Positions 1 through 64,000 of a stretch of 64,000 bases of DNA are shown here, one piece after another. The number at the start of each line of letters is the position of its first letter. Position 1 is the stretch's first letter. The position numbers were made by a program, and so were the translations under genes. The DNA comes from Bacteroidaceae bacterium (GTDB taxonomy: Bacteria; Bacillota; Clostridia; Peptostreptococcales; Anaerovoracaceae): contig CAVCML010000052.1 of the NCBI GenBank assembly GCA_963603335.1, positions 5,665 through 69,664 of the forward strand, given 5' to 3'. The notes beneath the pieces were generated by a model. It did not search any database. It saw only the letters and a list, made by a program, of their open reading frames with translations, and was not told where the DNA came from.

Positions 1-786
1 CATGTATTGGGAATTTATGTTGATGTTCATATGACGGAGTTCAAATTGGAATACATCGTTGCAGATGCTTTTGGCAGCGAGAGAAAGCACGAGGAACTTT
101 ATCAGGATACTATGACATATGAATTTATAGAATCCATCATAGAGAAGGTCTTAAAAGAGGATTCTAAAATCAAGAGAATTTCATTTGGGATTCCGGGTGT
201 TACGGACCAAGATGTCGTAGAGGAATGCGATGTAAAGTTTTTAATCGGGATAAATATACGAAAAAGCATCAAGGAGAAATTCGGATTGGAAGCAGATGTA
301 AGAAATGACATGGACTTTATATCATATGGAATTTATAATAATGAGTCCATACATTCGGGAAATCTGGCAACCCTGTTTTTCCCGGAGGAAGACAGCAACT
401 ACGTAGGGGCGGGTTTTGTAATCGACGGAAAGGTGCTTCATGGGTTCTCTCATTATTCCGGAGAGCTTTCATGTGTGGCTGAAGGATTTGGTTTAAGCAG
501 AAAAAGACAAAACGAAATGCTGCATGACCGTGAAGAATTCTGCGAACTCGTTTCTAAAATGGTAATGATTGTTATAGGTACAATCGATCCTGAGAAAATT
601 GTAGTTATGGGAAATGATATTAAACAAAAAGAGATTATGCAGGTGTGGGAACTTTGTAATGAGGTTGTGTCTGAAAAACACATTCCCGACTTATCGGTAG
701 ACAATAATATCGGACAGAATTATTTGAATGGCTTGGTCAAAAACGCCTTGGATAAAGTTCAGTTCCCGATTTCACTGCGAATATAA
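1..786 (+). CDS. ROK-family sugar kinase/regulator-like protein, 5'-truncated by window edge
   Basis: The reading frame is open from nt 1, and the TTG at 7 is probably internal. The glycine-rich segment VGAGFVIDGKVLHGFSHYSGE resembles the ROK signature region. The N-terminal part is not visible. Confidence 0.5.
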   Translation, partial: HVLGIYVDVHMTEFKLEYIVADAFGSERKHEELYQDTMTYEFIESIIEKVLKEDSKIKRISFGIPGVTDQDVVEECDVKFLIGINIRKSIKEKFGLEADVRNDMDFISYGIYNNESIHSGNLATLFFPEEDSNYVGAGFVIDGKVLHGFSHYSGELSCVAEGFGLSRKRQNEMLHDREEFCELVSKMVMIVIGTIDPEKIVVMGNDIKQKEIMQVWELCNEVVSEKHIPDLSVDNNIGQNYLNGLVKNALDKVQFPISLRI

Positions 787-800
787 AGAAATGGGGATTT

Positions 801-3116
801 ATGGATAACGCAAATGATTTTATTATAATCCGCGGGGCACGGGAGAATAATTTAAAAAATATTGATATCAATATACCGAAGGGAAAGATCGTTGTATTTG
901 CAGGGGCTTCCGGTTCAGGGAAATCATCACTGGTTTTCAATACCGTGGCATCGGAGGCAATGCGTGAGCTGTATGACACTTTTCCTCTTTATGTGCGAAA
1001 TAGAATGCCGTATTATCCTGCGGCCGATGTTGAAGAAATCGAAAACTTAACAACGCCGATTATTGTTCGGCAAAGACCTGTGACGGGAGATTTTCGCTCT
1101 ACGGTGGGAACCCTCACGGGAGTCAGCCCAATGCTGCGGCTGCTTTTTTCGCGCTGCGCATCGCCGCATTTGAATTTGTCGAGTGCGTATTCTTTTAACG
1201 ACCCTGCGGGCATGTGTCCTTCGTGCAAGGGAACAGGCAGAATAACGAAGTTTGATTTAAACAAAATTTTTGATAAAAATAAATCTCTGATGCAGGGTGC
1301 GATTCAGCTTCCCGGATTTCAGGTGGGGAGTTATCAGTGGCAGGTATATGCCAATTCAGGCTTTTTTGATTGTGAAAAGCCTCTTAATCAGTACAGCGAA
1401 AACGAGTGGGATCTTTTACTTCACGGTTCCGGAAAAATCGTGAGCGTTAATAACACCACGGGATCGATATGGGCAAAATCGTATAATACAAAGTATGAGG
1501 GACTGCTCGATAAGATTGAGCGTTTATATTTAAAAAAATCTCAATCTGCGGTGAAGGGAACTGCACGAAAAATTCTCAGAGATTTTACCGTTACGGAAGC
1601 CTGTGAGAGCTGCCATGGAAAACGACTGAACGATACAGTGCTTAACAGCCGGTTAAACGGATTCAATATCTGGGAGTTGGGCGAGCTGGAAATATCGGAT
1701 TTGATGGATTTTCTGAACAAACGGCCTGAGGATCTGGGTAAAGAGACGATTTCTAAGATTTCGAAGGTCCTCGAAAATATATGCAGTATAGGACTTGGCT
1801 ATTTGACATTGAACAGAGAAACTCGTTCGCTTTCGGGAGGAGAAGCTCAGCGGCTTAAAATTATCAGTCATTTGACCGGTTCTTTGACCGGACTGATTTA
1901 TATTTTTGATGAACCGAGCAGGGGCCTTCATCCAAAAGATATCGACAGATTGAATAATCTGCTGCTTCAGCTGAAAAAGAAAGGAAACAGCATTCTCGTT
2001 GTGGAACATGATAGAAGCGTGATGGGAATTGCGGATGAAATCGTAGAATTGGGCCCGGGAGCAGGTTCTGAAGGCGGAAACATTGTTTTTCAGGGAACAT
2101 TGCAGGAGTTGAGCAAGGCGAATACTTTAACCGGGAAATGGCTCAGAAAACCGTTGTTATGGAATGTGCGGAAAGAGAAGAACGATGGTGCGGATGCGGT
2201 ACCGAATGAGAATCGGGTGTACCGGATAGAGCATTGCAGTGAGAATAATCTGCAGGATGTTTCGGTTGTGATTCCTAAGAATCAGCTGACGGTTATCAGC
2301 GGTGTTGCAGGTGCCGGAAAAACTACATTGGCATGTGTGGAGCTGCCGAAACGGATTCCGGAGGCAATTCGTATTACACAAGACCCTGTAGGCGCAACGG
2401 AGCGTTCCACACCGGGAACGTATTTGGGCGTTATGGATGATATTCGAAAAACCTTTGCGAAGGCGAATAATGTTGTGCCGGGAATGTTCAGCTTTAATGC
2501 AAAAGGAGCGTGCCCGGACTGTAAGGGAAAAGGAGTTATAGAAACTGAAATGGCATTTTTGGATCCGGTAATTTCCGTTTGCGAGACGTGCGGGGGCAGC
2601 CGATTCAGCTCAAAAGCACTTTCATATACCCTGCATGAAAAAAATATACACGATATTTTAAAGATGACGATTGCAGAAGCAGCAGAGTTTTTTAAGGAAT
2701 ACAAATTTGCTGAAAAGCTTCACAGACTGATTGACGTCGGACTTGAATACATCACATTGGGACAGCCTACATCGACGATGTCCGGTGGAGAGCTGCAGCG
2801 GTTAAAACTGGCCTCCAGATTGAAGTCAAAAGGTGCGGTTTACGTAATGGATGAACCGTCCACCGGACTGCATGGTGAAGATGTATCGGTTCTGATGCGT
2901 TTGATCAGGCAGCTCGTAAACAATGGAAATACAGTTGTTGCGGTGGATAATGATTTTGATGTGATTGCTGAAGCCGACCATATCATTGACCTGGGACCGG
3001 AAGGCGGAAAAGATGGCGGAACTGTTATATTCGAAGGAAGCATAGAGGAACTTTTAGAAACGAAAAACAGGTCGTATACGGCGGAGTATTTTCACAGAGA
3101 ATTAACCGCAAGATAG
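801..3116 (+). CDS. UvrA-like ABC ATPase (short class II / UvrA2-type paralog)
   Basis: 771 aa. N-terminus IIIRGARENNLKNIDINIPKGKIVVFAGASGSGKSSL. Two ABC modules (LSGGEAQRLK..IFDEPS and MSGGELQRLK..VMDEPS). Zn-finger CxxC pairs CPSCKGTG, CESCHGKR, CPDCKGKG, CETCGGSR. It is clearly shorter than canonical UvrA. Confidence 0.85.
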   Translation: MDNANDFIIIRGARENNLKNIDINIPKGKIVVFAGASGSGKSSLVFNTVASEAMRELYDTFPLYVRNRMPYYPAADVEEIENLTTPIIVRQRPVTGDFRSTVGTLTGVSPMLRLLFSRCASPHLNLSSAYSFNDPAGMCPSCKGTGRITKFDLNKIFDKNKSLMQGAIQLPGFQVGSYQWQVYANSGFFDCEKPLNQYSENEWDLLLHGSGKIVSVNNTTGSIWAKSYNTKYEGLLDKIERLYLKKSQSAVKGTARKILRDFTVTEACESCHGKRLNDTVLNSRLNGFNIWELGELEISDLMDFLNKRPEDLGKETISKISKVLENICSIGLGYLTLNRETRSLSGGEAQRLKIISHLTGSLTGLIYIFDEPSRGLHPKDIDRLNNLLLQLKKKGNSILVVEHDRSVMGIADEIVELGPGAGSEGGNIVFQGTLQELSKANTLTGKWLRKPLLWNVRKEKNDGADAVPNENRVYRIEHCSENNLQDVSVVIPKNQLTVISGVAGAGKTTLACVELPKRIPEAIRITQDPVGATERSTPGTYLGVMDDIRKTFAKANNVVPGMFSFNAKGACPDCKGKGVIETEMAFLDPVISVCETCGGSRFSSKALSYTLHEKNIHDILKMTIAEAAEFFKEYKFAEKLHRLIDVGLEYITLGQPTSTMSGGELQRLKLASRLKSKGAVYVMDEPSTGLHGEDVSVLMRLIRQLVNNGNTVVAVDNDFDVIAEADHIIDLGPEGGKDGGTVIFEGSIEELLETKNRSYTAEYFHRELTAR

Positions 3117-3140
3117 TTAATCGCAAAGAAGCAAATTGAA

Positions 3141-3173
3141 AAGGGCAGAACAAAATGTTCTGCCCTTTTTTTG
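3141..3173 (+). terminator. Rho-independent terminator after the uvrA-like gene
   Basis: 11-bp perfect stem AAGGGCAGAAC / GTTCTGCCCTT with a 5-nt loop, followed by a T-run. Confidence 0.8.
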
Positions 3174-3227
3174 TGTGTAAATCAGGTGGAATGATAAATG
3201 TATTATTAAAACTATCGAAAAAAAGTG

Positions 3228-3257
3228 TTGACAAAGCGTATCTTTCGGAAGTAAAAT
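3228..3257 (+). promoter_or_regulatory. Putative sigmaA promoter of the aminotransferase/B12 operon
   Basis: TTGACA (3228-3233), an 18-nt spacer, then TAAAAT (3252-3257), about 90 nt upstream of the ATG at 3346. Confidence 0.5.
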
Positions 3258-3345
3258 GTAGTCACGAAATATTTAAAGTATTTTAAAAATACATTAAATA
3301 TATATCGCGGATTGAATAAGTGTTTTTTAAAGGAGTGAAGTAAAT

Positions 3346-4662
3346 ATGGATATGGCAAATTTGTACAAAGAGGCATGTGAATATATGCCGGGAGGAGCTT
3401 CAGCGGGACAAAGATATAACGGCATCCTTGGACATCCGCTTTACCTGGATTCTGCAGATGGGTGCAGGGTTCGTGATATTGAGGGAAATGAATATATCGA
3501 TTATCATGGCGGTTCAGGTGCTGCATTATTCGGTCATAACCATCCGGTGATAAAAGAAGCACTGGTTAAAGCATTGGAACGCGGCTTTTTTATGAATTAC
3601 GACACCACAGATACATTGGAGCTGGCAAAATTGACAAGAGAAATCTTCCCGAGCTGCGAGAAGATCAGACTTGCCAATACGGGATCCGAAGCAACACAGG
3701 GAGCGATTCGCCTGGCACGAGGATACACGGGAAGAGACAAGGTTATTAAATTTGAAGGGCATTTTCATGGAATGCATGAAAGCATATGGTTTAATCACAG
3801 TGCAGTACGTGAAATGGATTCTTTCGGAGAAGTAACTACCGTACCTGATTCGGCGGGATTTGCAAGTGAAGCAAAAGAAAGTGTCATTAATGTGGTATTT
3901 AATGATATCGAGGCTTTAGAGCATGCGGTGAAGAAGTATGAGGGACAGATTGCCTGCATCATTCTGGAACCGATCAGCTTTAACTGCGGTTGTCTTGAAG
4001 CGGAAAAAGAATATTTAAAAAAAGTAAGAGAAATGGCGACCAGAGAAAATATTTTGCTGATCTTTGATGAAGTAATCTGCGGACTTCGCATGAGACCGGG
4101 ATCGGCGCAGCGGTATTATGACGTTTATCCGGATATTACAACCGCTGCAAAGGCAATCGGCGGAGGCCTTCCGATAGCTTTGATCGGCGGAAAGTCGGAA
4201 ATTATGGATCATTTTTCGCCGTTCGGTGAAGTGGTTATGAGTGGTACTTATACGGGATCTCTCATGCCGGTTATGGCTGCTGTGGAATGTATGAAAATGG
4301 CTTTAGCACCGGGATTTTATGATTATTTTGATGCAATCGGAGAGAAATTGTTCCATGGAATAGATGATCTCTTTAAACAGTACGGAATCCCGGGACATGT
4401 GAGAGGCGTGGGCGCCAGATGGGCTATTTATTTTGGCGTGGAAAATCCGGATGATGACTTTGACTTCCGCAGAATCGCCAAAGAATTCAATCGTGATATG
4501 GATAGAAAATTTGTGAGCGAGGCGGTAAAAAACGGGCTTTGGTTCCATGACACATCAAGTGATATTACTCCGGCGCACAGAGCCTTGATGACGACACATA
4601 CGATGGCGGACATTGATGAAACGCTGAATAAAATAAACGATATCTTTAAAACTATCCGTTAG
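3346..4662 (+). CDS. Class-III PLP-dependent aminotransferase (glutamate-1-semialdehyde aminomutase-like)
   Basis: 438 aa. Motifs MPGGASAG, RLANTGSEATQGAIRLARGYTGRDKVIKFEGHFHG and IFDEVICGLR. PLP-lysine context DITTAAKAIGGGLP. Confidence 0.85.
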   Translation: MDMANLYKEACEYMPGGASAGQRYNGILGHPLYLDSADGCRVRDIEGNEYIDYHGGSGAALFGHNHPVIKEALVKALERGFFMNYDTTDTLELAKLTREIFPSCEKIRLANTGSEATQGAIRLARGYTGRDKVIKFEGHFHGMHESIWFNHSAVREMDSFGEVTTVPDSAGFASEAKESVINVVFNDIEALEHAVKKYEGQIACIILEPISFNCGCLEAEKEYLKKVREMATRENILLIFDEVICGLRMRPGSAQRYYDVYPDITTAAKAIGGGLPIALIGGKSEIMDHFSPFGEVVMSGTYTGSLMPVMAAVECMKMALAPGFYDYFDAIGEKLFHGIDDLFKQYGIPGHVRGVGARWAIYFGVENPDDDFDFRRIAKEFNRDMDRKFVSEAVKNGLWFHDTSSDITPAHRALMTTHTMADIDETLNKINDIFKTIR

Positions 4663-4712
4663 AAATTTGAGATAAGGTTAAAGTCCGGAACATTTTTATA
4701 TGGAGTAAAAAG

Positions 4713-6689
4713 ATGAGCAGAATAATCGGAATAGATACAGGAGGAACCTATACGGATCTTGTTGTGATAGATGCGGAGCATAGAGACGTTCTGGCTAAGA
4801 ATAAGACTTTGACGACAAAAACGGATTTGAAGGAATGTATTCGGAAAAGTTTTGACAGCGTTCCGACGGATTTGCTGGATGATATTTCCATGGTATGCCT
4901 TTCAACCACACTCGCCACAAACGCTATCGTAGAGGGGCATGGCTGCAAAGTGGGACTGATTTTAATCGGAGGACGCCCTCGCGGTAAAATGATTTCCAGA
5001 AAGGTTTCTGTCATCAAAGGCAAATACGATATTAAAGGCCGGGTAAAAGAAAATCTTGATACAGAAGAGGTTCAGCAGGTTGTGGAAAGTTATCGCGGAA
5101 GAGTGGATGCAATTGCGGTGTCGGGATACGCAAGTGTTCGTAATCCCAATCACGAGCTTTATGTAAAACAGGTGGTGGAACAGACATTGGGAATTCCGGT
5201 GGCCTGCGCACATGAGCTTACATCCTCGCTGGGATTTTATGATCGAACGGTAACGGTGAATCTCAATGCAAAGCTGATTCCAATGGTATGTGAATTGATG
5301 GATGCCGTACGCAACGTCATGAACAGCTATAATATCAAAGCTCCGTTGATGATTGTCAAAGGAGACGGCAGCCTTATGACGGACATATGTGCACAGAGCA
5401 AACCAATCGAAACAATTCTGTCCGGACCGGCGGCCAGCGTGATTGGCGGCATGTATCTTTCCGGAGAAAACGAAGGTTTTGTTATTGACATCGGAGGAAC
5501 GACAACCGATATCGCTAATGTGACCGATGGTAAGGTGACGATATGTAATGAAGGTGCGCACGTCGGTGGATGGTTTACTCATGTGAGAGCGGCAGAAGTC
5601 TATACTGTCGGTCTAGGAGGCGACAGCAGGATAACGATTGACTCTTCCGGTACAATTCGGATAGGACCGGAAAAATCGATTCCGCTTTCAATGGCTGTTC
5701 AGCAATATCCTGATTTAAGAACGGAATTTAAGGAGCTGAGAAATCACAGCACAGAGAGTTCGTTCAGATTCCGCGATCATGAAGCGTATATATTGATAAA
5801 AAAATATGAGAAGCTTTCTTATAGCGATGAGGAACGCATTATCATAGAAATTCTCAGATATATGCCGCATACGCTGGATTATTTAAAGAGGAATATTAAT
5901 CTTGACAGGCTGAACACGGTTCTGGACAGCCTCGTAAAGGAAGGTGTCATAATGCGAATTTCATTGACACCTACCGATTTGCTGCATCTTACGGGTGAGG
6001 CTGAACTGTGGGACGCGGAAGCTGCAAAGATGACTGTGGAAGCGGCGTGCGGTTTATATAAAAAGAGTGAGGAAGAATTTTTAGACGATGTAAAAAATGT
6101 TATGCTCCGGAATCTGGATGCTTCATTTATTAAGGCAGCACTTTATTTTGACAACAGAGATATGAATCTTGAGGGAAATGACTTTTACGACTATTTTTTA
6201 AACGATTTGTTTTTTAAGCATAAATCAAAAGTTCTTGAGGTTGATTACAGGATTCCCAAAAAACTGATTGGAATAGGAGCTCCTGCCAAGGCCTGGCTGA
6301 CAAAAGCAGGGAAAAATCTCAGCACAAAGGTTTATGTCCCTGAAAATGCGGAAGTTGCAAATGCGATTGGAGCAGCGGTTGGAAAGGCCGTTGAGACAAT
6401 AGAAATCCTAATCCGGCCGGATTCACTTACCGGAAGATATCTGATATATTCTCCGATAGACAGAGCTGACCGAGAGACATTGGAAGAAGCGACAGAATAT
6501 GCTTTAAAGATAGGAGGTGAATGTATTAAGAGACTGGCAGAGAATCGTGAATACAGCATAAAACACGAGAAAGAGGACATGTACTTTGAAGATATCATAA
6601 ATGAAACATCCATTTTTATGGAACGCAAAGTACTGTTATCTGCACAATTCCGACATAGGAAAGGAGGTCAGAAATGGACCAAGGATTAA
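4713..6689 (+). CDS. Hydantoinase/oxoprolinase-family (ASKHA) ATPase; candidate B12-enzyme reactivase/chaperone
   Basis: 658 aa. It has two actin-like phosphate loops, IIGIDTGGTYTDLVVID and VIDIGGTTTDIA. Its 3' end overlaps the next gene by 16 nt. The reactivase role is inferred from context only. Confidence 0.75.
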   Translation: MSRIIGIDTGGTYTDLVVIDAEHRDVLAKNKTLTTKTDLKECIRKSFDSVPTDLLDDISMVCLSTTLATNAIVEGHGCKVGLILIGGRPRGKMISRKVSVIKGKYDIKGRVKENLDTEEVQQVVESYRGRVDAIAVSGYASVRNPNHELYVKQVVEQTLGIPVACAHELTSSLGFYDRTVTVNLNAKLIPMVCELMDAVRNVMNSYNIKAPLMIVKGDGSLMTDICAQSKPIETILSGPAASVIGGMYLSGENEGFVIDIGGTTTDIANVTDGKVTICNEGAHVGGWFTHVRAAEVYTVGLGGDSRITIDSSGTIRIGPEKSIPLSMAVQQYPDLRTEFKELRNHSTESSFRFRDHEAYILIKKYEKLSYSDEERIIIEILRYMPHTLDYLKRNINLDRLNTVLDSLVKEGVIMRISLTPTDLLHLTGEAELWDAEAAKMTVEAACGLYKKSEEEFLDDVKNVMLRNLDASFIKAALYFDNRDMNLEGNDFYDYFLNDLFFKHKSKVLEVDYRIPKKLIGIGAPAKAWLTKAGKNLSTKVYVPENAEVANAIGAAVGKAVETIEILIRPDSLTGRYLIYSPIDRADRETLEEATEYALKIGGECIKRLAENREYSIKHEKEDMYFEDIINETSIFMERKVLLSAQFRHRKGGQKWTKD

Positions 6690-8431
6690 AGGAATATATC
6701 CAAAGCCTCATCCCGGAAGGATTTCCGGATGGGAAAGAATTGGTCGAAGAGGGGCGTAAGATGGCTCCGGACATTAAGTGGAACAAGTCCAGATTTTTAA
6801 AAGAAACCGGGTATAAAAGCCATCTTGATTACAGAAAAGAAAATTTAAAGAACGGTAAACAAACATATCAGCTTCTTGTAGGACTCTCAACTTTGGAAGA
6901 GGAACTGGATGCGATTAAGAAAATCGATGAATTTCATAAGCGTACAGGTTTTGAAGTCCGGTCGATGCAGTCAATTCCAAGTCAGCTGGTAGGTCTTGCG
7001 CCGGAATATTGGGACGGAGCGCCGAAACCGACGAGTTATCTGATGGAAAAAGAGGAGGATTGGCTGGCCCATACGGATGCAGCTCCGGTGGATTGCTGTT
7101 GGCAGGATTGGCATCTGGCGAGCCCCAATAATCTGAAGGAAACCCATTATGCACTTAAAGCGGGAACCTCGCGGATGGGATGCTTTTCCACTTTCGTTTG
7201 GGAATATCCGGGATACAATGAGGAAAAGAAACGCTTTTCCGATATGTTTCGAACCATGGGCATTTTATCGGCGAAAAAGGAAGAGGGACTGGATTGTGTC
7301 ACATATCCGGAGGATGGACTTCCGGGGTATTTTATGGATGTAGTTTCTTATGTGGGATATGAGATGATAGAGCACTATATCATTGAGGATTTGTGCGGTG
7401 CTCGAATGGCATTGTCTTACGGGGGTCTGTTATCGGAGATTGTACCGCGTATGGCTTTTGTTCTGGCAATGGAAAAGCTGTACGGAACTGAAGAACATCC
7501 ATTTACGACGTACTATAACGGTTCCACAACCGAACAGTGGGATCACGATATAGAAACAAACTATGGATTGGGTGCATCTGAAATGCTGATTGAATCAATC
7601 GTTAACTTAAAGTATAATCTGCCGATTGTAATCAGTCCGGTTTCTATTACAGAGGCTCTGCGTGTTCCGACACTGGATGAACTGTTTAATATTGTAAAGT
7701 GCGGAATCGGCGTGGAGCGAAAAGCAAAAGAATGGCTTAAAATTATTGATTTTACTAAGTTTGAAGAAACACGCGATCTGCTGATTGAAAAGGGAACAGA
7801 ATTCTATAATAATGTTATGACGGCATTTCGGGAAGCAGGAGTCAATGTAGACGATCCTCTGGAAATGGTTATGGTTCTCAGACGATTTGATCCGGTGAGA
7901 TTTGAACAGGAATTTCATCCGAGCCAGCAGGAATTCGGCGGATATAAGCCGTATGTACCGACTGTACTCGGAAAAGAAACGATGGAGAAAAAGGATAAGA
8001 TCGTTTTGGATTTGAAGAGAAAGGGATATGACGGAGCTTTAAAGGGGAAAAAAATCATATGCGGATCGGCTGACGGACACAGCTATGGGCTGATGCTTAT
8101 TGACAATGTGTGGTCAGAAATGAGTGCGGATGTTATCAATAGCGGTACGTACATGGAGCCTTCTTTTATTCTGGATCTGGCGGATGAGGAAGATGCCGAT
8201 GTGGTTTGTGTCAGTGTCCATTGCGGACAGGTTCTGGATTATGCGAAACAATTAAAAGAACAGGAAAAAAAGCGCGGCAAGAAATACAATGTGGTTCTTG
8301 GAGGAATGCTGAACGCAATGCTCACGGGAAATACTGAACCTGTAGATGTTTCGGAAATGATTGAAGATATGGGAATCTGCGCAAGCAATGATTTTGAAAA
8401 ACAGATTAATTTTATGAATCATCATAAATGA
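6674..8431 (+). CDS. Cobalamin-binding-domain protein: about 460-aa unassigned N-terminal domain plus C-terminal B12-binding Rossmann domain
   Basis: 585 aa. DGHSYG (DxHxxG, nt 8072-8089), then 41 residues to SVH (the SxL position), then 26 residues to GG (nt 8300-8305). This matches the canonical base-off/His-on spacing DxHxxG-41-SxL-26/28-GG. RBS AAGGAGG lies 6 nt before the ATG. Confidence 0.75.
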   Translation: MDQGLKEYIQSLIPEGFPDGKELVEEGRKMAPDIKWNKSRFLKETGYKSHLDYRKENLKNGKQTYQLLVGLSTLEEELDAIKKIDEFHKRTGFEVRSMQSIPSQLVGLAPEYWDGAPKPTSYLMEKEEDWLAHTDAAPVDCCWQDWHLASPNNLKETHYALKAGTSRMGCFSTFVWEYPGYNEEKKRFSDMFRTMGILSAKKEEGLDCVTYPEDGLPGYFMDVVSYVGYEMIEHYIIEDLCGARMALSYGGLLSEIVPRMAFVLAMEKLYGTEEHPFTTYYNGSTTEQWDHDIETNYGLGASEMLIESIVNLKYNLPIVISPVSITEALRVPTLDELFNIVKCGIGVERKAKEWLKIIDFTKFEETRDLLIEKGTEFYNNVMTAFREAGVNVDDPLEMVMVLRRFDPVRFEQEFHPSQQEFGGYKPYVPTVLGKETMEKKDKIVLDLKRKGYDGALKGKKIICGSADGHSYGLMLIDNVWSEMSADVINSGTYMEPSFILDLADEEDADVVCVSVHCGQVLDYAKQLKEQEKKRGKKYNVVLGGMLNAMLTGNTEPVDVSEMIEDMGICASNDFEKQINFMNHHK

Positions 8432-8444
8432 AAGGAGTAGTGTT

Positions 8445-9527
8445 ATGCAAAACAAAAGCGCATTGAATTTAAATGCAGAGCAGGCGTATATCAATAAGAA
8501 AGTTGGAGTGGCAAAAGTCGGTATGGTGCTTTCCTGGGTATCATCGATTACAGCTATCCTGTTCGGAATTTTTAATACTGCGGCATCATCGCTGATTGAA
8601 GCGGATACAGGTTCGGATCTCAGCGGTCCGCTGAATCAGGCGATTGTCTGCATTACAATTCTTGGAATAGGAGAAATTTTTGCAGGAATTATGACTCTGG
8701 TTTATAATGCGGCCAAGGGCAAGGGAATCAAGGAATTCAAGAGAATGACCGGATTTAAAATTTCCTGGATGATGCTGTTGTCAGCTTTGGCTGCAGGTCC
8801 TCTTGCTACAGGACTGCAGGTAACTGCATACAGCATGGCGGGAATAACTTATGTGACGGCTATTCTGGCTCTGTCGCCTGTATTGACAGCGATTTTGGGA
8901 AGAATTATATTCAAAGAAAATCTCAGTAAACGTGCAGTTTTCGGAATCCTGCTCGTAGTAGCGGGTGCTCTGGTAACAACGTTTATCGGAACTCCGGATA
9001 CGGCAGGAAGCAACTTCATGGTAGGAATTATCCTGGCCTGCATTTGCCCGATTGGATTTGCATTGGAAGGAATGTTCTCAACTTATGCGGGAGATTTAAT
9101 CGATCCTATTGAAGGATGCGGCTTCTACAGAACTATTTGTTCCGGAATCATGGGACTTGCTGCAATGCTTATTATTGCGGGATGTTCCGGAAATATCGGA
9201 GTATGGACCGCAACGGTCAAAGCGGTATTTACAAATCCTTTAACGCTCGTATTTGTAATACTTTTCGCAGCATTTGTAGCACTTTCCTACAACACGACTT
9301 ATGTGGGATTCAATAAGTGCGGTCCGAGCCGCTGCCTGGCAATCGTATACACTGCACCGATATGGTCGATTCCAATCGGTTTGATTTTCGCACAGCTGAT
9401 GCCGAAATTCTATTCTTATGACGTAACCGGAGCAGCTATTATCGGTGCCGTAGTTGTAACGATCGGTGTAATTCTGGTTGTAATGAAGCCGTCGGAGCTG
9501 TTCAAGCTGCGTGATGTAGAAGAATAG
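8445..9527 (+). CDS. DMT-superfamily (EamA/GRP-like) membrane permease
   Basis: 360 aa, about 10 hydrophobic helices with an internal two-fold repeat. It lies 13 nt downstream of the B12-domain gene. Confidence 0.6.
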   Translation: MQNKSALNLNAEQAYINKKVGVAKVGMVLSWVSSITAILFGIFNTAASSLIEADTGSDLSGPLNQAIVCITILGIGEIFAGIMTLVYNAAKGKGIKEFKRMTGFKISWMMLLSALAAGPLATGLQVTAYSMAGITYVTAILALSPVLTAILGRIIFKENLSKRAVFGILLVVAGALVTTFIGTPDTAGSNFMVGIILACICPIGFALEGMFSTYAGDLIDPIEGCGFYRTICSGIMGLAAMLIIAGCSGNIGVWTATVKAVFTNPLTLVFVILFAAFVALSYNTTYVGFNKCGPSRCLAIVYTAPIWSIPIGLIFAQLMPKFYSYDVTGAAIIGAVVVTIGVILVVMKPSELFKLRDVEE

Positions 9528-9580
9528 GAAGATGTTTAGCAAAAATAGATTGCATTATCGGATGAAGAAAGGAGCATGAC

Positions 9581-9874
9581 ATGCAGTTACCTATGAAAAC
9601 GAGAATATTTCAGTACGCATTAGAAAAGCAGGGTCCGTTCACAAAGTATGATGTGGAAAGAGATCTGAAAAAAGAGTATCCGGATGAACGGCTGTTTTCG
9701 CTTGCGACAATAGATGATTATCTCAATCAGCTGATGGTAGTGGGTTTTATCGGAAAGGAACAGATTGAATTCGATGCAGACGGAGAACTTCTGATTACCT
9801 TTAAGGCCACTGCCTATGGCCAGACGAGATATAAATATGTCAAGGGGAAAGGTCTGTATGGAGCTGCACAGTAA
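9581..9874 (+). CDS. Small hypothetical protein (97 aa)
   Basis: An ORF with RBS GAAAGGAG upstream. It is soluble and charged, and I recognise no motif. Confidence 0.4.
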   Translation: MQLPMKTRIFQYALEKQGPFTKYDVERDLKKEYPDERLFSLATIDDYLNQLMVVGFIGKEQIEFDADGELLITFKATAYGQTRYKYVKGKGLYGAAQ

Positions 9875-9892
9875 AAAAGTTTATAAAACCAC

Positions 9893-9921
9893 TTGACATT
9901 TTCATAACAGTATATTATTAT
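9893..9921 (+). promoter_or_regulatory. Putative sigmaA promoter of the aldehyde dehydrogenase gene
   Basis: TTGACA (9893-9898), a 17-nt spacer, then TATTAT (9916-9921). Confidence 0.55.
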
Positions 9922-9990
9922 GACTATTGTAAAAAATATTTATAAAATTATAAAATAAAAAAAGAAAAAACAAACGGGAGGGCAAAGGAT

Positions 9991-11502
9991 ATGAAGATGA
10001 TGGATGTTATTGATGAATCCACCGGAAAAGTTGTAGGAAGCGTACCTAATTATGACGGCGCTGAAATTGCAGCAATGGTTGATACAGCATTTGAAGCACA
10101 GCCGAAATGGGAAAAAGTTCCGCTTTTTGAAAGAGGTCAGATTTTATATAAGTTCTGTGATTTAGTGGATGAACACAGAGAAGAAATTGCACTGGCCATG
10201 TCAAATGATATGGGTAAACCGATTTTACAGTCCAGAGCTGAAACCACATATGCAGCAGAAATCGGAAGAGCCAATATTGAAGTAGGAAAACACATGTATG
10301 GTGAAGTGCTGCAGGACAGCAGCGAAGGCTATGAAAATCACGTGGTATTGGTAAGACACGAAGCACTTGGCGTTGTTGCCGGAGTAATTCCGTTCAATTA
10401 CCCGGTTGAATTGACAATTCAGAAAATGGTACCTGCACTGCTGATGGGTAACACGATGGTAATCAAAGCGGCAACAACTGCTCCGTGCAGCGTTAAAAAG
10501 CTGATTGATTTGGCTCACGAAGCCGGCGTGCCGAAAGAATGTCTGCACTTCATCACTGCAAGCAGAGAAGACTGCACCGAATATCTGCTGAAGAATCCTA
10601 AGATTGCATGTATTGCAATGACAGGAAGCACCGCAGGCGGTACAGAGATGATGCATGACGCAGCTCCTACAGTTAAAAAAGTCGTTCTGGAGTTGGGCGG
10701 AAACGATCCTCTGATTATTACGGAAGAAGTAGCGGATGATCCGGACCAGATGATTAAGGCAATCGAATGTCTTGGCTGGGGAAGAATCATTGAAAATAAC
10801 GGACAGGTATGTGCTTCGCCTAAGAGAACCATCGTTCACGAAAAGGCAAAGGATGCATTCGTACAGTGTCTGCTGAAATTCCTTGAAGGACTGAAGAGAG
10901 GACATGCGACCGACCCTAGCGCAGAACTGACAAGACTGGTTTCAACAAAAGCAGCAGAGAGAGTTGAAGCACAGATCCAGCATACGGTTGATCAGGGTGC
11001 CAAAATTATCTACGGCGGAAAGAGAAACGGATGCATTATGGATGTTACAGTCCTGGATAATGTTACAAAGGATATGGATGTTGCCAAGGATATGGAAATC
11101 TTCGGACCTGTAGTTCCAATCATTACATTCAAGACGGATGAGGAAGCGGTAGCAATCGCAAACCAGAGCAAATACGGACTCAGCGCATCTGTTATAACGC
11201 AGGATCTGAAGAAGGCATGGTATTACACAGAGAATATCGAATCCTCAGCTGTATGGGTAAACGGTTCCAGTGCTCTGAGACATAACGATCAGCCGTTTGG
11301 CGGATGCAAGGGAACAGGAATCGGTAATGAAGGCGCCGGCTATTCATGTGCAGAATTTACAAGATTAAAGACTTATGGATTCTGTGATGTATCTCCGAAG
11401 GAAAATTTATATAAGCATGAGGACGGAATGGGAGATTTCCTTGCGTTCGACAGATACACCTCAGAGGTTAGAAAGCTTGCGGAAAGTATCATAAAAAAGT
11501 AA
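9991..11502 (+). CDS. NAD(P)-dependent aldehyde dehydrogenase
   Basis: 503 aa. ALDH motifs LELGGNDP (catalytic Glu), NNGQVCASPKR (catalytic Cys) and PFGGCKGTGIGNEG. Confidence 0.9.
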   Translation: MKMMDVIDESTGKVVGSVPNYDGAEIAAMVDTAFEAQPKWEKVPLFERGQILYKFCDLVDEHREEIALAMSNDMGKPILQSRAETTYAAEIGRANIEVGKHMYGEVLQDSSEGYENHVVLVRHEALGVVAGVIPFNYPVELTIQKMVPALLMGNTMVIKAATTAPCSVKKLIDLAHEAGVPKECLHFITASREDCTEYLLKNPKIACIAMTGSTAGGTEMMHDAAPTVKKVVLELGGNDPLIITEEVADDPDQMIKAIECLGWGRIIENNGQVCASPKRTIVHEKAKDAFVQCLLKFLEGLKRGHATDPSAELTRLVSTKAAERVEAQIQHTVDQGAKIIYGGKRNGCIMDVTVLDNVTKDMDVAKDMEIFGPVVPIITFKTDEEAVAIANQSKYGLSASVITQDLKKAWYYTENIESSAVWVNGSSALRHNDQPFGGCKGTGIGNEGAGYSCAEFTRLKTYGFCDVSPKENLYKHEDGMGDFLAFDRYTSEVRKLAESIIKK

Positions 11503-11643
11503 TAAAAAGTAACGAATAAGTAAGTAATAAGTAATAAGTGTTGGGAAGTGAACTGCAGAATGAATCCTCCTAATACAAAGATCATTGATAATGCCGAATA
11601 GTAAAATAAATGTAAACTAATAACAATGCAGTTCATGAAGAAA

Positions 11644-11666
11644 AGCCCGGTTTAAGCCGGGCTTTT
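11644..11666 (+). terminator. Rho-independent terminator after the ALDH gene
   Basis: Stem AGCCCGG / CCGGGCT with a 6-nt loop, flanked by AAA and TTT. Confidence 0.65.
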
Positions 11667-11688
11667 CGCAACAAAGGAGATGAAACAT

Positions 11689-12240
11689 ATGAGTAAAAAA
11701 ATTCTTGTATTAAAAGGAAGCCCTCGTAAGAACGGAAACAGCGATATGATGGCGGATGCATGGATTAAAGGCGCGGAAACAAACGGACATCAGGTCAAGG
11801 TAATTCGAACTGCGGATTGTAATCTGAGCGGATGCAGAGCATGCAACGGCTGCTGGAATTCCGGAGGAAACTGCGTGATAAAGGATGATATGACCGAGAT
11901 AGAGAAGGCTTTGGAAGAAGCAAATGTGCTGGTAGTGGCATCGCCGTTATACTGGTCGATGGTTCCTTCCGAGCTGAAAGCCGTTTTTGACCGCATATAT
12001 CAGTATGATCCTCAGAACGGCGGAAAACATCTTGCGATTGAAGATGCAGTGTTATTATCCTGCGGAGAAACAGAATCCGAAGAAGATTTTGACATGATAA
12101 AAAAGTTTTTCGCCGGAGCTGTGGAATTCAACGGCATGAAGGTTAAACAGGTACTGATCGCTCCGAATATAAATCACAAAGGCGATATAACAGGGAGTGC
12201 TTATTTGAAAAAAGCGGAAGAACTGGGGCTTGAAATTTAA
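11689..12240 (+). CDS. Flavodoxin-fold NAD(P)H-dependent FMN reductase-like protein
   Basis: KILVLKGSPRKNGNS and ASPLYW motifs. I chose the start at 11689 (9 nt after AGGAG) rather than the ATG at 11680. Confidence 0.65.
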   Translation: MSKKILVLKGSPRKNGNSDMMADAWIKGAETNGHQVKVIRTADCNLSGCRACNGCWNSGGNCVIKDDMTEIEKALEEANVLVVASPLYWSMVPSELKAVFDRIYQYDPQNGGKHLAIEDAVLLSCGETESEEDFDMIKKFFAGAVEFNGMKVKQVLIAPNINHKGDITGSAYLKKAEELGLEI

Positions 12241-12285
12241 AGAAGTTTTAAATGAATGAGTGTGATGAGACAAGGAGAGTGCATC

Positions 12286-13320
12286 ATGAAATACATTACA
12301 TTAAATGAAAATAAGCCTTTTGATATCATTTTCTTAGGCAGAGTAACCATTGATTTCAATCCGGCTTACAGCGAGTCCGTCAAAGAAGAATTCAAACCGT
12401 TAAAAGATGTCCACTATTTCGAGAAATTTGTGGGCGGATCACCGGCGAACACTGCGGTAGGAGTCACAAAACACGGATTAAAGGCCGGTTTTTTAGGAAA
12501 GGTTTCGGATGATGCCTTTGGAGATTACGTTGCAGAGTATCTTGAAGGCAGGGGAATAGATACCTCTCATGTCAGCCGGTGTACTCATGGCGAGAAGCTT
12601 GGCCTTACATTTACCGAAATGCTTTCATCCAAAGAGAGCCATATTCTGATGTACAGAAACATGGCGGCGGATTTGCAGCTTAGCGTGGATGATATCGATG
12701 AAGATTATATTAAATCGACAAAAGCGATTTTGGTATCAGGTACCGCTCTGGCAGAGAGCCCATCGAGGGAAGCTGTTTTGAAGGCGGTAATGCTGGCGAA
12801 AAAGAACGATACGGCGATTATTTTTGATATCGACTATCGTGAATACAACTGGAAGAACAAGGACGAGATTTCGATTTATTATTCCATGGTCGCAAAAGAA
12901 GCGGATATCATCATGGGATCGCGTGAGGAGTTCGACTTGACGGAGCGGCTGATTCAGGAAGGCATGACCGATAAGGAGAGTGCTGCGTACTGGCACGGCT
13001 GCCGCGCTAAAATTGTAGTGATAAAGCATGGGATGAAAGGATCTGCGGCATATACCGCGGACGGAGAAGTCTATCGGATCAAGCCGTTCCCGGTGGAAGC
13101 CAGAAAAGGCTTCGGCGGAGGCGACGGATACAGCTCGGGATTTTTATATGGAATCTATCAGGGATGGGATTTGATAGATTGTCTTGAATTCGGAAGTGCG
13201 GAAGCATCTATGATGGTGAGGAGCAATAATTGCTCGGATGCTTTGCCGGATACAGAAGAAGTGAAAGCATTTATTCAGAAAGAAAAAGAAATGTATGGAG
13301 AGATGGTTGCAAAAGTCTGA
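12286..13320 (+). CDS. iolC: PfkB-family sugar-acid kinase, 5-dehydro-2-deoxygluconokinase (IolC)-like
   Basis: 344 aa from the ATG at 12286 (RBS AAGGAG). By recollection it closely resembles B. subtilis IolC, including VGGSPAN, LVSGTALAESPSREAVLKAV and GGGDGYSSGFLYG. Confidence 0.75.
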   Translation: MKYITLNENKPFDIIFLGRVTIDFNPAYSESVKEEFKPLKDVHYFEKFVGGSPANTAVGVTKHGLKAGFLGKVSDDAFGDYVAEYLEGRGIDTSHVSRCTHGEKLGLTFTEMLSSKESHILMYRNMAADLQLSVDDIDEDYIKSTKAILVSGTALAESPSREAVLKAVMLAKKNDTAIIFDIDYREYNWKNKDEISIYYSMVAKEADIIMGSREEFDLTERLIQEGMTDKESAAYWHGCRAKIVVIKHGMKGSAAYTADGEVYRIKPFPVEARKGFGGGDGYSSGFLYGIYQGWDLIDCLEFGSAEASMMVRSNNCSDALPDTEEVKAFIQKEKEMYGEMVAKV

Positions 13321-13346
13321 GAGATTTTAAGGAGGGAGACGGTAAA

Positions 13347-14186
13347 GTGTCACTTGTGAAAATGGGAGAATTGCTGAAACGTGCTGAAACGGGTCAATAT
13401 GGCTGCGGAGCATTCAACGTAGGCAATATGGAAATGGTAAGAGGTGTAATACGGGCGGCAGAAGAATTGAATACTCCTGTTATTATGCAGATTGCAGAGA
13501 TCAGACTGCCGTATGCTCCGCTGGAGTTGATGGGACCGATGATGGTGGAAGCTGCAGAGAGAGCGTCTGTGGATGTTGCGGTTCATCTGGATCACGGGAA
13601 ATCACTTGAAGTAATACGCGAGGCGTTGGAGTATGGATTTACATCTGTAATGTTCGATGGCTCAAGCCTGTCTTTGGAAGAAAACATTGAGAAGACCGGA
13701 GAGATCAGAGAATTGGCAGCATTATACGGCGCAGATACCGAAGGAGAACTGGGAGTCGTCGGAGGAAGTGAAGGCGGCGGAAAAGGTGCGGAAATCAAAT
13801 ATACGAATCCTGCGGATGCGGTGACATTCTGCCGGGAAACCGGAATTGATGCCCTGGCTGTGGCGATAGGCAATGCACATGGAATTTACAGGGAAGATCC
13901 CAAACTGAATTTTGATGTCCTAGGTGAAATTAATCGCCGGACGGATACACCGCTGGTTCTCCACGGAGGGTCGGGAATCAGTGATTCGGATTATATTCGG
14001 GCGATTTCATTCGGGATACGAAAAATCAATGTTGCGACGGCTAATTTCAATGCCGTGGCAGATGGTGTTAAAGAGTATGCGGACGGCGAAGAAAAACTCG
14101 ATTTCTTCCGCCTCAATGAACGAATTACGAATTGTGTAGCTGAAAATGTAAAGAGATATATTAATGTGTTCCGTGGTGAGCTCTAA
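13347..14186 (+). CDS. Class II (metal-dependent) ketose-bisphosphate aldolase, IolJ/FbaA/tagatose-bisphosphate aldolase family
   Basis: Motifs YGCGAFNV, VHLDHG, LVLHGGSG and KINVATA. A GTG start at 13347 follows AGGAGG; an ATG at 13362 is an alternative. Confidence 0.8.
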   Translation: MSLVKMGELLKRAETGQYGCGAFNVGNMEMVRGVIRAAEELNTPVIMQIAEIRLPYAPLELMGPMMVEAAERASVDVAVHLDHGKSLEVIREALEYGFTSVMFDGSSLSLEENIEKTGEIRELAALYGADTEGELGVVGGSEGGGKGAEIKYTNPADAVTFCRETGIDALAVAIGNAHGIYREDPKLNFDVLGEINRRTDTPLVLHGGSGISDSDYIRAISFGIRKINVATANFNAVADGVKEYADGEEKLDFFRLNERITNCVAENVKRYINVFRGEL

Positions 14187-14229
14187 ATATATGTATGTAC
14201 GAAATGGTGTATATGCGAGAGCAGAAATA

Positions 14230-14256
14230 AAAGGCGAATGCATTGCGCATTCGCCT
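14230..14256. terminator. Bidirectional hairpin terminator
   Basis: Perfect 12-bp stem AAAGGCGAATGC / GCATTCGCCTTT with a 3-nt loop, between convergent transcription units. Confidence 0.75.
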
Positions 14257-14315
14257 TTAACGTCATTTGAAAAATCAGGAGCGATTTTCATTTCACTTTG
14301 CTGTCGCCAAAATCA

Positions 14316-14456
14316 TTACTTGTTGAAAATCATTTCAAAAAACTCTTTGAATGTGATTGGCTCCTGAAATGCATTCTGCATGACATAAGCCGCAAGTCCG
14401 GCTGTCGATAAAATCAGCAGAAATATGAATAATATCGTTCCGAAAAATTTTCTCAT
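14316..14456 (-). CDS. Possible 46-aa single-pass membrane peptide (below the ORF-track cutoff)
   Basis: I translated it manually as MRKFFGTILFIFLLILSTAGLAAYVMQNAFQEPITFKEFFEMIFNK. RBS AAGAGGA lies upstream. It sits 24 nt downstream of the permease gene on the same strand. Confidence 0.35.
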   Translation of the reverse strand: MRKFFGTILFIFLLILSTAGLAAYVMQNAFQEPITFKEFFEMIFNK

Positions 14457-14480
14457 GATGAATCCTCTTAATCTGTTGTA

Positions 14481-16040
14481 TTAAACAATCCAAGCGATTA
14501 CGAACAGCAGAATACCTACGGCAGCAGCGCAGTAAGCACCGATTCTCCAAGCTTTGTACTGTTTGTCAAGTTTAACCTTTTCTTCAGCAGTAGGCTCAGC
14601 AGTAGCAAGTGCAAGTGCTTCTACATCGATAGCTTCCTGCGGAATAGGTCTCTTGCGAACGAAGATTACATAGTACAGGATTGCCAGTATATCCCAAACA
14701 ATGTTGTACCAAACAGCAACCGGATCGTATGCCAGAATCAGCAGAATAGCAAACATGATGATACTGAACCATGCACCGAATGTACCGGCAGGGCACTTCC
14801 AAGGTCTCTTGAGATCAGGTTCTTTTTTACGCAGACCCAGGAAGGAAAGGAATCCGATGATATATGCCTGAATCTGGTTGTAGGAACACATCATTGCAAC
14901 GATTTTAATCGATCCGGACAGGATGAAGAAAATACCCAGGATTCCGCAAAGTACAACTGCGCGGTGAGGGCTCTTGTATTTCGGGTGTACTTTTCCAAAG
15001 TATTTCGGGAAGTTTCCGTCTTCTGCCATGATGTACATATAACGAGCAGGTCCTGCGATACAAGGGTTCATAGTGGAGAAATCTCCTCCCAATGTGATAC
15101 CCAAACACAGAATAATCAGCGGCAGACCTACAATTCCCGCGTATTGCATAGCCTCTGCATACGGAGCTGCGGAAGTGTACAGGTCAGGAACGTGCTGAGC
15201 CGGAGTCAGTGCGCACAGGAACCACTGGAAAAGCAGGTTAACTGCCAGTACGCAGAACGGTGAAATCAGCAGAGCTCTAGGAATAGTCAGCTGAGGGAAC
15301 TTTACTTCAGAACCCATGCCGACGATTGTTTCGTATCCGAAGAAGCACCACAGTACAAGCAGTACAGCCTGAGCAAATGCGTTAACACCGGCAGGGATAC
15401 CTACGCCGGCAACCATTTCAGTAACTCCGGAGAAGTCCGCCTTTGCGATAACTGTTGCGAACCATACCAGAGAACAAGCCCAGAAGAAGAACATGAAGAA
15501 GTTCTGTGTTTTACCATTAACTTCTATTCCTCTGTAAGAAATTACTGTGAACAGAACGAATAAAGCGATAGCAGGGAGAACCTTCCACAGAAATACATCT
15601 GTAGGGACAGCACCCTGGAAATAGTCAATCAGAGAATAGTCGTTGCTGTCAACAGGAACGTTGAACCCCAGAGCGTTAAGCAGTCTTACGAAGTAGTTGG
15701 AGAATGCCATTGCTTCGGAAGCGCCGATACCAACCTGAGCCAGAGTGTAGTTCCAGCTTTCAAATACAGCTATAGGATAGTTGAGTCCTCGTTTTGCGAA
15801 GGAGTAAGTACCTCCTGCAAGCGGCAGTGCAGCGCCCATTTCGCCGTACATAGCGCACGGGAAGAGAATCAGAACGAATGAAATCAGGGACGCAAGGATT
15901 ACCGTGCCGCCCATAAGGCCGACAATCTGCGAACCAACTGTGAACAGACCTACGCCGATAACAGCCCCGGCTGTCGTAGTGACGCATTCTGCAAGCCCCA
16001 ACGACCTGTTCAGCGTTTGGGCTTTTGCATTGTTTTCCAT
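14481..16040 (-). CDS. APC-superfamily amino acid/polyamine permease
   Basis: 519 aa, about 12-14 TM helices, with a typical N-terminal LGLAECVTTTAGAVIGVGLF segment. Confidence 0.8.
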   Translation of the reverse strand: MENNAKAQTLNRSLGLAECVTTTAGAVIGVGLFTVGSQIVGLMGGTVILASLISFVLILFPCAMYGEMGAALPLAGGTYSFAKRGLNYPIAVFESWNYTLAQVGIGASEAMAFSNYFVRLLNALGFNVPVDSNDYSLIDYFQGAVPTDVFLWKVLPAIALFVLFTVISYRGIEVNGKTQNFFMFFFWACSLVWFATVIAKADFSGVTEMVAGVGIPAGVNAFAQAVLLVLWCFFGYETIVGMGSEVKFPQLTIPRALLISPFCVLAVNLLFQWFLCALTPAQHVPDLYTSAAPYAEAMQYAGIVGLPLIILCLGITLGGDFSTMNPCIAGPARYMYIMAEDGNFPKYFGKVHPKYKSPHRAVVLCGILGIFFILSGSIKIVAMMCSYNQIQAYIIGFLSFLGLRKKEPDLKRPWKCPAGTFGAWFSIIMFAILLILAYDPVAVWYNIVWDILAILYYVIFVRKRPIPQEAIDVEALALATAEPTAEEKVKLDKQYKAWRIGAYCAAAVGILLFVIAWIV

Positions 16041-16104
16041 AAAAAAACCTCCTTTGGAATAGTAAAGTAATAATGAATATAATAAATAAACTAATTATAT
16101 TGCC

Positions 16105-16476
16105 TTAATCATGCTGCTCGGAATCTGTTTTCTCCTCGGAGGCCGTTTCGTGCAGAGCTTCTTCCGCGGCACGTTTCATACGGCGCTGTTTATAATAAGG
16201 AAACAAAAAAACGAGCGTAGCGATATTGAAGGTCAGCCACATCCTGAGACAAAAGGCTGCGAGTCCTTCGTACTGTCCGGCATCCGATACGATTAAAGGG
16301 CGGAATGCCAGTATTGTTGATGCGATAAAGCAGATTGCAGGAAGTACGAGCCCTGCCCAGGGATTCTGCTTTTCACACAACGATTTTTGGAGACTTATAA
16401 TAAAGTACATTGCAATCAGTGCTGTAGGAAGCACGATGACCATTTTATCGGGATCCATGGATTGTAATATCTGCAT
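16105..16476 (-). CDS. Hypothetical membrane protein (123 aa)
   Basis: Three hydrophobic helices and an acidic C-terminal tail. It is on the same strand as, and upstream of, the permease gene. Confidence 0.45.
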   Translation of the reverse strand: MQILQSMDPDKMVIVLPTALIAMYFIISLQKSLCEKQNPWAGLVLPAICFIASTILAFRPLIVSDAGQYEGLAAFCLRMWLTFNIATLVFLFPYYKQRRMKRAAEEALHETASEEKTDSEQHD

Positions 16477-16626
16477 AAAAAGTAATCCTCCTACATTTCT
16501 AAATTATTGTATTCTTTTTGATACGTAAAAAATAGGAAAAAACAGAAGTTGACAGAACTAGTTACAAGATATATTATAAATGTGACAAAACTAATAGTTC
16601 TGATTTTTACCAAAGAGGAAGTTGAG

Positions 16627-17511
16627 ATGTCATTTGTCATAAGCAGAAAGCAGTATTTGGCGCCGAATGAGCCGAGAGCGCAATATGAACCATTGATTTT
16701 CGAGGAAGAAGATTTTGAGGTTAAAAAAATAGATGTAACATTCGGGCATCCGTTGTATACGACGGTAGCGGATATTTTTTATATTCGTTCCGATGCGGAT
16801 ACGACCCGAGTGCTTCCGATAGTACCGGACGGATGTATGGCGCTGGTTTTCTGCGGAAATCGAGAGAAAGAAAATATACGTGCATATATCTGCGGTGTTA
16901 CGGATGAAATAAAAAAAATGAAGATTGAACCGGATGAATATTATATATTCATTCGTTTTCTGCCGGGCATCGGACATGCCCTTTTAGATCAGCCGGCGAA
17001 CAGACTGACCAATAAAGCGATACCGTTAAAGGGTCATCTGGCCGGAGGAGATCAGATTATTTCCATCCTGGAGCGTGAAACCCATTTGGTGGAGCGAATT
17101 CGACTGATTTCCAAGGTGATTCGCGTCAATCTTCACAGCGAATCCAATAAATACCTTATAAAATACTGTACGGAGCGCATTCTGCAGACACAGGGAAACA
17201 TCAAGGTGGAAGAACTGGCAGAGGAAAGCGGATTTACAGCAAGACATATCGGCAAGATGTTTGAACGCTGCGTAGGCATATCGCCGAAGCTGTATTCACA
17301 GATTATACGGCTGCAGCTTTCAATGACGAAAATTCTGGAGGATCGAAACATGCTTCTGGTGGACATCGCCATCGACAGCGGGTTCTTCGATCATGCGCAC
17401 ATGAATCGGATGTATAAAAAGCTGATTCATTGTTCTTCAGGTGAGTTCAGAAAGAATCTTTTCAACAGACTGGACTACAGTACAATAGATGATTACATTT
17501 CCGTTAGTTAA
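16627..17511 (+). CDS. AraC/XylS-family transcriptional regulator
   Basis: C-terminal double HTH: IKVEELAEESGFTARHIGKMFERCVGISPKLYSQIIRLQ followed by DIAIDSGFFDHAHMNRMYKK. The ATG at 16627 follows AGAGGAAG. Confidence 0.85.
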   Translation: MSFVISRKQYLAPNEPRAQYEPLIFEEEDFEVKKIDVTFGHPLYTTVADIFYIRSDADTTRVLPIVPDGCMALVFCGNREKENIRAYICGVTDEIKKMKIEPDEYYIFIRFLPGIGHALLDQPANRLTNKAIPLKGHLAGGDQIISILERETHLVERIRLISKVIRVNLHSESNKYLIKYCTERILQTQGNIKVEELAEESGFTARHIGKMFERCVGISPKLYSQIIRLQLSMTKILEDRNMLLVDIAIDSGFFDHAHMNRMYKKLIHCSSGEFRKNLFNRLDYSTIDDYISVS

Positions 17512-17531
17512 AAATAAAAAAAGAAAGGGAA

Positions 17532-19034
17532 ATGATTATGAAAAAGAAATATTATATTGGACTCGATCAAGGAACAACGGGAACAACGACATTGGTTCTG
17601 GATGAAAACTGGAATGTGGTTGCAAGAGGCTACAAGGAACACACACAGTATTATCCGAAGCCGGGATGGGTGGAACACGATCCGCAGGAGCTGTGGCAGA
17701 AGGTTATGGAATCAATGTCCATGGCGCTGGCTGAAAGCGGTGTTTCGGCTGAAGATGTGGCATGCATCGGTATCGACAATCAGGGTGAAACGGTTATGCT
17801 CTGGGATAAAGTAACGGGTGCTCCTGTCTACAATGCCATAGTATGGCAGGACAGAAGAATGGCTCGTTATGCCGATGAACTGACGACTGAGCATGGCGAG
17901 ATAATTCGCGAAAAGACGGGACTGATGGCGGACTCCTACTTCAGCGGCCTTAAAATCAAATGGATTATTGACAATGTGGAAGGCGTAAAGGAAAAAATCA
18001 GAGAAGGCAGGATTTTGGCGGGTACGTTGGATTCCTGGCTCATCTGGAAGATGACGCACGGACGGGTACACGTTACGGATTGTTCCACGGCGTCCAGAAC
18101 GATGATGTTTAATGTGCATACGGGAAAATGGGATGATGAAATCCTGGATATTCTGGGAATCAGCAAATCTATCCTGCCGGAAATCTGCGACAGTTCCATG
18201 GTATACGGATATACTGATCCGCTGGATTTCTTTGGTGCAAAGATTCCGATTTCCGGTTCGGTGGTAGACCAGCAGGCTGCTCTTTTCGGACAGGCATGCT
18301 TCAGCCCGGGAACAATTAAATGTACATACGGAACCGGCTGCTTCATGTTGATGAATACGGGAGATAAACCGGTCTATTCTGCAAACGGACTGCTGACGAC
18401 CGTTGCATGGAGACTTAATAAAAAGACTACATTTGCGCTGGATGGCGGTATTTATATCACGGGTGCCGCAACTCAGTGGCTGAGAGATGGTCTTAGAATA
18501 ATAGATAATGCTGCACAGACGGAGCAGATGGCTTACGATGCGAAATCAAACGGAGGCGTATATTTTGTACCGGCCTTTGCAGGACTTGCGGCACCGCATT
18601 GGGATTCTTACGCCAGAGGAACCATGGTTGGAATTACCGGCGGTACGACGAGAGAGCACATAGTGAGAGCTACATTGGAATCCACGGCATACCAGGTTAA
18701 GGACAATCTGGATGTTATGAATATGGATGCCAGCATGCCGATTTCGATTCTGAGAACGGACGGCGGAGCTGTTGCAAACAATTTCCTCATGCAGTTCCAG
18801 GCTGATATTCTTGGAATTCCGGTAGATGTTCCGGTAATCAAGGATACAACGCCTCTGGGTGCTGCACAGCTGGCTGCGCTTGGAATCGGAGAGTTTGATT
18901 CCATGGAGGATTTGGCAAAGCACTGGAAACTGGCGAAACGATATGAACCGAAGATGAGCGTGGATGAAAGAGAATCTCTGCTGTACAACTGGCACAGAGC
19001 AGTGGAGCGGGCTAAAAACTGGTCCGAAGAATAA
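17532..19034 (+). CDS. glpK: Glycerol kinase
   Basis: YYIGLDQGTTGTT, YPKPGWVEHDPQELW and FGQACF are hallmark GlpK/FGGY segments. The start may be at 17538 instead. Confidence 0.9.
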   Translation: MIMKKKYYIGLDQGTTGTTTLVLDENWNVVARGYKEHTQYYPKPGWVEHDPQELWQKVMESMSMALAESGVSAEDVACIGIDNQGETVMLWDKVTGAPVYNAIVWQDRRMARYADELTTEHGEIIREKTGLMADSYFSGLKIKWIIDNVEGVKEKIREGRILAGTLDSWLIWKMTHGRVHVTDCSTASRTMMFNVHTGKWDDEILDILGISKSILPEICDSSMVYGYTDPLDFFGAKIPISGSVVDQQAALFGQACFSPGTIKCTYGTGCFMLMNTGDKPVYSANGLLTTVAWRLNKKTTFALDGGIYITGAATQWLRDGLRIIDNAAQTEQMAYDAKSNGGVYFVPAFAGLAAPHWDSYARGTMVGITGGTTREHIVRATLESTAYQVKDNLDVMNMDASMPISILRTDGGAVANNFLMQFQADILGIPVDVPVIKDTTPLGAAQLAALGIGEFDSMEDLAKHWKLAKRYEPKMSVDERESLLYNWHRAVERAKNWSEE

Positions 19035-19162
19035 ACAGGATACATGCGAAGCAGGATTTGCAGAAAAAATGTGAGATACGGCAGCTGCCGTTTCAATAAG
19101 TAAAGTAAGTAAATAATATGTTGAAAGCACAAAGCATCTAATGTTTGAAAGGAAGTGTAGAG

Positions 19163-20251
19163 ATGAGTGCACCAAAATTATTCAGTCCGGGACCTATTAT
19201 GGTAAAGGAAAATGTCAGACAGGCATTGACTCACTACGATATCTGCCACAGAAGCGCAGAATTTGAAGAACTGTTTGCATCCGCTACAGCTAAGATCAAC
19301 AAGCTGTTCAAGGCAGATGATACATACAGATCAATGATTATTTCCGGTTCCGGTACATCCTCCAATGAAACTGTTCTTTCTTCTATTTTCAACGAGGGAG
19401 AAAAAGTTCTTCTGATCAGAAACGGTGTATTTGGAGAAAGACTGCTTGAGATAATCGAAAAGCATAACATCCCGCTCGCAGACTGTGAATTCCCGTGGGC
19501 TGAAGAGCCGGATCTCGCCAAGGTAGAAGAAATGATTAAGGCTAATCCGGATGTTAAGGTTATCGCAATGGTATTCCACGAAACATCCACCGGCATGATT
19601 AACCCGGTTAAGGCAGTGGGCGAACTGGCTAAGAAATATGACAAATGGTTCTTCGTAGACTGTGTATCCGCAGCTGCAGGCGAAGAAATAAATATCGTTG
19701 ACATGAACATCACATTTGCTACTTCCGTTGGCGGCAAGTGCCTGGGAGCTTATCCGGGATCGGCTTATGTCTGCGGTAAAATAGATGCTCTGGAGACACT
19801 GACTCCGGAAATGGGCAAGACAACTTATCTGAACCTGGCAAAGCACTACATCTCTGCAAAAACCAAGAACCAGACTCCTAACACACCGAATGTAAATCTG
19901 TTCTGGGCTTTGGACGTTGCTCTTGATAATGCTCTGGCTGACGGAGGCATAGAAGCAAGAGTAGCCAGATATAAAGAATGCGCCGGAATCCTGAGAAAGG
20001 GAATGAAGGACATGGGTCTGAAGTTCCTGCTGGATGACGAAAGCAAGATGTCAAATACCGTAACATCCGTATTCCTGCCGGAGGGTAAAGACCTGAAAGC
20101 GTTCCTGAAGGAAATGGAAGATAAGGGATATGTTGTTTACAGCGGTAAAGGCAAGTATGAAGAAATGGGAATGTTCCAGGTTGCAAACATGGGTGAAATT
20201 TATCCGGATGACTGCAAAGAATTCCTGAACGTTCTGAAGAGCTGTCTGTAA
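19163..20251 (+). CDS. Class-V PLP aminotransferase (alanine-glyoxylate / serine-pyruvate / PhnW-like)
   Basis: 362 aa from the ATG at 19163 (RBS GAAAGGAAG). It has the N-terminal LFSPGPIMV motif and a GSGTSSNE segment. Substrate specificity cannot be determined. Confidence 0.75.
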   Translation: MSAPKLFSPGPIMVKENVRQALTHYDICHRSAEFEELFASATAKINKLFKADDTYRSMIISGSGTSSNETVLSSIFNEGEKVLLIRNGVFGERLLEIIEKHNIPLADCEFPWAEEPDLAKVEEMIKANPDVKVIAMVFHETSTGMINPVKAVGELAKKYDKWFFVDCVSAAAGEEINIVDMNITFATSVGGKCLGAYPGSAYVCGKIDALETLTPEMGKTTYLNLAKHYISAKTKNQTPNTPNVNLFWALDVALDNALADGGIEARVARYKECAGILRKGMKDMGLKFLLDDESKMSNTVTSVFLPEGKDLKAFLKEMEDKGYVVYSGKGKYEEMGMFQVANMGEIYPDDCKEFLNVLKSCL

Positions 20252-20359
20252 GACGGCGCAGCCGCTTTGCGGCACAAAGGATTTAACTCCTTCCAACTCC
20301 GGGCTGAAGAGCCTGTAAGTAAGAAATTAAGTAAAAAATAAGTATAAGTAAAAACCAAT

Positions 20360-20420
20360 AAAAAACACTTTCGCGGATGCTCCTCACTTTCCCTCTCGCA
20401 GGAGACCGAAAGTGTTTTTT
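20360..20420. terminator. Large bidirectional terminator hairpin
   Basis: AAAAAACACTTTCG (20360-20373) pairs perfectly with CGAAAGTGTTTTTT (20407-20420). It lies between convergent genes. Confidence 0.75.
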
Positions 20421-20470
20421 ATTGGCTTGATATAATATGCGTATGCAGATTTGATACCGGAATCGCTTTG

Positions 20471-21316
20471 TTACGGCAGTCTGCAGAATTCCGGTTTTCT
20501 TTGACGGAATTTGCAGTAATACTTAAATCCGATGGAACGGGCGAATTCCACGGCATCGTTAAAGTGGTACTGATAGTAGTATGGATCGTGGGCATCCGAT
20601 CCAAAGGTCAGAATCTCACCGCCGAGATCCAGATACCGGCTCAGAATCGAACGGCGCGGCAGCCATGTGCCGGTGCCGTATTTAAAGCTGGATGTATTGA
20701 TTTCGAGGCCTTTTCCGTTATGAATCAGGAGCTTTAAAATCTCATCAATCTGATCTTCTACGGAACCGTAATCATAGAGAGTACCAATGTAGCGATCCAG
20801 AATGCTGAAATGTCCGGCGATATCAAAATCCTGATATTCCTGCAGGCATTCATACATATAGGTGTAGAAATCTTCCAGCTCGGCGGGACCGTCGGCATGA
20901 GCAAAGTCATATCGATACATATCATCGTTTCTGGTGCAGTGAAAAGAACCTATAATCACATCGAACGGGTAACTGTTCACAGCCCGCCGCGCCTCTTCGA
21001 AATATCCTTTTAAAATGCCGATTTCCATGCCGGATAAAATTTCAATCTCATCCTTGTATTGTTCCTGAGCAGCCTTAAGTGCGGGAAGATAGTGGTCAAA
21101 ATCCAGTTGGAACGGGAATTCCGGATCGGGATAACCGGGGTCATAGTGATCGGTGACGGCAAGAGTTTTGATGCCGCGGGCGATGGCACCCGCAAGCATT
21201 TCTTCCATGGAAATATCGCAGTCATCGGAAAAACCTGTGTGGGTGTGAAAATCACAGGGCAGTACGCATGCTTCCCCGGCTTGCTTGTTGTTTGTTGTAT
21301 CGTTCATATTTATCAT
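20471..21316 (-). CDS. PHP-domain phosphoesterase, HisJ-family histidinol-phosphatase-like
   Basis: N-terminal CDFHTHTGFSDDC metal-binding motif, with a later SDAHD motif. Confidence 0.7.
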   Translation of the reverse strand: MINMNDTTNNKQAGEACVLPCDFHTHTGFSDDCDISMEEMLAGAIARGIKTLAVTDHYDPGYPDPEFPFQLDFDHYLPALKAAQEQYKDEIEILSGMEIGILKGYFEEARRAVNSYPFDVIIGSFHCTRNDDMYRYDFAHADGPAELEDFYTYMYECLQEYQDFDIAGHFSILDRYIGTLYDYGSVEDQIDEILKLLIHNGKGLEINTSSFKYGTGTWLPRRSILSRYLDLGGEILTFGSDAHDPYYYQYHFNDAVEFARSIGFKYYCKFRQRKPEFCRLP

Positions 21317-21342
21317 CTCGTTTTCTGTTGCTTTTTCTAATT

Positions 21343-22797
21343 TTAATTGGCTGGCAGCTGCTGGTTTTCTTTTTCTGTCTTGACGTAATTCAGTTCGAAC
21401 CAGAAGGTCGTTCCGACTCCCAGCGTGCTTTCCACGCCGAAGTTTACCTTGTGAAGGCTCAGAATCTCTTTTACGATGGAAAGCCCAAGCCCGGTGCCCT
21501 CTGCGGCACGTACCATGTTGGAGCTGGCCTTATAATAGCGATCCCATACGTGATCAAGTTCTTCGGCAGCAATGCCGACACCGTGATCCTCCACGCGGCA
21601 GACGATGAATTTACCCTTCTTCTTGAGTGTGATGATGACGGTTTTATCTTCACCGCAGAACTTGATGGCATTTGTGAACAGGTTGGAAATGACCTGTTTG
21701 ATTTTATCTTCGTCACCGTTGACGATGAAGTTTGCCGGCGCATTGAGCTGGAAGTGATAGCCCTCTTCATCTTCCATGATTCGGTAAGTGTTGAGAATCA
21801 TCTGTGCAGCTTCCGTAATGTTGAAATTCTGGCGCTGCAGCGTCATTTTACCGGACTGCATGCGTGAGATGGTCAGAAGATCGCTTACCAGAGCGTTGAG
21901 CCGGTCCGCCTCATCTATGATGACCTGAAGGTGTTCATCGCGCTTCTGCGGATTGTTGCCGGAAATATCCTTAATCATTTCGGCATAGGATTTAATCATG
22001 GTCAGCGGTGTACGCAGGTCATGAGATACGTTGGCAATCAGATCCTTCTGCAGCATATCGGATTTTTCAAGATCGATGGAAGCACGGGTTAATGTATCCG
22101 CCAGGTTGTTGATTTCGGTATAGTGCCCTCCTTTGAATACGATGCCGTATTCACCGTCCGCCAAACGTTCTGCAGAGTGAGCAATCTTTCTAATCGGACG
22201 GGTAATTCTCCCCGATAGATAGAAGGATACGCAGCACGCCAAAAGCAGGGATATAAACGTAACGTAAACCAGCTGGTTGGTCAGAATCTGAATCGTCGAA
22301 GTCACAGGCCACAGAGGTGAGAATATATAGACAATCAGAGGCGTTTTGTTTTTTGCAATCAGCACATTGCCGTATGCCAGAATTCGTTTGGAATCATCGA
22401 TTCCGTCAATGGTGAAGGAGACCGAATCCTCCTGTGATTCCAGAAGCCGTTCGTTTACGGTGGCGATTTGATTGGCGTAGTAACGTGAACTGGTATTATC
22501 TCCGGAAGGCTTGAAATACATGGTGCTCCCGTCAAAGGAAGCAATGTATATGTAAATGTCATGAGTGTCGGAAATCTCTTCGATGTTGTCGAGAAATTTC
22601 TCGCTGTTCTTGACTTTATAGGCTTTGGTGATGTTCTTTACCACGGCATCGGTCTGTTCTTTTTTCATGACCTCATAAAAGTTGTTGAGGAACAGTACCT
22701 GCAGGAACCACAGGATAATCATGAGGAAAGCGGTGAACAGGATGAAATAAAGCCAGGTTTTAAATGTGATGCTGCGGTAATCCAGTTTATGCTTCAA
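21343..22797 (-). CDS. Sensor histidine kinase (two TM segments, HAMP, HisKA, HATPase)
   Basis: H-box SHDLRTPLT, N-box NAIKF, and G-boxes DHGVGI and GTGLGLSIV. It overlaps the upstream response-regulator gene by 11 nt. Confidence 0.9.
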   Translation of the reverse strand: MKHKLDYRSITFKTWLYFILFTAFLMIILWFLQVLFLNNFYEVMKKEQTDAVVKNITKAYKVKNSEKFLDNIEEISDTHDIYIYIASFDGSTMYFKPSGDNTSSRYYANQIATVNERLLESQEDSVSFTIDGIDDSKRILAYGNVLIAKNKTPLIVYIFSPLWPVTSTIQILTNQLVYVTFISLLLACCVSFYLSGRITRPIRKIAHSAERLADGEYGIVFKGGHYTEINNLADTLTRASIDLEKSDMLQKDLIANVSHDLRTPLTMIKSYAEMIKDISGNNPQKRDEHLQVIIDEADRLNALVSDLLTISRMQSGKMTLQRQNFNITEAAQMILNTYRIMEDEEGYHFQLNAPANFIVNGDEDKIKQVISNLFTNAIKFCGEDKTVIITLKKKGKFIVCRVEDHGVGIAAEELDHVWDRYYKASSNMVRAAEGTGLGLSIVKEILSLHKVNFGVESTLGVGTTFWFELNYVKTEKENQQLPAN

Positions 22798-23458
22798 ATT
22801 TGTAGCCCACTCCTCTCAGGGTAACGATGAAATCCCTGTACTTGCCAAGATTGTTCCTGAGGTTTTTGATATGGGTGTCGATGGTTCTGTCATCGCCGAA
22901 GAAGTCATAGCCCCAGATGTCGGACAGCAGCTTATCTCTGGAAAGAGCGATATTTTTGTTTTCCACCAAATAGAAAAGAAGATCGTATTCTTTTGGTGTG
23001 AGTTCGACTTTCTCTCCGTCCACGGTTACTGTGCGAGCGGGAATGTTGATTTCAAGGCCATCGAATTTCATTACCTTATCGACCGGCTTTTCAACGCTGC
23101 TGTTTCTGGAGAGAACAGCGTTGACGCGCGCCATCAGTTCCTTAGGACTGAAAGGTTTTACCACATAGTCGTCGATACCCAGTTCAAAACCGAAGAGCTT
23201 GTCGTACTCTTCGCTTCTTGCGGAAAGCATGATGATGGGGATGTCCTTGATTTTTTTGATTTCCTTGCAGGCGGAAAATCCATCCAGCTTCGGCATCATT
23301 ATATCCATTATAATCAAATCGTAATCATTGAGTTTACAAAGTCCCACAGCAGTCATGCCGTCGGCGGCTTCCGTAACCTCGTGACCATTAAATTCTGAGT
23401 ATTCACGAATGACTTCTCTGATTTTCTGTTCGTCATCCGCAACAAGTATTTTAGCCAT
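22787..23458 (-). CDS. OmpR-family response regulator
   Basis: Starts MAKILVADDE at 23458, after AAAGGAGG. Receiver segment DLIIMDIMMPKLDG. Winged-helix segment LTPKEYDLLFYLVEN...RGVGYKF. Confidence 0.9.
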   Translation of the reverse strand: MAKILVADDEQKIREVIREYSEFNGHEVTEAADGMTAVGLCKLNDYDLIIMDIMMPKLDGFSACKEIKKIKDIPIIMLSARSEEYDKLFGFELGIDDYVVKPFSPKELMARVNAVLSRNSSVEKPVDKVMKFDGLEINIPARTVTVDGEKVELTPKEYDLLFYLVENKNIALSRDKLLSDIWGYDFFGDDRTIDTHIKNLRNNLGKYRDFIVTLRGVGYKFEA

Positions 23459-23613
23459 TTCACAGCCTCCTTTTGTTTCTGTATTTAAAGAATAAAAGTC
23501 TAATGTGTTTCCTTTGTGAAGCTTATGTAGTGATTGTACCACAATTCCTTTGCCAGGTACAGAAATTGTGGTATACTTAAAGGGCATCTATGCAGGAAGG
23601 AGGTGAATATAAA

Positions 23614-24738
23614 GTGCTGAGAAAACTCGTGAGAGCTGTATTTACGCTTGCGGGTGCAATGCTTGGTTACGGCGTATTTGCATTGACGAAGTTTTTAGCT
23701 CGTTTCTTTGGTCACAGTGACTGGGTCGACTTTTCAAACATGCAGGAATTTTATATTTCTGTTTCATTTGCACTTATTTTTGGATTATTATTCTTCCAAT
23801 TGACCCCGACGATTAAAAAACAGGGAAACAGAATGGCTGATGATATTGAATCGGATCTTAAAAAGATGTCCACCAACGATATCGTGCTGGGCACGGTAGG
23901 TCTGATTGCAGGTCTGATTATAGCATTTCTGATCGGTCAAATATACGCGGGAATCAATATTCCGTACCTGGATGTTATACTGAATATTATTACATACATC
24001 GTGCTCGGGTACCTGGGCATAACCATTGCAACAAAAAAAAGCGCAGATATCAAAGCTCTGTGGATGTCTTCGAAAAAAAACTCCTCGGCGGGAGGCAAGG
24101 GCGGCAGACAGAAAACGGATGCTGCACCGAAAATTTTCGATACCAGCGTTATTATCGACGGACGTATTTCCGATATAATGAAGACCGGTTTTATCGAAGG
24201 CCCTATCGTCATTCCGGAATTTGTGCTTGTGGAACTGCGCCATATTGCGGATTCCTCTGATGCGCTTAAAAGAAATCGAGGCAGACGCGGACTGGATATT
24301 CTCAACAAAATCCAGGATGATTACGGTATCGAAATTTACAATACAACGGCGGAGAAAGCTCTGGATGAGATACCGGAAGTGGATGTCAAACTTTTAAAGC
24401 TGGCGCAGATTATGAACGGCAAGGTGGTGACCAACGATTTCAACCTCAACAAGGTTGCGGCCATCAAGGGTGTAGAGGTTCTTAATATCAATGAGCTTGC
24501 CAATACGCTTAAGCCGGTGGTGCTGCCCGGAGAAATTATGACATTGTCACTGGTAAAAGAAGGCAAGGAAAACAATCAGGCGGTTGCCTACCTGGACGAC
24601 GGAACTATGATTGTCGTGGAAGAAGGCAAGAGATTTATCGGAAAGAAAATCAAGGTACTGGTTACCAGCGTGCTTCAGACTGCAGCGGGACGGATGATTT
24701 TCGGAAAACCTGCGGGAGGAAAGCAGGATAGGGGATAG
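23614..24738 (+). CDS. yacL: PIN/TRAM-domain membrane protein (YacL-type)
   Basis: N-terminal TM helices, a PIN core [12 protein letters not shown] and a C-terminal TRAM-like domain. GTG start lies 8 nt after GGAAGGAGGTG. It sits directly upstream of ispDF, as yacL does upstream of ispD/ispF in Bacillus. Confidence 0.65.
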
Positions 24739-24740
24739 TT

Positions 24741-25886
24741 ATGTATGAGAATAAGAAAATTGCCGTGATAATTGCGGCAGCGGGGAAAGGCACCCGGGTC
24801 GGAGGTCCGGTGCCCAAGCAGTACCTGAAAATCGGCGGAGAACCGGTGATTCTCAAAACGCTGAAGGCTTTTGAGGCACTGGATGAAGTTGATCATATTT
24901 TTATCGTAACAAATGAAGAATACATGAATCGCTGTCAAAAAATCGTGGACGACAACGGGCTGGATAAGGTGAGAGGAATTGTTAAGGGCGGAGCGGAGCG
25001 GCAGGAGTCGGTCTACAACGCTTTGCAGGAGGTGAATCGCATTTGTCCGGGCGTATCCTATGTTTTGATTCATGATGCAGCGAGACCGTTCGTCAGCGAA
25101 CAGGTCGTGAAAAACGTTATAAAAGCTACGGCAGAAAAGGGAGCTGCCGTAGCTTGTGTTGCTATGAAGAACAGCCTTCGCCGAATGGACGGCGATGAAA
25201 GCCACGGTGTGGATCGGTCGGAGTACTGCTCGGTGCAGACCCCGCAGGGATTTCGTAAAGCAGATCTGATGGAGGCTCATGACAAAGCGCTTCGTGAGGG
25301 TCTGCAGGCAACGGATGACGCCATGCTGGCGGAGCTGGCGGGATTCCATGTGGAGGTGGTCGATGGTGATTATCAGAACATCAAGATTACGACCAGAGAG
25401 GATTTGCCGGTGGAAAACCGCACGGGAATCGGATTTGACGTACATGCCCTGACAGAGGGAAGAAAGCTGATATTAGGCGGTGTGGATATCCCGTTTGAAC
25501 GGGGGCTGGACGGACATTCCGATGCGGATGTACTGGTTCATGCGCTGATGGATGCTCTGCTTGGTGCGGCGGCGCTCGGCGATATCGGTCAGCATTTTCC
25601 GGACACGGATGATGCATACAAGGGAATCTCAAGTCTGCGTCTTCTGGAAAAGGTTCGAGACCTTTTAGCGGAAAACTTTTTTTCCATAGCCAATGTGGAT
25701 ATGACAATCATGGCACAGCGACCCAGAATCGGTCCCCATATCGAAGCGATGAGAAGCAATATCGCGGAGGTGCTGGGAATCGGCAGAAGCCGGGTCAATA
25801 TTAAAGCGACAACAACCGAACGGTTGGGTTTCGTAGGACGTGAAGAAGGTATCGCGGCGGAAGCCATCTGTTCGATATACCGATAA
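24741..25886 (+). CDS. ispDF: Bifunctional MEP cytidylyltransferase / MEcPP synthase
   Basis: IspD N-terminus [14 protein letters not shown]. IspF C-terminus GIGFDVHAL...[19 protein letters not shown]. Confidence 0.9.
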
Positions 25887-25919
25887 TAAAGACAGAAAAA
25901 CAGAAGGAGAAGAACGAGA

Positions 25920-27650
25920 ATGAAATTATCAAAGATGCATTTAAAAACGCTTCGTGAAGTACCGAATGAAGCGGAAATTCCAAGTCATGTGCTGCTGCTG
26001 CGGGCGGGTATGATTCGCAAGCTGGTTTCCGGTGTATATGGATTTATGCCGCTTGGATGGAGATCCGTTCGTAAGATTGAGGATATCATCCGTCAGGAAA
26101 TGGACGCTGCGGGAGGTCAGGAAATTCATATGTCGGCGGTGCAGCCGGCAGAGCTGTGGCAGGAATCCGGCAGATGGGGTGCATACGGTCCGGAACTCTG
26201 GAGATTAAAGGACAGAAACGGCAGAGAATTCTGCCTTGGACCGACACACGAAGAAATCTTTACGGATATCGTCCGCAGCGACATATCTTCGTACCGGCAG
26301 CTTCCGACGAATCTCTACCAGATTCAGACGAAATACAGAGACGAGGCAAGACCGCGTTTCGGACTTATGAGAAGCCGTGAATTCATCATGAAAGATGCAT
26401 ATTCATTTGACCGGGATTACGAGGGACTGGATAAAAGCTATCGTGAAATGTATGATGCTTACGATAAAATTTTTACAAGATGCGGGTTGACGTTCCGGCC
26501 TGTAGAAGCGGATACAGGTGCTATCGGCGGCAGCAATTCCCATGAATTCACAGCCATCTCCGAGGTTGGAGAGAGCGAAATCGCATACTGCACATCCTGC
26601 GATATGGCGGCGACGGTAGAGCGCGCAGAATGCAGGGACGCAGCACCGCAGACGGACGTAGAGATGCTTCCGCTTGAAGAAGTGGAAACTCCGGGAACAA
26701 AGACCATCGAAGATGTAGCGGCGTTCCTGAAGCTCGACAAGAAGCAGACGATGAAAGCCCTGTTGTTTGTAACCTACGATTTGGAAGGAAATGAAAACGG
26801 ATACGTGGCTGCATTCGTTCGCGGCGACAGAGAGATGAACATGACCAAGCTGGTGAATGCCCTGAATATTCCGGAACATTCAATTGAATTTGCAGATGAA
26901 GAAAAAATGTCGGCAGCGACAGGATGCGTAGGCGGATTCACAGGACCTGTGGGACTCCATGACTGCACCATTGTTGTGGACAGCGAACTTCCGGGCTTGA
27001 AAAACCTGTGTGCCGGAGCATGCAGGGAGGACCACCATCTGCTCAATGTCAACTACGGCAGAGATTATGAAGGTGATATCGTAACGGATATTAAGAACCT
27101 GGCGGAGGGCGATCCGTGTCCGGTATGCGGTGCGCCTGTAAAACATGCACGCGGAATCGAAGTGGGACAGGTATTCAAGCTTGGAACCAAGTACAGTGAC
27201 GCTATGGGAGCCGTTTATAAAGATGAAAAAATGCAGTCTCATCCGATTGTGATGGGATGCTACGGAATCGGCGTAACGAGAACGCTGGCAGCTGTTGTGG
27301 AACAGCATCATGACGACAACGGTATTATCTGGCCTATGTCGGTAGCGCCGTATCACGTAATAATTACGGTAATGAAGCCGGATGATGAAGTGCAGGCAAA
27401 GGTGGCAGAATCGCTTTACGAGGATCTTTGCAGTGCCGGAGCGGAGGTGCTTCTGGACGACAGGAAAGAGCGCCCGGGTGTAAAATTCAAGGATGCGGAT
27501 CTCCTGGGTATTCCAATTCGCATTACCGTGGGACGCGGAGCGGCTGACGGCATTGTGGAATATAAGCTGCGCCGTGATGCGGATAAAACCGAAATGACGA
27601 TTGAAGAAAGCAAGGCGCAGGCTTTGAAGACGATTCAGGAAGAAAAATAA
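25920..27650 (+). CDS. proS: Prolyl-tRNA synthetase (bacterial type with editing insertion)
   Basis: 576 aa. Class II motif region YRDEARPRFGLMRSREFIMKDAYSF, and a C-terminal anticodon-binding domain. Confidence 0.92.
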   Translation: MKLSKMHLKTLREVPNEAEIPSHVLLLRAGMIRKLVSGVYGFMPLGWRSVRKIEDIIRQEMDAAGGQEIHMSAVQPAELWQESGRWGAYGPELWRLKDRNGREFCLGPTHEEIFTDIVRSDISSYRQLPTNLYQIQTKYRDEARPRFGLMRSREFIMKDAYSFDRDYEGLDKSYREMYDAYDKIFTRCGLTFRPVEADTGAIGGSNSHEFTAISEVGESEIAYCTSCDMAATVERAECRDAAPQTDVEMLPLEEVETPGTKTIEDVAAFLKLDKKQTMKALLFVTYDLEGNENGYVAAFVRGDREMNMTKLVNALNIPEHSIEFADEEKMSAATGCVGGFTGPVGLHDCTIVVDSELPGLKNLCAGACREDHHLLNVNYGRDYEGDIVTDIKNLAEGDPCPVCGAPVKHARGIEVGQVFKLGTKYSDAMGAVYKDEKMQSHPIVMGCYGIGVTRTLAAVVEQHHDDNGIIWPMSVAPYHVIITVMKPDDEVQAKVAESLYEDLCSAGAEVLLDDRKERPGVKFKDADLLGIPIRITVGRGAADGIVEYKLRRDADKTEMTIEESKAQALKTIQEEK

Positions 27651-28235
27651 ATGTCGGGAAAGGACAAAAAAACATATAACAGAAATCTCTTTTGGGAGTT
27701 TTTTAAGATCGGTATTTTTACCATTGGAGGCGGAATGGCTATGATTCCGCAGATTCAGCAGGTAGTTGTGCAGGATAAGAGATGGATGACGGACGAAGAA
27801 ATGGTTGACTGTATCGCTGTAAGTCAGTCGATGCCGGGAGTTATAGCCATTAACAGTGCAACCTATATCGGATGGAAAATCAATGGCATTCCGGGTGCGG
27901 TATCCGCTACAATCGGGGTGATTGCACCATCGTTTTTAATCATTGTTCTGGTAGCCTCATTCCTGGGAATTGCGGGTGAGAATCGTTATATTAAGGGCGC
28001 TTTTACCGGCATCAAGGCAGCGGTATGCGGTCTGATACTGCTTTCCGCAATCAAGCTCGGAAAGCAGATTTTAAAGGGCCCGTTTCAATGGATAATGGCG
28101 ATTGCAGCGCTGGTCGCAATCAGCGCTTTTGGAGTTACGGCAGTCTGGGCTGTGCTGGCAGGTGCGGTAATCGGTATTTTGTACAATACTGTCAGATTGA
28201 AGCATCAAAACGGGGAAGAGAGGAATGAGAAATGA
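27651..28235 (+). CDS. Chromate-transporter (ChrA) family half-size protein
   Basis: FFKIGIFTIGGGMAMIP and SQSMPGVIAIN motifs. The ATG abuts the proS stop codon. Confidence 0.75.
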   Translation: MSGKDKKTYNRNLFWEFFKIGIFTIGGGMAMIPQIQQVVVQDKRWMTDEEMVDCIAVSQSMPGVIAINSATYIGWKINGIPGAVSATIGVIAPSFLIIVLVASFLGIAGENRYIKGAFTGIKAAVCGLILLSAIKLGKQILKGPFQWIMAIAALVAISAFGVTAVWAVLAGAVIGILYNTVRLKHQNGEERNEK

Positions 28236-28801
28236 TTTATTTATCTCTTTTCGTCATGTTTTTCAGAATCGGATTGTTCAGCTTTGGCGGCGGTCTGGCC
28301 ATGCTTCCTCTGATATTTCAAAGCGTGCAGGATTTCGGCATGATGACCGCTTCGGAGTTTTCTGATCTGGTGGCGCTTTCGCAGGTAACTCCGGGACCGA
28401 TTGCAGTTAATGCAGCTACATATGTAGGCTTTAACAGTGCAGGTATTCCGGGAGCGCTTGCTGCGACACTGGGTGTGAGTCTGCCGTCATTCGTACTGAT
28501 TCTGATTGTGGTGAAATTTCTTGAAAAGTTTCATGAGAGCAAGGGAATCCAAGGTGCCTTTTTGGGAATACGTCCGGTGACGGTCGGACTGATTGCGGCG
28601 GCAGTTATTTTCGTAGGAGAGACGGTGCTGGTCAATGGCCCGATTATCTCAACTAAACTCTTTACAGAGGGAATAAGTTATTTTAACTTGATACCGATTA
28701 TGCTGTGTGCGGTGACACTGCTGCTGTCGGGTGTCTTTAAGATTAAGCCCATCACGCTGATGATTGTCATGGGTGCTGCGGGAGCGTTGTTATGTGGATA
28801 G
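28232..28801 (+). CDS. Chromate-transporter (ChrA) family half-size protein, second half of the pair
   Basis: FFRIGLFSFGGGLAMLP and SQVTPGPIAVN motifs. It has a 4-nt overlap with the previous gene. Confidence 0.75.
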   Translation: MIYLSLFVMFFRIGLFSFGGGLAMLPLIFQSVQDFGMMTASEFSDLVALSQVTPGPIAVNAATYVGFNSAGIPGALAATLGVSLPSFVLILIVVKFLEKFHESKGIQGAFLGIRPVTVGLIAAAVIFVGETVLVNGPIISTKLFTEGISYFNLIPIMLCAVTLLLSGVFKIKPITLMIVMGAAGALLCG

Positions 28802-29250
28802 GCGGAGTAAGAGTCATCGTCATGGATGATGAGAATCGCATGCTGATGGTGTGTCAGCATCATGAAGACCGGGATATCTGGATGGTACCGGGAGGCGGCG
28901 TCGAAGAGGGAGAAAGTTCTCTTGAGGCGGCTGTCCGGGAAGTTGAGGAAGAGACGGGCCTTGATGTTAAGATACAAAAACTGCTGTGGCATGTAGAAGA
29001 AGTTTCGGAGCGCGGGCAGCGGTTTGTGAATTTCTTTTTGGGAGAAATGACGGGAGGAAATCTGGAACTGGGTGAGGATCCTGAATTTGATGCAGAGCAT
29101 CAGGTGCTCCGCGAGGTGAAATTCCTGTCAAAAGCGGAGATTCAGGCTCTGGAACATGTGTACCCTGACTATCTGCGGGATGAAGTATGGCACGTATTGA
29201 CCGGAGAAGATCTGGGATACGATGTATTTAAAGAACGTGAAAAACGTTAG
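28792..29250 (+). CDS. NUDIX hydrolase
   Basis: Nudix box GGGVEEGESSLEAAVREVEEETGL. Confidence 0.85.
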   Translation: MWIGGVRVIVMDDENRMLMVCQHHEDRDIWMVPGGGVEEGESSLEAAVREVEEETGLDVKIQKLLWHVEEVSERGQRFVNFFLGEMTGGNLELGEDPEFDAEHQVLREVKFLSKAEIQALEHVYPDYLRDEVWHVLTGEDLGYDVFKEREKR

Positions 29251-29278
29251 AAACAAAGCATATAAGGAGGAACTGAAA

Positions 29279-29761
29279 ATGCAGTATGTAATAATCGAAA
29301 TGGAAAACGGAGATATCATGAAGGGTGAACTGTATCCTGAAACAGCTCCGAAAACAGTGGAAAATTTCGTAAAGCTTGTAAACGAGGGCTTTTATGATGG
29401 CTTGATTTTCCACAGAGTTATTCCGGGATTCATGATTCAGGGCGGATGTCCGGACGGAAACGGAATGGGCGGCCCGGGATACTCCATCGAAGGAGAATTT
29501 GCAATGAACGGATTCAGAAATGATTTGAAGCACGAAAGAGGTGTTCTCTCCATGGCAAGATCCATGAATCCGAACTCCGCGGGATCGCAGTTCTTTATCA
29601 TGGTGGAAGCTGCTCCGCATCTTGACGGACAGTACGCTGCATTCGGTAAGATTATTGAAGGCATGGAAGCTGCGGATAAAATCGTGGCACAGCCTAGAAA
29701 TGCGATGGACAAACCTAATGAACCGCAGGTTATGAAGAAGGTAACCATTGTAGAGGAATAG
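29279..29761 (+). CDS. Cyclophilin-type peptidyl-prolyl cis-trans isomerase
   Basis: FHRVIPGFMIQGG and NSAGSQFFI motifs. The ATG at 29279 follows TAAGGAGG. Confidence 0.9.
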   Translation: MQYVIIEMENGDIMKGELYPETAPKTVENFVKLVNEGFYDGLIFHRVIPGFMIQGGCPDGNGMGGPGYSIEGEFAMNGFRNDLKHERGVLSMARSMNPNSAGSQFFIMVEAAPHLDGQYAAFGKIIEGMEAADKIVAQPRNAMDKPNEPQVMKKVTIVEE

Positions 29762-29773
29762 AAAACTTAGGTA

Positions 29774-29802
29774 TTGACAACTGAAAATACCGGTGGTAAG
29801 AT
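29774..29802 (+). promoter_or_regulatory. SigmaA promoter of the T-box leader
   Basis: TTGACA (29774-29779), a 17-nt spacer, then TAAGAT (29797-29802). Confidence 0.6.
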
Positions 29803-29824
29803 TGTTCTTGTATTTAATAGCAAA

Positions 29825-30079
29825 CCGAAGACGAGGAAGTAAAACTGAAGAACGGTTTTTCAGAGAGTCCGGGGCGGTGGAATCCGGATAAATGCAGTTT
29901 CAGTAAATGGGCCTCTGAGGGCGAGGTGAAAGAAGCGATAAGCTTTCAGTAGCTGAGACGTATGCCGGCGTAACAGGCAAGGAGTGTGATGGCACTCTGC
30001 AGAGTGAATGCATAATGCATTAAACAAGGTGGTACCGCAGGCTGACGCTTGTCCTTGAGTGAGGACAAGCGTTTTTTTT
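29825..30079 (+). promoter_or_regulatory. T-box riboswitch leader, putative Trp (UGG) specifier
   Basis: Stem I has an AGAGAG bulge (29862-29867) and a GGTGGAA distal loop. The specifier-loop 3' side is AAA-TGG-G directly above the lower stem GAGG/CCTC, with TGG at 29908-29910. The conserved T-box sequence AAACAAGGTGGTACCGCAG is at 30022-30040. The terminator stem is ACGCTTGTCCT/AGGACAAGCGT plus T8 (30045-30079). Confidence 0.8.
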
Positions 30080-30086
30080 ATGAGCT

Positions 30087-30241
30087 GCCTGTATCTTTGA
30101 TACAGCGCGCAGCTCAAACGCTGGAATTGCGCGGCTTTAGCCGCAGTGCAATTCTTCTGCGATTTTCGAGGGTGCAATTCTTCTGCGATTCGCCTGTATC
30201 TTTGATACAGCGCGCAGCTCAAACGCCGGAATTGCGCGGCT
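30087..30241 (+). repeat. Tandem direct repeats in the 5' UTR between the T-box terminator and the ABC operon
   Basis: A 50-nt unit GCCTGTATCTTTGATACAGCGCGCAGCTCAAACGC[T/C]GGAATTGCGCGGCT occurs at 30087-30136 and 30192-30241 with one mismatch. A nested 19-nt unit GTGCAATTCTTCTGCGATT occurs at 30146-30164 and 30172-30190. Confidence 0.9.
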
Positions 30242-30296
30242 GCCTTTTGCAGAGACTCCGGAAGTGTAGTCCATAGAGGAGAAAGAGAGGAAGAAA

Positions 30297-31307
30297 ATGA
30301 AAAGAAAGAGTATAGCGGTAATCGCTGCATTGTTAATGGTGATGGCAGCCGTGATGACAGGATTCACCGGATGCGGAGACAAATCCGCTTCGAGCGACGG
30401 AGACAAGGTGATTAAAATCGGACTGGTGCAGCTTGTAGAACACACATCACTGGACCAGATCAGAGAATCAATTATCGAAGAACTTGAAGACGAGGGTTAT
30501 GTCGATGGTGAAAACATCGAAATCGATTACCAGAATGCGCAGAATGAACAATCCAATCTGAAGACCATCTGTCAGGGATTCGTGGCGGATGACGTGGATC
30601 TGATTATTTCAATTACAACACCGGCGACACAGGTGGCTATGAGCGAGACAAGCGATATTCCTATCGTATTCTCTGCCGTAACCGATCCGGTAGCATCAGA
30701 GGTTGTAGCGGATCTTGACAATCCGGGCGGAAACGTAACGGGTACATCGGATGCCGTTTCCATTGATCAGATTATGGAACTGGCAGATGAGGTTACGCCG
30801 GGTTACAAGACCATCGGTGCGCTTTACAACTCCAGTGAAACCAACTCTGTAGCAACAGTGGATGAGCTCAAGGCATATGCCGAAGAGAACGGATACAAGG
30901 TAGAGGAAGCAGCAATCACGAGTGCGAACGAGATTCAGCCGGCAGCACAGAGTCTGGCTAAGAAGTGCGACATCGTATTTTCGCCGACGGACAACACGGT
31001 AGCATCCTCAATCGCAACGGCAAACGACGTGTTCATCAAGAATAAGATCCCGTTTTATGTAGCTGCGGACTCCATGGTAAAGGATGGTGCGCTGGCAACA
31101 TGCGGCATCAACTATGAGGATTTGGGTGAGGAAACCGCCAAGATGGCTGTAGAAATCATTAAAGGCGCGGATCCTGCCGAAATGGCTGTAAAGACTATGG
31201 AAGATTGTGACATATACATCAACAGCGATACAGCAAGCAGCCTCGGAATCACTATTCCGGACGATGTGCTGAAAAAGGCTGTGGACTTAGCAAAGGAAGA
31301 TTTATAG
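30297..31307 (+). CDS. ABC transporter substrate-binding lipoprotein (ABC_sub_bind / TrpX-like family)
   Basis: Lipoprotein signal with lipobox MTGFTGC, and an IGLVQLVEHTSLD segment. The gene is controlled by the upstream Trp-type T-box. Confidence 0.75.
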   Translation: MKRKSIAVIAALLMVMAAVMTGFTGCGDKSASSDGDKVIKIGLVQLVEHTSLDQIRESIIEELEDEGYVDGENIEIDYQNAQNEQSNLKTICQGFVADDVDLIISITTPATQVAMSETSDIPIVFSAVTDPVASEVVADLDNPGGNVTGTSDAVSIDQIMELADEVTPGYKTIGALYNSSETNSVATVDELKAYAEENGYKVEEAAITSANEIQPAAQSLAKKCDIVFSPTDNTVASSIATANDVFIKNKIPFYVAADSMVKDGALATCGINYEDLGEETAKMAVEIIKGADPAEMAVKTMEDCDIYINSDTASSLGITIPDDVLKKAVDLAKEDL

Positions 31308-31308
31308 A

Positions 31309-32244
31309 ATGTTAGTTGTAACGTTATTAGAAGCATTGGAACTGGGGCTGATATATTCAATATTGGCCCTGGGTGTATTTTTATCGTTCCGGACGCTTAA
31401 TACGCCGGATTTGACCGTAGACGGCAGTATCGTGACAGGTGCTGCCATTTCTGCCGTTGTGTGCACGGCGGCGGGTGAACTGGATCCGTCGGTGCAGGGC
31501 ATCGTCTGCATTCTGGGGCTGGTTCTTTCATTCATTTTCGGGATGGGAGCGGGTGCGATTACCGCACTGCTCAATACGAAACTAAAGATTCAGCCTATAT
31601 TGGCAGGTATATTGGTAATGCTGGGAATCTACTCCATAAACCTGCGGATTCAGGGCAAAGCCAATATAAATCTTTCCGCTCGTAAAACCATTTATTCGAT
31701 GATGGATGACGCTATGGGCGGATTCCGGTGGAGTTCCATCGTGCTGGGAGTTATAATCGCAGCGATTGTAATCATACTTATGTACGGCTTCCTGAAGACA
31801 AGATTGGGCTTCGCTCTGCGGGCGACCGGCGACAATGAGGAAATGGTGCGGGCGGCAGGAATCAGCAGCGACAGGATGAAGCTCCTGGGGCTTTCCGTTT
31901 CCAACGGCCTTGTAGGCCTGGCCGGCGGTATGCTGGCGCAGTATCAGGGATATTCCGATGTAGGCATGGGAACCGGTATGGTAGTTATCGGCCTTGCGTC
32001 GGTTATCATAGGTGAAGTCATCTTTGGGACGAGCAGCCTTATGCGGCGTCTCATCGCTGTGGCATTGGGTGCGGTCGTATATCGTATGGTCATCGGTGTG
32101 GCTCTCTATCTGGGCATGCCGCCGACGGATCTCAAGCTGGTTTCGGCTGTGATTGTAACCATCGCACTGGCAATGGGCATGATGGGAGAAAACTTCTCCT
32201 TATGGAAAAAGAAATCCAGAGGAGGTGACAGAAAGAATGCTTAG
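31309..32244 (+). CDS. ABC transporter permease (TrpY-like)
   Basis: 311 aa polytopic membrane protein. It starts 1 nt after the substrate-binding-protein stop codon. Confidence 0.75.
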   Translation: MLVVTLLEALELGLIYSILALGVFLSFRTLNTPDLTVDGSIVTGAAISAVVCTAAGELDPSVQGIVCILGLVLSFIFGMGAGAITALLNTKLKIQPILAGILVMLGIYSINLRIQGKANINLSARKTIYSMMDDAMGGFRWSSIVLGVIIAAIVIILMYGFLKTRLGFALRATGDNEEMVRAAGISSDRMKLLGLSVSNGLVGLAGGMLAQYQGYSDVGMGTGMVVIGLASVIIGEVIFGTSSLMRRLIAVALGAVVYRMVIGVALYLGMPPTDLKLVSAVIVTIALAMGMMGENFSLWKKKSRGGDRKNA

Positions 32245-33010
32245 GATTGAACATCTTACAAAAGTTTTCGGCAAAGGCACAATCAATGAAATGACCGCGT
32301 TGGATGATGTGAATTTTCACGGAAATGCCGGCGATTTTATTACGATTATAGGCAGCAACGGCGCAGGAAAATCCACATTGATGAACTGCATTGCAGGGGT
32401 GTTTCCTGCGGAAAACGGCAAAATAACGCTGGACGGCATCGATATTACGAAGCTCCCCGAATACAAGCGTGCGAAATACATCGGAAGAGTTTTTCAGGAT
32501 CCGATGAAGGGAACCGCATTTGATATGACCATCGAAGAAAACCTTTCCATCGCCTACAATAAAATCCGCAAGAGAGGTCTTCAGGTGGGTTTAAACAAGG
32601 CGGACCGGGAGCTGTTCAGGGAAAAACTGAGCCTTCTGGGCATGGGCCTTGAGGATCGCATGAAGGAAAAGGTGCGTCTGCTGTCCGGCGGGCAGCGTCA
32701 GGCGCTGACGCTCTTTATGGCTGTTATTGCAAAGCCGAAGCTGCTGCTTCTGGATGAGCATACAGCGGCGCTGGATCCTTCGGCAGCAAGAAAGGTTCTG
32801 GAACAGACCGATTATTTTGCAAAGGACGAAAAGCTCTGCACCATGATGATTACGCATAATATGAAGGCGGCGCTGGAGCACGGCAACAGAACCATCCTCA
32901 TGAAGGACGGCCAAATAAAAATGGATATCAGCGGCAGGGAACGGGATGAAATGACCGTAGAAAAGCTGGTTGAAAAATTCGAGATTGATAATGACAGGAT
33001 GCTGCTGTAA
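32237..33010 (+). CDS. ABC transporter ATP-binding protein (TrpZ-like)
   Basis: Walker A GSNGAGKST, signature LSGGQRQAL, Walker B LLLLDEHTAALD. I preferred the ATG at 32237, 9 nt after GGAGGTG. Confidence 0.9.
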   Translation: MLRIEHLTKVFGKGTINEMTALDDVNFHGNAGDFITIIGSNGAGKSTLMNCIAGVFPAENGKITLDGIDITKLPEYKRAKYIGRVFQDPMKGTAFDMTIEENLSIAYNKIRKRGLQVGLNKADRELFREKLSLLGMGLEDRMKEKVRLLSGGQRQALTLFMAVIAKPKLLLLDEHTAALDPSAARKVLEQTDYFAKDEKLCTMMITHNMKAALEHGNRTILMKDGQIKMDISGRERDEMTVEKLVEKFEIDNDRMLL

Positions 33011-33185
33011 TCATATGCATGGCATAAGCGGACGGGGTGAAGGATATGACGTATGCTCCGTTCGCTTTTCTTTTGCTTTTTCCTTACAAATCTCATCCGA
33101 TTACCATGGAAATATGATATACTTTTATGACGGTGTGCGTATAGATGCACGATAATCGGCAGAATACTTGAGGAGGTATTAATTG

Positions 33186-33905
33186 ATGAGACGAAACTGG
33201 GATATGTCCATGATTATAATCGTTTTGATATTGGCGGGAACATCGTTCAGAAGCGGTGCATTCAGTGATCCGATGCAGTGGCTGATGAATAAACTGCTGC
33301 TGCTTCCGGGGATTATAATCGGACTGTCATTTCACGAATATGCCCATGCCAAGGTAGCGTACAAGCTGGGAGATCCGACGCCTAAAATGCAGGGAAGGGT
33401 AACAATCAATCCTATGGCTCATATCGACTGGATCGGATTTGCAGCCCTGATTTTTGCAGGATTCGGCTGGGGGCAGCCGGTGGAAATCAATCCGGCGAAC
33501 TTCAGACACAGAAGAAGAGATGAATTGCTGGTTTCCCTGGCAGGGGTTGTGATGAACCTGATTATAGCCGTGGTGTTTGCATTCATAGCAAAGATTATGA
33601 TTGTGACGCTGGGATACGGCTTTTTATCGGGAACTCTCGGAAAAACGCTCTGGCAGATGGTGACATATGTTATTGTAATCAATCTGGTGCTGATGATTTT
33701 CAACCTCATTCCGTGCCCGCCGCTTGACGGGTTTTCGGTGATTACCGAAATTTTCAACATTAAGCATACGAGGCTGTACTGGACGGTTTATCAGTACGGC
33801 AACTGGATTTTACTGGCATTGATTGTATTTAATATTACGAGCATGATTTTGACGCCGTGTCTCAATTTCCTGTACAATCTTCTGGCGAACTGCATTATCT
33901 ATTAA
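33186..33905 (+). CDS. Site-2 protease-family (M50) membrane metalloprotease
   Basis: HEYAHA (HExxH) lies within a TM helix. There are multiple TM segments and a later PLDG motif. Confidence 0.7.
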   Translation: MRRNWDMSMIIIVLILAGTSFRSGAFSDPMQWLMNKLLLLPGIIIGLSFHEYAHAKVAYKLGDPTPKMQGRVTINPMAHIDWIGFAALIFAGFGWGQPVEINPANFRHRRRDELLVSLAGVVMNLIIAVVFAFIAKIMIVTLGYGFLSGTLGKTLWQMVTYVIVINLVLMIFNLIPCPPLDGFSVITEIFNIKHTRLYWTVYQYGNWILLALIVFNITSMILTPCLNFLYNLLANCIIY

Positions 33906-33932
33906 AAACAAACAGGGAAAAGGGTAAAGAAG

Positions 33933-36155
33933 ATGACTGAAATGATGAAAGTAAATCCGTTGTTAAGCAAATTGAATAAACAGCAGCAGGAAGCGGCAAT
34001 GTGTACGGAAGGACCGCTTCTGATTCTGGCGGGTGCGGGGAGCGGAAAAACCAGCACAATGACCCGCAGAATTGCGTATATGATAGAAGAATTACATATC
34101 AATCCGTATCAGATTCTGGCGGTGACATTCACAAACAAGGCTGCCGGTGAGATGCGGGACCGCGTGGAAGCACTGGTGGGTGAAGGTTTGAACATGTGGA
34201 TTCTCACATTTCACTCCGCATGTCTGCGAATCCTGAGAAAGCATGCGGAAATTCTGGGCTACGGCACCGATTTTGCGGTATACGATCCGACGGATCAGAA
34301 AACCGTGGTAAAAAACATTATCAAGGAACTGGGTCTGGATGCCAAGAAATTCAAACCTCCGTATTTTCTCGGCGCAATCAGCAAATGTAAAGAACAGAAG
34401 ATTTCCCCGGCGGAATATCAGCTGCAGAACGGAGACGATTATAAGGAAAAGTACATCTATGAAGTGTATTTCCGTTATGAGAAAACACTTAAAAAAAACA
34501 ATGCCATGGATTTTGACGATTTGCTGCTCAATGCGGTGCGGCTGTTTGAGAAGGATGAAGCGGTGCTGAGGGAATATCAGAATAGATTTAGATATATCAT
34601 GGTGGATGAATACCAGGATACCAACATGCTTCAGTATCAGTTCGTCAAGATGCTGGCGGAGGCACACGACAACATCTGTGTAGTCGGTGATGATGACCAG
34701 TGCATCTACCAATGGCGGGGAGCCGATATTCGCAATATTTTGGAGTTTGAAAAGGACTTTAAGAATGCCAGGGTAATTAAACTGGAGCAGAATTATCGTT
34801 CAACATCCACTATCCTGGATGCAGCGCATTCCGTCATCGCTCACAACCGGGGCAGAAAGGCGAAAAAGCTGTGGACAGAACATGAAGAAGGGCATAAAAT
34901 CACCTATTACAGAGCGGAAGACGGACGGGATGAAGCTCATTTCATAGCGGCGGAGATAAATCGTATAAAAACGATAGATCGTAAATACAGCGATTTCGCA
35001 ATTTTATATCGAACCAATGCCCAGTCGCGAACTTTTGAAGAGGCGTTGTCAAATCGGGGAATTCCGTACCGCGTGCTCGGTGGTCTGCGATATTACGACC
35101 GCAAGGAAATCAAGGACATGCTGTGCTACATGCGTCTGGTACAGAACCATGCCGACGACCTGGCGCTGACGCGGATTATCAACGAACCTAAACGGGGCAT
35201 CGGCGGCAAGACGCTGCAGAAGCTTACGACGCTGGCATCGGTGCGCGGCGAGAGTCTCTTTGAAACGATTCTTGACGATGAGGTGGTATCTTCTTTTTCT
35301 GCAAAGGCTTCCGCCAACATTCGAAATCTGGCGGAACTGATTGCCATGCTCAGCAGCGAGCAGAGCAATATGCGGATTTCTGATTTATATGATGAGCTGC
35401 TTGTCAAGACGGGTTATCTGAAGGATCTGGAGGATCAGAACACGCTGGAGGCGGAAAGCCGCATTGAAAACCTGATGGAATTCAAATCGGTTATTTACGA
35501 TTATGAAAAGGATGATGCCAATATCACACTGCCGGAATTTATGGAGAGGATTGCCCTGCTGGCTGATGTTGACAACCACGATGCGAATGAAGATGCCGTG
35601 GTGCTCATGACCATGCACAGCGCCAAGGGACTGGAATTTCCGTTCGTCTTCCTTCCCGGAATGGAAGACGGCCTGTTTCCGGGCTGGCGTGCCTTCGATA
35701 GAGAAGACGGTCTGGAGGAAGAACGAAGACTGTGCTACGTGGGAATTACCCGAGCTAAGGAGCGGCTGTGGATGACCAGCGCCGAAATGCGAACCATGTA
35801 CGGTAAGACCGACTACACGAGAGAATCCCAGTTCCTGCGCGAAATGGATAAAAAATTGCTGGAAGGCGATGCGATTTTTGAAAAGAAGCGCAGGGATCCG
35901 GCGGAAGGTGCATTTTCAGACGGAATAACCAGAGAAAAGCCGTTGAGACCGTTTGACCAGCTGAAATACGCACGGCAGCAGACAAAGCAGAAGGTGGAAG
36001 CACTTTCCGGCAGTTTTCTGCCGGGCGAGCGGGTTTTGCATCCGAAGTTCGGCGAGGGAACCGTTCAGGCGGCGGATGCGCAGACGGTTACGGTTGCCTT
36101 TGCGGATGGCACGAAAAAGCTGGCCATCGGCTTTGCACCGATTAAAAAGATATGA
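33933..36155 (+). CDS. pcrA: ATP-dependent DNA helicase PcrA (UvrD/Rep SF1)
   Basis: AGAGSGKT, VDEYQDTN, YRS and MTMHSAKGLEF motifs. 740 aa. It sits upstream of ligA, as is typical in Firmicutes. Confidence 0.92.
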   Translation: MTEMMKVNPLLSKLNKQQQEAAMCTEGPLLILAGAGSGKTSTMTRRIAYMIEELHINPYQILAVTFTNKAAGEMRDRVEALVGEGLNMWILTFHSACLRILRKHAEILGYGTDFAVYDPTDQKTVVKNIIKELGLDAKKFKPPYFLGAISKCKEQKISPAEYQLQNGDDYKEKYIYEVYFRYEKTLKKNNAMDFDDLLLNAVRLFEKDEAVLREYQNRFRYIMVDEYQDTNMLQYQFVKMLAEAHDNICVVGDDDQCIYQWRGADIRNILEFEKDFKNARVIKLEQNYRSTSTILDAAHSVIAHNRGRKAKKLWTEHEEGHKITYYRAEDGRDEAHFIAAEINRIKTIDRKYSDFAILYRTNAQSRTFEEALSNRGIPYRVLGGLRYYDRKEIKDMLCYMRLVQNHADDLALTRIINEPKRGIGGKTLQKLTTLASVRGESLFETILDDEVVSSFSAKASANIRNLAELIAMLSSEQSNMRISDLYDELLVKTGYLKDLEDQNTLEAESRIENLMEFKSVIYDYEKDDANITLPEFMERIALLADVDNHDANEDAVVLMTMHSAKGLEFPFVFLPGMEDGLFPGWRAFDREDGLEEERRLCYVGITRAKERLWMTSAEMRTMYGKTDYTRESQFLREMDKKLLEGDAIFEKKRRDPAEGAFSDGITREKPLRPFDQLKYARQQTKQKVEALSGSFLPGERVLHPKFGEGTVQAADAQTVTVAFADGTKKLAIGFAPIKKI

Positions 36156-36179
36156 TGAGATCAATCGAGGAGTAGAATC

Positions 36180-38135
36180 ATGGAAGAAAAGCGAAAGCTC
36201 ATGGAAGAAAAAGCGGCTTATTTAAACAAGGCTGCCAGAGCCTACTATCAGGAGAGCCGCGAGCTGATTTCAAACCGGGAATACGATAAAATATATGATG
36301 AGCTGCAGGCGCTGGAAGAAGAAACCGGCATCGTGCTGGCAAACAGTCCGACCGTTCATGTGGGCTATGAGGTCATCAGCAGCCTGCCTAAGGAGCGGCA
36401 TCCTTCGCCTATGTTATCGCTTGATAAAACCAAGGACGTGGGGGCATTGAAAGGCTGGCTGGATGATAAGGAGGGACTGCTGTCCTGGAAACTGGACGGA
36501 CTGACCATAGTGCTGACTTATCAGGACGGCAGGCTCGCAAAGGCGGTCACCAGAGGCGATGGTATCACGGGAGAGGTCATCACAAGCAATGCGCGGGTGT
36601 TTGATAATATACCGCTGAGGATTCCCCGGACGGAGGAGCTGGTGGTTCGCGGTGAAGCGGTTATCACTTATGCGGATTTTGAAGAAATCAACAGGACCAT
36701 CGGCGATGCTGACGCAAAGTATAAAAATCCGAGGAATCTTTGCAGCGGTACGGTGCGGCAGCTTAACAATGAAATTACGGCGCAGCGCCACGTCAAGTTC
36801 TATGCATTTTCACTGGCGGCCGGCGGAGAGGAGTGCCGGACACGCGATGAACAGCTGGAGCTTTTGCGGCGGCAGGGATTTGAGACGGTGGAATATGTCA
36901 AGGTTACGCGGGAAACAATCGCGGATGCCGTGGCGGAGTTTGAGCGAAGGATTGCAGACTTTCCGGTGCCATCCGACGGACTGGTGCTGATTTATGACGA
37001 CATCGCCTATGGCAGGTCGCTGGGAAGTACAGCTAAGTTCCCGCGGGATTCCATCGCGTTTAAATGGATGGATGAACAGAGGAAAACTAAGCTGCAGGAT
37101 GTTCTTTGGAATGTGTCGCGGACGGGACTTATAAATCCTATAGCTGTATTTGAACCGGTAGAGCTGGAGGGAACGACGGTGAGCAGGGCTTCGGTGCATA
37201 ATCTGAGTATAGTGAAGGAACTGGCTCTCGGAACCGGCGATACAATCAAGGTATATAAAGCAAATATGATCATCCCGCAGATTGCGGAAAACCTGACCGG
37301 AAGCGGCAGCATCCGGCCGCCGGAACACTGTCCGGTATGCGGAAGCAAGACGGAAATCAAGGATGAAAACGGAGTCGAGACACTTCACTGTCCCAGCCCT
37401 GACTGCCCGGCCAAGCGAATCAAGTCATTTACTCACTTTGTGAGCCGGAACGCACTCAATATCGAGGGACTTTCGGAGGCGACTCTGGAGAAGTTCATAG
37501 ACGCTGCTATGATTCGTGAATTTGCTGATATTTTCAAACTGGAGCGGTTCAGGAAGCAGATTGTAGAAATGGAAGGCTTTGGAGAGAAATCCTTTGAGAA
37601 TCTCATTGCGGCGGCGGAGACGGCAAGTCACACAACACCGGCAAGGCTGCTGTACGGACTGGGAATCCCCAACATCGGAGCGGCCAATGCCAGGATGATT
37701 GCGGAGGCCTGTGAAAACAAGTGGCAGACCATTCAGAATCTGAGTGAAGAAGATCTGACGGCAATCGACGGCATCGGCGACGTGATGGCGAAAGCTTATA
37801 CGGCATTTTTTGCAGAAGAAGAAAACGCCCGGATTACCGCAGATCTTTTAGAAGTGCTGACCCTGGATGAAACCTTTGCAGCGAAAGAGGGCGGCGCACT
37901 GACTGGACTGACCTTCGTTATAACCGGAAAAGTTCATCATTTTGACAACAGAGATAAAGTGAAGGAAGCTATTGCTGCGGCCGGTGGTAAGACGGCGGGT
38001 TCGGTAAGCAGTAAGACCGATTATCTTATCAACAACGACAGTACATCGGCTTCATCAAAGAATAAAAAGGCTAAAGAATTAGGCGTAAAAATTATTACAG
38101 AAGAAGAGTTTATAAAAATGCTGGAAGAGGTGTAG
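36180..38135 (+). CDS. ligA: NAD-dependent DNA ligase
   Basis: Adenylation motif WKLDGLT, Zn-finger CPVCGS...CPSPDCP, HhH repeats and a C-terminal BRCT domain. Confidence 0.95.
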   Translation: MEEKRKLMEEKAAYLNKAARAYYQESRELISNREYDKIYDELQALEEETGIVLANSPTVHVGYEVISSLPKERHPSPMLSLDKTKDVGALKGWLDDKEGLLSWKLDGLTIVLTYQDGRLAKAVTRGDGITGEVITSNARVFDNIPLRIPRTEELVVRGEAVITYADFEEINRTIGDADAKYKNPRNLCSGTVRQLNNEITAQRHVKFYAFSLAAGGEECRTRDEQLELLRRQGFETVEYVKVTRETIADAVAEFERRIADFPVPSDGLVLIYDDIAYGRSLGSTAKFPRDSIAFKWMDEQRKTKLQDVLWNVSRTGLINPIAVFEPVELEGTTVSRASVHNLSIVKELALGTGDTIKVYKANMIIPQIAENLTGSGSIRPPEHCPVCGSKTEIKDENGVETLHCPSPDCPAKRIKSFTHFVSRNALNIEGLSEATLEKFIDAAMIREFADIFKLERFRKQIVEMEGFGEKSFENLIAAAETASHTTPARLLYGLGIPNIGAANARMIAEACENKWQTIQNLSEEDLTAIDGIGDVMAKAYTAFFAEEENARITADLLEVLTLDETFAAKEGGALTGLTFVITGKVHHFDNRDKVKEAIAAAGGKTAGSVSSKTDYLINNDSTSASSKNKKAKELGVKIITEEEFIKMLEEV

Positions 38136-38137
38136 CA

Positions 38138-39172
38138 ATGAAACTGGAAACGGGAAAGCTGGACAGTGAACTGTTAAAGAAGCTGGTGTTTGACAGGATT
38201 ACATACCGCAGTGACGATGTGAGCATACGTCCGGGAATAGGCGAGGACTGTGCGGTCATGGACTTTGGAGATTATGACTGCATCATGTCGACTGACCCGA
38301 TAACATCGGCGATAAGCGATATAGGCCGCCTGGCCATTCATATCACGTGCAATGACATCGCATCCAACGGAGTGCAGCCGCTGGGAATCATGCTGGCGGT
38401 AATGCTGCCGGAGGGTACGACATCGGAGGATGTAGCTTATATCATGGGGCAGGCAGCGGAAACTGCAGCGGATGTAAAGGTGGAAATCATCGGCGGTCAC
38501 ACGGAGATTACGCCAGCGGTGAAGCAGCCGGTCATCGTCTCCACGGCCATAGGCAAGGCGCTCAAGGGCGTTTCGCAGAGCGGCAACGACATGGTGCCGG
38601 GTGATTTTATCATGATGACCAAGGCGGTGGGGCTGGAAGGTTCGGGAATTATCGCATGTGATTACGAGAAGCAGCTTTCCGGTGTTCTTTCTGCAAAGGA
38701 GCTGGCGAGGGCAAAGTCGTTTTTGAATCTGGTGAGCGTTGTGCCGGAGGGTATCGCGGCAGGTACGGTGGGTACTCACGGCATGCACGATATTACGGAG
38801 GGCGGTATTCTGGGAGCTGTATGGGAGATGTGTCAGATTTCCGGACGCGGAGCACAGGTGTGGAAAAAAGAAATTCCGATAGAAACTGAGACGGCGAAAA
38901 TCTGTGATTATTATGATATCAATCCGCTGCGTCTGATTTCAAGCGGATCCATGGTGATTATAGTCCCAAAGGAAAAAAAGGACCGGATGGAAGCAGCTAT
39001 GGCACAGGCAGGCGTTTCCTGCAGCATCATCGGCCGCATCGAAGAAGCTGATTTCGGCATCCGTCTTTCGGAAGGCAGCGCACCGGCAGAGGAAGCGTCC
39101 GTTTCGCCGGAAAGCATGGCAGAGATAGATCCACCGTATATGGACGAGCTGTATAAGGTGGTTGGGAAGTAA
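38138..39172 (+). CDS. AIR-synthase-related (PurM/ThiL/HypE-fold) protein
   Basis: GEDCAV, STDPIT and IGGHTE segments are typical of the PurM-like superfamily. It starts 2 nt after ligA. Confidence 0.6.
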   Translation: MKLETGKLDSELLKKLVFDRITYRSDDVSIRPGIGEDCAVMDFGDYDCIMSTDPITSAISDIGRLAIHITCNDIASNGVQPLGIMLAVMLPEGTTSEDVAYIMGQAAETAADVKVEIIGGHTEITPAVKQPVIVSTAIGKALKGVSQSGNDMVPGDFIMMTKAVGLEGSGIIACDYEKQLSGVLSAKELARAKSFLNLVSVVPEGIAAGTVGTHGMHDITEGGILGAVWEMCQISGRGAQVWKKEIPIETETAKICDYYDINPLRLISSGSMVIIVPKEKKDRMEAAMAQAGVSCSIIGRIEEADFGIRLSEGSAPAEEASVSPESMAEIDPPYMDELYKVVGK

Positions 39173-39298
39173 CTGAAAAAAGTACTGATAGGAAAATGAG
39201 AAAAGAAACTATAGATCTGAATGTAAATAAATGCATTCGGATCTTTTTTTGTTATGTAGAAATGTATACAGCAAAGGCTTAAATAAACAAAATGTTTA

Positions 39299-39374
39299 TA
39301 TTCAAAAATGAATACCAATACGAAAAATGTCAATTTGGAAATGAATCACAGAACTCAGATATTCAAAAATGAAT
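39299..39374. promoter_or_regulatory. Candidate enhancer (UAS) boxes for the sigma54 activator, operon 1
   Basis: Perfect palindromes TATTCA-AAAA-TGAATA (39299-39314) and ATTCA-AAAA-TGAAT (39361-39374), about 198 and 137 nt upstream of the -24 element. The same motif recurs upstream of the second sigma54 promoter. Confidence 0.55.
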
Positions 39375-39497
39375 GAAGCGAGAAATGAGAAACTTTTCAG
39401 AATGTTTCTCGTGTTCAAAAAATAATACATGCGGAAGCGTTGAAATCTCAATGTTTTGCAAAAAATATCGAAAAAACAAAAAAAGAATTTGAGAAGT

Positions 39498-39513
39498 TGG
39501 CACGCGTGTTGCT
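39498..39513 (+). promoter_or_regulatory. Sigma54 (-24/-12) promoter, operon 1
   Basis: TGGCAC-GCGTG-TTGCT is an exact TGGCAC-N5-TTGCW match, 57 nt upstream of the ATG at 39570. Confidence 0.8.
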
Positions 39514-39569
39514 TTATATGAAGGCGTAAAGGAAAACATGGTGAAAACGAAATCGGAGGACTAATCAAG

Positions 39570-40766
39570 ATGACTGATTGCAAAAAACCGCTTGAGGGAT
39601 TAAAAGTATTAGATTTTACAAGAGTATATTCAGGACCGTACTGCACTATGATGCTCGGCGACCTGGGTGCCGATATCATAAAAGTAGAGCGAAAGGGTGT
39701 TGGTGATGAAACGCACTTCTTCGCGCCGATGAAAAATGATGAAAGCGGATATTTCGCTTACTTCAACAGAAATAAAAAAAGTCTGACTCTGGATCTTAAA
39801 GCTCCGGAGGCAGTGGAACTCATAAAGGATCTGGCTGAATGGGCAGATATCGTAGTAGAGAACTTCTCACCGGGAGTTGTGAATCGTCTGGGAATCGGAT
39901 ACGAGGATCTTAAAGAACGGAATCCGAAACTGATTTACGGTTCCATCTCGGGATTCGGTCAGACAGGACCGTATATGAAGAAGCCGGCTTACGATGTTGT
40001 CTGCCAGGCTATGGGCGGATTCATGTCGCTGACAGGCGAAAAGGACGGCAAGCCTTACAAAGTAGGTCCGTCGGTAGTTGACGCTCTTGCCGGAATTCAC
40101 ATGGCATTTGCCATAATGGCGGCCATCCACCACAGAGACAAGACCGGTGAAGGACAGTTCATCGATGTCGCTATGATGGACACGGCATTCTCGGTTCTGG
40201 AAAACTTTGTCGTAACAAAGACGTTGACCGGTGAAGCACCGACGAGAAACGGAAACGCCAATCTGGGATCCGCTCCGTTCAATACATTCAGAACGAAGGA
40301 CGGATATGTAGCTATCGCCTGCGCAAACAACGGCCTCTTTACAAAGCTGACAAAGGCCATCGGCAGAGAAGATCTCCTGGAAGTACCGGAGTACGCCGAA
40401 AATCATCTGAGAAAAGCTCATGAAGATACGCTGAATCCGGAAATCGAGAAATGGACTATGGAGCGTACGGCAGCAGAGGCAGTGGAAATTCTTGATGCCG
40501 CAAAGGTTCCGGTAGGTCCGATACTGGGAATCGACGATCTGGTGGAAGATCCTCAGATTAAGGCAAGAGATATGCTGGTGGATATCGATCATCCGATACT
40601 CGGCAAGGTGACATATCCGGGAAATCCGCTTAAATTCTCCGAAACTTCGGAACTGAGCTTTGAAAGAGCTCCGATGCTTGGAGAGCACAATGATTACATA
40701 CTAAAAGAAATATTGGGATTTGATGATGAAAAGATTGAGCAGTTAAAAGAGAAAGAAATCTTTTAG
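39570..40766 (+). CDS. Type III (CaiB/BaiF/Frc-family) CoA-transferase
   Basis: 398 aa. N-terminal hallmark LEGLKVLDFTRVYSGPYCTMMLGDLGADIIKVE. Confidence 0.9.
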   Translation: MTDCKKPLEGLKVLDFTRVYSGPYCTMMLGDLGADIIKVERKGVGDETHFFAPMKNDESGYFAYFNRNKKSLTLDLKAPEAVELIKDLAEWADIVVENFSPGVVNRLGIGYEDLKERNPKLIYGSISGFGQTGPYMKKPAYDVVCQAMGGFMSLTGEKDGKPYKVGPSVVDALAGIHMAFAIMAAIHHRDKTGEGQFIDVAMMDTAFSVLENFVVTKTLTGEAPTRNGNANLGSAPFNTFRTKDGYVAIACANNGLFTKLTKAIGREDLLEVPEYAENHLRKAHEDTLNPEIEKWTMERTAAEAVEILDAAKVPVGPILGIDDLVEDPQIKARDMLVDIDHPILGKVTYPGNPLKFSETSELSFERAPMLGEHNDYILKEILGFDDEKIEQLKEKEIF

Positions 40767-41167
40767 CATAAAGAACATGCTTTGAGGAGTGCTGCAAAAA
40801 ACTATTACATTTATTCACTGCGGACACTCGAGTAAGTCGTAACAGACAGGACTCCTGCAAAGCTGCGTTCGGAAAACAAATAAATTTGTCTCCATTTATC
40901 CATGTATGTCATTAATACGAAGTGCGCAGCCTGCATTTCGCAGGCTGCAGCTTCAGATGGCATATAAAGATAATTAATATAAATTATAACATTACACATA
41001 AATAACTTAGCAAATTAACTAACTTAAGAGACATTCTTAACTTAATTTAGTACTCCTTTTTTAGGTATCCGATAAATTATTTTGGAGAAGGTTCGTCGGA
41101 TATCTAAAGCAGGAGACAGAAAAGTCGTTCCTGAAATGTAACCGTCAATATAAAAGAGGAGGAGCAT

Positions 41168-41932
41168 ATGGATTTTTCGTTAAAAGAAAAGACTGCGATT
41201 GTAGTCGGAGGAAGCAAAGGTCTGGGCTTCGGTATGGCAACGGGACTTGCGAAAGCGGGAGCCAATGTTGTTCTGGTAAGCCGAAACCAGGGACAGTTAG
41301 ATGATGCAGCTGCAAAGATTTCTCAGGAAACCGGAAACGCCAACGTTGTTGGTTTTGCAACGGATATCACATCAACAGAAAACATCAACGGCCTTATTGC
41401 AAAGGTTTGTGACAAGTTCGGACAGATTGATATTCTGTTCAACGGAGCAGGCGTCAATAAGCGTTTCTCTGCTCTGGAATTCACTGAAGAAGATTGGGAC
41501 ATCGTACAGGATACGCAGCTGAAATACGTATTCTTCATGTGCCAGGCAGTAGCGAGACAGATGGTGGAAAAAGGCATCAAGGGAAAGATTATCAATATCG
41601 CTTCTCTGACAAGCGAGCTGGGACTGCCTAATATGATTTCATACTGCGCAGCTAAAGGTGCAATCGTACAGATTACAAAAGCTATGGCCAATGAATGGGC
41701 TCAGTACGGCATCAATGTAAATGCCATCGGACCGGGATACTATGAGACCGAGATGACTGCACCGCTCTTTGCAGATGAAAAACGCAGAGCAGAACTCTTT
41801 GCAAGAATCCCGCAGAAGAGATTCGGATTACCGTCCGACCTGGCAGGAGCCGCAGTATTCCTGGCTTCAGAAGCATCGGACTATGTAACGGGACAGGTGT
41901 TATATGTAGACGGAGGATTCCTCTGTTGTTAA
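41168..41932 (+). CDS. Short-chain dehydrogenase/reductase (KduD/gluconate-5-dehydrogenase-like)
   Basis: Cofactor motif VVGGSKGLGFG, plus NGAG and the catalytic YCAAK. Confidence 0.85.
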   Translation: MDFSLKEKTAIVVGGSKGLGFGMATGLAKAGANVVLVSRNQGQLDDAAAKISQETGNANVVGFATDITSTENINGLIAKVCDKFGQIDILFNGAGVNKRFSALEFTEEDWDIVQDTQLKYVFFMCQAVARQMVEKGIKGKIINIASLTSELGLPNMISYCAAKGAIVQITKAMANEWAQYGINVNAIGPGYYETEMTAPLFADEKRRAELFARIPQKRFGLPSDLAGAAVFLASEASDYVTGQVLYVDGGFLCC

Positions 41933-41985
41933 TCCATACAAACAATATATTTAATCGCTTTTAGCAAAAAAGGAGAGTAAACAAA

Positions 41986-43422
41986 ATGATGAATGGAAAT
42001 GAGTACAAGGAAAGTTTAAGAAAAATCCACCCGACGATTTATTACATGGGTGAAAAGATTGACTGCGTGGTAGATCATCCGATGATTAAGCCGCACGTAA
42101 ATTCTGCAGCAATGACATATGATCTGGCTTGCGATCCGATGTATGAGAACCTGATGACAGCAACTTCTCATCTGACAGGCAAGAAGGTAAACCGTTTTAC
42201 GCATATTCACCAGAGCATTGAAGATCTGGTAAACAAAGTAAAGATGATGAGAATGATTGCACAGAAGACAGGTACATGCTTCCAGAGATGCGTAGGCTTC
42301 GATGCAATGAACGCAACTTTCATCACTACTTATAACATGGACAAGAAGTACGGCACAAACTACCACGAAAGATTCAAGAAGTGGATGACATACGTACAGG
42401 AAAACGATCTCATGATCGCAGGTGCTATGACTGACGTTAAGGGCAACAGAAGCCTGAAGCCTTCCAAGCAGGCAGATCCTGACCTCTTCACTCACGTTGT
42501 TGAAAAGAGAGAAGACGGTGTTGTAATCTGTGGTGCAAAGGCTCACATGACAGGTATGGCAAACTCCCACGAAATGCTGATTCTGCCGACAACAAATCTG
42601 TTGGAAGATGACACGGATTACGCTATCGCATGTGCGGTTCCTGTAGATGCAGAAGGTATCACTCACATCTTCGGAAGACAGACAAACGATCAGAGAAGAC
42701 TGCAGGGCGACCTGGATACAGGTAACTCCGAATATGCTATCGTAGGCGGCGAAACACTGACGGTTCTGGATCACGTATTCGTTCCTTGGGACAGAGTATT
42801 CATGTGCGGAGAAGTTGATTTCGCTCAGGACTATGTAGCAAGATTTGCAGCATATCACAGACAGAACTACGGCGGATGCAAGGTTGGTAACTCCGATGTT
42901 CTTATCGGCGCTACTTCCATGATCGCTAAGATGAACGGAACCAGAAAGAACAGCCTGATTAAGGATAAGCTTACAGAAATGATTCATCTGGCAGAAACAA
43001 TGTACTGCTGCTCCCTGGCTTGCTCTTATGAAGGTGTTAAAGAAGAAGCCGGAAGCTATTATGTAAATACATTACTGGCTAACGAAGTTAAGCTCAACTG
43101 CACCAGAAACATGTATGAGATTTCCAGACTGGCTCACGATATCGCAGGCGGATTTATCGCAACGCTGCCTCACGAGTGGGATCTGAACAATCCGGAAACA
43201 GGCAAGTGGATTGAGAAGTTCTTCGTAGGAAATGAAGAGTACACGGCAAGAGACAGAATCAAGATCGCAAGACTTCTTGAAAACATGTCCGGCGGTACTG
43301 CTCTGGCAGAGTCCATGCACGGCGCAGGTTCCCCGCAGGCTATGAAGGTAATGATTCTGAGAGAATCCAACGTAGAACAGAAAGAACAGTTCGCAATGGA
43401 TCTGGCACACGTGAAATTATAA
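41986..43422 (+). CDS. abfD: 4-hydroxybutyryl-CoA dehydratase / vinylacetyl-CoA isomerase (AbfD)-type FAD/[4Fe-4S] enzyme
   Basis: 478 aa. It is collinear with C. aminobutyricum AbfD as I recall it. All four cluster ligands are conserved: CFQRC (C98, C102; nt 42277-42291) and YHRQNYGGC (H291, C298; nt 42856-42879). Confidence 0.85.
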   Translation: MMNGNEYKESLRKIHPTIYYMGEKIDCVVDHPMIKPHVNSAAMTYDLACDPMYENLMTATSHLTGKKVNRFTHIHQSIEDLVNKVKMMRMIAQKTGTCFQRCVGFDAMNATFITTYNMDKKYGTNYHERFKKWMTYVQENDLMIAGAMTDVKGNRSLKPSKQADPDLFTHVVEKREDGVVICGAKAHMTGMANSHEMLILPTTNLLEDDTDYAIACAVPVDAEGITHIFGRQTNDQRRLQGDLDTGNSEYAIVGGETLTVLDHVFVPWDRVFMCGEVDFAQDYVARFAAYHRQNYGGCKVGNSDVLIGATSMIAKMNGTRKNSLIKDKLTEMIHLAETMYCCSLACSYEGVKEEAGSYYVNTLLANEVKLNCTRNMYEISRLAHDIAGGFIATLPHEWDLNNPETGKWIEKFFVGNEEYTARDRIKIARLLENMSGGTALAESMHGAGSPQAMKVMILRESNVEQKEQFAMDLAHVKL

Positions 43423-43560
43423 TTTCAATCACAGCATCGCGCCGGATTAACCAACCGGCGTGATGATCTGATATATTTAAAGTTTAGCAAACGCGGGTGT
43501 AAAAAATGATTTTAGAGAAAGTCTGCTAATTGGAACGCAGCACAGAATGGAGGAAGAACA

Positions 43561-44742
43561 ATGAATGAAGTTGTAATAGTAGAGGGGGTCAGAACCGCTA
43601 CCGGCGTGTTCGGAGGCTCATTAAGTAAAATTCCGGCACCGGTACATGGCGCAGAATGTGTAAAAGCGCTGGTTGAAAGAACAGGAATAAAGCCTGAGGA
43701 TATCGATGAACTGATTATCGGAACTCACTTCCAGGCAGGAACAAAAGCTAACCCGGCTCGTCAGTGCGGTATCTATGCAGGTCTGCCGGATACGATCCCG
43801 GCATTCACACCGAACAAGAACTGTGCAACAGCCATGAAGGCAATGCAGTGCGCAGCACAGTCCATTCAGGTTGGTGACAATGAAGTAGTAATCGCAGGCG
43901 GCTGCGAGACTATGAGTGCAATCCCTTACATCCTGCCGAAGGCAAGATTCGGATACAGAATGGGACCGGGAAAAATCGAAGACAGCATGCTTCATGACGG
44001 ACTCGTTGACCCGTTCATGAACTACCACATGGGTATTACAGCAGAAAACGTAGCAGAAAAATGCGGCATCACCAGAGAAATGCAGGACAGATTTGCTGTA
44101 AACAGCCATAACAAAGCGGAAAAAGCATGGGCTGAGGGGAAATATGACAATGATATCGTGCCTATTACAACGAAGGTAAAGGGACAGGAAGTCGTATTTG
44201 ACCACGATGAAACATATAGAAAAGACGCAAAGTATGAGAACTTTGCAAAACTGAAGCCTATCTTCAAAGAAGGCGGAACAGTAACAGCAGGAAATGCTTC
44301 CCCGATCAATGACGGATCGTGCGTGCTGCTGATGATGTCGGCAGAAAAGGCAAAGGCGCTTGGTTACAAGCCGATCGCTAAGTACATTGCAGCAACGTCA
44401 ACAGCTCTCAGTCCATCTATCATGGGATACGCACCGGTAAGCGCTGTTGAAAAACTGGAAAAGAAGACAGGAATCAGCCGTTACGATGTAGGTCTTTATG
44501 AACTGAACGAAGCGTTTGCAGCTCAGGCAGCAGCATGCGTACAGGATCTGAAGCTGGATCCGGAAATCGTAAACGTAAACGGCGGCGCAGTAGCTTTGGG
44601 ACACGCTGTAGGATGTACCGGAGCAAGAATCAGCTTGACTCTGATGCGTGAAATGCAGAGAAGAAAGGTTCAGTACGGAATCGCTTCACTGTGCATCGGC
44701 GGCGGACAGGCTATGGCAATGATGTTTGAACTGTGCGAATAA
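43561..44742 (+). CDS. Acetyl-CoA acetyltransferase (thiolase II)
   Basis: 393 aa. Active-site contexts NKNCATAMKA, GNASPINDG, NGGAVALGHAVGCTG and CIGGGQ. Confidence 0.9.
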   Translation: MNEVVIVEGVRTATGVFGGSLSKIPAPVHGAECVKALVERTGIKPEDIDELIIGTHFQAGTKANPARQCGIYAGLPDTIPAFTPNKNCATAMKAMQCAAQSIQVGDNEVVIAGGCETMSAIPYILPKARFGYRMGPGKIEDSMLHDGLVDPFMNYHMGITAENVAEKCGITREMQDRFAVNSHNKAEKAWAEGKYDNDIVPITTKVKGQEVVFDHDETYRKDAKYENFAKLKPIFKEGGTVTAGNASPINDGSCVLLMMSAEKAKALGYKPIAKYIAATSTALSPSIMGYAPVSAVEKLEKKTGISRYDVGLYELNEAFAAQAAACVQDLKLDPEIVNVNGGAVALGHAVGCTGARISLTLMREMQRRKVQYGIASLCIGGGQAMAMMFELCE

Positions 44743-44760
44743 TAATTTGGAGGAATCAGG

Positions 44761-45615
44761 ATGACTGTTAAAAAATTATATGTCGTAGGTTCCGGAGCAA
44801 TGGGCTCCGGAATCGCACAGACAGCGGCAACTCATGGTATTCAGGTTACTATGAATGACATAAATGAAGAATTTGTTGCAAAAGGTTACAACAAAATCAA
44901 GAAGAGCCTGGAAAAGGCTGTTACAAAGGGCAGAATGACAGAAGAAGCTAAAGAGGAAGCACTTGCAAACTTGACAACTACAGTCTCGCTGGAAGATGCA
45001 AAGGATGCTGATTTTGTTATCGAAGCTGCATCGGAAAACAAGGAAATAAAGCTGGGAATCTTCAAGCAGTTAGATAAAATCTGTAAGCCTGAAGCAATCC
45101 TTGCTTCCAACACATCTTCTCTGCCGATTACAGAAATCGCAGCAGCAACCGAAAGACCGGATCAGGTAATCGGAACTCACTTCTTCAACCCGGTACCGGC
45201 TATGAAGCTGCTGGAGATCGTAATGGGACTTCAGACATCCGAGACAACTTATCAGGCAGCGCTGGCTCTGGGAGAGCAGCTGGAAAAAGTGCCTGTAAAG
45301 GCAATGGACAAAGGCGGTTTCATTGTAAACAGACTGGTTGACCCGTTCATCAATGAAGCGGTATTCATGCTTGAAGAAGGCGTTGGTACTGCAGAAGATA
45401 TCGACAACGGCTGTAAGTTCGGACTCAACCACCCGATGGGTCCTCTTGCATTAGGCGATATGATCGGTTGGGATGTTATGCTGGCGGTTATGGACGTACT
45501 GTATTATGAATACGGTGATCCTAAGTACAGACCGGCACCGCTGATGAGAAGAATGGTAAGAGCTGGACATCTCGGTGTTAAAACCGGTAAAGGTGTTTAT
45601 GATTATTCGAAATAA
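44761..45615 (+). CDS. hbd: 3-hydroxybutyryl-CoA dehydrogenase
   Basis: [13 protein letters not shown] Rossmann motif, NTSSLPITE, and GFIVNRL. Confidence 0.9.
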
Positions 45616-45626
45616 TGAGGTGTGTT

Positions 45627-46406
45627 ATGGAATATAAGAACATTATTTTTGAAAAGAAAGACGGTATCGGCTACGTTACAATGAATCGTCCTAAAGCTCT
45701 GAATGCTTTGAATACAGACGTTTTGACAGAACTGGATGATGTGTTCCGTGCAATTGATAAAGACGATGAAGTTCAGGTTGCAATTGTAACCGGAGAGGGA
45801 AGATCTTTCATCGCAGGTGCTGATATTGCACAGATGAGCGACCTGAACGGCACAGAGGGCCGCGACATGACAATCCAGGGTCAGCTGGTAATGGAACTTA
45901 TCGAAACTATCAACAAGCCTGTTATCGCTGCGGTAAACGGATTCGCTCTTGGCGGCGGAAATGAACTGGCTATGGCATGCGACATCAGAATTGCTTCCGA
46001 AAAAGCTAAATTCGGTCAGCCGGAAGTAAACCTGGGAATTATTCCGGGATACGGCGGAACACAGAGACTGCCGCGCCTTGTCGGAAAAGGTATGGCAAAG
46101 AAGCTGATCTACAGTGCAGAGATGATTGATGCACAGGAAGCTTACCGCATCGGTCTGGTGCAGGAAGTTGTACCGGCAGAAGAGCTTATGGAAGCTGCTG
46201 AAAAGCTGGCAAAGACTATCATGAGCAAGGCTCCGATTGCTATCAAGATGGCAAAGGTTGCTATCAATAACGGACTGAGCACAGATCTGAAGACAGGCGT
46301 ACAGTTCGAAGCGGAAGCTTATACGAGCACATTCGTATCCGAAGACAGAGTAGAAGGTATGAAGGCGTTTGTAGAAAAGCGTCCGGCTGAATTTAAAAAT
46401 AAATAA
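45627..46406 (+). CDS. crt: Enoyl-CoA hydratase (crotonase)
   Basis: YVTMNRPKALNAL, FIAGADI and GGGNELAMACDIRIA motifs. The ATG follows GAGGTG. Confidence 0.85.
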   Translation: MEYKNIIFEKKDGIGYVTMNRPKALNALNTDVLTELDDVFRAIDKDDEVQVAIVTGEGRSFIAGADIAQMSDLNGTEGRDMTIQGQLVMELIETINKPVIAAVNGFALGGGNELAMACDIRIASEKAKFGQPEVNLGIIPGYGGTQRLPRLVGKGMAKKLIYSAEMIDAQEAYRIGLVQEVVPAEELMEAAEKLAKTIMSKAPIAIKMAKVAINNGLSTDLKTGVQFEAEAYTSTFVSEDRVEGMKAFVEKRPAEFKNK

Positions 46407-46473
46407 ACGAGAACGCTACAGCGGAAAGAGATACTCTTTTTCCGAAAAATAATTTTGAACCTTTCCTTAAAGT

Positions 46474-46510
46474 AAAAGATGCCGGTCTGTTAAAGAACTC
46501 GGCATCTTTT
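46474..46510. terminator. Bidirectional terminator between crt and the sigma54 activator gene
   Basis: Stem AAAAGATGCCG / CGGCATCTTTT, flanked by A- and T-runs. Confidence 0.7.
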
Positions 46511-46532
46511 ATTTATAGAAACAAATGCAGTT

Positions 46533-48347
46533 TTACTCTATTCCATCGGGGAACAGCTCTTTATATTTTCGAAAGAATGTCGGTTGGCTCATGTCAAGCA
46601 ATGCAGCAGCTTTATAGGTGGAGCCGCCCTGCCTCATGGCACGTTGAATTAATTCTTTTTCCATGTTTTTCTTGGCTTCGGCATAGGTCGGCAAGGTATC
46701 GGATGCTAAAATATTCGATGTTTTCATTTCTGAATTATGAAATTCCTGCTTCACTGTAAATTCCGGTGCAAACGGGGCATCGAGAATATTGTCATCGGCA
46801 AAAACGAATTGTTTTTCAATGAAATTTTTTAATTCGCGAATGTTTCCCGGCCAGTCATGGTGCTGCAGATGCTGGATGAAATGCGGGGTCATGATTTTGT
46901 GTGCGCCGTATTTCCGGTTCAGATCCTGCAGCGATTTTTCTGCCAGATCGGGTATATCGTCCCTGCGGTCGCGCAGCGGCGGGATGTTGATGGACACCAC
47001 ATTGAGGCGGTAATATAAATCGCTTCGGAAGGTTCCTTCCTCAATCATTTCTTTCAGATTTCGGTTGGTGGCGGCGACGATGCGAACGTCGACTTTTTTG
47101 CTCTTCTGTCCGCCGACCCGGGTAACTTCTCGATCCTGCAGAACCCGCAGGAGGGCCGACTGGAGGTTGATAGGCAGCTCACCGATTTCATCCAGGAAGA
47201 GCGTGCCTGTATCGGCCAGTTCGAACATGCCGGGCTTTCCCTTGGCACTGGCTCCGGTAAAAGCTCCGGGAACGTAACCGAAGAGCTCTGATTCCAGCAG
47301 GTTTTGAGGAATTGCACCGCAGTTGATTTTGATATACGGTTTGCCGTCGCGCATGCTGTGTTTATGAATGTACTGAGCAACGACCTCTTTACCGACGCCG
47401 GTCTCTCCCAAAATCAATACGGTTGAATCCATGCGTGAAATTTTTTCCGCCATTGCAAGTACAGCGGAGAATTCATTGCTGCTGCAGACGATGTTTTCAT
47501 GTGAAGATTCCTGCATAAGCTGGCTTTTATATAAATCCGCACGATCCGTTTCAACCTGAAGTTTTTTGTTCAGGCTGATAATCTCGGTGATATCGCGAAC
47601 GTTGGTGATTACATTGCGGACATTTCCGTTGTTGTCAAATACAGGGCTTCCGGTGATGAATACCTCTTTGTTGTTTGAATTCGTCTGTGTGCGGGTTATT
47701 ACCTCCTTGCGTTTAACGACATCGTGCGTAATGCTTGTAGAGAGTATGCCTCGTGCGATAAGATCGTCCATATACTCACCGACAAGTTTTGTGCGGGGTA
47801 TACCGGAAATTCGTTCGTATGCTTTGTTGACAAGGATTGTTTTGCCGGTGTAATCTGTGATATAGATGCCGTCATAAGAATTGTCAAGGATATCGCCGAG
47901 CAGATGTGCGTTTCTGAGATTTCTGTTGGTGCGCTCATCGTATATGTTTGCGTCGGTCAATTCGCAGAGATGGCTTACGACGGCGAGAATTTCATTATCG
48001 TGAACGAGAGGAATTCGTTCTGAATATACTTTTTTGTTTTTAAGCGTAAATTCCTTCGGAAGCGATGCAAGGTCGCCCGCTTTTGAGAAAGTGAAAGGGC
48101 ACAAAGGGAGCGTATTGTTTAAGTCATGATCAATCATCGATGATTCAGAGACCTCAAAAAGCGCAGCAGCCAGATAGTTTGCCATAACAATTCTGTTGTT
48201 GGAATCGATAGCGATGACAGCCATATTGGAAGCTTCAATGTATGAATCGGTAAAATCATTTATGATTTCAGGAAGCTCGGGACAGCTGCCTTTGTAATTT
48301 GGAAAAAACAGATTTAAGTACTCTGTAATGAATGTTTGTGAAATCAT
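46533..48347 (-). CDS. Sigma54-dependent transcriptional activator (PAS sensor domains, AAA+ domain, Fis-type HTH)
   Basis: Walker A GETGVGKE, the sigma54-contact loop GAFTGA (in YVPGAFTGAS), RVGG, and the C-terminal HTH YKAAALLDMSQPTFFRKYKEL. I chose the ATG at 48347, after GAGGTGG. Confidence 0.9.
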   Translation of the reverse strand: MISQTFITEYLNLFFPNYKGSCPELPEIINDFTDSYIEASNMAVIAIDSNNRIVMANYLAAALFEVSESSMIDHDLNNTLPLCPFTFSKAGDLASLPKEFTLKNKKVYSERIPLVHDNEILAVVSHLCELTDANIYDERTNRNLRNAHLLGDILDNSYDGIYITDYTGKTILVNKAYERISGIPRTKLVGEYMDDLIARGILSTSITHDVVKRKEVITRTQTNSNNKEVFITGSPVFDNNGNVRNVITNVRDITEIISLNKKLQVETDRADLYKSQLMQESSHENIVCSSNEFSAVLAMAEKISRMDSTVLILGETGVGKEVVAQYIHKHSMRDGKPYIKINCGAIPQNLLESELFGYVPGAFTGASAKGKPGMFELADTGTLFLDEIGELPINLQSALLRVLQDREVTRVGGQKSKKVDVRIVAATNRNLKEMIEEGTFRSDLYYRLNVVSINIPPLRDRRDDIPDLAEKSLQDLNRKYGAHKIMTPHFIQHLQHHDWPGNIRELKNFIEKQFVFADDNILDAPFAPEFTVKQEFHNSEMKTSNILASDTLPTYAEAKKNMEKELIQRAMRQGGSTYKAAALLDMSQPTFFRKYKELFPDGIE

Positions 48348-48365
48348 ATAAACCACCTCGTTTCA

Positions 48366-48374
48366 TGGTATAAT
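48366..48374 (+). promoter_or_regulatory. Possible extended -10 promoter for the small CGGC ORF
   Basis: TGGTATAAT (TGnTATAAT), 47 nt upstream of the ATG at 48421. Confidence 0.35.
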
Positions 48375-48420
48375 ATTGTATATGATTTAACAATTATATC
48401 ACAAATAGAGGAATGCGGAC

Positions 48421-48699
48421 ATGAATAATAAATATAGTATCGGAATATTGTTTTGCGGCGGATGCAATTGCTACTATGACAGAGAAAAATTTTACAGGGA
48501 ATTACAGGAAAATATGAAAGACGATTGTGTGTTCTCATATTACAGGGAGGAGTGTGAATACGATCTCGTTCTCATGATCAACGGATGCCAGTCGGAGTGT
48601 CTGATAGGACATGAATACGGTGCGGACAAACTTCTGATCAATAATAAAAATTATGAAAATGCGGAAAAGCTTATACGGGACGCACTTAAATATTCATAG
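48421..48699 (+). CDS. Small Cys-rich protein (92 aa) with a CGGC motif
   Basis: GILFCGGCNCYYD and NGCQSECL cysteine clusters. RBS GAGGAA is present. Function is unknown. Confidence 0.4.
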   Translation: MNNKYSIGILFCGGCNCYYDREKFYRELQENMKDDCVFSYYREECEYDLVLMINGCQSECLIGHEYGADKLLINNKNYENAEKLIRDALKYS

Positions 48700-48854
48700 A
48701 TGAATACAAAACGGATTCAAAAGTGAATCAGGATTCGTTATTGAATTTTGAATAAATGAAAATTTCAGAAAGAATAAATGCCCAAATGAAACCCGTTGAA
48801 ATCAGACGGTTTCAGCGCCTATTCATTTTGAAATAAATAAATTGAATAATGAAT
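48691..48854. promoter_or_regulatory. Candidate enhancer (UAS) boxes for the sigma54 activator, operon 2
   Basis: Perfect palindromes TATTCA-TAGA-TGAATA (48691-48706) and GATTCA-AAAG-TGAATC (48714-48729). Degenerate copies lie at 48740-48753, 48821-48834 and 48841-48854. Confidence 0.55.
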
Positions 48855-48857
48855 AAT

Positions 48858-48873
48858 TGGCACGCAATTTGCG
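48858..48873 (+). promoter_or_regulatory. Sigma54 (-24/-12) promoter, operon 2
   Basis: TGGCAC-GCAAT-TTGCG, 101 nt upstream of the ATG at 48974. Confidence 0.75.
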
Positions 48874-48973
48874 ATATATATTGGCGGCGCCAAAAGAAAG
48901 TTATTATAATTGACATTTTATTTATTTCAGAAGAATCAGAAATCGTTTATTTGGAATTGAGAAAGGAAAAAGT

Positions 48974-50437
48974 ATGAGTACACAGAACAATAATCTGGAA
49001 CGCCAGACTTTTGCCAAAACTCTTGGTAGAGGAGAAATTTGGGCATTCGCCTTCGGATCTGTAGTAGGATGGGGCTGGGTAATGCTCGCAGGAGGCTGGG
49101 TAAGTTCAGCCGGAAGTGTTGGAGCTATTATAGCATTCGTAATTGCAGGACTTGTTTGCGGATTTATCGGAATGGCATTTGCAGAGCTTTGCCCTATGAT
49201 TCCTCAGACAGGAGGCGTATTGGTATTTGCTTACAGAGCAGGTGGATATAAATTCGGCTGGTTCGCAGCGTGGGCGATGGCATTCGCTTATATCGCAGTA
49301 GCATGCTGGGAAGGTCCGGCGTTCGGAAGTGCGGTGGAATATCTGATTCCGCAGCTTACAAACAATGCGGATGTTCTTTATTCTATTGAAGGATATGATG
49401 TAACTCTGCCATGGGTTATCATCGCATTGGCAGGTACTGTATTCACAATCATTTGCAACTGGATCGGCATGAGCTTTGCTAAGATTGTAAACACAATCGC
49501 AGCACTGGCACTGGTAGCCGGTGGTTTAATCTTCTTCTTCGGAGGTGTAACATTAGGTGATGTTTCCAACGCTCTGCCTGCATTCAACAGCGGCTTCAGC
49601 GGCATATTTATCGTACTTATGGCTGCACCGGCTATGTTCGTTGGATTCGACGTTATTCCGCAGTCGGTAGAAGACATGAAGATTCCTATGAAGCAGGTTG
49701 GTAAAATGGTTATTTTGGCAATCGTGCTCGGAGCAATCTGGTACATCCTGATGATTATAGGATCCTCTTTCGGCGCACCGGCATCATTCCGTGACAACGC
49801 AAGCATCCCGGTAGCTGATATCGCTACTTATGTATTTGGATCCAAGATCTTCGGTTCATTCGTTATCATCGCAGGTATCGGCGGCATCCTGACAAGCTGG
49901 AACGCTATGTACATCGGGGCTACAAGAATCCTCTTCGCACTTGCAAGAGCTAAGATGCTTCCGCCTGTATTCAGCAAACTGCACCCTAAATACAATTCAC
50001 CTACAGCAGCTCTGATTCTGGTTGGAGCACTGGGACTGGCATCCGTATTCCTCGGCAAGAACGCACTGGGATGGTTCGTAGACGCAAGTTCCTTCGGTAC
50101 TGTAGTAGCATACTTCTGCGCAGCTTTGGCATTCTACAAGTTAAAGGTAGACGAACCGGATACAGAAAGACCGTTCAAGGCACCGTTAGGAAAGTTCATG
50201 GCTATCCTGGCTATCGTATCCTCCGGATTATTCATCTGCATCTACCTGCCGTTCAGCCCATCCGGTGGCCTGGGACATATGGAATGGATCATGGTTGCTC
50301 TGTGGACAGTAATCGGTATCATCCTCGCTATCAGCGTTCGCTGCAGCAGCTACTCCAAGGTTACAGCTGCTGAACGTGAATACCTGATCTTTGGTGAAGA
50401 ATATGCCAGAAAGTCTATAATAGACGCTGACAAATAG
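48974..50437 (+). CDS. APC-superfamily amino acid permease
   Basis: 487 aa, about 12 TM helices. It is the first gene after the sigma54 promoter. Confidence 0.8.
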   Translation: MSTQNNNLERQTFAKTLGRGEIWAFAFGSVVGWGWVMLAGGWVSSAGSVGAIIAFVIAGLVCGFIGMAFAELCPMIPQTGGVLVFAYRAGGYKFGWFAAWAMAFAYIAVACWEGPAFGSAVEYLIPQLTNNADVLYSIEGYDVTLPWVIIALAGTVFTIICNWIGMSFAKIVNTIAALALVAGGLIFFFGGVTLGDVSNALPAFNSGFSGIFIVLMAAPAMFVGFDVIPQSVEDMKIPMKQVGKMVILAIVLGAIWYILMIIGSSFGAPASFRDNASIPVADIATYVFGSKIFGSFVIIAGIGGILTSWNAMYIGATRILFALARAKMLPPVFSKLHPKYNSPTAALILVGALGLASVFLGKNALGWFVDASSFGTVVAYFCAALAFYKLKVDEPDTERPFKAPLGKFMAILAIVSSGLFICIYLPFSPSGGLGHMEWIMVALWTVIGIILAISVRCSSYSKVTAAEREYLIFGEEYARKSIIDADK

Positions 50438-50654
50438 TAACTTGATTAGATAAAACGTAAATATAAAAATTCATTCTAATGAAGAGAAAGCAGTCATGCA
50501 GTGACGTAAATGTTGCTGCATGGCTGTTTTCCTTTTGCATAAAAAAATATCGGTATGCAAGCGAAAAATCCTTGAAATCTAAACGCGTATGCACTATTAT
50601 GTACAATGTGGCGTGTATAATTATACATGCATGAGTAAACATCAGGAGGTTGTT

Positions 50655-50858
50655 ATGGCGGAAATTAAAGTGGATGTCAGCAGATGCAAAGGCTGTTTTT
50701 TATGTACAAGCGTTTGCCCTAAAGGCGTGCTGATACCATCGGACGAATTAGGTGTAAAGGGATTCCCTATCGTACACCGGGACGAGACTAAGGAATGTAT
50801 CGGATGCGGAGCCTGCTACAAAATGTGCGGCGACTACTGCATCGAGATTATAGATTAA
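50655..50858 (+). CDS. 2-oxoacid:ferredoxin oxidoreductase delta subunit (2x[4Fe-4S] ferredoxin)
   Basis: 67 aa from the ATG after AGGAGG. Motifs CKGCFLCTSVCP and CIGCGACYKMC. Confidence 0.8.
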   Translation: MAEIKVDVSRCKGCFLCTSVCPKGVLIPSDELGVKGFPIVHRDETKECIGCGACYKMCGDYCIEIID

Positions 50859-50872
50859 GAGGAGGCAGAATC

Positions 50873-51949
50873 ATGGCAAAAATATTAATGAAGGGAAATG
50901 AAGCCCTGGCTGAAGCCTGCCTTCGCGCCGGATGCAGATTTTTCAGCGGATATCCCATTACTCCGCAGACTGAAATTTTAGAGTATCTTTGCTGGAGAAT
51001 GGATGAAGTCGGCGGTACATGCGTGCAGACGGAATCCGAGCTTGCCGGCGTTAACATGCTGCTCGGCGCAGCATCGGCAGGTGCGCGTGCATTGACAACA
51101 ACATCAGGTCCGGGATTCTCGCTTAAGCAGGAAGGAATCTCATACCTTTGCGGCAGTGATGTGCCTGCAGTTATCGTAGACGTACAGAGAATAGGGTCTG
51201 CACTTGGCGATATTTTCATGGGACAGGGCGACTACTGGCAGTTGACCAGAGGCGGCGGCCACGGAGATTACAGAACTTTGGTTCTGGCACCGAACAGCGT
51301 GCAGGAGAGCGTTGACTTAGCAGGAGAAGCATTCGACCTGGCTGAGAAATATCGTCATCCGGTAATCATCGCCACAGATGCTACTATCGGCCAGATGATT
51401 GAACCTGTAGAACTCCCGGAGATGCATGAGCATGACATGGATCAATATGACTGGGCTATCAGACCTCGCCGGGAAGGCGAACCGCAGAGAGCTATCTGGA
51501 ACCGTTACTGGGATTGGGACTGGAAGGATACGTCCGTAGGCGGACATATGTATCCGAAGTATCTGCTGGACAAGTACGGCCGGATGGAGGAGACAGAGCA
51601 GCGCTGGGAGGAAGTGGAGACTGAAGATGCTGAGATTATTATGGTAGCTTACGGCACAAGTGCCAGAGTTGCCAAGTCCGCAGTTGCCCGCGCTCGCAAG
51701 GAAGGTATCAAAGCAGGCCTTATCAGACCTATCACGCTTTGGCCGTATCCTAAGAAAGCATTCGACAAACTGGGAAGTCAGGTTAAGGCAATTCTCGATG
51801 TAGAGAGAAACATTCTTGGTCAGATGAAGGATGATATCGTTCTGGCAACGGGCAATAGGCTGCCGGTTGAATTCTATGGTGAATACTGGGACAACATGAA
51901 CGAGATTAAGATGGTCGATATTGCCAGAGACATGCTGACAAGATATTAA
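50873..51949 (+). CDS. 2-oxoacid:ferredoxin oxidoreductase alpha subunit
   Basis: The N-terminus MKGNEALAEACLRAGCRFFSGYPITPQTE is typical of KorA/PorA/VorA. Confidence 0.85.
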   Translation: MAKILMKGNEALAEACLRAGCRFFSGYPITPQTEILEYLCWRMDEVGGTCVQTESELAGVNMLLGAASAGARALTTTSGPGFSLKQEGISYLCGSDVPAVIVDVQRIGSALGDIFMGQGDYWQLTRGGGHGDYRTLVLAPNSVQESVDLAGEAFDLAEKYRHPVIIATDATIGQMIEPVELPEMHEHDMDQYDWAIRPRREGEPQRAIWNRYWDWDWKDTSVGGHMYPKYLLDKYGRMEETEQRWEEVETEDAEIIMVAYGTSARVAKSAVARARKEGIKAGLIRPITLWPYPKKAFDKLGSQVKAILDVERNILGQMKDDIVLATGNRLPVEFYGEYWDNMNEIKMVDIARDMLTRY

Positions 51950-51961
51950 GGAGGTGCCTCA

Positions 51962-52702
51962 ATGAACTTTAAAATAAATAAAGATATCGACATGGACAAG
52001 CAGGCTTCCTGGTGTCCCGGATGCGGTCATGGCATTGTTTGCCGCGTTATCACTGACGCGGTAACAGAACTCGGCGTAAGCGGTAAAATTATCACAGTTG
52101 ACGATGTAGCGTGCGGCCAGTTCGGACAGTTCGCTATGAAATACAATACTGTTATGGGTGCGCACGGCAGAACCATTCCTACCGCTGCCGGTATTAAGAG
52201 AGTCAGACCTGATTCCCTGGTTATTGCACGTCCGGGTGACGGATCGGCGTACAGCATAGGTATTGAGTCAACATTGTACAGCGCAATTCGCAATGAGAAT
52301 ATCTTAGCAATCGTTATTAACAACAGCGTATTCGGCATGACAGGCGGACAGATGTCACCTACATCACTGCCCGGGATGAAGACTGCAACATCGCCTTTTG
52401 GACGTGATGAACGCAAGAACGGCAGCATGGTAGACATCTCCAAGATTCTGGCCGGAACCGATATGGCATATATGGCACGTGTAGCAGTTAATACACCTGC
52501 CAATACCGATAAGGCAAAGAAGGCAATCAAGAAGGCACTGGTAAAGCAGATGAACGGCGAAGGCTTCTGCCTGGTCGAGGTTCTCAGCATGTGCCCGACC
52601 AACTGGAAAATGTCCGAAATTGACGCTTGTGAATTCATAAAGACAACACAGAGTAAGTATCTCCCGTTAGGAGAGTTCATAGACAGAGAGGGGGATAAAT
52701 AA
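51962..52702 (+). CDS. 2-oxoacid:ferredoxin oxidoreductase beta subunit (TPP-binding)
   Basis: WCPGCGHG motif and GDGSAYSIG (a GDG-type TPP motif). Confidence 0.85.
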   Translation: MNFKINKDIDMDKQASWCPGCGHGIVCRVITDAVTELGVSGKIITVDDVACGQFGQFAMKYNTVMGAHGRTIPTAAGIKRVRPDSLVIARPGDGSAYSIGIESTLYSAIRNENILAIVINNSVFGMTGGQMSPTSLPGMKTATSPFGRDERKNGSMVDISKILAGTDMAYMARVAVNTPANTDKAKKAIKKALVKQMNGEGFCLVEVLSMCPTNWKMSEIDACEFIKTTQSKYLPLGEFIDREGDK

Positions 52703-53244
52703 TGAATGAGATAATCTGCTCAGGATTAGGAGGACAGGGTGTTCTCGTTGCCGGCATGATTTTAGCCGATATGGCTATGGAGGATGGCAAGAACGTTTCC
52801 TGGTATCCTTCATACGGATTCGAGATGCGCGGCGGTGCAGCCAACTGTGAGCTCAAAATCGGCGATGAGGATCTGCAAAGCCCGTATTGCCTGGAACCTG
52901 ATGTATTATATACACTCAGCGAATCGGCTATTGATTCGTTCGAAGACAGACTTAAGCCGGGCGGCGTACTGCTGGTGAATTCAAGCCTTACCAGCGATGA
53001 ACGCAAGTATCGTGATGATATTACGGTTATCAAGGTGCCGGCTACCGAGATTGCAAATGAACTTAAAAACGGACGCGGCACTAATCTGGTAATGCTGGGC
53101 GCCATGGCAGCTGCATCGGATTTATACGATGTAGAACAGATGCAGGCAGGCATTCGGAATTACTTCGGCAAGAAGGGCAAGAACAATCCTAAGAACGACC
53201 GGTGCTTTGAGCGCGGTGTTGAAGCGGCAAGGGGGCAGTTATAA
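52702..53244 (+). CDS. 2-oxoacid:ferredoxin oxidoreductase gamma subunit
   Basis: GLGGQGVLVAG motif. 180 aa. Its ATG overlaps the beta-subunit stop codon. Confidence 0.8.
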   Translation: MNEIICSGLGGQGVLVAGMILADMAMEDGKNVSWYPSYGFEMRGGAANCELKIGDEDLQSPYCLEPDVLYTLSESAIDSFEDRLKPGGVLLVNSSLTSDERKYRDDITVIKVPATEIANELKNGRGTNLVMLGAMAAASDLYDVEQMQAGIRNYFGKKGKNNPKNDRCFERGVEAARGQL

Positions 53245-53245
53245 T

Positions 53246-54472
53246 ATGACAGATATGAAGATGCCTCTGGAAGGCGTTAAAGTTGTTGAGATGGCAACGG
53301 TTGTTGCCGCACCGACCACGGCACGCGTACTGAGCACATACGGTGCTGATGTCATCAAAGTTGAAACACTGGGCGGAGATGTAATGCGTCTTGCCGGCAC
53401 TCATGAATTAACGCCGTATACTGATGAATGCAACCCGTTGTTTACAATTCACAACAGCGGCAAGAAATTCATCGCAATAAATTTCAAGACGCCGGAAGGC
53501 AAGAAAATTTTAATAGACCTTATCAAAGATGCGGATGTTTTCATCACTAATGTCCGCGAGAAGTCAATGATAAAAAACGGTCTTGACTATGAAACGTTAA
53601 AAGAGATTAACCCGGGACTCATATACGCTCAGTTCACCGGCTACGGCAGCAAGGGACCTGCAGCTAACGACCCCGGATTTGATATTACAGCGTTCTGGCT
53701 CCGCGGCGGAGCTATGGCTGACTGGGAGACTGAAGGCGCATTCCCTATGGTTCCTACATATGCATTCGGCGATATGGTTACAAGCAATGCATTCCTTGCA
53801 GGAATTATGATGGCTCTGTTCGCCAGGACCAAGACCGGCAAAGGCACTAAGATTGATACTTCGCTCTTAGCAAGCGGCATTTGGTGCAATGCTATCGGTG
53901 TGGTGCAGACGCAGTTTGATCGCAAGCACCTTAACCCGGATCCGCTGACGCCGCCGGATCCGTTCAGCCAGACATACCTTTGCGCTGATAATAGATGGAT
54001 CGGCGTATACTGCAATGAATATGAAGCTGATAAAGCCAAGTTTGCAAAGCTGCTGGACTGCGAGGATATATTAGATGATTCAAGATACGAGAATGTTGAG
54101 ACAATGCACAGCTCCGGAGCGATTAGAGAGATAACTGCACGTCTTAATGAAGTTTTTAAGACCAAGACTTCCGAGGAGTGGCGCCGGTTTTTCAGTGAGA
54201 ACAACGTAGCTGCAGAGATTATGCAGCAGTCATGTGAGGTATCAAGTGACCCGCAGGCTATAGAGAATGAATACATGGTACCGGTGGAATATAACGATGA
54301 GGATCATACCACTGTTATGATGCCTAATCCGCCTATCATGTTCAGCGATTATGAGAGACGCGAGAATGTCCCTACCGGATCAATCGGAGAAGATACCGAT
54401 GCAATCCTCGAGAGCATGGGATATTCAGAAGAAGAGATTCAGAAATTAAGAGATGAGGGCGCTATAGGTTAG
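53246..54472 (+). CDS. Type III (CaiB/BaiF/Frc-family) CoA-transferase, second copy
   Basis: N-terminus PLEGVKVVEMATVVAAPTTARVLSTYGADVIKVE. The ATG lies 1 nt after the gamma-subunit stop codon. Confidence 0.85.
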   Translation: MTDMKMPLEGVKVVEMATVVAAPTTARVLSTYGADVIKVETLGGDVMRLAGTHELTPYTDECNPLFTIHNSGKKFIAINFKTPEGKKILIDLIKDADVFITNVREKSMIKNGLDYETLKEINPGLIYAQFTGYGSKGPAANDPGFDITAFWLRGGAMADWETEGAFPMVPTYAFGDMVTSNAFLAGIMMALFARTKTGKGTKIDTSLLASGIWCNAIGVVQTQFDRKHLNPDPLTPPDPFSQTYLCADNRWIGVYCNEYEADKAKFAKLLDCEDILDDSRYENVETMHSSGAIREITARLNEVFKTKTSEEWRRFFSENNVAAEIMQQSCEVSSDPQAIENEYMVPVEYNDEDHTTVMMPNPPIMFSDYERRENVPTGSIGEDTDAILESMGYSEEEIQKLRDEGAIG

Positions 54473-54495
54473 CAGCGATTATGAGACTTTAATCG

Positions 54496-56031
54496 ATGGA
54501 GAAAAATATGGAGAATTTAAAGAGTAATAACAAGATTAAGGCTGTTGTGGATAAGCCGATATCCATTACCTGTATAGCACTGATTGTGGCTTTCGTGGTA
54601 CTGGTTATAGCCAAACCGGACGCAACGCTGAATGTGGTAAGCGTAATTTTTGACTATGCAACATCAATATTCGGTGTACCGATTTTATGGTTCGTATTCA
54701 TCGGACTTATTATCTGTCTATACTTAGCATTCAGCAAATACGGCAGCATTAAGCTGGGTGAAGGTGAGCCGGAATACTCACTGTTTAGTTACATTGCAAT
54801 GATGATGTGTGCAGCGCTGGCGGCAACTGCCGTTTACTACTCGTTCGTAGAGTGGTCGTTCTATTTAACGGACCCGGCTTTCAATATTGAGGCATACTCG
54901 CAGGAAGCTGCAGAGTATTCACTGGCATATGCTTTCTTTCACTGGGGATTCTCAGTGCAGGTAGTGTTCGTACTGATCAGTGTGTGCATGGCATATGGAT
55001 TCTATGTTAAGAAGGTGCCGCATCTTAGAGTCAGCGCTATCTGCGGTGCAATGATGGGAGACTTTAAATACAAAGGCGCATTGTGCAAAATCATCGATGC
55101 ACTTACAATTCTGAGTGTTATCGGTGGTGTTGGTGTGGTATCAATGGGCGTAGGAGTTCCGATCATCAGTGCCGCCATTTCTAAAGTGCTTGGTATTGAA
55201 GCTGACTTTACAGTTAACTTAATCGTACTGCTTATTGTAGCGGCAGTATTCTCATTCACTTCATTTGTTGGCGTTAAGAAGGGCATGAAGAGACTCAGTG
55301 ATATGACAGTATGGCTTATGATTCTCATTATGGGCTTCATCCTCGTCTTCGGACCAACGAAGTTTATTGTGAAGAACTTTACGTACAGCTGCGCCAAGAT
55401 GCTGTCAAACTATGTAGATATGAGTTTATATACAGATCCTATTGGCAACAGCGGTTTCCCGGAAGCCAATACAATTTTTCTGTTCACACTGGCATTCAAC
55501 TATGCAGCACTTATGGGCATCTTCATTACGAAGATTTCCAGGGGCAGGACTATTAGATCATTGATTCTAAGCTGTCTGGGAGGCATCAGCATCGGAACAT
55601 GGATTATGTTTGGAATCAATGGCAGTTTCGGGCTTAATGCTGAACTTACAGGTGAGTTTGAACTGTCAAAGGCAAGTGACCTTCAGGCAGGCCTTATGGA
55701 TTTGCTCGGAACACTTCCGCTGGGCACGGTCGTATTGCCGATAGCTTTTGCACTGGTAACCATAGGATTCCTGGCAACATCACTGGACTCGGCATCCTTT
55801 GCAATATCAGCGGCAGGATCTAAGAGGCTGGATCAGAATGGCAATCCTAGTACAGCATTCAGAATGTTGATGTGCTTAGTGCTTGTGCTTATTCCTATGG
55901 CACTGCTGTTTACGGGTGCACCGTTTTCAGCAATCAAGACTATTTGTATTGTTTTATCGATTCCATTCCTGTTTATAATCATAGGAATGCTGATAGGCCT
56001 ATTCAAATGGCTCAAACGAGATATTGTATAA
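54496..56031 (+). CDS. Divergent BCCT-family transporter
   Basis: 511 aa, polytopic. It retains the BCCT TM8-end signature FITKISRGRTIRS (canonical FIARISRGRTIRE) and the N-terminal KYGSIKLG...PEYS segment. It lacks the tryptophan-rich part of the motif. Confidence 0.65.
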   Translation: MEKNMENLKSNNKIKAVVDKPISITCIALIVAFVVLVIAKPDATLNVVSVIFDYATSIFGVPILWFVFIGLIICLYLAFSKYGSIKLGEGEPEYSLFSYIAMMMCAALAATAVYYSFVEWSFYLTDPAFNIEAYSQEAAEYSLAYAFFHWGFSVQVVFVLISVCMAYGFYVKKVPHLRVSAICGAMMGDFKYKGALCKIIDALTILSVIGGVGVVSMGVGVPIISAAISKVLGIEADFTVNLIVLLIVAAVFSFTSFVGVKKGMKRLSDMTVWLMILIMGFILVFGPTKFIVKNFTYSCAKMLSNYVDMSLYTDPIGNSGFPEANTIFLFTLAFNYAALMGIFITKISRGRTIRSLILSCLGGISIGTWIMFGINGSFGLNAELTGEFELSKASDLQAGLMDLLGTLPLGTVVLPIAFALVTIGFLATSLDSASFAISAAGSKRLDQNGNPSTAFRMLMCLVLVLIPMALLFTGAPFSAIKTICIVLSIPFLFIIIGMLIGLFKWLKRDIV

Positions 56032-56105
56032 CTTTGTATTTTTAGGGCGCGGTAATGCGCCGTCTGATATAATTGTTGAGTAAATTTTAATAAGAGGAGG
56101 CTAAT

Positions 56106-57284
56106 ATGCCAGTTTTAAGTGAAAGAGTCGGTACATTTACTGACTCGGTTATCCGCAGAATGACAAGAATAAGCGACGAACACGACGCAATCAATTTATC
56201 GCAGGGTTTCCCTGATTTTGATCCGCCTAAGGCAATCATGGACAGACTTGCTGAGGTAGCATACGAGGGACCTCATCAGTATTCGGTAACTTACGGCGAT
56301 CCTAACATTTTAGAGGCGATTGCTCGTAAGCAGAGCAGAACGTCCGGACATCCGGTAAATCCGGAAACAGAGATCTGCGTTACCTGCGGCGGTACGGAAG
56401 CTATGATGGCAGCAATGATGACAATCTGTAATCCGGGGGACAAAGTAATGGTATTCTCACCATTTTATGAGAATTATGGTGCAGATGCGATTTTATCAGG
56501 TGCAGAGCCGATTTACATTCCGCTGGTACCGCCTGAATATAACTTCGATATTAATCTGATTGAAGATGGCTTTAAGCAGGGTGCAAAGGCAATCGTTATT
56601 TGCAACCCTTCCAACCCGTGCGGAAAAGTGTTCACTCGTGAAGAACTTACAGCAATTGCCGAACTTTGCATTAAGTACGATGCATTTGCGGTAACGGATG
56701 AAGTATATGAACACCTGGTGTATGCACCGGCTGAGCACGTATACATGGCATCACTTCCGGGAATGTGGGATCATACGATTACCTGCAACTCGCTCAGTAA
56801 GACTTACTCCATCACCGGATGGCGCCTGGGATATGCTATCGCCAATGAGGAAGTTACAGAGAATATCAGGAAGGTGCATGACTTCTTAACGGTAGGTGCA
56901 CCGGCTCCGCTGCAGGAAGCGGCATGTGCAGGTCTTAACATGCCGGAGTCTTACTATGATGAGCTTACCAAGATGTATACGGAAAAACGTGATTATTTCT
57001 GCAAAGGCTTAGACAGCATCGGTCTTAAGCACAATATTCCGGAGGGTACATACTTCGTACTGGTAGATATCAGCGAATTTTTGGCACTGCCTCAGTTCGA
57101 AGGTATGGACGATCTGGAATTCTGTGAGTGGCTGATTATTAACACCGGAGTTGCTGCGGTACCGGGATCAAGCTTCTTCAAAGAAGAGGTTAATAACTTG
57201 ATTAGATTCCATTTTGCCAGAGAAATGTCAACTATCGATGAAGTTATCAGGAGATTGAGCAAGCTTCAGGACTTACTCAAATAG
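56106..57284 (+). CDS. Class I/II PLP aminotransferase, YbdL / kynurenine-glutamine transaminase (KAT)-like
   Basis: INLSQGFPDFDPP hallmark, ICNPSNPCGKVF, and PLP-lysine context NSLSKTYSITGWRLGY. Confidence 0.85.
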   Translation: MPVLSERVGTFTDSVIRRMTRISDEHDAINLSQGFPDFDPPKAIMDRLAEVAYEGPHQYSVTYGDPNILEAIARKQSRTSGHPVNPETEICVTCGGTEAMMAAMMTICNPGDKVMVFSPFYENYGADAILSGAEPIYIPLVPPEYNFDINLIEDGFKQGAKAIVICNPSNPCGKVFTREELTAIAELCIKYDAFAVTDEVYEHLVYAPAEHVYMASLPGMWDHTITCNSLSKTYSITGWRLGYAIANEEVTENIRKVHDFLTVGAPAPLQEAACAGLNMPESYYDELTKMYTEKRDYFCKGLDSIGLKHNIPEGTYFVLVDISEFLALPQFEGMDDLEFCEWLIINTGVAAVPGSSFFKEEVNNLIRFHFAREMSTIDEVIRRLSKLQDLLK

Positions 57285-57328
57285 ATCGGATTAAGCTTTG
57301 TATTAAAAACAGAACAGAATAAAATCTC

Positions 57329-57353
57329 AAAAGCCAGTCGTTGACTGGCTTTT
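57329..57353 (+). terminator. Rho-independent terminator ending sigma54 operon 2
   Basis: Stem AAAAGCCAGTC / GACTGGCTTTT with a 3-nt loop. Confidence 0.8.
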
Positions 57354-57418
57354 ATAATGGAGAAAAACGGATGCGATTGTTAGTTGAATAATAAACTAAA
57401 TAAATTATATATTTGTGG

Positions 57419-57446
57419 TTGAATTTGGTTTAAGTTGTGGTATAAT
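57419..57446 (+). promoter_or_regulatory. SigmaA promoter (extended -10) of the polyferredoxin-PFOR operon
   Basis: TTGAAT (57419-57424), a 16-nt spacer ending in TGG, then TATAAT (57441-57446). Confidence 0.6.
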
Positions 57447-57552
57447 ACCTTTTGTTGCACTTGTATACAACATACATAATACGGTATAAATTCGAATAAT
57501 CATAAGATCACTATAAATGTTACAGTTATGTCATTTGCAAGGAGGGACATAA

Positions 57553-58845
57553 ATGAGTAAGAGTAAAGAAGCATTGGTGAATTACATCTTTTCTCTGCTG
57601 CCTCAAGTTGACTGCGGCGGATGCGCTGAGAAGACTTGCCGGGCATGTGCAGAGGCGATGGCCGATTCACAGGCTCCGGACCTTTGCACGGCTGCATGTC
57701 AGGACATGGCAGACAAAATCGCAAAGGAACTGGAAGTGAAAGCTCCTGTAATTGAAAAGCAGGTTGCTTTCCTGGGCTGTGCCGGCAGTGCAGCCGGTAA
57801 TAACCGTTTTACCGAGATGGGATGCACATCATGTTTTGATGCTGTAGATTTGGGTTTTGAGAGAGAGGAATGTAAGGATGGTTGTATTGGACTTGGTTCG
57901 TGCATTACAGCCTGCAAATTTGATGCTATGAGCATTGAGGACGGTAAACTGGTAATCGACAGAGAGAAGTGTACCGGATGCGGAGTTTGTGCAGAGGAAA
58001 TCCACTGCCCGCAGAACATCATCAGAATGATCCCTGCTGAAGCTACTAACTTTATTCCATGTTCATCAACGATTGAGGAAGAAGACAGAGTAAGAAAAAT
58101 CTGCAATTACGGCTGTATCGGCTGCGGCGAATGCGAGATTGCCTGCCCTCAGGATGCCTGCCACATAGTCGATAACTACGCTGTTATCGATTACAGCAAG
58201 TGTGCGGGATGCGATGCCTGCACTATCAGATGCCGCAAGAAAATTGTCGTTGATACATACCATGATTTAACCAAGTTAAAAGAAAAGGTTGCTTTCGTTC
58301 ACTGCAGTGAAGGTAAGAAGGCTGCTGAAATTTACGAATCAAAGGGTATCACTACGTGTGAGCAGGCAGCTAAGCAGAATCAGATTGAACTCGGCCTGTG
58401 TACTACGGGCTGCTGCGGCCTTGGCAGCTGCACTAAGGTCTGCAGGTACGGAGCGATTACCATGGTGGATGGTAGCGCACAGGTTGACCCCGAGAAATGC
58501 GTAGGCTGCAGAGACTGTTATCTGACATGCCCGAGACATATCATCTCGATGGTTCCGTACAGTGGTCAGAAGATGGTAGCATGCTCATCAATTTACGATT
58601 ACGAAGATAAGGCTGCCGTATGTGACGGTGCATGCGTAGGCTGCGGCGACTGCCAGGCTAACTGCCCCAACGGAGCAATCTATATGAAGGATGCACACGC
58701 AGTTATCGATCCTGATATCTGTGAAGACTGTCACATGTGTCAGTATGTATGCTCAAGAAACGTAATCAAAGAATTGAAAGTTCCTGAATTTATCTTTACT
58801 CAGAGAGAAGTTATGGGCGTTGGGAAAGGAGAGCTGTTCAGATGA
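57553..58845 (+). CDS. RnfB-like Fe-S protein / polyferredoxin
   Basis: The N-terminal segment LPQVDCGGCAEKTCRACAEAM is of the RnfB 'FeS' type. At least six CxxCxxCxxxC(P) motifs follow, for example CIGCGECEIACP, CVGCRDCYLTCP and CVGCGDCQANCP. Confidence 0.75.
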   Translation: MSKSKEALVNYIFSLLPQVDCGGCAEKTCRACAEAMADSQAPDLCTAACQDMADKIAKELEVKAPVIEKQVAFLGCAGSAAGNNRFTEMGCTSCFDAVDLGFEREECKDGCIGLGSCITACKFDAMSIEDGKLVIDREKCTGCGVCAEEIHCPQNIIRMIPAEATNFIPCSSTIEEEDRVRKICNYGCIGCGECEIACPQDACHIVDNYAVIDYSKCAGCDACTIRCRKKIVVDTYHDLTKLKEKVAFVHCSEGKKAAEIYESKGITTCEQAAKQNQIELGLCTTGCCGLGSCTKVCRYGAITMVDGSAQVDPEKCVGCRDCYLTCPRHIISMVPYSGQKMVACSSIYDYEDKAAVCDGACVGCGDCQANCPNGAIYMKDAHAVIDPDICEDCHMCQYVCSRNVIKELKVPEFIFTQREVMGVGKGELFR

Positions 58846-61800
58846 GAAAACTTAAAACTATGGACGGAAACACAGCAGCGGCACATGTAGCATATGCCTT
58901 CTCGGAAGTTTCCGCTATTTATCCGATTACACCATCATCTCCAATGGCAGAGAGCATGGATGAGTGGGTATCTGACGGAAGAAAGAATATATTCGGTGAG
59001 CCGGTTAAAATCGTAGAGATGGAATCCGAAGCAGGAGCTGCAGGTGCGGTACACGGTTCAATTACTGCCGGTTCATATACATCTACATTTACTGCATCAC
59101 AGGGTCTGCTTCTCATGATTCCAAACATGTATAAGCTGGCCGGTGAGCAGACACCTACTGTATTCCACGTTGCAGCCAGAGCACTGGCTACACATGCCCT
59201 GTCAATCTTCGGAGACCACTCTGACGTAATGGGCGTTCGTCAGACAGGTTTTGTTATGCTTTGCTCCAACAGTGTACAGCAGACTATGGACCTTGCTGCG
59301 GTGGCACATCTGGCAACTATCGCAGGCAAGCTGCCGATGCTTCACTTTTTTGATGGCTTTCGTACATCGCACGAATATCAGAAAATTGAAGTCTGGGATT
59401 ATGATGATTTAGCAGATATGGTGGATTGGGATGCAGTCAAGAGATTCCGCAAGTCGGTAATCAATCCGAATAATCCGCACAGCAGAGGTTCCGCTGAGCA
59501 GCCGGAAACATTTTTCCAGCACAGAGAAGCATGCAATACCGCTTACGCAGAAGCGCCGGATCTCGTTGCAGAGTACATGGATAAGGTTAATGCCAAGATC
59601 GGTACTGATTATAAGCCGTTTAATTATTACGGTGCGCCGGATGCCGAAGAAATCATCATCGCTATGGGTTCTGTATGTGACGCTGCAGAGGAAGTTATCG
59701 ATTACCTTAACGAGAAGAAGGGTAAGAAGGTCGGTATCGTTGAAGTTCATCTGTACAGACCGTTTTCGCCTAAGTATATGCTTAAGGTTATTCCTAAAAC
59801 AGTTAAGAAGATTGCTGTTCTTGACAGAACAAAGGAACCGGGCTCAGTCGGTGAGCCGCTGTACCTTGACGTTCTGTCAGCCATCAAGGGAACTGAGTTT
59901 GAGAATTGCCTGGTAGCGGGCGGTCGTTACGGCCTTGGTTCTAAGGATACTCAACCGGGGGATATTCAGGCGGTATATGAGAATCTGTGGAGCGACAGTC
60001 CTAAGAAGGAATTCACTATTTCAATCACAGATGATGTAACGCACTTGTCGCTTCCTGTTACAGAGAATCCGGATGTTGCACCTGCTGACACTAAAGCATG
60101 CAAATTCTGGGGACTTGGTGCGGACGGCACCGTCGGTGCAAATAAGAACAGTGTTAAGATTATCGGCGATCACACGGACAAGAAAGTACAGGCATATTTC
60201 CAGTATGATTCCAAGAAGTCCGGCGGTGTTACAATCTCTCATTTGAGATTCGGCGATTCTCCAATCAAGTCAACTTACTATGTTAAGCAGGCGGACTTCG
60301 TAGCTTGCCACAACAGTGCTTATCTTACTAAGTACGAAATGGTTGAAGACGTTAAACCGGGCGGCTTCTTCCTGCTTAACTGCGTGTGGAATGATGAAGA
60401 ACTGGAGGAACACATACCGGGTAAAGTTAAGAGATACATTGCCAACAACAATATCCAGTTCTACACTTGCGATGCTGTTAAAATCGCCAAAGAAGTAGGT
60501 CTGGGTGCAAGAAGAACCAATTCGGTGCTTCAGGCCGCATTTTTCAAATTATCACAGATTCTGCCAATCGACGATGCAGAGAAATTCATGAAGGATGCTA
60601 TAGTTAAGACATACAAAAAGAAGGGTCAGAATATCGTTGATATGAACAGTGCCGCTGTTGAACAGGGCATCAAAAACGTTCATATGGTCAGCATACCGGA
60701 GTCATGGAAAAATGCTCCGGACGATCCGGCTCCGGCTAAGTTAATTGGCAGAGACAAGCTTCACACCGACTACCTCAATGAGGTCTTCCTTCCTACAAAT
60801 ACATTAACCGGTGATGCCGTTCCGGTATCAAAATTCCTGGCCACCGCCAACGGTATGGTGCCGGCAGGTACAGCTGCTTATGAGAAGAGAGGCATCGCTG
60901 CAGACGTTCCTGTATGGGACAGCACTAAGTGCATGCAGTGCAACTTATGTTCAGCGGTTTGCCCTCACGGCGTAATCAGGCCGTTTGTTTTAACCGAGGA
61001 GGAGGCTGAAGGAGTTGAAGGCGTTCTGGATATGAAGGGCTATAAGGATATGAAATATACCGTAGCCGTTTCAACTCTTGACTGCACGGGCTGCGGATCA
61101 TGTGCACAGGTTTGCCCGGCCAGACACAAGGCACTGGAGATGATTCCTGCAGAGACGGAATACGTAGAGAAGGCACAAGCTAAGTTCACTGATCTGTTCG
61201 AAAATCTGTCGGAGAAGAAGGATATTCCATTCAAAGATGACACCATCAAGGGTTCGCAGTTTAAGCAGCCGCTTATGGAGTTTTCAGGAGCTTGCCCGGG
61301 ATGCGGCGAATCGCCGTATGCTAAGTTAATCACTCAGTTATTCGGTGAGAGAATGTTCATTGCCAACGCTACAGGATGTTCATCAATCTGGGGATGTTCA
61401 GCACCATCAACTCCATACACGGTTAACAGAGAAGGCAAAGGGCCTGCATGGGCTAACTCACTGTTTGAAGATAATGCTGAGTTTGGTCTTGGCATGACAG
61501 TATCGATAACTTCAAGAAGGAATGAACTTAAGACTAAGGCTGCAGCACTTGCTGAAGGAGCGGATGAAGATATTGCAAAGGCTGCTGCTGAGTGGCTGGA
61601 AGTTATGAACAACGGCAAAAAGTCGGAAGCTGCCGGCAAAAAACTTCTTGCTCTTTGCAAAGAGGCTGCAGATGCGGCAGACGACAAGGATATTAAGTAT
61701 GTACTAGAGAACAGTGAACTGCTGACTAAACCATCAATGTGGATCTTCGGCGGTGACGGCTGGGCATACGATATCGGCTACGGCGGTCTGGATCATGTTA

Positions 61801-62402
61801 TCGCATCAGGCGAAAATGTAAATATAATGGTATTCGATACCGAAGTTTATTCCAACACAGGCGGTCAGGCTTCAAAGTCAACTCCTATCGGTGCTGTTGC
61901 TAAATTCGCAAGTTCCGGTAAGCCGGTTAAGAAGAAGGATCTGGCTCAGATTGCTATGGCTTACGGATATGTATATGTTGCACAGATTGCGATGGGGGCC
62001 AACCCGGCTCAGACGCTTAAGGCACTTAAAGAAGCAGAGGCTTATGATGGTCCGTCACTGATTATCGCTTATGCTCCTTGCATCAACCACGGTGTTAAGG
62101 CCGGTATGAATAAGTCAATGGAAGAAATGAAGAAGGCTGTCAGATCCGGTTACTGGAACCTTCTCAGATACAACCCTGAAAAGGCTGCCGGAGGCGAGAA
62201 TCCGCTTTCGATAGACAGCGGCAAAGCAACGGAAAACTTTGAAAACTTCATTATGGGCGAGGTAAGATATAACTCTCTGAAGCTGAGATTCCCGGAGAGA
62301 GCTGACGAACTGTTCGGGGCTGCAGAACAAGCTGCGGTGGATAGATACAATACTCTGAAGAACCGTCAGAAGAGTTTCAATAGAATAGGAGGTAAGAAAT
62401 AA
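58842..62402 (+). CDS. nifJ: Pyruvate:ferredoxin (flavodoxin) oxidoreductase, single-chain
   Basis: 1186 aa. N-terminus MDGNTAAAHVAYAFSEVSAIYPITPSSPMAE, internal ferredoxin domain CMQCNLCSAVCPHG / CTGCGSCAQVCP, and TPP motif GGDGWAYDIGYGGLDH. It has an ATGA overlap with the upstream gene. Confidence 0.93.
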   Translation: MRKLKTMDGNTAAAHVAYAFSEVSAIYPITPSSPMAESMDEWVSDGRKNIFGEPVKIVEMESEAGAAGAVHGSITAGSYTSTFTASQGLLLMIPNMYKLAGEQTPTVFHVAARALATHALSIFGDHSDVMGVRQTGFVMLCSNSVQQTMDLAAVAHLATIAGKLPMLHFFDGFRTSHEYQKIEVWDYDDLADMVDWDAVKRFRKSVINPNNPHSRGSAEQPETFFQHREACNTAYAEAPDLVAEYMDKVNAKIGTDYKPFNYYGAPDAEEIIIAMGSVCDAAEEVIDYLNEKKGKKVGIVEVHLYRPFSPKYMLKVIPKTVKKIAVLDRTKEPGSVGEPLYLDVLSAIKGTEFENCLVAGGRYGLGSKDTQPGDIQAVYENLWSDSPKKEFTISITDDVTHLSLPVTENPDVAPADTKACKFWGLGADGTVGANKNSVKIIGDHTDKKVQAYFQYDSKKSGGVTISHLRFGDSPIKSTYYVKQADFVACHNSAYLTKYEMVEDVKPGGFFLLNCVWNDEELEEHIPGKVKRYIANNNIQFYTCDAVKIAKEVGLGARRTNSVLQAAFFKLSQILPIDDAEKFMKDAIVKTYKKKGQNIVDMNSAAVEQGIKNVHMVSIPESWKNAPDDPAPAKLIGRDKLHTDYLNEVFLPTNTLTGDAVPVSKFLATANGMVPAGTAAYEKRGIAADVPVWDSTKCMQCNLCSAVCPHGVIRPFVLTEEEAEGVEGVLDMKGYKDMKYTVAVSTLDCTGCGSCAQVCPARHKALEMIPAETEYVEKAQAKFTDLFENLSEKKDIPFKDDTIKGSQFKQPLMEFSGACPGCGESPYAKLITQLFGERMFIANATGCSSIWGCSAPSTPYTVNREGKGPAWANSLFEDNAEFGLGMTVSITSRRNELKTKAAALAEGADEDIAKAAAEWLEVMNNGKKSEAAGKKLLALCKEAADAADDKDIKYVLENSELLTKPSMWIFGGDGWAYDIGYGGLDHVIASGENVNIMVFDTEVYSNTGGQASKSTPIGAVAKFASSGKPVKKKDLAQIAMAYGYVYVAQIAMGANPAQTLKALKEAEAYDGPSLIIAYAPCINHGVKAGMNKSMEEMKKAVRSGYWNLLRYNPEKAAGGENPLSIDSGKATENFENFIMGEVRYNSLKLRFPERADELFGAAEQAAVDRYNTLKNRQKSFNRIGGKK

Positions 62403-62403
62403 T

Positions 62404-63807
62404 ATGATTAATATTACGACTAAGCAGAATGTAATGCCTGAGCAGCCTATCGAAACTCGTATCACTAACTATGATGAAATCAAGTTGGGCTACACACCGG
62501 AACAGGCAATCAGTGAGGCAATGAGATGCCTTAACTGCAGGAAAAAGCCATGTATGAACAACGGCTGTCCGCTGCACAATCATATTCCTGAGTTCATAGC
62601 AAAGATTGCACAGGGGGACTTTGCAGGAGCTCATGATATTCTTATCGAAACCACGAGACTCGGTGCCATCTGCAGCCGTGTCTGCCCTCACGAAAATCAG
62701 TGCGAAGGTCACTGTGTGAGAGGAGTTAAAGGTGAGCCGGTTAAGATTGGCGCGCTTGAGAGATTTGTAACCGACTGGTACAGAGAAAATATTGGATTCA
62801 GTACTGAGCATGGTGCTTACAATGGTCACAAGGTAGCTATCATCGGTGCGGGTCCTGCAGGTATGGCTTGCGCATGCGACCTTAATATGATGGGGTATGG
62901 CGTAACGGTATTTGACGAAAACAATGTTATCGGCGGGACAATGAACTTCGGTATTCCCGAGTATCGTCTGCCAAAGGCTGTAATTCAGGGCGAGGTTGAT
63001 GCTTTCGAGAAGAGAGGCATTGAGTTTAAACTGAATACCAGGATTGGCGTAGGCGGCAAGACAACACTTAAAAATTTGCTGAAGGAAGGCTTTGATGCAA
63101 TTTTCATAAGTGACGGTGCGGTTAAGCCAACTAAGATTAACATCGAGAGTAATGAAGAACAGCACGTATTCGATGCCAGTGATTTCCTGTACAGAATCAA
63201 TGTTCTTCATGCATACAGAGGCGGTACAGAGAGAAAACTTCCTCACGGCAAGAAGGTAGTTGTTATCGGCGGCGGCAACGTAGCAATGGATGCATCAAGA
63301 TGCGCACTGCGTTCAGGAGCGGAGAAGGTAACTATCGTATACAGACGAATTGAGTCTGAGATGCCTGCTCTGACAGCAGAGATTAACGATGCCAAGGAAG
63401 AGGGCGTTGAGATTATGGATTTATCCAACCCCGTTGCCATTATCAAGGACAGCAGCGGTAAGGTTAAGGGACTGGAATGCCTCAAGCAGTCGCTTGGTGC
63501 ACCTGATGAACAGGGCAGACATAAGCCGGTTCCGGTTGAAGGTTCTAATTTCATCGTTGACGCTGACATGGTTATCATAGCAACAGGTTCGACCTTCAAA
63601 AAGGGAATCACTGATGAAGACCTTCCTGAGCTTGAAAAGTCAAGCAAGGGGGCGGTAATCACAGATAATGTTACCGCAACTAACATCGAGGGTATCTATG
63701 CCGGCGGAGATACGGTAACCGGACCTGCTACGGTTGTAAAGGCAATGAGTGCAGGCAAGAGAGCCGCGGTATCCATCGATAAATACATTTATGGATTCAA
63801 GAAATAG
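62404..63807 (+). CDS. GltD/NfnB/SudA-like NAD(P)H-dependent Fe-S flavoprotein (glutamate synthase small-subunit family)
   Basis: N-terminal Fe-S region CLNCRKKPC...CPLHNHIPEF...CSRVCP..CEGHC. Two dinucleotide folds, VAIIGAGPAGMACA and VVVIGGGNVAMD. It starts 1 nt after the PFOR stop codon. Confidence 0.8.
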   Translation: MINITTKQNVMPEQPIETRITNYDEIKLGYTPEQAISEAMRCLNCRKKPCMNNGCPLHNHIPEFIAKIAQGDFAGAHDILIETTRLGAICSRVCPHENQCEGHCVRGVKGEPVKIGALERFVTDWYRENIGFSTEHGAYNGHKVAIIGAGPAGMACACDLNMMGYGVTVFDENNVIGGTMNFGIPEYRLPKAVIQGEVDAFEKRGIEFKLNTRIGVGGKTTLKNLLKEGFDAIFISDGAVKPTKINIESNEEQHVFDASDFLYRINVLHAYRGGTERKLPHGKKVVVIGGGNVAMDASRCALRSGAEKVTIVYRRIESEMPALTAEINDAKEEGVEIMDLSNPVAIIKDSSGKVKGLECLKQSLGAPDEQGRHKPVPVEGSNFIVDADMVIIATGSTFKKGITDEDLPELEKSSKGAVITDNVTATNIEGIYAGGDTVTGPATVVKAMSAGKRAAVSIDKYIYGFKK

Positions 63808-63847
63808 GTGTTAACTCATATTGTTTATTAAAAAAAGTCCATTATGA

Positions 63848-63890
63848 AAAATACCCTCCTTATCGGATGTACCGGCAGGGAGGGTATTTT
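63848..63890. terminator. Bidirectional terminator hairpin
   Basis: AAAATACCCTCC (63848-63859) pairs perfectly with GGAGGGTATTTT (63879-63890). It lies between convergent genes. Confidence 0.75.
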
Positions 63891-63899
63891 GCGAATATT

Positions 63900-64000
63900 T
63901 TAAATCAAATTCATATCCTTGTATTTGTTGTATTTTCGTGAGAATGTCGGCTGGCTGATTCCAAGCAGTTTGGCCGCTTCCTTGGTAGTTGAGCATTTTT
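63900..64000 (-). CDS. 3' end of a second Fis-type-HTH (probably sigma54-dependent) regulator, truncated by window edge
   Basis: My manual translation of the minus strand gives ...KCSTTKEAAKLLGISQPTFSRKYNKYKDMNLI*. This parallels the C-terminus of the 46533-48347 activator (STYKAAALLDMSQPTFFRKYKEL). Only 32 codons are visible. Confidence 0.5.
   Translation of the reverse strand, partial: KCSTTKEAAKLLGISQPTFSRKYNKYKDMNLI

Follow-up and report, generated by a model that had tools for sequence, protein, structure and literature searches.

Does the gene cluster that begins at position 3346 of the window (the whole 64,000-nucleotide stretch of DNA that was analyzed) encode a B12-dependent enzyme of a new kind, and if it does, what might that enzyme do and why does an ATPase accompany it? 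The earlier note had put forward a B12-dependent isomerase or eliminase, possibly new and coupled to an ATPase, in an undescribed pathway, and this core claim survived the in silico tests that were run. This operon of a gut bacterium makes a good candidate for a B12 reaction of a new kind, and its genes, their motifs, the predicted fold and the conserved neighbourhood are documented below.

Organization of the gene cluster

The genes and signals of the region are as follows (window positions):

7-786, plus strand: ROK-family regulator gene, probably 5'-truncated by the window edge (judged from its length)
801-3116, plus strand: UvrA paralog, 771 aa, in a transcription unit of its own (TIGR00630 uvrA, 693.6 bits; cut-off 729.8)
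3138-3170, plus strand: intrinsic terminator downstream of the UvrA paralog (15-bp stem, 6 G-C pairs, then a T run)
3228-3257, plus strand: predicted sigma-70-like operon promoter, TTGACA-18-TAAAAT (11/12 positions; consensus match only)
3346-4662, plus strand: class-III PLP enzyme, glutamate-1-semialdehyde (GSA)-aminomutase-like, 438 aa (PF00202, Aminotran_3, 2.7e-63)
4713-6689, plus strand: HyuA-type ASKHA ATPase, 658 aa, proposed accessory protein (reactivase or chaperone) (PF05378, PF01968)
6674-8050, plus strand: N-terminal, putatively catalytic part of the B12 enzyme, predicted TIM barrel (about residues 60-330) and helical linker (334-450) (AF2 model, Foldseek)
8051-8431, plus strand: C-terminal Rossmann cobalamin-binding domain of the B12 enzyme, residues 460-585, base-off/His-on (PF02310, 5.6e-10)
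8445-9527, plus strand: EamA/DMT permease, 360 aa (PF00892, 2.7e-13)
9581-9874, plus strand: functionally unassigned 97-aa protein that constantly accompanies the permease
9893-9921, plus strand: second promoter-like site, 5' of the aldehyde dehydrogenase gene, TTGACA-17-TATTAT (11/12 positions; consensus match only)
9991-11502, plus strand: NAD(P)-dependent aldehyde dehydrogenase, 503 aa (PF00171, 1e-129)
11680-12240, plus strand: flavodoxin-like NAD(P)H:FMN reductase, 186 aa (PF03358, PF02525)
12256-13320, plus strand: IolC, 5-dehydro-2-deoxygluconokinase, 354 aa (TIGR04382, 376.4 bits, above the cut-off of 300)
13347-14186, plus strand: class-II aldolase, IolJ-like (PF01116, 1.4e-89; NF005288, 389.8 bits vs. 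a cut-off of 396)
14230-14258, strand not given: terminator hairpin closing the cluster (13-bp stem, 6 G-C pairs)

The five co-directional genes between 3346 and 9874 that the earlier note described are all present, with the promoter ahead of them and the 16-nt overlap of the ATPase and B12 genes; the B12 gene starts at the ATG at 6674, which is preceded by an AGGAGG within the 3' end of the ATPase gene. The promoter is the top-scoring sigma-70-like site in the first 16.5 kb, and the hairpin at 3138-3170 is the strongest terminator-like site found. The functional unit is, however, larger than first noted: it runs past 9874 through the aldehyde dehydrogenase, FMN reductase and IolC genes to the IolJ-like aldolase (GTG start at 13347, preceded by AAGGAGG), beyond whose terminator hairpin lies an amino-acid permease gene on the opposite strand, and it reaches upstream across the UvrA paralog to the ROK regulator. 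The regulator's open reading frame is 259 codons long vs. about 340 in relatives, and by BLASTP its product groups with the ROK/HTH_24 proteins encoded upstream of the cluster at loci L005, L009, L003 and L006. The same UvrA paralog (51-65% identity) adjoins the cluster in 9 non-redundant loci.

The best PDB matches of the 438-aa PLP enzyme are GSA aminomutases (1.6e-77), in agreement with the first description of this gene, and its best NCBIfam match is HemL (TIGR00713) at 356.6 bits, under the cut-off of 527.3. It carries the PLP-lysine motif TTAAKAIGGG, and its orthologs (56-80% identity) adjoin the B12 gene in relatives. The DMT permease was likewise correctly named, and an EamA permease lies beside the B12 gene in 21 loci; homologs of the 97-aa protein, for which Pfam, NCBIfam and PDB sequences gave no significant match, come after EamA in 18 loci, distant subfamilies included. 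The closest solved structures to the aldehyde dehydrogenase are succinate-semialdehyde dehydrogenases, and its orthologs (69-94% identity) lie within the cluster in 11 related loci. The FMN reductase, possibly a cob(II)alamin reductase, recurs in 9 non-redundant loci, and a CobA adenosyltransferase lies inside the cluster in L006, L059 and L063.

A new B12 protein family on a known scaffold

The C-terminal B12-binding domain that the earlier note recognized in the 585-aa protein is confirmed: the only Pfam match of the whole product is confined to residues 465-546 (PF02310), and D467-x-H469-x-x-G472, S514 and G543-G544 do not vary among 37 homologs. The nearest sequences to this domain are GlmS (9.4e-6) and HcmB, while the GlmS family profile gives only 33 bits vs. 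its cut-off of 136. The B12-binding_2 cap, which accompanies PF02310 in methyltransferase corrinoid proteins, was not detected by Pfam search, and use of adenosylcobalamin by the protein appears probable. The family is small and self-contained (a set of 1.84 billion representative proteins yields 326 clusters of it at the 50% identity level), and it was not described in the literature searched.

Can the N-terminal part be assigned, which the earlier note could not do? By sequence it cannot: residues 1-459 have no Pfam match even at E = 10 and none among PDB sequences, and nothing in NCBIfam matches the ~455-aa N-terminal part. By fold it can. The AF2 model (pLDDT 89.5) has eight beta/alpha units forming a TIM barrel joined to the Rossmann domain, and Foldseek matches it to methylmalonyl-CoA mutase (MCM; E = 2e-13), ornithine aminomutase (OAM; 4e-10), GlmE (2e-9) and KamD (9e-7). 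The best whole-chain match is MCM (TM-score 0.47-0.49, sequence identity 10-12%), and the highest TM-score among matches restricted to the barrel is that of GlmE (0.52). The predicted N-terminal domain is thus assignable, at the level of fold, to the TIM barrel of adenosylcobalamin mutase and aminomutase large subunits, and the B12 protein is therefore a new family on a known scaffold and not a new fold. As in MCM, the barrel, the linker and the B12 domain follow one another in a single chain, but the protein does not match PF01642 of the methylmalonyl-CoA/acyl-CoA mutases, and the cluster has no MeaB-type G protein or CoA-related genes.

To our knowledge, every known His-on TIM barrel/Rossmann enzyme is a mutase or aminomutase, so on the scaffold alone an isomerase is the default. 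The B12 protein could be a true carbon-skeleton mutase (of the glutamate mutase or 2-methyleneglutarate mutase type) acting on a CoA-free amino or keto compound, with the aminotransferase creating or removing the sp2 or amino centre that enables the 1,2-shift, and the aldehyde dehydrogenase oxidizing an aldehyde made by transamination; we consider this unlikely. Its architecture and His-on motif are those of mutases, and the GlmS and GlmE matches above point the same way, but Pfam and PDB sequence searches place it in neither the GlmE nor the MCM family. Glutamate mutase resembles the window system in its TIM-barrel catalytic domain and small His-on Rossmann B12 domain, in its CoA-free substrate (counted here as shared) and in an ASKHA accessory gene (GlmL/MutL) alongside; it differs in having two chains (GlmE and GlmS) where the window protein has both domains fused, and in a 460-aa MutL where the partner here is a 658-aa HyuA-type protein. 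GlmE also has an arginine-rich carboxylate site. From the homolog alignment and the model, the invariant polar residues of our barrel lie at or close to strand ends and are Asp, Glu, Asn, Tyr, Thr and His, with few Arg; R187 and R259 are located away from them and the listed strand-end set contains no arginine, so a site of the glutamate mutase kind is not evident.

A PLP-dependent aminomutase (lysine-5,6 or ornithine-4,5 type), whose shifted amine would be removed by the aminotransferase or an amine dehydrogenase, would share the fold class, with the ornithine and lysine aminomutases (OAM and KAM) among the fold matches above. We judge it very improbable. The PLP lysine of KamE and OraE is found 11 residues past the cobalt-binding histidine (K144/H133 and K629/H618), a position (H469+11) occupied here by W480; none of the protein's lysines is invariant across the 37 homologs, and the nearly invariant K201, between helix 184-200 and strand 207-210, is read from the model as lying on the barrel face opposite the active site. 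Aminomutase-domain Pfam matches are also absent.

The partner ATPase

The 658-aa product is a hydantoinase-family ASKHA ATPase, as the earlier note had it: Hydant_A_N spans residues 5-157 and Hydantoinase_A 178-320, and the phosphate (nucleotide-binding) motifs are intact and invariant. Its AF2 model (pLDDT 85.6) aligns full-length with HyuA of N-methylhydantoinase, acetophenone carboxylase, acetone carboxylase and caprolactamase (TM-scores 0.56-0.64), its fold matches to catalytic HyuA subunits reach E values down to 2e-28, and its best NCBIfam match is caprolactamase alpha. The Pfam EutA and DDR reactivase families gave no match at E <= 0.01, and DdrA/GdrA is missing among the top 50 fold matches. 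Characterized HyuA subunits, those of hydantoinase/oxoprolinase among the relatives with these domains, are catalytic and phosphorylate substrates, and all those known to us work with a HyuB-type subunit. The window ATPase, unlike these, has no HyuB (Hydantoinase_B was found in no gene-annotated locus); its constant partner is the B12 protein, whose gene it adjoins in 47 of 56 non-redundant loci, over subfamilies of 41-86% identity.

Is the ATPase then itself catalytic? It might use ATP to phosphorylate a substrate carbonyl or enol or to open a lactam, the B12 protein replacing HyuB and processing the activated intermediate. The full-length likeness to catalytic HyuA, the intact motifs, the caprolactamase match, the translational coupling of the two genes and their near-universal pairing in loci where no HyuB is seen would all fit, and in the caprolactamase system a class-III aminotransferase and an aldehyde dehydrogenase act next. 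This is nevertheless decidedly unlikely: CobA and a regulator stand between the ATPase and B12 genes in L006, no ATPase was seen near the B12 gene in L007, and relatives exchange the ATPase for other proteins, one distant B12-family member being fused to, or directly preceding, a true MutL/GlmL domain (3e-44) and another adjoining an SRP54-like GTPase. Such exchange is the pattern expected of a cofactor chaperone, not of a catalytic subunit, and we know of no precedent for an ATP-coupled adenosylcobalamin reaction. The MutL/GlmL partner of that one relative also speaks for the mutase discussed above, and ATPase homologs repeatedly show a precomputed MutL (PF13941) match, which is sub-threshold in the window protein.

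From the gene context and the GlmL/MutL fusion in a relative, we infer that the ATPase is a dedicated accessory of the B12 enzyme; the reactivase or chaperone role first suggested for it is thus favoured by context, whereas its structure is fully HyuA-type and unlike DdrA. It would exchange damaged cofactor at the expense of ATP, or load cofactor, in the manner of GlmL/MutL, EutA and DdrAB.

Conserved neighbourhood of the B12 gene

The same gene set is found again in the same order in other genera, so the cluster is more than a chance arrangement. Three non-homologous aldehyde oxidizers recur, namely aldehyde dehydrogenase, a tungsten-type AFOR and a Mo-type aldehyde oxidoreductase (the last labelled by eye from sequence). 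Where at least 5 kb is available on each side of the B12 gene (33 loci), at least one of these occurs in 21 loci, a class-III aminotransferase or Ord-like amine dehydrogenase in 25, and alanine or glutamate dehydrogenase in 14. Both the amine/carbonyl enzyme and the aldehyde oxidizer thus recur across relatives in non-homologous forms. The former argues for an amine intermediate; the latter argues for an aldehyde intermediate, the more so as it is present in two compact operons that lack an aminotransferase, L026 (EamA-IolJ-IolC-B12-ATPase-ALDH) and L029 (the same set plus an SDR). The IolC and IolJ-like pair adjoins the B12 gene in L001, L008, L026 and L029, and IolC and IolJ accompany it in only 5 of the 56 loci. 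Other recurring neighbours are ROK or GntR regulators, sugar-type ABC transporters, and IolB-like (in distant subfamilies) and IolM-like genes; together with IolC, IolJ and the Arg-poor polar barrel these suggest a sugar-like substrate.

These contexts bear on the carbon-skeleton mutase in both directions. Several loci have an Ord-like amine dehydrogenase next to the B12 gene, reminiscent of the ornithine pathway, where an Ord-type amine dehydrogenase acts after the B12 isomerase (the adjacent Ord-like dehydrogenase or aminotransferase would equally suit an aminomutase). On the other hand, the cluster has no methylaspartase-like follow-up gene such as accompanies glutamate mutase, and in L026 and L029 IolC and IolJ stand in direct connection with the B12 gene and an aldehyde dehydrogenase, a gene content for which a pure isomerase would be insufficient starting from a hexose or hexitol.

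Could the cluster instead be biosynthetic, with an amino-deoxy compound as its product, the EamA protein as exporter and the UvrA paralog as a means of self-protection? An aminotransferase with a radical enzyme follows the logic of amino-sugar and deoxy-sugar biosynthesis, and the exporter-type DMT protein and UvrA paralog are conserved neighbours. However, the regulators are of repressor type (ROK, GntR), uptake ABC systems and EutH-like transporters occur, the aldehyde oxidizers, IolC, IolJ and IolB-like enzymes feed central metabolism, and the labels given to recurrent clusters of neighbours include no glycosyltransferase, NRPS or PKS (most open reading frames that occur once being left unannotated). 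We judge biosynthesis very improbable.

A proposed reaction and pathway

Our preferred reading, to which we give a probability of roughly 0.45, is that an adenosylcobalamin eliminase-type enzyme with a HyuA-type accessory serves the ROK-controlled catabolism of a sugar or (amino)polyol, with entry into the lower inositol pathway. Gene 6674-8431 would encode the single-chain catalytic subunit of an undescribed adenosylcobalamin-dependent radical enzyme family, in which a substrate-binding TIM barrel is fused to a base-off/His-on cobalamin domain, and the FMN reductase (plus CobA in relatives) would regenerate adenosylcobalamin. The reaction type and substrate suggested by the neighbourhood are a 1,2-shift of the eliminase type at the terminal vicinal diol or amino-alcohol of a sugar-like amine or polyol, which would shed ammonia or water and give a deoxy-aldehyde, as do ethanolamine ammonia-lyase and diol dehydratase. 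The aldehyde dehydrogenase would oxidize this to a 2-deoxy acid, toward 2-deoxy-5-keto-gluconate; IolC would phosphorylate the product and the IolJ-like aldolase cleave it. By stoichiometry, a hexose or hexitol substrate with the aldehyde dehydrogenase as the only oxidizing enzyme could give 2-deoxy-5-keto-gluconate only through loss of water in the B12 step. The class-III PLP enzyme would interconvert amine and carbonyl at a different step, either forming the keto group of 2-deoxy-5-keto-gluconate or adding a transient amine as leaving group. The imported amino compound of the earlier note is accordingly not established, as the amine could be transient and made by the aminotransferase.

Several points weaken this reading: the ATPase is structurally HyuA, IolC and IolJ accompany so few of the loci, and in L064 (a C. 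difficile-type variant with the B12 gene, ATPase, an EutH-like transporter and an amine dehydrogenase) no aldehyde dehydrogenase was found nearby. The polar core of the barrel is identical in loci with and without the aminotransferase, so a dedicated ammonium-binding residue is not indicated. The aldehyde could also arise from the action of the aminotransferase on a terminal amine, and not from the B12 step.

The working analogy is with ethanolamine ammonia-lyase and EutA, and with diol or glycerol dehydratase and DdrAB/GdrAB, where a radical 1,2-shift and elimination give an aldehyde that a dedicated dehydrogenase oxidizes, with an ATP-dependent reactivase alongside and cobalamin reduction and adenosylation genes near. 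Those enzymes belong to unrelated sequence families and gave neither fold nor sequence matches to the B12 protein; the eliminases known to us (EutBC, PduCDE, GldABC) are all base-on, whereas the B12 protein is base-off/His-on, and the window cluster has no microcompartment genes. The transient-amine variant resembles the logic of DesI/DesII in desosamine biosynthesis, in which the amine formed by transamination of a keto group is lost as ammonia through a radical enzyme, leaving a deoxy-carbonyl; DesII is, however, a biosynthetic radical SAM enzyme acting on a TDP-sugar, and there is no homology to the window system. With the lower myo-inositol pathway (IolB, IolC, IolJ) the cluster has IolC and an IolJ-like aldolase in common, but the upper genes iolG, iolE and iolD are missing from it and appear to be replaced by those of the aminotransferase, the B12 enzyme and the aldehyde dehydrogenase.

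Organization of the gene cluster

The earlier note on this DNA described an operon of five co-directional genes, and all five open reading frames were reproduced at the same coordinates; the promoter that it placed at 3228-3257 (TTGACA-18-TAAAAT) is the best promoter-like match in the first 16.5 kb, the region scanned. The 16-nt overlap of the ATPase and B12 genes also stands, with the ATG of the B12 gene lying 8 bases past an AGGAGG within the ATPase gene. The functional unit is, however, larger than these five genes and extends both upstream and downstream of them, as follows:

7-786, + strand: ROK regulator upstream of the operon, probably cut by the window edge
801-3116, + strand: UvrA paralog (771 aa), upstream; its score is just under the uvrA cut-off
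3138-3170, + strand: strong terminator, after the UvrA paralog and upstream of the 3228-3257 promoter-like match
3346-4662, + strand: class-III PLP enzyme, the aminotransferase (PF00202, 2.7e-63)
4713-6689, + strand: ATPase (658 aa)
6674-8431, + strand: B12 protein (585 aa)
8445-9527, + strand: EamA permease
9581-9874, + strand: small protein (97 aa)
9893-9921, + strand: second promoter-like site, near-consensus, preceding the aldehyde dehydrogenase gene
9991-11502, + strand: aldehyde dehydrogenase, downstream on the same strand (domain searches)
11680-12240, + strand: flavodoxin-like FMN reductase, downstream on the same strand
12256-13320, + strand: IolC (5-dehydro-2-deoxygluconokinase; TIGR04382 376.4 bits, above the cut-off of 300)
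13347-14186, + strand: IolJ-type class-II aldolase, also downstream on this strand
14230-14258, no strand assigned: terminator hairpin that closes the cluster, together with a convergent permease gene

The stretches 9875-9990 and 11503-11679 are highly AT-rich spacers. The first contains the 9893-9921 promoter-like site, and the second, 3' of the aldehyde dehydrogenase gene, contains short direct repeats (taagtaataagtaataagt, ~11517-11540) and a GC-rich hairpin (11643-11668); because of these features the extended cluster probably comprises three transcription units. No cobalamin riboswitch was found, and no Rfam family reached its threshold anywhere in the window. Beside the cluster, 14481-20251 holds genes for an amino-acid permease (on the opposite strand), a DUF6597-containing AraC-type regulator, a class-V aminotransferase and a sugar kinase of the FGGY family; the remaining window carries housekeeping genes unrelated to the cluster.

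The first gene of the operon had been called glutamate-1-semialdehyde-aminomutase-like, and its product does contain the PLP-lysine motif as well as the class-III domain. HemL is its closest family, but its scores fall below the HemL cut-offs (TIGR00713 356.6 bits against 527.3, NF000818 354 against 398), and by sequence it is a paralog of HemL type. The DMT permease was confirmed by domain search as an EamA permease, and the 97-aa protein, listed earlier as of unknown function, gave no significant family match in Pfam or NCBIfam. The EamA permease is present in 21 loci and a ~90-aa soluble protein in 18, and the two are adjacent wherever gene order was inspected, distant subfamilies included.

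The B12 protein represents a new family on a predicted mutase-like scaffold

The C-terminal B12-binding domain is the sole Pfam match of the protein (PF02310, residues 465-546, 39.6 bits against a cut-off of 32.1). Its Rossmann domain carries the cobalamin motif of the His-on AdoCbl isomerase class, DxHxxG...SxL...GG, and D467-G-H469-S-Y-G472, S514 and G543-G544 do not vary among the 37 sequences aligned. A PDB search with the B12-family profile matched B12 domains alone, with GlmS best at 9.4e-6. Residues 1-459 have no Pfam match even at E <= 10, and NCBIfam, phmmer and profile searches of PDB sequences returned nothing beyond the B12 domain. The statement that the N-terminal domain cannot be assigned is thus upheld at the level of sequence and not at that of predicted fold, which is a known TIM-barrel scaffold. 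The AlphaFold2 model built from the 37-sequence alignment (pLDDT 89.5, pTM 0.88) has a predicted eight-stranded beta/alpha barrel at ~60-330, a helical linker at 334-450 and the Rossmann domain at 460-585, so the (beta/alpha)8 barrel packed on a B12 domain that marks the isomerase class, with eight strand-helix units, is present in the model.

A fold search with the N-terminal part had been recommended, and Foldseek against the PDB retrieved methylmalonyl-CoA mutase (E = 2e-13, TM 0.47-0.49), ornithine 4,5-aminomutase (4e-10), GlmE (2e-9, TM 0.52 across about 425 columns) and KamD (9e-7) as predicted structural neighbours, each with probability 1.00 and at 9-14% identity. No B12 eliminase is among the top 50 Foldseek matches.

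Is this a family of its own? A homolog search returned 150 sequences, of which the 120 listed are 47-100% identical and nearly all about 585 aa long, and their names in the sources are merely "cobalamin-dependent protein" or similar. An exhaustive HMMER search of 1.84 billion representatives, in which the profile covered the N-terminal 452 residues, gave 326 clusters (79 at E <= 1e-30; full-length members about 560-620 aa) and retrieved the family itself alone; the ten distant members examined have PF02310, in one case a MutL domain, or nothing. Judged by the model and these searches, the B12 protein constitutes a new family, built on a scaffold that is already known. In a scan of one representative genome per species (185,579 species) it occurs at 56 loci. 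Most of the hosts are Clostridia sampled from the gut or from anaerobic digesters; others are Megasphaera, Planctomycetota, Spirochaetia, Nostocoides and Peribacillus or Priestia. The B12 gene has two or three paralogs in many genomes, which suggests that the family has diversified over several substrates. Such sets (L008/L035/L048; L028/L031; L007, L025 and L038) mostly have an ATPase gene for each B12 gene, and sometimes lie inside one 20-kb stretch with differing companion genes.

Comparison with known cobalamin enzymes

None of the five classes compared here accommodates the protein. Glutamate mutase is approached through TIGR01501 (GlmS), at 33.3 bits against the required 135.8, and the N-terminal part is unmatched. 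Unlike the acyl-CoA mutases (MCM, ICM, HCM, ECM) it has no PF01642 match and scores 26.5 bits against 57.45 for TIGR00640, and the window cluster has no gene for a G-protein chaperone of the MeaB type. Ethanolamine ammonia-lyase and diol/glycerol dehydratase are distinguished by the lack of any EutB/EutC or PduCDE match in Pfam, in NCBIfam or among the top 50 fold matches, which lowers the likelihood that the protein is one of these enzymes, not that it resembles them in mode of action. Methyltransferase corrinoid proteins and CarH-type sensors are a poor fit as well: MetH folds match at TM 0.24-0.41 only, and there are no methyltransferase neighbours.

An aminomutase of the lysine or ornithine type (KamDE, OraSE), in which the B12 protein itself would carry PLP, is unlikely. 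In KamE/OraE the PLP lysine lies 11 residues past the cobalt-binding histidine (K144/H133, K629/H618); here the equivalent position 480 (H469+11) is Trp, and the family has no invariant lysine in the 37-homolog alignment, in which many N-terminal polar residues are invariant. A possible homolog that was considered is 2-methyleneglutarate mutase, which has the same domain order and an N-terminal part that is likewise not known to belong to any other family. Nothing in homolog names or inspected neighbourhoods favours homology to it, and the nicotinate-fermentation genes that would be expected to accompany it are absent from the neighbourhoods inspected.

CobA adenosyltransferase is encoded inside the clusters of three loci (L006, L059, L063) and a flavin reductase in the window cluster, and the B12 protein has no PF02607 match to the B12-binding_2 cap that is typical of methyl-corrinoid proteins. 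From these nearby genes, the missing cap and the lack of a methyltransferase we infer that the cofactor is adenosylcobalamin.

The ATPase partner

The assignment of the 658-aa protein to the hydantoinase/oxoprolinase family was borne out (PF05378 104 bits, PF01968 101 bits, both ASKHA phosphate motifs present), the Pfam match being limited to residues 5-320. Its AlphaFold2 model (pLDDT 85.6) resembles HyuA-type subunits over its whole length with TM 0.56-0.64 (N-methylhydantoinase, acetophenone carboxylase, acetone carboxylase, caprolactamase); other ASKHA proteins are weakly matched, with DdrA/GdrA outside the top 50 fold matches. GlmL/MutL models score below threshold (PF13941 24.7 bits against 27, NF040745 26 against 475), although precomputed PF13941 matches recur among its homologs, whose names are "hydantoinase/oxoprolinase family protein" only. 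No characterised HyuA protein is known to work without a HyuB subunit, and no Hydantoinase_B gene is found in the window or in loci with precomputed Pfam annotation. By sequence, then, the ATPase fits the HyuA definition, lacks the obligatory partner and is under the GlmL/MutL threshold; if it acts as proposed here, it would provide the first case of a HyuA-type protein that functions in the absence of HyuB.

Irrespective of which other genes are present, the ATPase gene adjoins that of the B12 protein in 47 of 56 non-redundant loci. Among distant relatives the NTPase differs: one on L065 (P0285, 2692-5726) has a true MutL/GlmL domain (E = 3e-44), fused or directly downstream (fused/frameshifted), and another (L067, 5676-10938) adjoins an SRP54-like GTPase, the locus also carrying genes for a radical SAM enzyme and a DAP-epimerase-like protein. 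Such swapping among different NTPases is expected of an accessory role, and together with the constant pairing it leads us to favour the suggestion of the earlier note that the ATPase is a cofactor chaperone or reactivase. That it is instead catalytic, coupling ATP to the reaction, is possible in view of its full HyuA fold.

Gene neighbourhoods across loci

Open reading frames of 63 loci and of the first 22 kb of the window were clustered, and the gene set around the B12 gene, whose context across homologs had been marked for analysis, recurs in other loci. Orthologs of at least 53% identity form a subfamily that retains the ROK regulator, ATPase, B12 gene, EamA permease and small protein, FMN reductase, aminotransferase (56-80% identity) and aldehyde dehydrogenase (69-94%), often with the UvrA paralog and a glutamate dehydrogenase. 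Within the same clade, the C. difficile locus and L014 have an Ord-like amine dehydrogenase in place of the aminotransferase, and a EutH-like transporter. The distant subfamilies (41-48% identity) have the B12-ATPase pair with a generic class-III aminotransferase, alanine dehydrogenase, Zn-dependent (IolM-like), SDR and Gfo-type dehydrogenases, an IolB-like isomerase, glyoxalases, a sugar-type ABC transporter and a GntR regulator; their aldehyde oxidiser is an ALDH, a tungsten-type AFOR or a Mo-type oxidoreductase (this third type was assigned by visual inspection of its sequence). One compact operon without an aminotransferase (L026) reads EamA-IolJ-IolC-B12-ATPase-ALDH-GntR, and L029 has the same set plus an SDR, also with no aminotransferase.

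Neighbours were counted in the 33 loci where the B12 gene is flanked on both sides by 5 kb or more: the ATPase is present in 28/33, an amine/carbonyl enzyme in 25/33, an aldehyde oxidiser in 21/33 and alanine or glutamate dehydrogenase in 14/33. Two functions recur, the interconversion of amine and carbonyl and the oxidation of an aldehyde to an acid, each replaced non-homologously between loci, and there are links to IolC, IolJ and IolB.

Several loci have further features. The C. difficile ortholog cluster, present in some assemblies, contains at L064 an Opp-type ABC transporter, ROK, ATPase, B12 gene, EutH-like transporter, Ord-like amine dehydrogenase, Macro-domain protein and alpha/beta hydrolase, with no aldehyde dehydrogenase nearby. 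At L023 and L033 a ~820-aa glycyl-radical enzyme and its activase directly adjoin the B12 gene (at L037 the activase only), and therefore two different radical systems share one locus at L023 and L033. A distant relative on L066 (5918-12828) lies beside malonyl-CoA decarboxylase and acyl-CoA synthetase.

Proposed reaction and pathway

We put at about 0.8 the probability that these genes represent a family of cobalamin-dependent enzymes that is served by its own ATPase and lies in a catabolic cluster. The suggestion of a new B12-dependent isomerase or eliminase is thereby sustained, with the corrections described. The presence of repressors, uptake systems and catabolic end enzymes makes a biosynthetic cluster unlikely.

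What might the B12 step produce? Aldehyde oxidisers persist in operons that have no aminotransferase, which suggests that the step itself makes the aldehyde; eliminase-type chemistry yielding a deoxy-aldehyde is the form that we give slightly short of an even chance. From the regulators and transporters, and the scarcity of arginines among the invariant barrel residues (D129, D145, Y211, D214, D222, Y229, E233, N282, T285, N296, E303, T326, E327), we infer a neutral or cationic polyol or sugar as substrate. The polar core is identical in subfamilies with and without the aminotransferase, and no candidate ammonium-binding residue separates them. The scaffold, the proximity to GlmS/GlmE and the Ord-like neighbours would suit a true carbon-skeleton mutase, a reading weakened by the aminotransferase-free operons carrying IolC and IolJ and by a barrel with no evident arginine-rich carboxylate site.

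For a hexose or hexitol, only water loss followed by aldehyde oxidation would match 2-deoxy-5-keto-gluconate, on which IolC acts, in composition. In that case the aminotransferase (elsewhere the amine dehydrogenase, SDR or Zn-dependent dehydrogenase) would make the 5-keto group, a 2-amino-2-deoxy-hexitol being one conceivable precursor. Alternatively, the same enzymes might introduce an amine temporarily, to be expelled by the radical enzyme in the manner of DesI/DesII, alanine or glutamate dehydrogenase recycling the ammonia and the NADH of the aldehyde dehydrogenase; 5-keto-fructose could be converted to 2-deoxy-5-keto-gluconate in this way by exactly the window enzymes. These proposals are illustrations that balance, not findings, and confidence in any specific substrate is low: several fit the stoichiometry (5-keto-fructose, 2-amino-2-deoxy-hexitols, hexitols) and none is asserted, and routes from glucosamine cannot be balanced by the enzyme set of the window. 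The boldest version, which we regard as improbable, is a new B12 reaction, radical deoxygenation of a sugar or polyol through a transient amine with the first HyuA-type reactivase or ATP-coupled partner; it would be regiospecific on a His-on mutase scaffold, with a net nitrogen-catalytic conversion of ketose to 2-deoxy-aldonate.

We rate the B12 protein as having, in its model, structural features of the His-on AdoCbl isomerase class in a pathway context not described before; the gene set is undescribed in the full-text literature searched, which excludes most subscription journals, so that a prior description is possible. The PF02310-type AdoCbl isomerases are known for about ten reaction types, a number static for more than a decade, and a new catalytic family, if true, would add a reaction to coenzyme-B12 chemistry. 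The setting is unusual: the context is sugar- or polyol-like, the ATPase partner is non-canonical, and a genome can carry several paralogs, for the most part in gut anaerobes. With relatives in Megasphaera, Oscillospiraceae, Ruminococcus and some C. difficile, the system could represent a B12-dependent nutrient niche in gut microbiomes, and could account for iolC and iolJ that lack the upper inositol pathway. Its presence in the aerobic, genetically tractable Peribacillus and Priestia makes it testable.

The UvrA paralog lies between the ROK regulator and the operon, and might guard against reactive carbonyl or glycating intermediates. Relatives 51-65% identical to it lie beside the B12 cluster in 9 non-redundant loci of several genera, once on the opposite strand.

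Follow-up and report, generated by a model that had tools for sequence, protein, structure and literature searches.

Palindromic dyads, sigma-54-type promoters and PAS-domain activators at a putative 4-hydroxybutyrate/GABA fermentation locus of gut Clostridia

Two sigma-54-type promoters lie on either side of a gene for a PAS-domain enhancer-binding protein (bEBP), and each is preceded by copies of one palindrome, raising the question of which protein uses these palindromes and which genes it thereby controls. In the stretch of DNA analysed here (64 kb, hereafter the window), a gut Clostridia bacterium appears to turn on genes for 4-hydroxybutyrate/GABA fermentation, together with an amino-acid permease, via the two promoters. 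The switch is real and is conserved widely, but it belongs to a known type of regulation and is ordinary within it; TATTCA-N4-TGAATA probably serves as the UAS for sigma-54 activators of one family, one-component proteins with PAS-AAA+-HTH architecture, represented in the window by EBP1 and EBP2 (Table 1).

Table 1. Features of the window, in order of position
Position	Strand	Feature	Details
39213..39244	+	Intrinsic terminator of upstream AIR-synthase-like gene	13-pair stem, then TTTTTTTG
39299..39314	.	Operon 1 enhancer dyad A, TATTCAAAAATGAATA, perfect 16-mer	core start 198 bp upstream of TGGCAC
39333..39346	.	Operon 1 dyad B, degenerate, ATTTGGAAATGAAT	at -165, between dyads A and C
39360..39375	.	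Operon 1 dyad C, TATTCAAAAATGAATG, perfect 14-bp core	at -137
39437..39455	.	Conserved palindromic element CGTTGAAATCTCAATG	~59 bp upstream of -24 box
39498..39513	+	Sigma-54-type promoter 1, TGGCAC-N5-TTGCT	start predicted near 39524
39570..40766	+	Family III CoA-transferase, candidate 4-hydroxybutyrate CoA-transferase	PF02515, E 5e-135
40767..41167	+	Conserved 400-nt non-coding intercistronic element, two predicted hairpins	interrupts operon 1
41168..41932	+	SDR oxidoreductase, candidate succinate-semialdehyde reductase / 4-hydroxybutyrate dehydrogenase	PF13561 / PF00106
41986..43422	+	AbfD homolog, 4-hydroxybutyryl-CoA dehydratase / vinylacetyl-CoA isomerase	1U8V, E 7.5e-167
43561..46406	+	Thiolase, 3-hydroxybutyryl-CoA dehydrogenase (Hbd), crotonase	
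46533..48347	-	EBP1: (weak PAS)-PAS-AAA+-Fis-type HTH sigma-54 activator with GAFTGA	
48421..48699	+	92-aa four-cysteine protein (Pfam AF_0334 family)	stop codon overlaps first permease dyad
48691..48706	.	Permease enhancer dyad 1, TATTCATAGATGAATA, perfect 16-mer	at -166
48714..48729	.	Permease dyad 2, GATTCAAAAGTGAATC	at -143
48733..48753	.	Two overlapping one-mismatch dyads, ATTCGTTATTGAAT and ATTGAATTTTGAAT	conserved in L003, L005
48794..48817	.	CGTTGAAATCAGACGGTTTCAGCG hairpin containing -60 GTTGAAAT element	upstream of promoter 2
48841..48854	.	Promoter-adjacent one-mismatch dyad ATTGAATAATGAAT	end 4 bp before -24 box
48858..48873	+	Sigma-54-type promoter 2, TGGCAC-N5-TTGCG	start predicted near 48884
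48887..48914	.	Conserved leader block GGCGCC..AGAAAGTTATTATAATTGAC	candidate operator
48974..50437	+	APC-family amino-acid permease	94% identical, monocistronic in L003
50486..50531	+	Terminator-like hairpin, 20-pair stem and T-run	directly after permease gene
63900..64000	-	EBP2, paralogous activator gene, 3' end, cut by window edge	protein end …LLGISQPTFSRKYNKYKDMNLI, then stop

Promoters and dyads of the two regulatory regions

The first-pass annotation had placed near-consensus sigma-54 promoters at 39498 and 48858, and both the coordinates and an abundance above chance hold up. TGGCAC-N5-TTGC has two exact matches in the 64 kb (TGGCACGCGTGTTGC at 39498-39512 and TGGCACGCAATTTGC at 48858-48872) and no others, against an expected 0.14, with two being reached in 1 of 100 shuffles. 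Both show the sigma-54 hallmark of GG at -24 and GC at -12 in the fixed spacing of TGGCAY-N5-TTGC, and both boxes are also kept at orthologous positions in relatives; the 15-mer of promoter 1 is identical in the related loci L002 and L003, with one-base variants in L005, L008 and L010. These boxes might nonetheless be relics, or serve some other purpose, with the genes transcribed from sigma-A promoters. Neither an RpoN box nor rpoN itself was found in the window or in loci L002-L016, the EBP1-type loci among them, and since of 124 Clostridiales genomes only 57 carry sigL (PMC6615313), rpoN is not to be presumed in this lineage. Further, sigma-70-like hexamers overlap the permease promoter region (48828-48857 and 48881-48910), which may thus hold a second promoter, and the leader block includes a conserved TATAAT. 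However, TGGCAY-N5-TTGC is exact and identically positioned in every ortholog while its flanks diverge, the activators retain the intact GAFTGA that is required for sigma-54 contact (PMC6615313), rpoN adjoins the activator in the Oscillospiraceae version of the system, and no sigma-70-like promoter facing operon 1 was found. We attach next to no weight to the idea that the -24/-12 matches go unused.

The dyad ATTCA-N4-TGAAT occurs exactly four times in the 64 kb (39300, 39361, 48692 and 48715), where 0.17 is expected and none of 100 shuffles reached four. All four fall inside the two regulatory regions, as do the best seven matches of a PWM scan of the window. Two perfect copies of TATTCA-N4-TGAATA had been described per promoter; the 14-bp core is indeed present in all four, but the full 16-mer only once per promoter (39299-39314 and 48691-48706), the copy at 39360-39375 ending in TGAATG and that at 48714-48729 reading GATTCA-N4-TGAATC. 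Both copies previously listed for operon 1 are real, but the degenerate dyad B between them had been overlooked. Its register is conserved in relatives, as ATTTAAAAATGAAT in L002 and L005 and ATCTAAAAATGAAT in L003, and dyad A, the highest PWM match in the window, keeps its register in the same three loci. Degenerate dyads nearer to promoter 2 are present as anticipated, at 48733, 48740, 48821 and 48841, and the TGAAT half of the last, promoter-adjacent one is kept in L003 and L005. With the exception of this site, at 10 bp, the dyads are centred 71-202 bp upstream of the -24 box, in agreement with clostridial UAS sites, which are typically found 100-250 bp upstream of the promoter (PMC6615313). 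Additionally, RTTGAAA occurs at -85 to -20 in 12 of 23 dyad-bearing promoters.

Conservation of the dyad-promoter pairing

In the window and eight related loci combined (231.7 kb), 14 of 16 exact dyads are followed by an exact -24/-12 box no more than 250 bp downstream, although the zone so defined makes up 2.1% of this DNA (P = 4e-22). With the window left out the count is 10 of 12 (P = 1e-15), both P values treating the loci as independent and ignoring their kinship. Orthologous genes in relatives keep promoter and dyads although the surrounding spacer diverges. This holds upstream of both the CoA-transferase/AbfD operon and the permease gene, with activators ranging from 82% to 47% identity, and reaches the single-activator loci L010, L012 and L013 (activator 47-53% identical). 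The position, multiplicity and conservation of the palindromes fit their earlier interpretation as enhancer sites; what does not carry over is their sole link to EBP1.

A blind metagenome scan for the dyad followed by N94-124 and the promoter, in which the T..A dyad flanks were not required, lists 80 loci, with a pathway gene downstream in 46; at least two dyads are present in 44 of these 46 and the T..A flanks in 43. Another 27 loci, with a single dyad, no bEBP and mixed flanks, behave like chance matches. The scan also revealed a second lineage, Oscillospiraceae, with the same dyads and promoter, where the dyad spacer is flanked by a divergent PAS-bEBP/rpoN gene pair, rpoN following the PAS-bEBP gene directly, and by a crt-CoA-transferase-abfD-bcd operon. 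These spacers are GC-richer than, and unrelated to, those of the window, and across 12 spacer families with a mean identity of 43% the two dyads and the promoter are conserved, and nothing else. As the dyad forms a conserved island in GC-richer spacers, it is not a by-product of AT-rich ones, which removes the concern that the palindrome might be common in AT-rich DNA and unlinked to -24/-12 elements.

The 6-4-6 geometry of the dyad would suit any HTH dimer, and the palindromes could in principle bind an unrelated dimeric regulator, i.e., a repressor or a global CRP/Rex/CodY-like factor, while the activators use other sites, for which the -60 RTTGAAA palindrome and the leader block AGAAAGTTATTATAATTGAC are candidates, whether for an activator or a co-regulator. 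In keeping with this, L011 has no dyad even at two mismatches, despite a similar recognition helix. On the other hand, a PAS-bEBP gene is the only regulator gene consistently beside the dyads in two orders of Clostridia, and the only DNA-binding gene always found adjoining them. Multiple dyads at the above distances from the -24 box form the pattern of an enhancer rather than an operator, and the Oscillospiraceae spacers conserve nothing else able to serve as a UAS. To our knowledge, the dyad sequence matches none of the CodY, Rex, cre and FNR consensuses. A regulator of this unrelated kind appears very improbable.

The activators and their characterized counterparts

EBP1 had been recognized as a sigma-54 enhancer-binding protein, and this is borne out by a Sigma54_activat domain (PF00158, E 1.5e-71) with an exact GAFTGA, the AAA+ features expected of a bEBP, and by a PAS domain. 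Its C-terminal 79 residues score 21.1 bits for HTH_8 against a cutoff of 22 and 20.1 for HTH_50 against 27, and align with the clear HTH_8 of EBP2 (E 1.6e-8). Judged from sequence, the 16-bp palindrome is probably the docking site of the adjacent PAS-domain activator. The proposal that tied it to EBP1 fits insofar as it invokes a bEBP, but not as an exclusive assignment: the recognition helices of EBP1 (SQPTFFRKYKE) and its paralog EBP2 (SQPTFSRKYNK) are nearly identical, such that the dyad is not assignable to EBP1 alone, and an SQxTxxRKxxK pattern is common to the three activator clades.

The dyads could hence be occupied mainly by EBP2, or by both proteins, including as mixed oligomers, with different signals acting at the same enhancers, a sizeable possibility if short of an even one. 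Apart from the near-identical helices, the 3' end of EBP2 lies in the window (63900-63998), the promoters flanking EBP2 in relatives, those of a class-III aminotransferase and a CN-hydrolase, have this dyad in front of them too, and there the permease sits between the two activator genes. Further, the operon 1, permease and aminotransferase dyads show no apparent class-specific difference, and a precedent is reported for two bEBPs acting at one promoter (PMC10162802). Against a leading role of EBP2, L010, L012 and L013, where only an EBP1-type activator is seen, still have both the dyads and the sigma-54 promoters in front of their AbfD operon and aminotransferase genes, and no EBP2-only locus was found among the related loci by which to check the converse. 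A more elaborate, and rather unlikely, version would have EBP1 and EBP2 read a common enhancer code and bind together at each set of dyads, perhaps in mixed oligomers, with the EBP1-specific four-cysteine AF_0334-family protein as a redox- or metal-sensing activator co-factor. The gene for the latter is a conserved neighbour of EBP1-type genes, and in distant relatives overlaps the 3' end of the activator gene. If this were so, a single UAS would integrate two signals, EBP1 and EBP2 differing in their sensor modules, and gut commensals that are abundant would possess a partner-assisted two-input bEBP switch for GABA/4-hydroxybutyrate fermentation.

The palindrome had been presented as not being a known motif. 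This is literally correct, as ATTCA-N4-TGAAT is not in Table S3 of the Clostridiales catalogue (PMC6615313), but the YctR and XanR sites of the catalogue are built in the same 6-4-6 format. As in the window, the YctR/XanR systems have a one-component EBP of the PAS type whose gene adjoins its target, and a TTGGCA-N5-TTGCT promoter preceded at 100-250 bp by several 16-bp dyads of this format; the targets are butyrate-type CoA-dependent fermentation genes, including abfD, crt and CoA-transferases (PMC6615313). The half-sites differ, being TATTCA in the window as against TTCTCA or GTTGCA, and TATTCA-N4-TGAATA does not match the YctR/XanR UAS consensuses (TTCTCAAAAATGAGAC and GTTGCA-N4-TGCAAC). 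The likeness of EBP1, EBP2 and EBP3 to YctR/XanR is one of architecture, site format and targets. The hosts here, Anaerovoracaceae and Oscillibacter/Dysosmobacter, are not in the Distribution column of Table 1 of the catalogue (PMC6615313).

By analogy, the best experimental model for the working of the system appears to be GabR of Bacillus thuringiensis, a sigma-54-dependent PAS-AAA+-HTH activator of gabT that is kept inactive by its PAS domain in the absence of GABA or succinate semialdehyde (PMC4279683). GabR has the domain order of EBP2 and EBP3, is encoded beside a class-III (GABA-type) aminotransferase, and binds repeats close to its -24/-12 promoter, as proposed for the activators of the window. 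EBP2 in relatives fits the GabR type by architecture and context, the window ending before the expected aminotransferase. However, GabR controls the aerobic GABA shunt (gabT/gabD) and not the AbfD fermentation route, its site is described as 21-bp inverted repeats in a 96-bp footprint (PMC4279683) as opposed to the 16-bp dyad, the two being compared by description, and EBP1 has an extra N-terminal PAS-like domain and the four-cysteine partner protein. The best-scoring named family for EBP1 is PrdR (NCBIfam NF041552), which in Clostridioides difficile activates proline reductase through sigma-54 and whose overall architecture EBP1 shares. EBP1 was rejected as a PrdR equivalog, with 441 bits against the family cutoff of 795, AbfD-pathway genes as neighbours and no prd genes nearby; the sites catalogued for PrdR take the form TGTCAAAAAAAGACA, unlike the window dyad.

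With the dyads taken as the UAS of the activator family, Fis-type HTH dimers would bind the clustered copies (three for promoter 1 at 39498, four or more for promoter 2 at 48858), and a small molecule in the PAS sensor, for which GABA, succinate semialdehyde or 4-hydroxybutyrate are candidates by analogy with GabR, would lift the inhibition of the AAA+ domain. The activator oligomer would then loop to sigma-54 RNA polymerase at TGGCAC-N5-TTGC, and ATP hydrolysis would open the promoter, making transcription in this organism sigma-54-dependent.

The fermentation operon and the permease unit

The first unit under this control would be operon 1, encoding the CoA-transferase, SDR, AbfD, thiolase, Hbd and crotonase, which would together form a route to acetyl-CoA from succinate semialdehyde or 4-hydroxybutyrate, with 4-hydroxybutyryl-CoA and crotonyl-CoA as intermediates. 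The preceding terminator would insulate it against read-through. In the canonical 4-aminobutyrate pathway of Clostridium aminobutyricum, the CoA-transferase (AbfT) belongs to family I and AbfH is of the Fe-alcohol-dehydrogenase type, unlike the window with its family III transferase and SDR; in the Oscillospiraceae operon the transferase is again of family I. The substrate of operon 1 could alternatively be 5-aminovalerate/5-hydroxyvalerate or another omega-hydroxy acid, the candidate substrate of the SDR, succinate semialdehyde/4-hydroxybutyrate, being proposed from gene context alone. The AbfD homolog itself closely resembles the C. aminobutyricum enzyme (PDB 1U8V), with the CFQRC and HRQ..GGC [4Fe-4S] cluster-ligand motifs aligned. 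As in the 4-aminobutyrate pathway, it is accompanied by crotonase, Hbd and thiolase for the conversion of crotonyl-CoA to acetyl-CoA and, in relatives of the window, by a class-III aminotransferase in the same neighbourhood or operon.

The two units had been thought to face outward, but both lie on the + strand, with operon 1 running towards the 3' end of the activator gene. The extent given for the second (48974-57284) is doubtful: the hairpin at 50486-50531 (one of two terminator-like hairpins found, versus 0.2 expected) and sigma-70-like hexamers at 50572-50600 precede the next gene. In relatives, the permease gene stands alone and converges directly on the second activator gene, and the OFOR-CoAT-BCCT-aminotransferase genes are not in their spacers, which lack the entire 13.5-kb segment between, and including, the ferredoxin/OFOR genes and the GltD-like gene. 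Since a terminator follows the permease gene, which is alone in relatives that lack the OFOR-to-aminotransferase genes, the right-hand sigma-54 unit is most likely this gene only, i.e., a monocistronic amino-acid permease, and the view of the 20 kb as one regulon is not supported. The leader block of this unit, GGCGCC..AGAAAGTTATTATAATTGAC, recurs in inverted form after the aminotransferase promoters of relatives.

Promoters, dyads and genes around the activator

Inspection of the sequence flanking the activator gene bears out the two -24/-12 boxes (TGGCAY-N5-TTGC) and the TATTCA-N4-TGAATA palindromes (henceforth dyads) proposed in the first-pass annotation, and both are rare in the window. 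Exact TGGCAC-N5-TTGC occurs only twice in the 64 kb, at the two promoters (0.14 expected; two matches were reached in 1 of 100 shuffles), and the 14-bp core ATTCA-N4-TGAAT exactly four times, always in the two regulatory regions (0.17 expected; four were reached in 0 of 100 shuffles), with 0.0024 exact dyads expected from the base composition of the two spacers themselves. Allowing up to one mismatch, the core is matched 12 times versus 5.35 expected, and 7 of the 12 matches fall within the two regulatory regions. The enhancer of operon 1 comprises three dyads in a conserved register (-198, -165 and -137); the two copies originally claimed stand, but the middle site (-165) had been missed. A strong terminator lies upstream of this enhancer, and no sigma-70-like site facing operon 1 was found, while sigma-70-like hexamers overlap the permease promoter region.

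Features of the window, with coordinates counted from its start
Feature	Position	Strand	Sequence or remark
Terminator upstream of operon 1 enhancer	39213-39244		strong
Operon 1 palindrome	39299-39314		TATTCAAAAATGAATA
Operon 1 palindrome	39360-39375		TATTCAAAAATGAATG
RTTGAAA(T) element, operon 1	39437-39455		palindromic
Sigma-54-type promoter 1	39498-39512		TGGCACGCGTGTTGC
Operon 1	39570-46406	+	CoA-transferase/AbfD genes
Non-coding gap in operon 1	40767-41167		400 nt
Activator gene (EBP1)	46533-48347	-	exact GAFTGA
Spacer between EBP1 gene and small ORF	48348-48420		73 bp; on - strand, sigma-70-like TTGTGA-18-TACAAT
Extended -10 in this spacer	48366-48374	+	TGGTATAAT
Small ORF	48421-48699	+	92 aa
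Permease palindrome	48691-48706		TATTCATAGATGAATA
Permease palindrome	48714-48729		GATTCAAAAGTGAATC
RTTGAAA(T) element, permease	48794-48817		within a hairpin
Sigma-54-type promoter 2	48858-48872		TGGCACGCAATTTGC
Leader block	48887-48914		GGCGCC..AGAAAGTTATTATAATTGAC
Terminator-like hairpin 3' of permease gene	50486-50531		20-pair stem and T-run
Sigma-70-like hexamers upstream of ferredoxin gene	50572-50600
EBP2 C-terminus	63900-64000	-	…LLGISQPTFSRKYNKYKDMNLI*; gene cut by the window's edge

The gene between the promoters had been called a sigma-54 activator, and its product (EBP1) indeed combines a PAS domain with Sigma54_activat (E 1.5e-71) and AAA lid matches. Its first ~145 residues give only weak PAS matches, and its C-terminus is a marginal Fis-type HTH (21.1 bits versus a cutoff of 22). 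The best named family, PrdR, is below threshold at 441 bits versus a cutoff of 795, and the PrdR site differs from the dyad.

Operon 1 encodes, in order, a family III CoA-transferase, an SDR on the far side of a 400-nt non-coding gap, an AbfD homolog, a thiolase, a 3-hydroxybutyryl-CoA dehydrogenase and a crotonase. The AbfD homolog matches the 4-hydroxybutyryl-CoA dehydratase of C. aminobutyricum (1U8V) with E 7.5e-167 and aligned cluster-ligand motifs, and the predicted set of enzymes would suit the conversion of succinate semialdehyde or 4-hydroxybutyrate to crotonyl-CoA and acetyl-CoA, with gene context as the only basis for the substrates given to the SDR and the CoA-transferase. Contrary to the initial description of two outward-facing operons, transcription of operon 1 runs towards the activator gene. 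Right of the activator gene, a 92-aa cysteine-rich ORF and the gene of an APC-family permease come first, followed by genes for a ferredoxin, the alpha, beta and gamma subunits of a 2-oxoacid:ferredoxin oxidoreductase (OFOR), a second (family III) CoA-transferase, a BCCT transporter, a class I/II aminotransferase, an RnfB-like Fe-S protein, a PFOR and a GltD-like oxidoreductase. Among metagenome contigs, one matches the window. The sigma-70-like elements on both strands of the 73-bp spacer suggest that the activator and its small-ORF partner are probably transcribed by the housekeeping sigma factor.

Conservation of the dyad-promoter pairing

Relatives, among them Lentihominibacter faecis BX16 and Anaerovoracaceae MAGs, came from a scan of genomes, a search of proteins and look-ups of gene context, and their activators range from 82% to 47% identity. 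Their conserved layout places a CoA-transferase-SDR-AbfD-thiolase-dehydrogenase-crotonase operon on one side of EBP1 and, on the other, the small Cys-rich ORF, the permease, a second activator (EBP2), a class-III aminotransferase, a CN-hydrolase and a second permease. Exact TGGCAY-N5-TTGC boxes and dyads with at most one mismatch recur before the AbfD operon, the permease and the divergent aminotransferase/CN-hydrolase pair, and in spacer alignments the dyads, the promoter and a few other blocks stand as islands amid diverged sequence. In the 231.7 kb made up by the window and eight loci, an exact promoter box follows within 250 bp downstream for 14 of the 16 exact dyads, the 250-bp zones in front of such boxes making up 2.1% of the sequence (P = 4e-22); leaving out the window, the count is 10 of 12 (P = 1e-15). 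Both values overstate the significance, as related loci are counted as independent. Dyad centres are 71-202 bp from the -24 box, except for one promoter-adjacent site at 10 bp.

A scan of a public metagenome collection with ATTCA-N4-TGAAT-N{94,124}-TGGCAY-N5-TTGC returned at least 80 loci. Among the 80 matches listed, 46 have a pathway-gene homolog directly downstream, namely a crotonase in 40 and a CoA-transferase, class-III aminotransferase, permease or Bcd in the rest; 44 of these 46 listed loci carry two or more dyads, and 43 show the T..A flanks, which the pattern did not demand. Of the other 34 listed matches, 27 behave as chance matches, with mixed flanks, one dyad only and no ORF containing GAFTGA.

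The crotonase loci belong to Oscillospiraceae (Dysosmobacter welbionis / Oscillibacter), where rpoN and the gene of a third activator (EBP3; ~475 aa, PAS-AAA+-HTH, 37% identical to EBP1) point away from a spacer that holds a distal dyad, a proximal dyad and the promoter, which faces crt, a family I CoA-transferase gene, abfD and bcd. Twelve distinct families of this spacer, with a mean pairwise identity of 43%, have kept only the distal dyad, the proximal TATTCA-N4-TGAATA and TTGGCAC-N5-TTGCT. The palindrome might have been a common by-product of AT-rich DNA with no link to -24/-12 elements, as the first-pass annotation itself had cautioned; since only dyads and promoter survive in these spacers, the dyad is not such a by-product and is tied to -24/-12 boxes, to bEBPs and, in Oscillospiraceae, to rpoN itself.

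In Dysosmobacter/Oscillibacter, rpoN lies directly 3' of the activator gene (L083, 6987-9759; L025, 2503-5326). This arrangement, and a distal dyad that abuts the EBP3 start codon, suggest that the crt-CoA-transferase-abfD-bcd operon has a dedicated sigma-54 module, complete in itself and possibly autoregulated. No rpoN was found in the window or in the EBP1-type loci examined, and only 57 of 124 Clostridiales genomes carry sigL (PMC6615313); we infer that the window organism has rpoN because its GAFTGA activators are intact and its boxes conserved.

Activator paralogs, regulon extent and known systems

EBP2 reaches into the window with its C-terminus alone, which is encoded by the last 99 bases and shows 94% identity over 32 residues with the EBP2 of a related locus (L005); in relatives this paralog is ~465 aa, shorter than EBP1, with a PAS-AAA+-HTH_8 architecture. 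The recognition helices of EBP1 (SQPTFFRKYKE), EBP2 (SQPTFSRKYNK) and EBP3 (SQATAARKIAK) follow a common pattern, and the dyads of the window organism may be read by EBP1, EBP2 or both. That EBP1-type proteins do go with the dyad is shown by three loci (L010, L012 and L013) in which an EBP1-type activator is the only one seen. No EBP2-only locus that would separate the paralogs was found among the relatives, the candidate P0110 again lying beside EBP1. The proposed link of the dyad to the central activator is hence upheld as an association with EBP1-type proteins but not as an exclusive one, given the presence of EBP2 with the shared helix pattern. A search of L011, whose activator is 49% identical with a similar recognition helix, found no dyad.

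Between the window, L. faecis and a Hadza MAG (L002 and L003), the activator is only 72-82% identical, versus 89-99% for the operon 1 enzymes. Its divergence falls mainly in the linker and the N-terminal PAS-like domain, the latter being 24-51% identical across orthologs and the HTH 65-86%; this pattern suggests that the sensor module evolves fast or that strains have exchanged the operon.

The right-hand operon had been drawn as one sigma-54 unit reaching to 57284, an extent that is doubtful. The permease gene is followed by a terminator-like hairpin (2 such sites found versus 0.2 expected), and the ferredoxin gene has its own sigma-70-like hexamers. The permease gene of relatives is a unit by itself, followed by a terminator hairpin of its own in the spacers that were read; where EBP2 is present the two genes converge, only ~130-360 bp apart. 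Because the window's end encodes EBP2, its ~13.5-kb gene block (50438-63900) is missing from the relatives' permease-EBP2 spacers, which have no homology to the window's terminator region. The block, which has a sigma-70-like promoter region of its own, probably lies outside the regulon, and the OFOR, second CoA-transferase, BCCT and aminotransferase genes were rejected as members.

A reconstruction of 39 EBP groups in 57 Clostridiales species (PMC6615313) found one-component PAS-type EBPs to be the commonest kind, UAS sites to be usually multiple and 100-250 bp upstream of TTGGCATNNNNNTTGCT, and many targets to be genes of butyrate-type fermentation and amino-acid catabolism. Table S3 of that study holds no ATTCA-N4-TGAAT dyad, and a literature search found no paper on the dyad, the regulon or a sigma-54 regulator of abfD besides XanR. 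The motif is thus new in its letters, as had been supposed, but not in its 6-4-6 format, which is known from YctR (TTCTCAAAAATGAGAC) and XanR (GTTGCA-N4-TGCAAC, abfD operon). The closest experimental model for the activator is GabR of B. thuringiensis, a PAS-AAA+-HTH sigma-54 activator of gabT whose PAS domain keeps it inactive until GABA or succinate semialdehyde is present (PMC4279683).

The feature is real, and the likeliest reading of the dyad is that of an enhancer code through which a family of PAS-bEBPs controls the AbfD fermentation route in gut Clostridia. This assigns a specific cis-code (TATTCA-N4-TGAATA with -24/-12) and an activator family to the route from 4-hydroxybutyrate/GABA to acetyl-CoA or butyrate, in two orders of gut Clostridia, one with the very common Oscillibacter/Dysosmobacter group. 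With this code regulon members can be predicted from sequence alone, and it should help in finding the sensed metabolite and in building reporters of GABA or 4-hydroxybutyrate consumption in the gut. Mechanistically, it is one more group among the described clostridial sigma-54 regulons and, unsurprisingly, leaves the picture of such switches unchanged; two more unusual possibilities stay in view, namely that one enhancer may be shared by two paralogs and that the system may include a conserved four-cysteine partner protein.

Further conserved elements and the small ORF

L002, L003 and L005 share, at 81-83% identity, the 400-nt gap that separates the genes of the CoA-transferase and the SDR. 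L007 retains parts of it in blocks, L006 has an 82-nt piece in front of its ADH-SDR-AbfD genes, and it is absent from L010 and L013. The fold predicted by RNAalifold has a long, imperfect hairpin and an invariant ~20-bp stem (CTCCTTTTTTAGGTATCCGAT…GTCGGATATCTAAAGCAGGAG) around a variable loop, with only one compensatory pair; the gap may serve for attenuation, for processing or, as a leader, for protein binding. Neither the gap nor the leaders belong to a known RNA family, Rfam having no match to 38900-49100 at E <= 1. A repeat or MITE was considered for the gap and rejected, since the window and loci examined contain no other copy and indels interrupt its ORFs.

An RTTGAAA(T) element lies ~60 bp upstream of the -24 box in both promoters; of the 23 sigma-54 promoters with dyads in the Anaerovoracaceae set, 12 have it at -85 to -20 (background 0.05 per promoter; P = 3e-10, not corrected for relatedness). 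Only its promoter-relative position is enriched, the count of GTTGAAAT in the window being 4 versus 3.9 expected, and it was not seen by eye in the Oscillospiraceae spacers. It could serve in bending, bind a co-regulator or act as a weak proximal site of the activator. The leader block, which begins shortly after the predicted start of permease transcription and includes a conserved TATAAT, is nearly invariant in L003 and L005-L007. Its element (GTCAAT-N3-4-TAACTTTCT) is also found after the sigma-54 promoters of the class-III aminotransferase genes in L005-L007, there inverted with respect to transcription, which speaks for a DNA operator rather than an RNA element.

The small ORF (Pfam AF_0334, PF27236) has four invariant cysteines (FCGGCN…NGCxSECL). 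By sequence its only PDB match is an unrelated protein at E 1.2, and its confident AlphaFold model (pLDDT 84), a small alpha/beta fold, gave no significant structural neighbour. The ORF is missing from EBP3 loci and was found in neither L010 nor L011. Of the 15 EBP1-type contexts examined, 13 have it next to the activator gene, divergent to that gene in close relatives and overlapping its 3' end in L012, L013 and the P0056 contig, and the product of the ORF may act as an accessory or co-sensor of the activator.

Follow-up and report, generated by a model that had tools for sequence, protein, structure and literature searches.

In a 64-kb stretch of DNA (the window), we identified a gene cluster in which a homolog of 4-hydroxybutyryl-CoA dehydratase (AbfD) is accompanied by two unrelated stand-ins for its textbook partners, a type III CoA-transferase and an SDR. 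We judge it somewhat likelier than a coin toss (probability of roughly 0.55) that the cluster is a catabolic regulon, controlled by sigma-54 and an enhancer-binding protein, that channels an omega-functionalised C4 acid into a route via 4-hydroxybutyrate (4HB). The stand-ins would then be non-orthologous replacements, with the CoA-transferase acting on 4HB and the SDR reducing succinate semialdehyde. The cluster is real and widely conserved in anaerobic gut-type bacteria. Because AbfD is partnered by unrelated enzymes, gene catalogues probably miss it.

Gene content and extent of the cluster

Six ORFs are present on the forward strand at positions 39570 to 46406, as the initial annotation had described. 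ORF calls and domain searches bore out its gene order, with the CoA-transferase and SDR in front of AbfD and thiolase, Hbd, and Crt 3' of it:

39570-40766, + strand: type III (Frc/YfdE/SUGCT-like) CoA-transferase (CoAT1); PF02515 over its full length
40767-41167: non-coding spacer of 401 bp between the CoA-transferase and SDR genes; G+C-rich hairpin at about 40924-40950 without a T-tract
41168-41932, + strand: classical SDR of the KduD/gluconate-5-DH type; Pfam adh_short
41986-43422, + strand: AbfD homolog, 478 aa; HpaB_N and HpaB_C domains
43561-44742, + strand: thiolase (acetyl-CoA C-acetyltransferase); Thiolase_N/C; TIGR01930, 458 bits (cut-off, 241)
44761-45615, + strand: Hbd, (S)-3-hydroxybutyryl-CoA dehydrogenase; NF004474 passed with 421 bits (cut-off, 408)
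45615-46406, + strand: crotonase, short-chain enoyl-CoA hydratase (Crt); ECH_1; NF004475, 382 bits (cut-off, 394)

We infer that these genes form one operon. The six-gene interval stands, but the functional unit is larger, with a sigma-54 activator, an AF_0334-family protein, and an APC permease outside it. Crt could instead start at 45627, and the 259-aa version is called on identical contigs. The spacer contains no ORF, has no Rfam match and no copy elsewhere, and lacks a counterpart in loci of other species, where the CoA-transferase and SDR genes in the same order are separated by about 60 bp rather than 401 bp.

Co-localisation of this gene set is far above chance. The gene-neighborhood survey that the initial annotation had proposed showed the arrangement to be widespread rather than unique to this genome: the CoA-transferase clade and the window's AbfD lineage are adjacent in no fewer than 17 distinct loci spread over several families, including Emergencia timonensis, Bacilliculturomica, Megasphaera paucivorans, and gut metagenome-assembled genomes (MAGs).

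The AbfD homolog

Judged by its sequence, the AbfD homolog appears to be a bona fide 4HB-CoA dehydratase. It is 54% identical to AbfD of Clostridium aminobutyricum (1u8v; E = 7.5e-167) and matches the N. maritimus enzyme (6vjr) at E = 1e-147; its best match to a true HpaB has E = 2.5e-39. The two proven enzymes are themselves only about 58% identical. Alignment confirmed that the four [4Fe-4S] ligands noted initially, C98, C102, H291, and C298, are kept, corresponding to C99, C103, H292, and C299 of the reference. T189, E256, Y295, and E442 equate to the reference T190, E257, Y296, and E455, and R89, Q100, M148, K299, and A447 are also present, so that all known catalytic residues of proven 4HB-CoA dehydratases are retained. 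A library of representatives clustered at 50% identity contained 82 full-length relatives. Of these, 39 keep the four ligands, and only 3 of the 39 have the full catalytic set that the window protein also has.

The protein is 70 to 88% identical to the AbfDs of related clusters. This lineage carries fixed changes abutting catalytic residues (Q256G, S295N, and T454A), along with a 2-aa insertion and a 4-aa deletion in flanking loops. Fixed substitutions beside E257, Y296, and E455 would fit an alternative that we regard as unlikely, in which the same chemistry serves a substrate other than 4-aminobutyrate (GABA). That view is weakened because no residue with a known role in 4HB-CoA dehydration has been lost, and because variation at positions 256 and 454 is also seen among core representatives of the dehydratase.

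The CoA-transferase and the SDR

We propose CoAT1 as a candidate 4-hydroxybutyrate CoA-transferase. It reached no NCBIfam equivalog cut-off (best, 353 bits against a cut-off of 700). The nearest solved structures, SUGCT, YfdE, and Frc, match over the full length (E = 1e-91 to 1e-74), and D171, at the position expected of the catalytic Asp, is invariant among orthologs. Its nearest relatives use acetyl- or succinyl-CoA with small carboxylates. The AbfD-linked homologs all fall in one Firmicutes clade. Among clade loci with adequate flanks, the window's AbfD lineage lies within 6 kb of the CoA-transferase in 16 of 20 (17 of 21 when L096 is included), whereas no such neighbor accompanies any of the roughly 40 homologs with adequate flanks whose identity is 46% or lower.

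The SDR has the motifs GGSKGLG (residues 14 to 20) and S146, Y159, and K163. After beta-2 it has Ser-Arg at 37-38 and lacks an acidic residue, from which we predict use of NADP(H); NfnAB-like genes beside the SDR in some related clusters fit this prediction. We propose the enzyme as a candidate succinate-semialdehyde reductase yielding 4HB. Its nearest structures (KduD, gluconate 5-DH, and HpsO) all act on free hydroxy-acids. It also passes the cut-off of a generic "glucose 1-dehydrogenase" subfamily and has FabG-type matches. An SDR occurs in every cluster with amine or MFS feeder modules and is absent from those with AtoE- or SSF-type carboxylate transporters. The SDRs of distant clusters share 42 to 50% identity with that of the window, a level that KduD-type enzymes also reach, which leaves it uncertain whether they are orthologs. 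SDRs are more typically ketone or lactol oxidoreductases, which, together with the glucose 1-dehydrogenase assignment, would suit a substrate other than GABA. One such substrate might be a C5 acid with a 4-oxo or 4-hydroxy group, levulinate and 4-hydroxyvalerate being examples. In that case the SDR would serve as a ketoreductase, 4-hydroxyvaleryl-CoA would be dehydrated by AbfD, and the thiolase products would be acetyl-CoA and propionyl-CoA; we found no link between AbfD and levulinate in the literature.

A further alternative, to which we give very little credence, is that CoA is added first. Like CaiB or BbuB/C with betaines, the type III transferase would activate the amino acid itself, and an aminotransferase and the SDR would convert 4-aminobutyryl-CoA to 4-oxobutyryl-CoA and 4-hydroxybutyryl-CoA ahead of AbfD. 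The CoA-transferase gene is the first of the operon, many SDRs use acyl-CoA or acyl-ACP (as the FabG-type matches recall), and type III transferases of E. timonensis activate gamma-butyrobetaine (PMC8364193). Nonetheless, CoAT1 is nearer to SUGCT, YfdE, and Frc than to CaiB, and the closest SDR relatives use free acids. 4-Aminobutyryl-CoA, moreover, readily cyclises to 2-pyrrolidone. Finally, minimal clusters combine a fatty-acid transporter, the CoA-transferase, and AbfD with neither SDR nor aminotransferase, which argues that the transferase product is already the AbfD substrate.

Absence of canonical partner enzymes from the window

The initial annotation had listed an AbfT/Cat2-type transferase, an iron-type dehydrogenase, and a CoA-dependent SucD as missing, and this held across the 64-kb window. 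No AcetylCoA_hydro (AbfT/Cat2) or Fe-ADH domain was detected in the scanned ORFs, which were all but a few short ones overlapping longer genes, and tblastn of the window with AbfT and Fe-ADH from a canonical cluster gave no match. There was also no acylating SucD homolog in the window; its sole Aldedh protein (9991-11502) is of a generic non-acylating type and lies 28 kb away. The reported lack of a Bcd/Etf reductive branch likewise withstood the scan, with no Acyl-CoA_dh or ETF domain in the window, unlike the orthologous E. timonensis cluster, where Bcd/EtfBA is present. A cluster-type aminotransferase was not found in the window, whose only HemL-like aminotransferase (3346-4662) shows 29% identity and has different gene neighbors.

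Regulation and the extended regulon

The following elements flank the operon:

39300-39313 and 39361-39374: two perfect ATTCA-N4-TGAAT palindromes, a putative enhancer (UAS) for the sigma-54 activator
39498-39512, + strand: sigma-54 (-24/-12) promoter, TGGCACgcgtgTTGC, 58 bp 5' of the CoA-transferase start codon
46533-48356, - strand: sigma-54 enhancer-binding protein (Sigma54_activat, PAS); PAS, AAA+, and HTH, with an N-terminal region without assigned domain
48421-48699, + strand: AF_0334-family (PF27236) protein, 92 aa, Cys-rich; precomputed Pfam assignment
48692-48854: second enhancer region; perfect palindromes at 48692 and 48715, one-mismatch copies at 48733, 48740, and 48841
48858-48872, + strand: second sigma-54 promoter, TGGCACgcaatTTGC, a perfect match
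48974-50437, + strand: APC-superfamily amino-acid/amine permease; AA_permease_2
50486-50531, + strand: strong intrinsic-terminator-like hairpin (20-bp stem and T-run) ending the permease transcription unit

The window holds only two perfect sigma-54 promoter matches (39498 and 48858) and only four perfect palindromes, all 140 to 200 bp 5' of these promoters. This pattern supports the view that the two promoters, which have an enhancer motif in common, drive the six-gene operon and the permease gene. The palindrome and promoter are conserved in other genera: the same palindrome precedes the CoA-transferase promoter in L007, L012, L025, L027, and L041, at least 10 related loci have an equivalent promoter ahead of their CoA-transferase ortholog, and another stands in front of the E. 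timonensis permease gene. The enhancer-binding protein, whose gene is flanked by the two promoters, is the putative activator of both. It is PrdR-like, although below the cut-off, and orthologs with 37 to 51% identity adjoin most related clusters. A sigma-70-like promoter at 50572-50600, 3' of the hairpin, indicates that the downstream OFOR operon is a separate unit.

The AF_0334-family protein is a candidate accessory factor for AbfD. Its homologs are AbfD neighbors in the majority of variant clusters, and also in a cluster of canonical type, NifU-AbfD-AF_0334-AbfT. We propose that the APC permease is a regulon member that imports the substrate. Its orthologs (59 to 65% identity) occur in the E. 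timonensis, L015, and L041 clusters. It is of neither the GabP nor the GadC type. Over its full length it shares 45% identity with the permease encoded in the canonical abf cluster of Aminipila, a likeness that speaks against a substrate other than GABA.

Related loci

In the minimal clusters L024 and L096, the enhancer-binding protein, CoA-transferase, AbfD, and AF_0334 protein are joined by an AtoE-type short-chain-fatty-acid transporter, thl/hbd are divergent, and the SDR is absent; L020 has an SSF transporter and also lacks the SDR. These gene sets suggest that an imported short-chain acid receives CoA directly, in the step preceding AbfD. Fuller clusters, such as those of E. timonensis (L011), Bacilliculturomica (L007), and Anaerovoracaceae MAGs (L009/L018) and those at L027/L041, additionally carry the SDR, an amine:aldehyde transaminase of the HemL/GntE-like kind (class-III aminotransferase), and the APC permease, which are exactly the functions needed upstream of 4HB.

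Other neighbors bear on the choice of substrate. EutH-like permeases and a CN-hydrolase in related gut clusters hint at a neutral, amide, or amino-alcohol precursor, and L021 and L029 encode MFS transporters plus an additional Zn-ADH or FAD oxidase. Such genes would fit a substrate other than GABA, for instance a neutral, amino-alcohol, or lactam precursor (such as 4-aminobutanol or 2-pyrrolidone) converted to 4HB along another feeder route. In addition, the same bacterial family already has a canonical GABA cluster, and an additional one might therefore be devoted to another substrate. None of 4-aminovalerate, 4-aminobutanol, and levulinate, however, is known as an abundant natural gut substrate.

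E. timonensis SN18, which carries the complete orthologous regulon, did not consume GABA in PYG medium, and expression of its cluster genes was essentially nil whether or not 1 mM GABA was present (PMC8364193). Specifically, the CoA-transferase had a baseMean of 1.6, and the cluster hbd/crt/acd had an RPKM of about 0.0003, compared with about 20 for the housekeeping hbd (PMC8364193). That GABA is neither used nor inducing here favors another substrate, although glucose repression could lie behind the silent cluster.

The AbfD lineage also occurs without any CoA-transferase, in POR-AbfD-thl-hbd-crt-acd-etfBA operons that resemble butyrate-synthesis operons, and acd-etfBA lies downstream in the E. 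timonensis cluster. Both observations would accord with a mainly central role in butyrate/acetyl-CoA metabolism, with AbfD as a vinylacetyl-CoA isomerase or working in reverse, the CoA-transferase as a general short-chain acyl-CoA:acetate transferase, and the SDR as an unrelated passenger. We find this improbable. Sigma-54, an enhancer-binding protein, and a dedicated permease are typical of substrate-induced catabolism, the E. timonensis cluster is silent while other loci supply butyrate-pathway transcripts, and a generic role leaves unexplained why the transferase clade is linked to AbfD and not to thl/hbd in general.

Proposed pathway

In the 4HB route that we favor, the permease would import an amino compound, in the simplest case 4-aminobutyrate. 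A transaminase encoded outside the window, represented in relatives by the HemL-like class-III aminotransferase within the cluster, would yield succinate semialdehyde, which the NADPH-type SDR would reduce to 4HB. CoAT1 would then form 4-hydroxybutyryl-CoA, probably with acetyl-CoA as donor, and AbfD would convert it to crotonyl-CoA by its radical [4Fe-4S]/FAD mechanism. We infer that Crt, Hbd, and thiolase run from crotonyl-CoA to two acetyl-CoA, one of which would pay for CoA transfer while the other could give ATP.

The initial annotation had posed a choice between non-orthologous replacement and a different 4-substituted substrate, and this is still the right frame. The choice tilts toward replacement because the AbfD catalytic residues are complete, because the CoA-transferase clade is tied to AbfD even in minimal clusters, and because fuller clusters parallel the canonical gabT-abfT-abfH-abfD-permease set. 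Counting against the 4HB reading are the E. timonensis GABA data, the window's lack of a cluster-type aminotransferase, and a permease outside the GabP and GadC types. The fixed changes and indels of the AbfD lineage, the AbfD operons without CoA-transferase, the uncertain SDR orthology, and the EutH-like and CN-hydrolase neighbors weigh in the same direction.

Comparison with known systems

The canonical 4-aminobutyrate cluster (Clostridium aminobutyricum type) has an AbfD with the same ligand and catalytic set as the window. In Aminipila luticellarii it comprises Aminotran_3, AbfT, Fe-ADH, AbfD, AA_permease, and a sigma-54 enhancer-binding protein, and has sigma-54 control and the family Anaerovoracaceae in common with the cluster studied here. 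The same logical slots (transaminase, dehydrogenase, CoA-transferase, and dehydratase) are filled differently. The window has a type III transferase (PF02515) instead of AbfT (AcetylCoA_hydro family) and an NADP-type SDR instead of Fe-ADH, and its relatives have a HemL-like rather than a GabT-like transaminase. The window AbfD forms a separate lineage, 52 to 54% identical to the canonical one, and thl/hbd/crt are joined to its cluster, unlike in the canonical arrangement.

The succinate route of Clostridium kluyveri and Porphyromonas gingivalis (Cat1, SucD, 4HbD, Cat2, and AbfD) likewise passes from 4HB through 4HB-CoA to crotonyl-CoA. Its canonical composition is also described in PMC13495136. 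In contrast, the window lacks an acylating SucD, an Fe-ADH, and a Cat1/Cat2-type transferase, and its amine-type permease makes an amino compound a likelier substrate than succinate.

In the bbu/gbu cluster (BbuA-F) of E. timonensis, a type III CoA-transferase likewise activates a 4-substituted butyrate, and C4 elimination leads to crotonyl-CoA in the same organism group (PMC8364193). However, its lyase, BbuA, is a flavoenzyme resembling acyl-CoA dehydrogenases, with about 10% identity to 4HB-CoA dehydratase and no Fe-S cluster; the leaving group is trimethylamine, the transporter is of the BCCT type, and sigma-54 control is not reported. The E. timonensis ortholog of our cluster (RS13090-RS13125) is a different locus from bbu and was not induced by gamma-butyrobetaine, carnitine, or GABA (PMC8364193).

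The "XanR" regulon of Clostridium spp. (abfD-nifU-hyp-ach-golB; Nie et al. 2019, PMC6615313) is likewise a sigma-54-dependent abfD operon with a small hypothetical gene, and an Anaerovorax locus (L094) pairs NifU-AbfD-AF_0334-AbfT with a sigma-54 response regulator. Unlike the window, the XanR regulon has an AbfT-type transferase ("ach"), a two-component regulator or different enhancer-binding protein, and the canonical AbfD lineage, with neither type III transferase nor SDR.

Known members of the Frc/YfdE/SUGCT branch, finally, share the full-length match and the conserved Asp (D171) with CoAT1. They act on oxalate, formate, or C5 dicarboxylates and not on 4-hydroxybutyrate, whereas the CoAT1 clade is defined by its adjacency to AbfD.

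Gene content of the AbfD operon

The operon opens with a type III CoA-transferase and an SDR, and thiolase, hbd, and crt genes follow the homolog of 4-hydroxybutyryl-CoA dehydratase (AbfD), as the initial annotation had described. All six plus-strand open reading frames (ORFs) lie exactly where it had placed them and belong to the families that it had named, as judged by Pfam and NCBIfam:

39570-40766, plus strand: type III CoA-transferase; full-length PF02515 (CoA_transf_3), E = 5e-135
41168-41932, plus strand: classical SDR of the KduD/gluconate-5-dehydrogenase type; adh_short, E = 7e-55
41986-43422, plus strand: AbfD homolog, a 478-aa HpaB_N + HpaB_C protein; Pfam E = 1e-101 and 3.5e-63
43561-44742, plus strand: thiolase (Pfam/NCBIfam)
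44761-45615, plus strand: 3-hydroxybutyryl-CoA dehydrogenase, above the NCBIfam cut-off
45615-46406, plus strand: crotonase (Pfam/NCBIfam)

The enzymes that feed AbfD in characterized fermentations had been reported as missing, along with the reductive Bcd/Etf branch, and our searches of the window bore this out. A Pfam scan of ORFs of at least 150 aa, minus those overlapping longer genes, returned no AcetylCoA_hydro domain (AbfT/Cat2) and no Fe-ADH domain (AbfH), and tblastn searches with AbfT from Aminipila and Anaerovorax and with Fe-ADH from Aminipila were negative. Acyl-CoA dehydrogenase and ETF domains were both absent among the scanned ORFs of the 64 kb, unlike in Emergencia timonensis, where a Bcd/Etf branch sits downstream in the corresponding cluster. 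The sole aldehyde dehydrogenase of the window (9991-11502) is of a generic, non-acylating type and lies in a different gene context, which rules it out as a hidden acylating SucD. There was also no GabT-type aminotransferase near the operon.

The CoA-transferase is a complete member of its family, with residues 8-374 covering model positions 1-366 of 366 in PF02515. However, it could not be assigned to any characterized specificity, because its scores fell below all curated NCBIfam equivalog cut-offs, Frc, YfdE, CaiB, succinyl-CoA:mesaconate, and succinate-glutarate transferases being among the named types. The top scores were 353 bits against a cut-off of 700 (succinyl-CoA:mesaconate transferase), 342 against 442, and 338 against 750. 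Residue D171, located in VGPSVVDALAGIH, is invariant across 16 orthologs. A match of query residues 6-209 to residues 3-207 of the Frc chain places D171, by range mapping only, at or near residue 169; we take Asp169 to be the catalytic aspartate of Frc. The named relatives of this protein belong to the Anaerovoracaceae.

The SDR carries the glycine-rich dinucleotide motif (GGSKGLG, 14-20) and the N-S-Y-K tetrad (NGAG 92-95, S146, and Y159-x3-K163). The GGSKGLG motif, together with a Ser-Arg pair after beta-2 and the lack of an acidic residue there, forms an NADP(H) signature, which fits the NfnAB-like genes that adjoin the SDR in related loci.

Catalytic residues of the AbfD homolog

The window AbfD matched solved 4-hydroxybutyryl-CoA dehydratases far better (1u8v, E = 7.5e-167; 6vjr, E = 1e-147) than the best HpaB monooxygenase (E = 2.5e-39). 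The four [4Fe-4S] ligands that the initial annotation had recognized (C98, C102, H291, and C298) aligned with Cys99, Cys103, His292, and Cys299 of the Clostridium aminobutyricum enzyme (bioRxiv 10.1101/2020.02.05.935528). The same study reports four further residues required for dehydratase activity (T190, E257, Y296, and E455). This set is complete in the window protein as T189, E256, Y295, and E442, and R90, Q101, M149, K300, and A460 (C. aminobutyricum numbering) are likewise kept. To gauge how common this combination is, we surveyed AbfD-like representatives at 50% identity clustering (P0241-P0390). All four Fe-S ligands were present in 39 of the 82 full-length sequences, and T190, E257, Y296, and E455 were present as well in just 3, which places the window AbfD in the functional core. 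The difference between the two counts suggests that Fe-S "AbfD-like" proteins have radiated widely, into forms whose functions are unexplored.

The window protein is 70 to 88% identical to the AbfDs of related loci and only 52 to 54% identical to canonical enzymes; an identical AbfD was found on metagenome contigs and in one metagenome-assembled genome (MAG). Its lineage has fixed three substitutions directly beside catalytic residues, Q256G, S295N, and T454A in C. aminobutyricum numbering (G255, N294, and A441 of the window protein), and the flanking loops have one small insertion and one small deletion. It is strongly supported by sequence that the enzyme would dehydrate 4-hydroxybutyryl-CoA to crotonyl-CoA, although these lineage changes might affect its specificity.

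Predicted sigma-54 control and limits of the unit

The following elements bear on transcription of the operon and its neighbors:

39498, plus strand: sigma-54 promoter, perfect match to TGGCAC-N5-TTGC, 58 bp before the CoA-transferase start
40767-41167: 401-bp spacer, non-coding, that separates the CoA-transferase gene from the SDR gene; G+C-rich hairpin at about 40924-40950
46533-48356, minus strand: PAS-containing sigma-54 enhancer-binding protein (EBP) gene with a Sigma54_activat domain
48421-48699, plus strand: 92-aa Cys-rich ORF, PF27236 "AF_0334" (precomputed annotation)
48858, plus strand: second sigma-54 promoter, perfect match to TGGCAC-N5-TTGC, preceding the APC permease gene
48974-50437, plus strand: APC-family permease gene, behind the promoter at 48858
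50486-50531, plus strand: terminator with a 20-bp stem, 3' of the permease gene
50572-50600: sigma-70-like promoter, after the permease terminator

The two promoters are the only perfect TGGCAC-N5-TTGC sites in the window. Four perfect copies of an ATTCA-N4-TGAAT palindrome (at 39300, 39361, 48692, and 48715) all lie 140 to 200 bp upstream of these promoters, with three one-mismatch copies beside the second pair. We took the palindromes as putative binding sites of the EBP. Promoters, an EBP with an AAA+ sigma-54 interaction domain, and enhancer-like repeats together make up a predicted sigma-54-dependent regulon. The arrangement recurs, as a sigma-54 promoter, often with the palindromes, lies upstream of the transferase gene in most related loci. 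Three promoters of this kind are present in E. timonensis, ahead of the aminotransferase gene, the permease gene, and the transferase operon.

The genes on the 5' side of the cluster are pcrA, ligA, and an AIR-synthase-like gene, the last of which closes with a terminator-like hairpin. On the 3' side, the terminator and the sigma-70-like promoter indicate that genes beyond the permease are a separate unit, ruling out a single large regulon that extends through 50656-57284. That operon encodes a VorB-like 2-oxoacid:ferredoxin oxidoreductase (OFOR; delta, alpha, beta, and gamma subunits), a second, divergent type III CoA-transferase, a BCCT transporter, and a class I/II (methionine-aminotransferase-like) aminotransferase; it might form the oxidative branch of a pathway for an amino acid bearing a betaine-type group. 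Its OFOR is unrelated to the PorA-like OFOR found with AbfD elsewhere.

Within the operon, we assumed co-transcription across the 401-bp spacer. This segment has no ORF, Rfam match, promoter, repeat copy, or counterpart in the loci of other species, where the same gene order comes with a gap of about 60 bp. It is identical on the same-species contigs that cover it (L001-L006). A riboswitch or other RNA element in the spacer or leader was dismissed, since a search of 38000-50000 gave no Rfam match at E <= 1 and the spacer is species-specific, unrepeated, and ORF-free.

Two further regions of the window were noted. The segment 3346-11502 is an unassigned gene set, in which a class III aminotransferase gene (HemL/GntE-like) precedes genes for a hydantoinase/caprolactamase-alpha-like protein, a protein of 585 aa that has a B12-binding domain at its C terminus, an EamA transporter, and the generic aldehyde dehydrogenase. 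The segment 57553-63807 holds genes of ordinary energy metabolism, which encode an Fe-S protein resembling RnfB, a pyruvate:ferredoxin oxidoreductase built as a single chain of 1186 aa, and a GltD-like NAD(P)H oxidoreductase.

A conserved core with variable feeder modules

We checked gene-neighborhood conservation by scanning one genome per species with a CoA-transferase profile and mapping the window proteins onto the loci retrieved. The same genes recurred in E. timonensis SN18 (L011), Bacilliculturomica massiliensis (L007/L017), Megasphaera paucivorans (L029), and Candidatus Coprocola (L041), as well as in MAGs of Anaerovoracaceae (L009, L012, L014, L015, and L018), gut Clostridia (L025-L027), Peptococcaceae (L020), soil Bacillota (L021), and Oscillospiraceae (L024). 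In a neighbor-joining tree of all retrieved CoA-transferase homologs, every AbfD-linked transferase fell into one Firmicutes clade whose members are 49 to 72% identical to the window protein, the AbfD-linked ones at least 51%. A window-type AbfD was encoded within 6 kb in 16 of the 20 clade loci with adequate flanks. In contrast, this linkage was seen in none of about 40 homologs with adequate flanks whose identity was 46% or lower; these came from archaea, Chloroflexota, and Proteobacteria.

The clusters share a core of CoA-transferase, AbfD, AF_0334 protein, and thl/hbd, with or without crt, and differ in their feeder modules.

Transporters, added genes, and SDR in the window and related loci
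Locus; transporter; added genes; SDR
L024, L096; AtoE-type short-chain-fatty-acid transporter directly after AbfD + AF_0334; none; absent
L020; sodium:solute symporter; none; absent
Window; APC permease; none within the window; present
L011 (E. timonensis); APC permease; HemL/GntE-like class III aminotransferase; present
L007, L009, L018; none seen within 10 kb (L009: two MFS genes); HemL/GntE-like class III aminotransferase; present
L015; APC permease + EutH-like permease; none seen on short contig; present
L025-L027; EutH-like permease; CN-hydrolase, NfnAB-like genes (aminotransferase seen in L027); present
L041; APC permease + EutH-like permease; CN-hydrolase, HemL/GntE-like aminotransferase; present
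L021; MFS; Zn-ADH; present
L029; MFS; FAD-linked oxidase; present

This modular make-up suggests that the transferase is the constant partner that passes its product to AbfD, and that the SDR is present only where a conversion upstream of the acid is needed. The minimal type with an AtoE-type transporter was found on many metagenome contigs. In one of them, a single gene call (L096 11830-13587) fuses the transporter with sigma-54 core- and DNA-binding domains, which puts rpoN immediately 3' of this Oscillospiraceae-type cluster.

The Anaerovoracaceae locus L009 also contains an Fe-ADH. Were it a canonical AbfH, the SDR would not be needed there, but this reading was rejected because the enzyme resembles methanol/1,3-propanediol dehydrogenases (198 bits) and scores 82 bits to the 4-hydroxybutyrate dehydrogenase Cvir-Hbd2. 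The class I transferase of this locus is YdiF-like. Genes for CN-hydrolases (nitrilase/amidase-like) with sigma-54 promoters were seen in L009 (361-6001), accompanied by the two MFS genes and three ORFs without a family match, and in the gut loci L025, L027, and L041 (about 15000-17100), accompanied by the EutH-like permease. They could be candidate feeder steps that free an amine or acid from an amide precursor.

The AF_0334 protein adjoins AbfD in most variant clusters and also occurs within a canonical-type NifU-AbfD-AF_0334-AbfT cluster. It therefore looks like a dedicated AbfD companion, perhaps in maturation or redox activation, and not like a partner of the regulator. Homologs of about 90 aa with the pattern CGGC...NGCxSEC were seen at L094 10576-10839, L095 9690-9959, L096 11440-11784, and L011 8639-8905.

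Window-type AbfD was also found directly behind a PorA-like four-subunit OFOR and before thl-hbd-crt(-acd-etfBA), at L095 5963-17375, L097 7027-14313, and L029 2643-12080. The CoA-transferase is absent from L095 and L097, whereas L029 has both transferase and SDR. One idea is that this OFOR, if it accepted 5-hydroxy-2-oxopentanoate, would yield 4-hydroxybutyryl-CoA directly.

Substrate of the variant cluster

The initial annotation had weighed non-orthologous replacement within a 4-hydroxybutyrate route against an AbfD homolog acting on a different 4-substituted butyryl-CoA. That framing was sound, and the evidence tilts toward the first: it favors replacement of AbfT and AbfH, and in relatives of GabT too, within the 4-hydroxybutyrate route.

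Several observations speak against a simple route from 4-aminobutyrate (GABA). E. timonensis SN18 consumed no GABA as growing or resting cells (Rajakovich et al., PMC8364193). Gene lengths, gene order, and contig position in the expression tables of that study identify its ortholog cluster (L011) as BN6539_RS13090-RS13125, which was essentially silent in glucose-containing PYG and was not induced by GABA; its hbd, crt, and acd genes stood at an RPKM of about 0.0003 after GABA addition. We conjecture that glucose repression may lie behind this silence. The window permease is neither GabP- nor GadC-like, and the EutH-like permeases and CN-hydrolase seen in gut clusters hint that the precursor is neutral or an amide. 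The AbfD lineage changes also speak against a simple GABA route, as do the transferase-free clusters behind a PorA-like OFOR (L095 and L097) and the SDRs of distant clusters, which are just 42 to 50% identical to that of the window. However, positions 256 and 454 also vary among surveyed representatives with the full catalytic set, and the window enzyme itself belongs to that functional core. An alternative that we consider unlikely is that the cluster is no GABA pathway at all and would instead be a regulon, widespread among gut bacteria, for a substrate not recognized so far, such as a C5 4-oxo/4-hydroxy acid or a precursor of the amide, lactam, or amino-alcohol type. If it were true, the AbfD lineage, with remodeled loops beside E257 and E455, would have shifted its specificity, the AbfD-associated type III clade would define a new transferase specificity, and the AF_0334 protein would be a dedicated accessory factor (maturation or redox activation) of a radical dehydratase. 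As a specific substrate, 5-aminovalerate was set aside: C. viride uses Fe-ADHs and canonical clusters, and the 5-hydroxyvaleryl-CoA dehydratase known so far is another enzyme, which lacks Fe-S.

For the favored 4-hydroxybutyrate route, the APC permease would import the substrate, and transamination by an enzyme encoded outside the window (HemL-like in relatives) would give succinate semialdehyde. The SDR would then carry out NADPH-dependent reduction to 4-hydroxybutyrate, as its cluster position, cofactor motif, and similarity to free-acid dehydrogenases suggest. Clade-specific linkage and the minimal clusters point to the type III enzyme for CoA transfer, for which acetyl-CoA would be the most economical donor. 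Sequence strongly supports AbfD as the enzyme of radical dehydration. Crotonase, Hbd, and thiolase, whose families are assigned, would then act in the presumed direction of hydration, oxidation, and thiolysis to two acetyl-CoA. Our literature search returned no paper that ties AbfD to a type III transferase, an SDR, the Anaerovoracaceae, or levulinate.

AbfD is among the few enzymes that use radical chemistry to remove an unactivated beta-hydrogen. In gene catalogues of the gut microbiome, it marks the formation of butyrate by the 4-aminobutyrate/succinate route and is searched for jointly with an AbfT-type transferase. Should its true partners here be the type III transferase and SDR, such marker sets would miss or mis-assign the 4-hydroxybutyrate route of many gut and environmental Firmicutes, including E. 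timonensis, Coprocola, Oscillospiraceae, Megasphaera, and many MAGs. The type III CoA-transferase family would gain a new specificity, and the known succinate-semialdehyde reductases would gain an NADPH-linked SDR. The published lack of GABA use by E. timonensis makes the substrate question testable in a cultured organism, and the conserved promoter and enhancer motif offer a handle for an inducer search.

Comparison with canonical abf clusters

The closest relatives of C. aminobutyricum AbfD (83 to 93% identical) come from Aminipila, Anaerovorax, and other Anaerovoracaceae. Aminipila luticellarii, from the same family as the window, has a canonical cluster of Aminotran_3, AbfT, Fe-ADH, AbfD, AA_permease, and a sigma-54 EBP. 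Its permease is 45% identical to that of the window over the full length and its EBP 36% identical, whereas the transferase and dehydrogenase slots are held by unrelated folds in the window. The aminotransferase of variant clusters also differs, being of the HemL/GntE-like class III type and just 32% identical to the Aminipila enzyme. In one Anaerovorax locus, NifU, AbfD, AF_0334, and AbfT occur with a sigma-54 response regulator, an arrangement that agrees with the prediction of an "abfD-nifU-hyp-ach" regulon by Nie et al. (PMC6615313). Set beside these systems, the variant cluster is apparently an uncharacterized, widespread, and regulated version of the textbook pathway in gut anaerobes.
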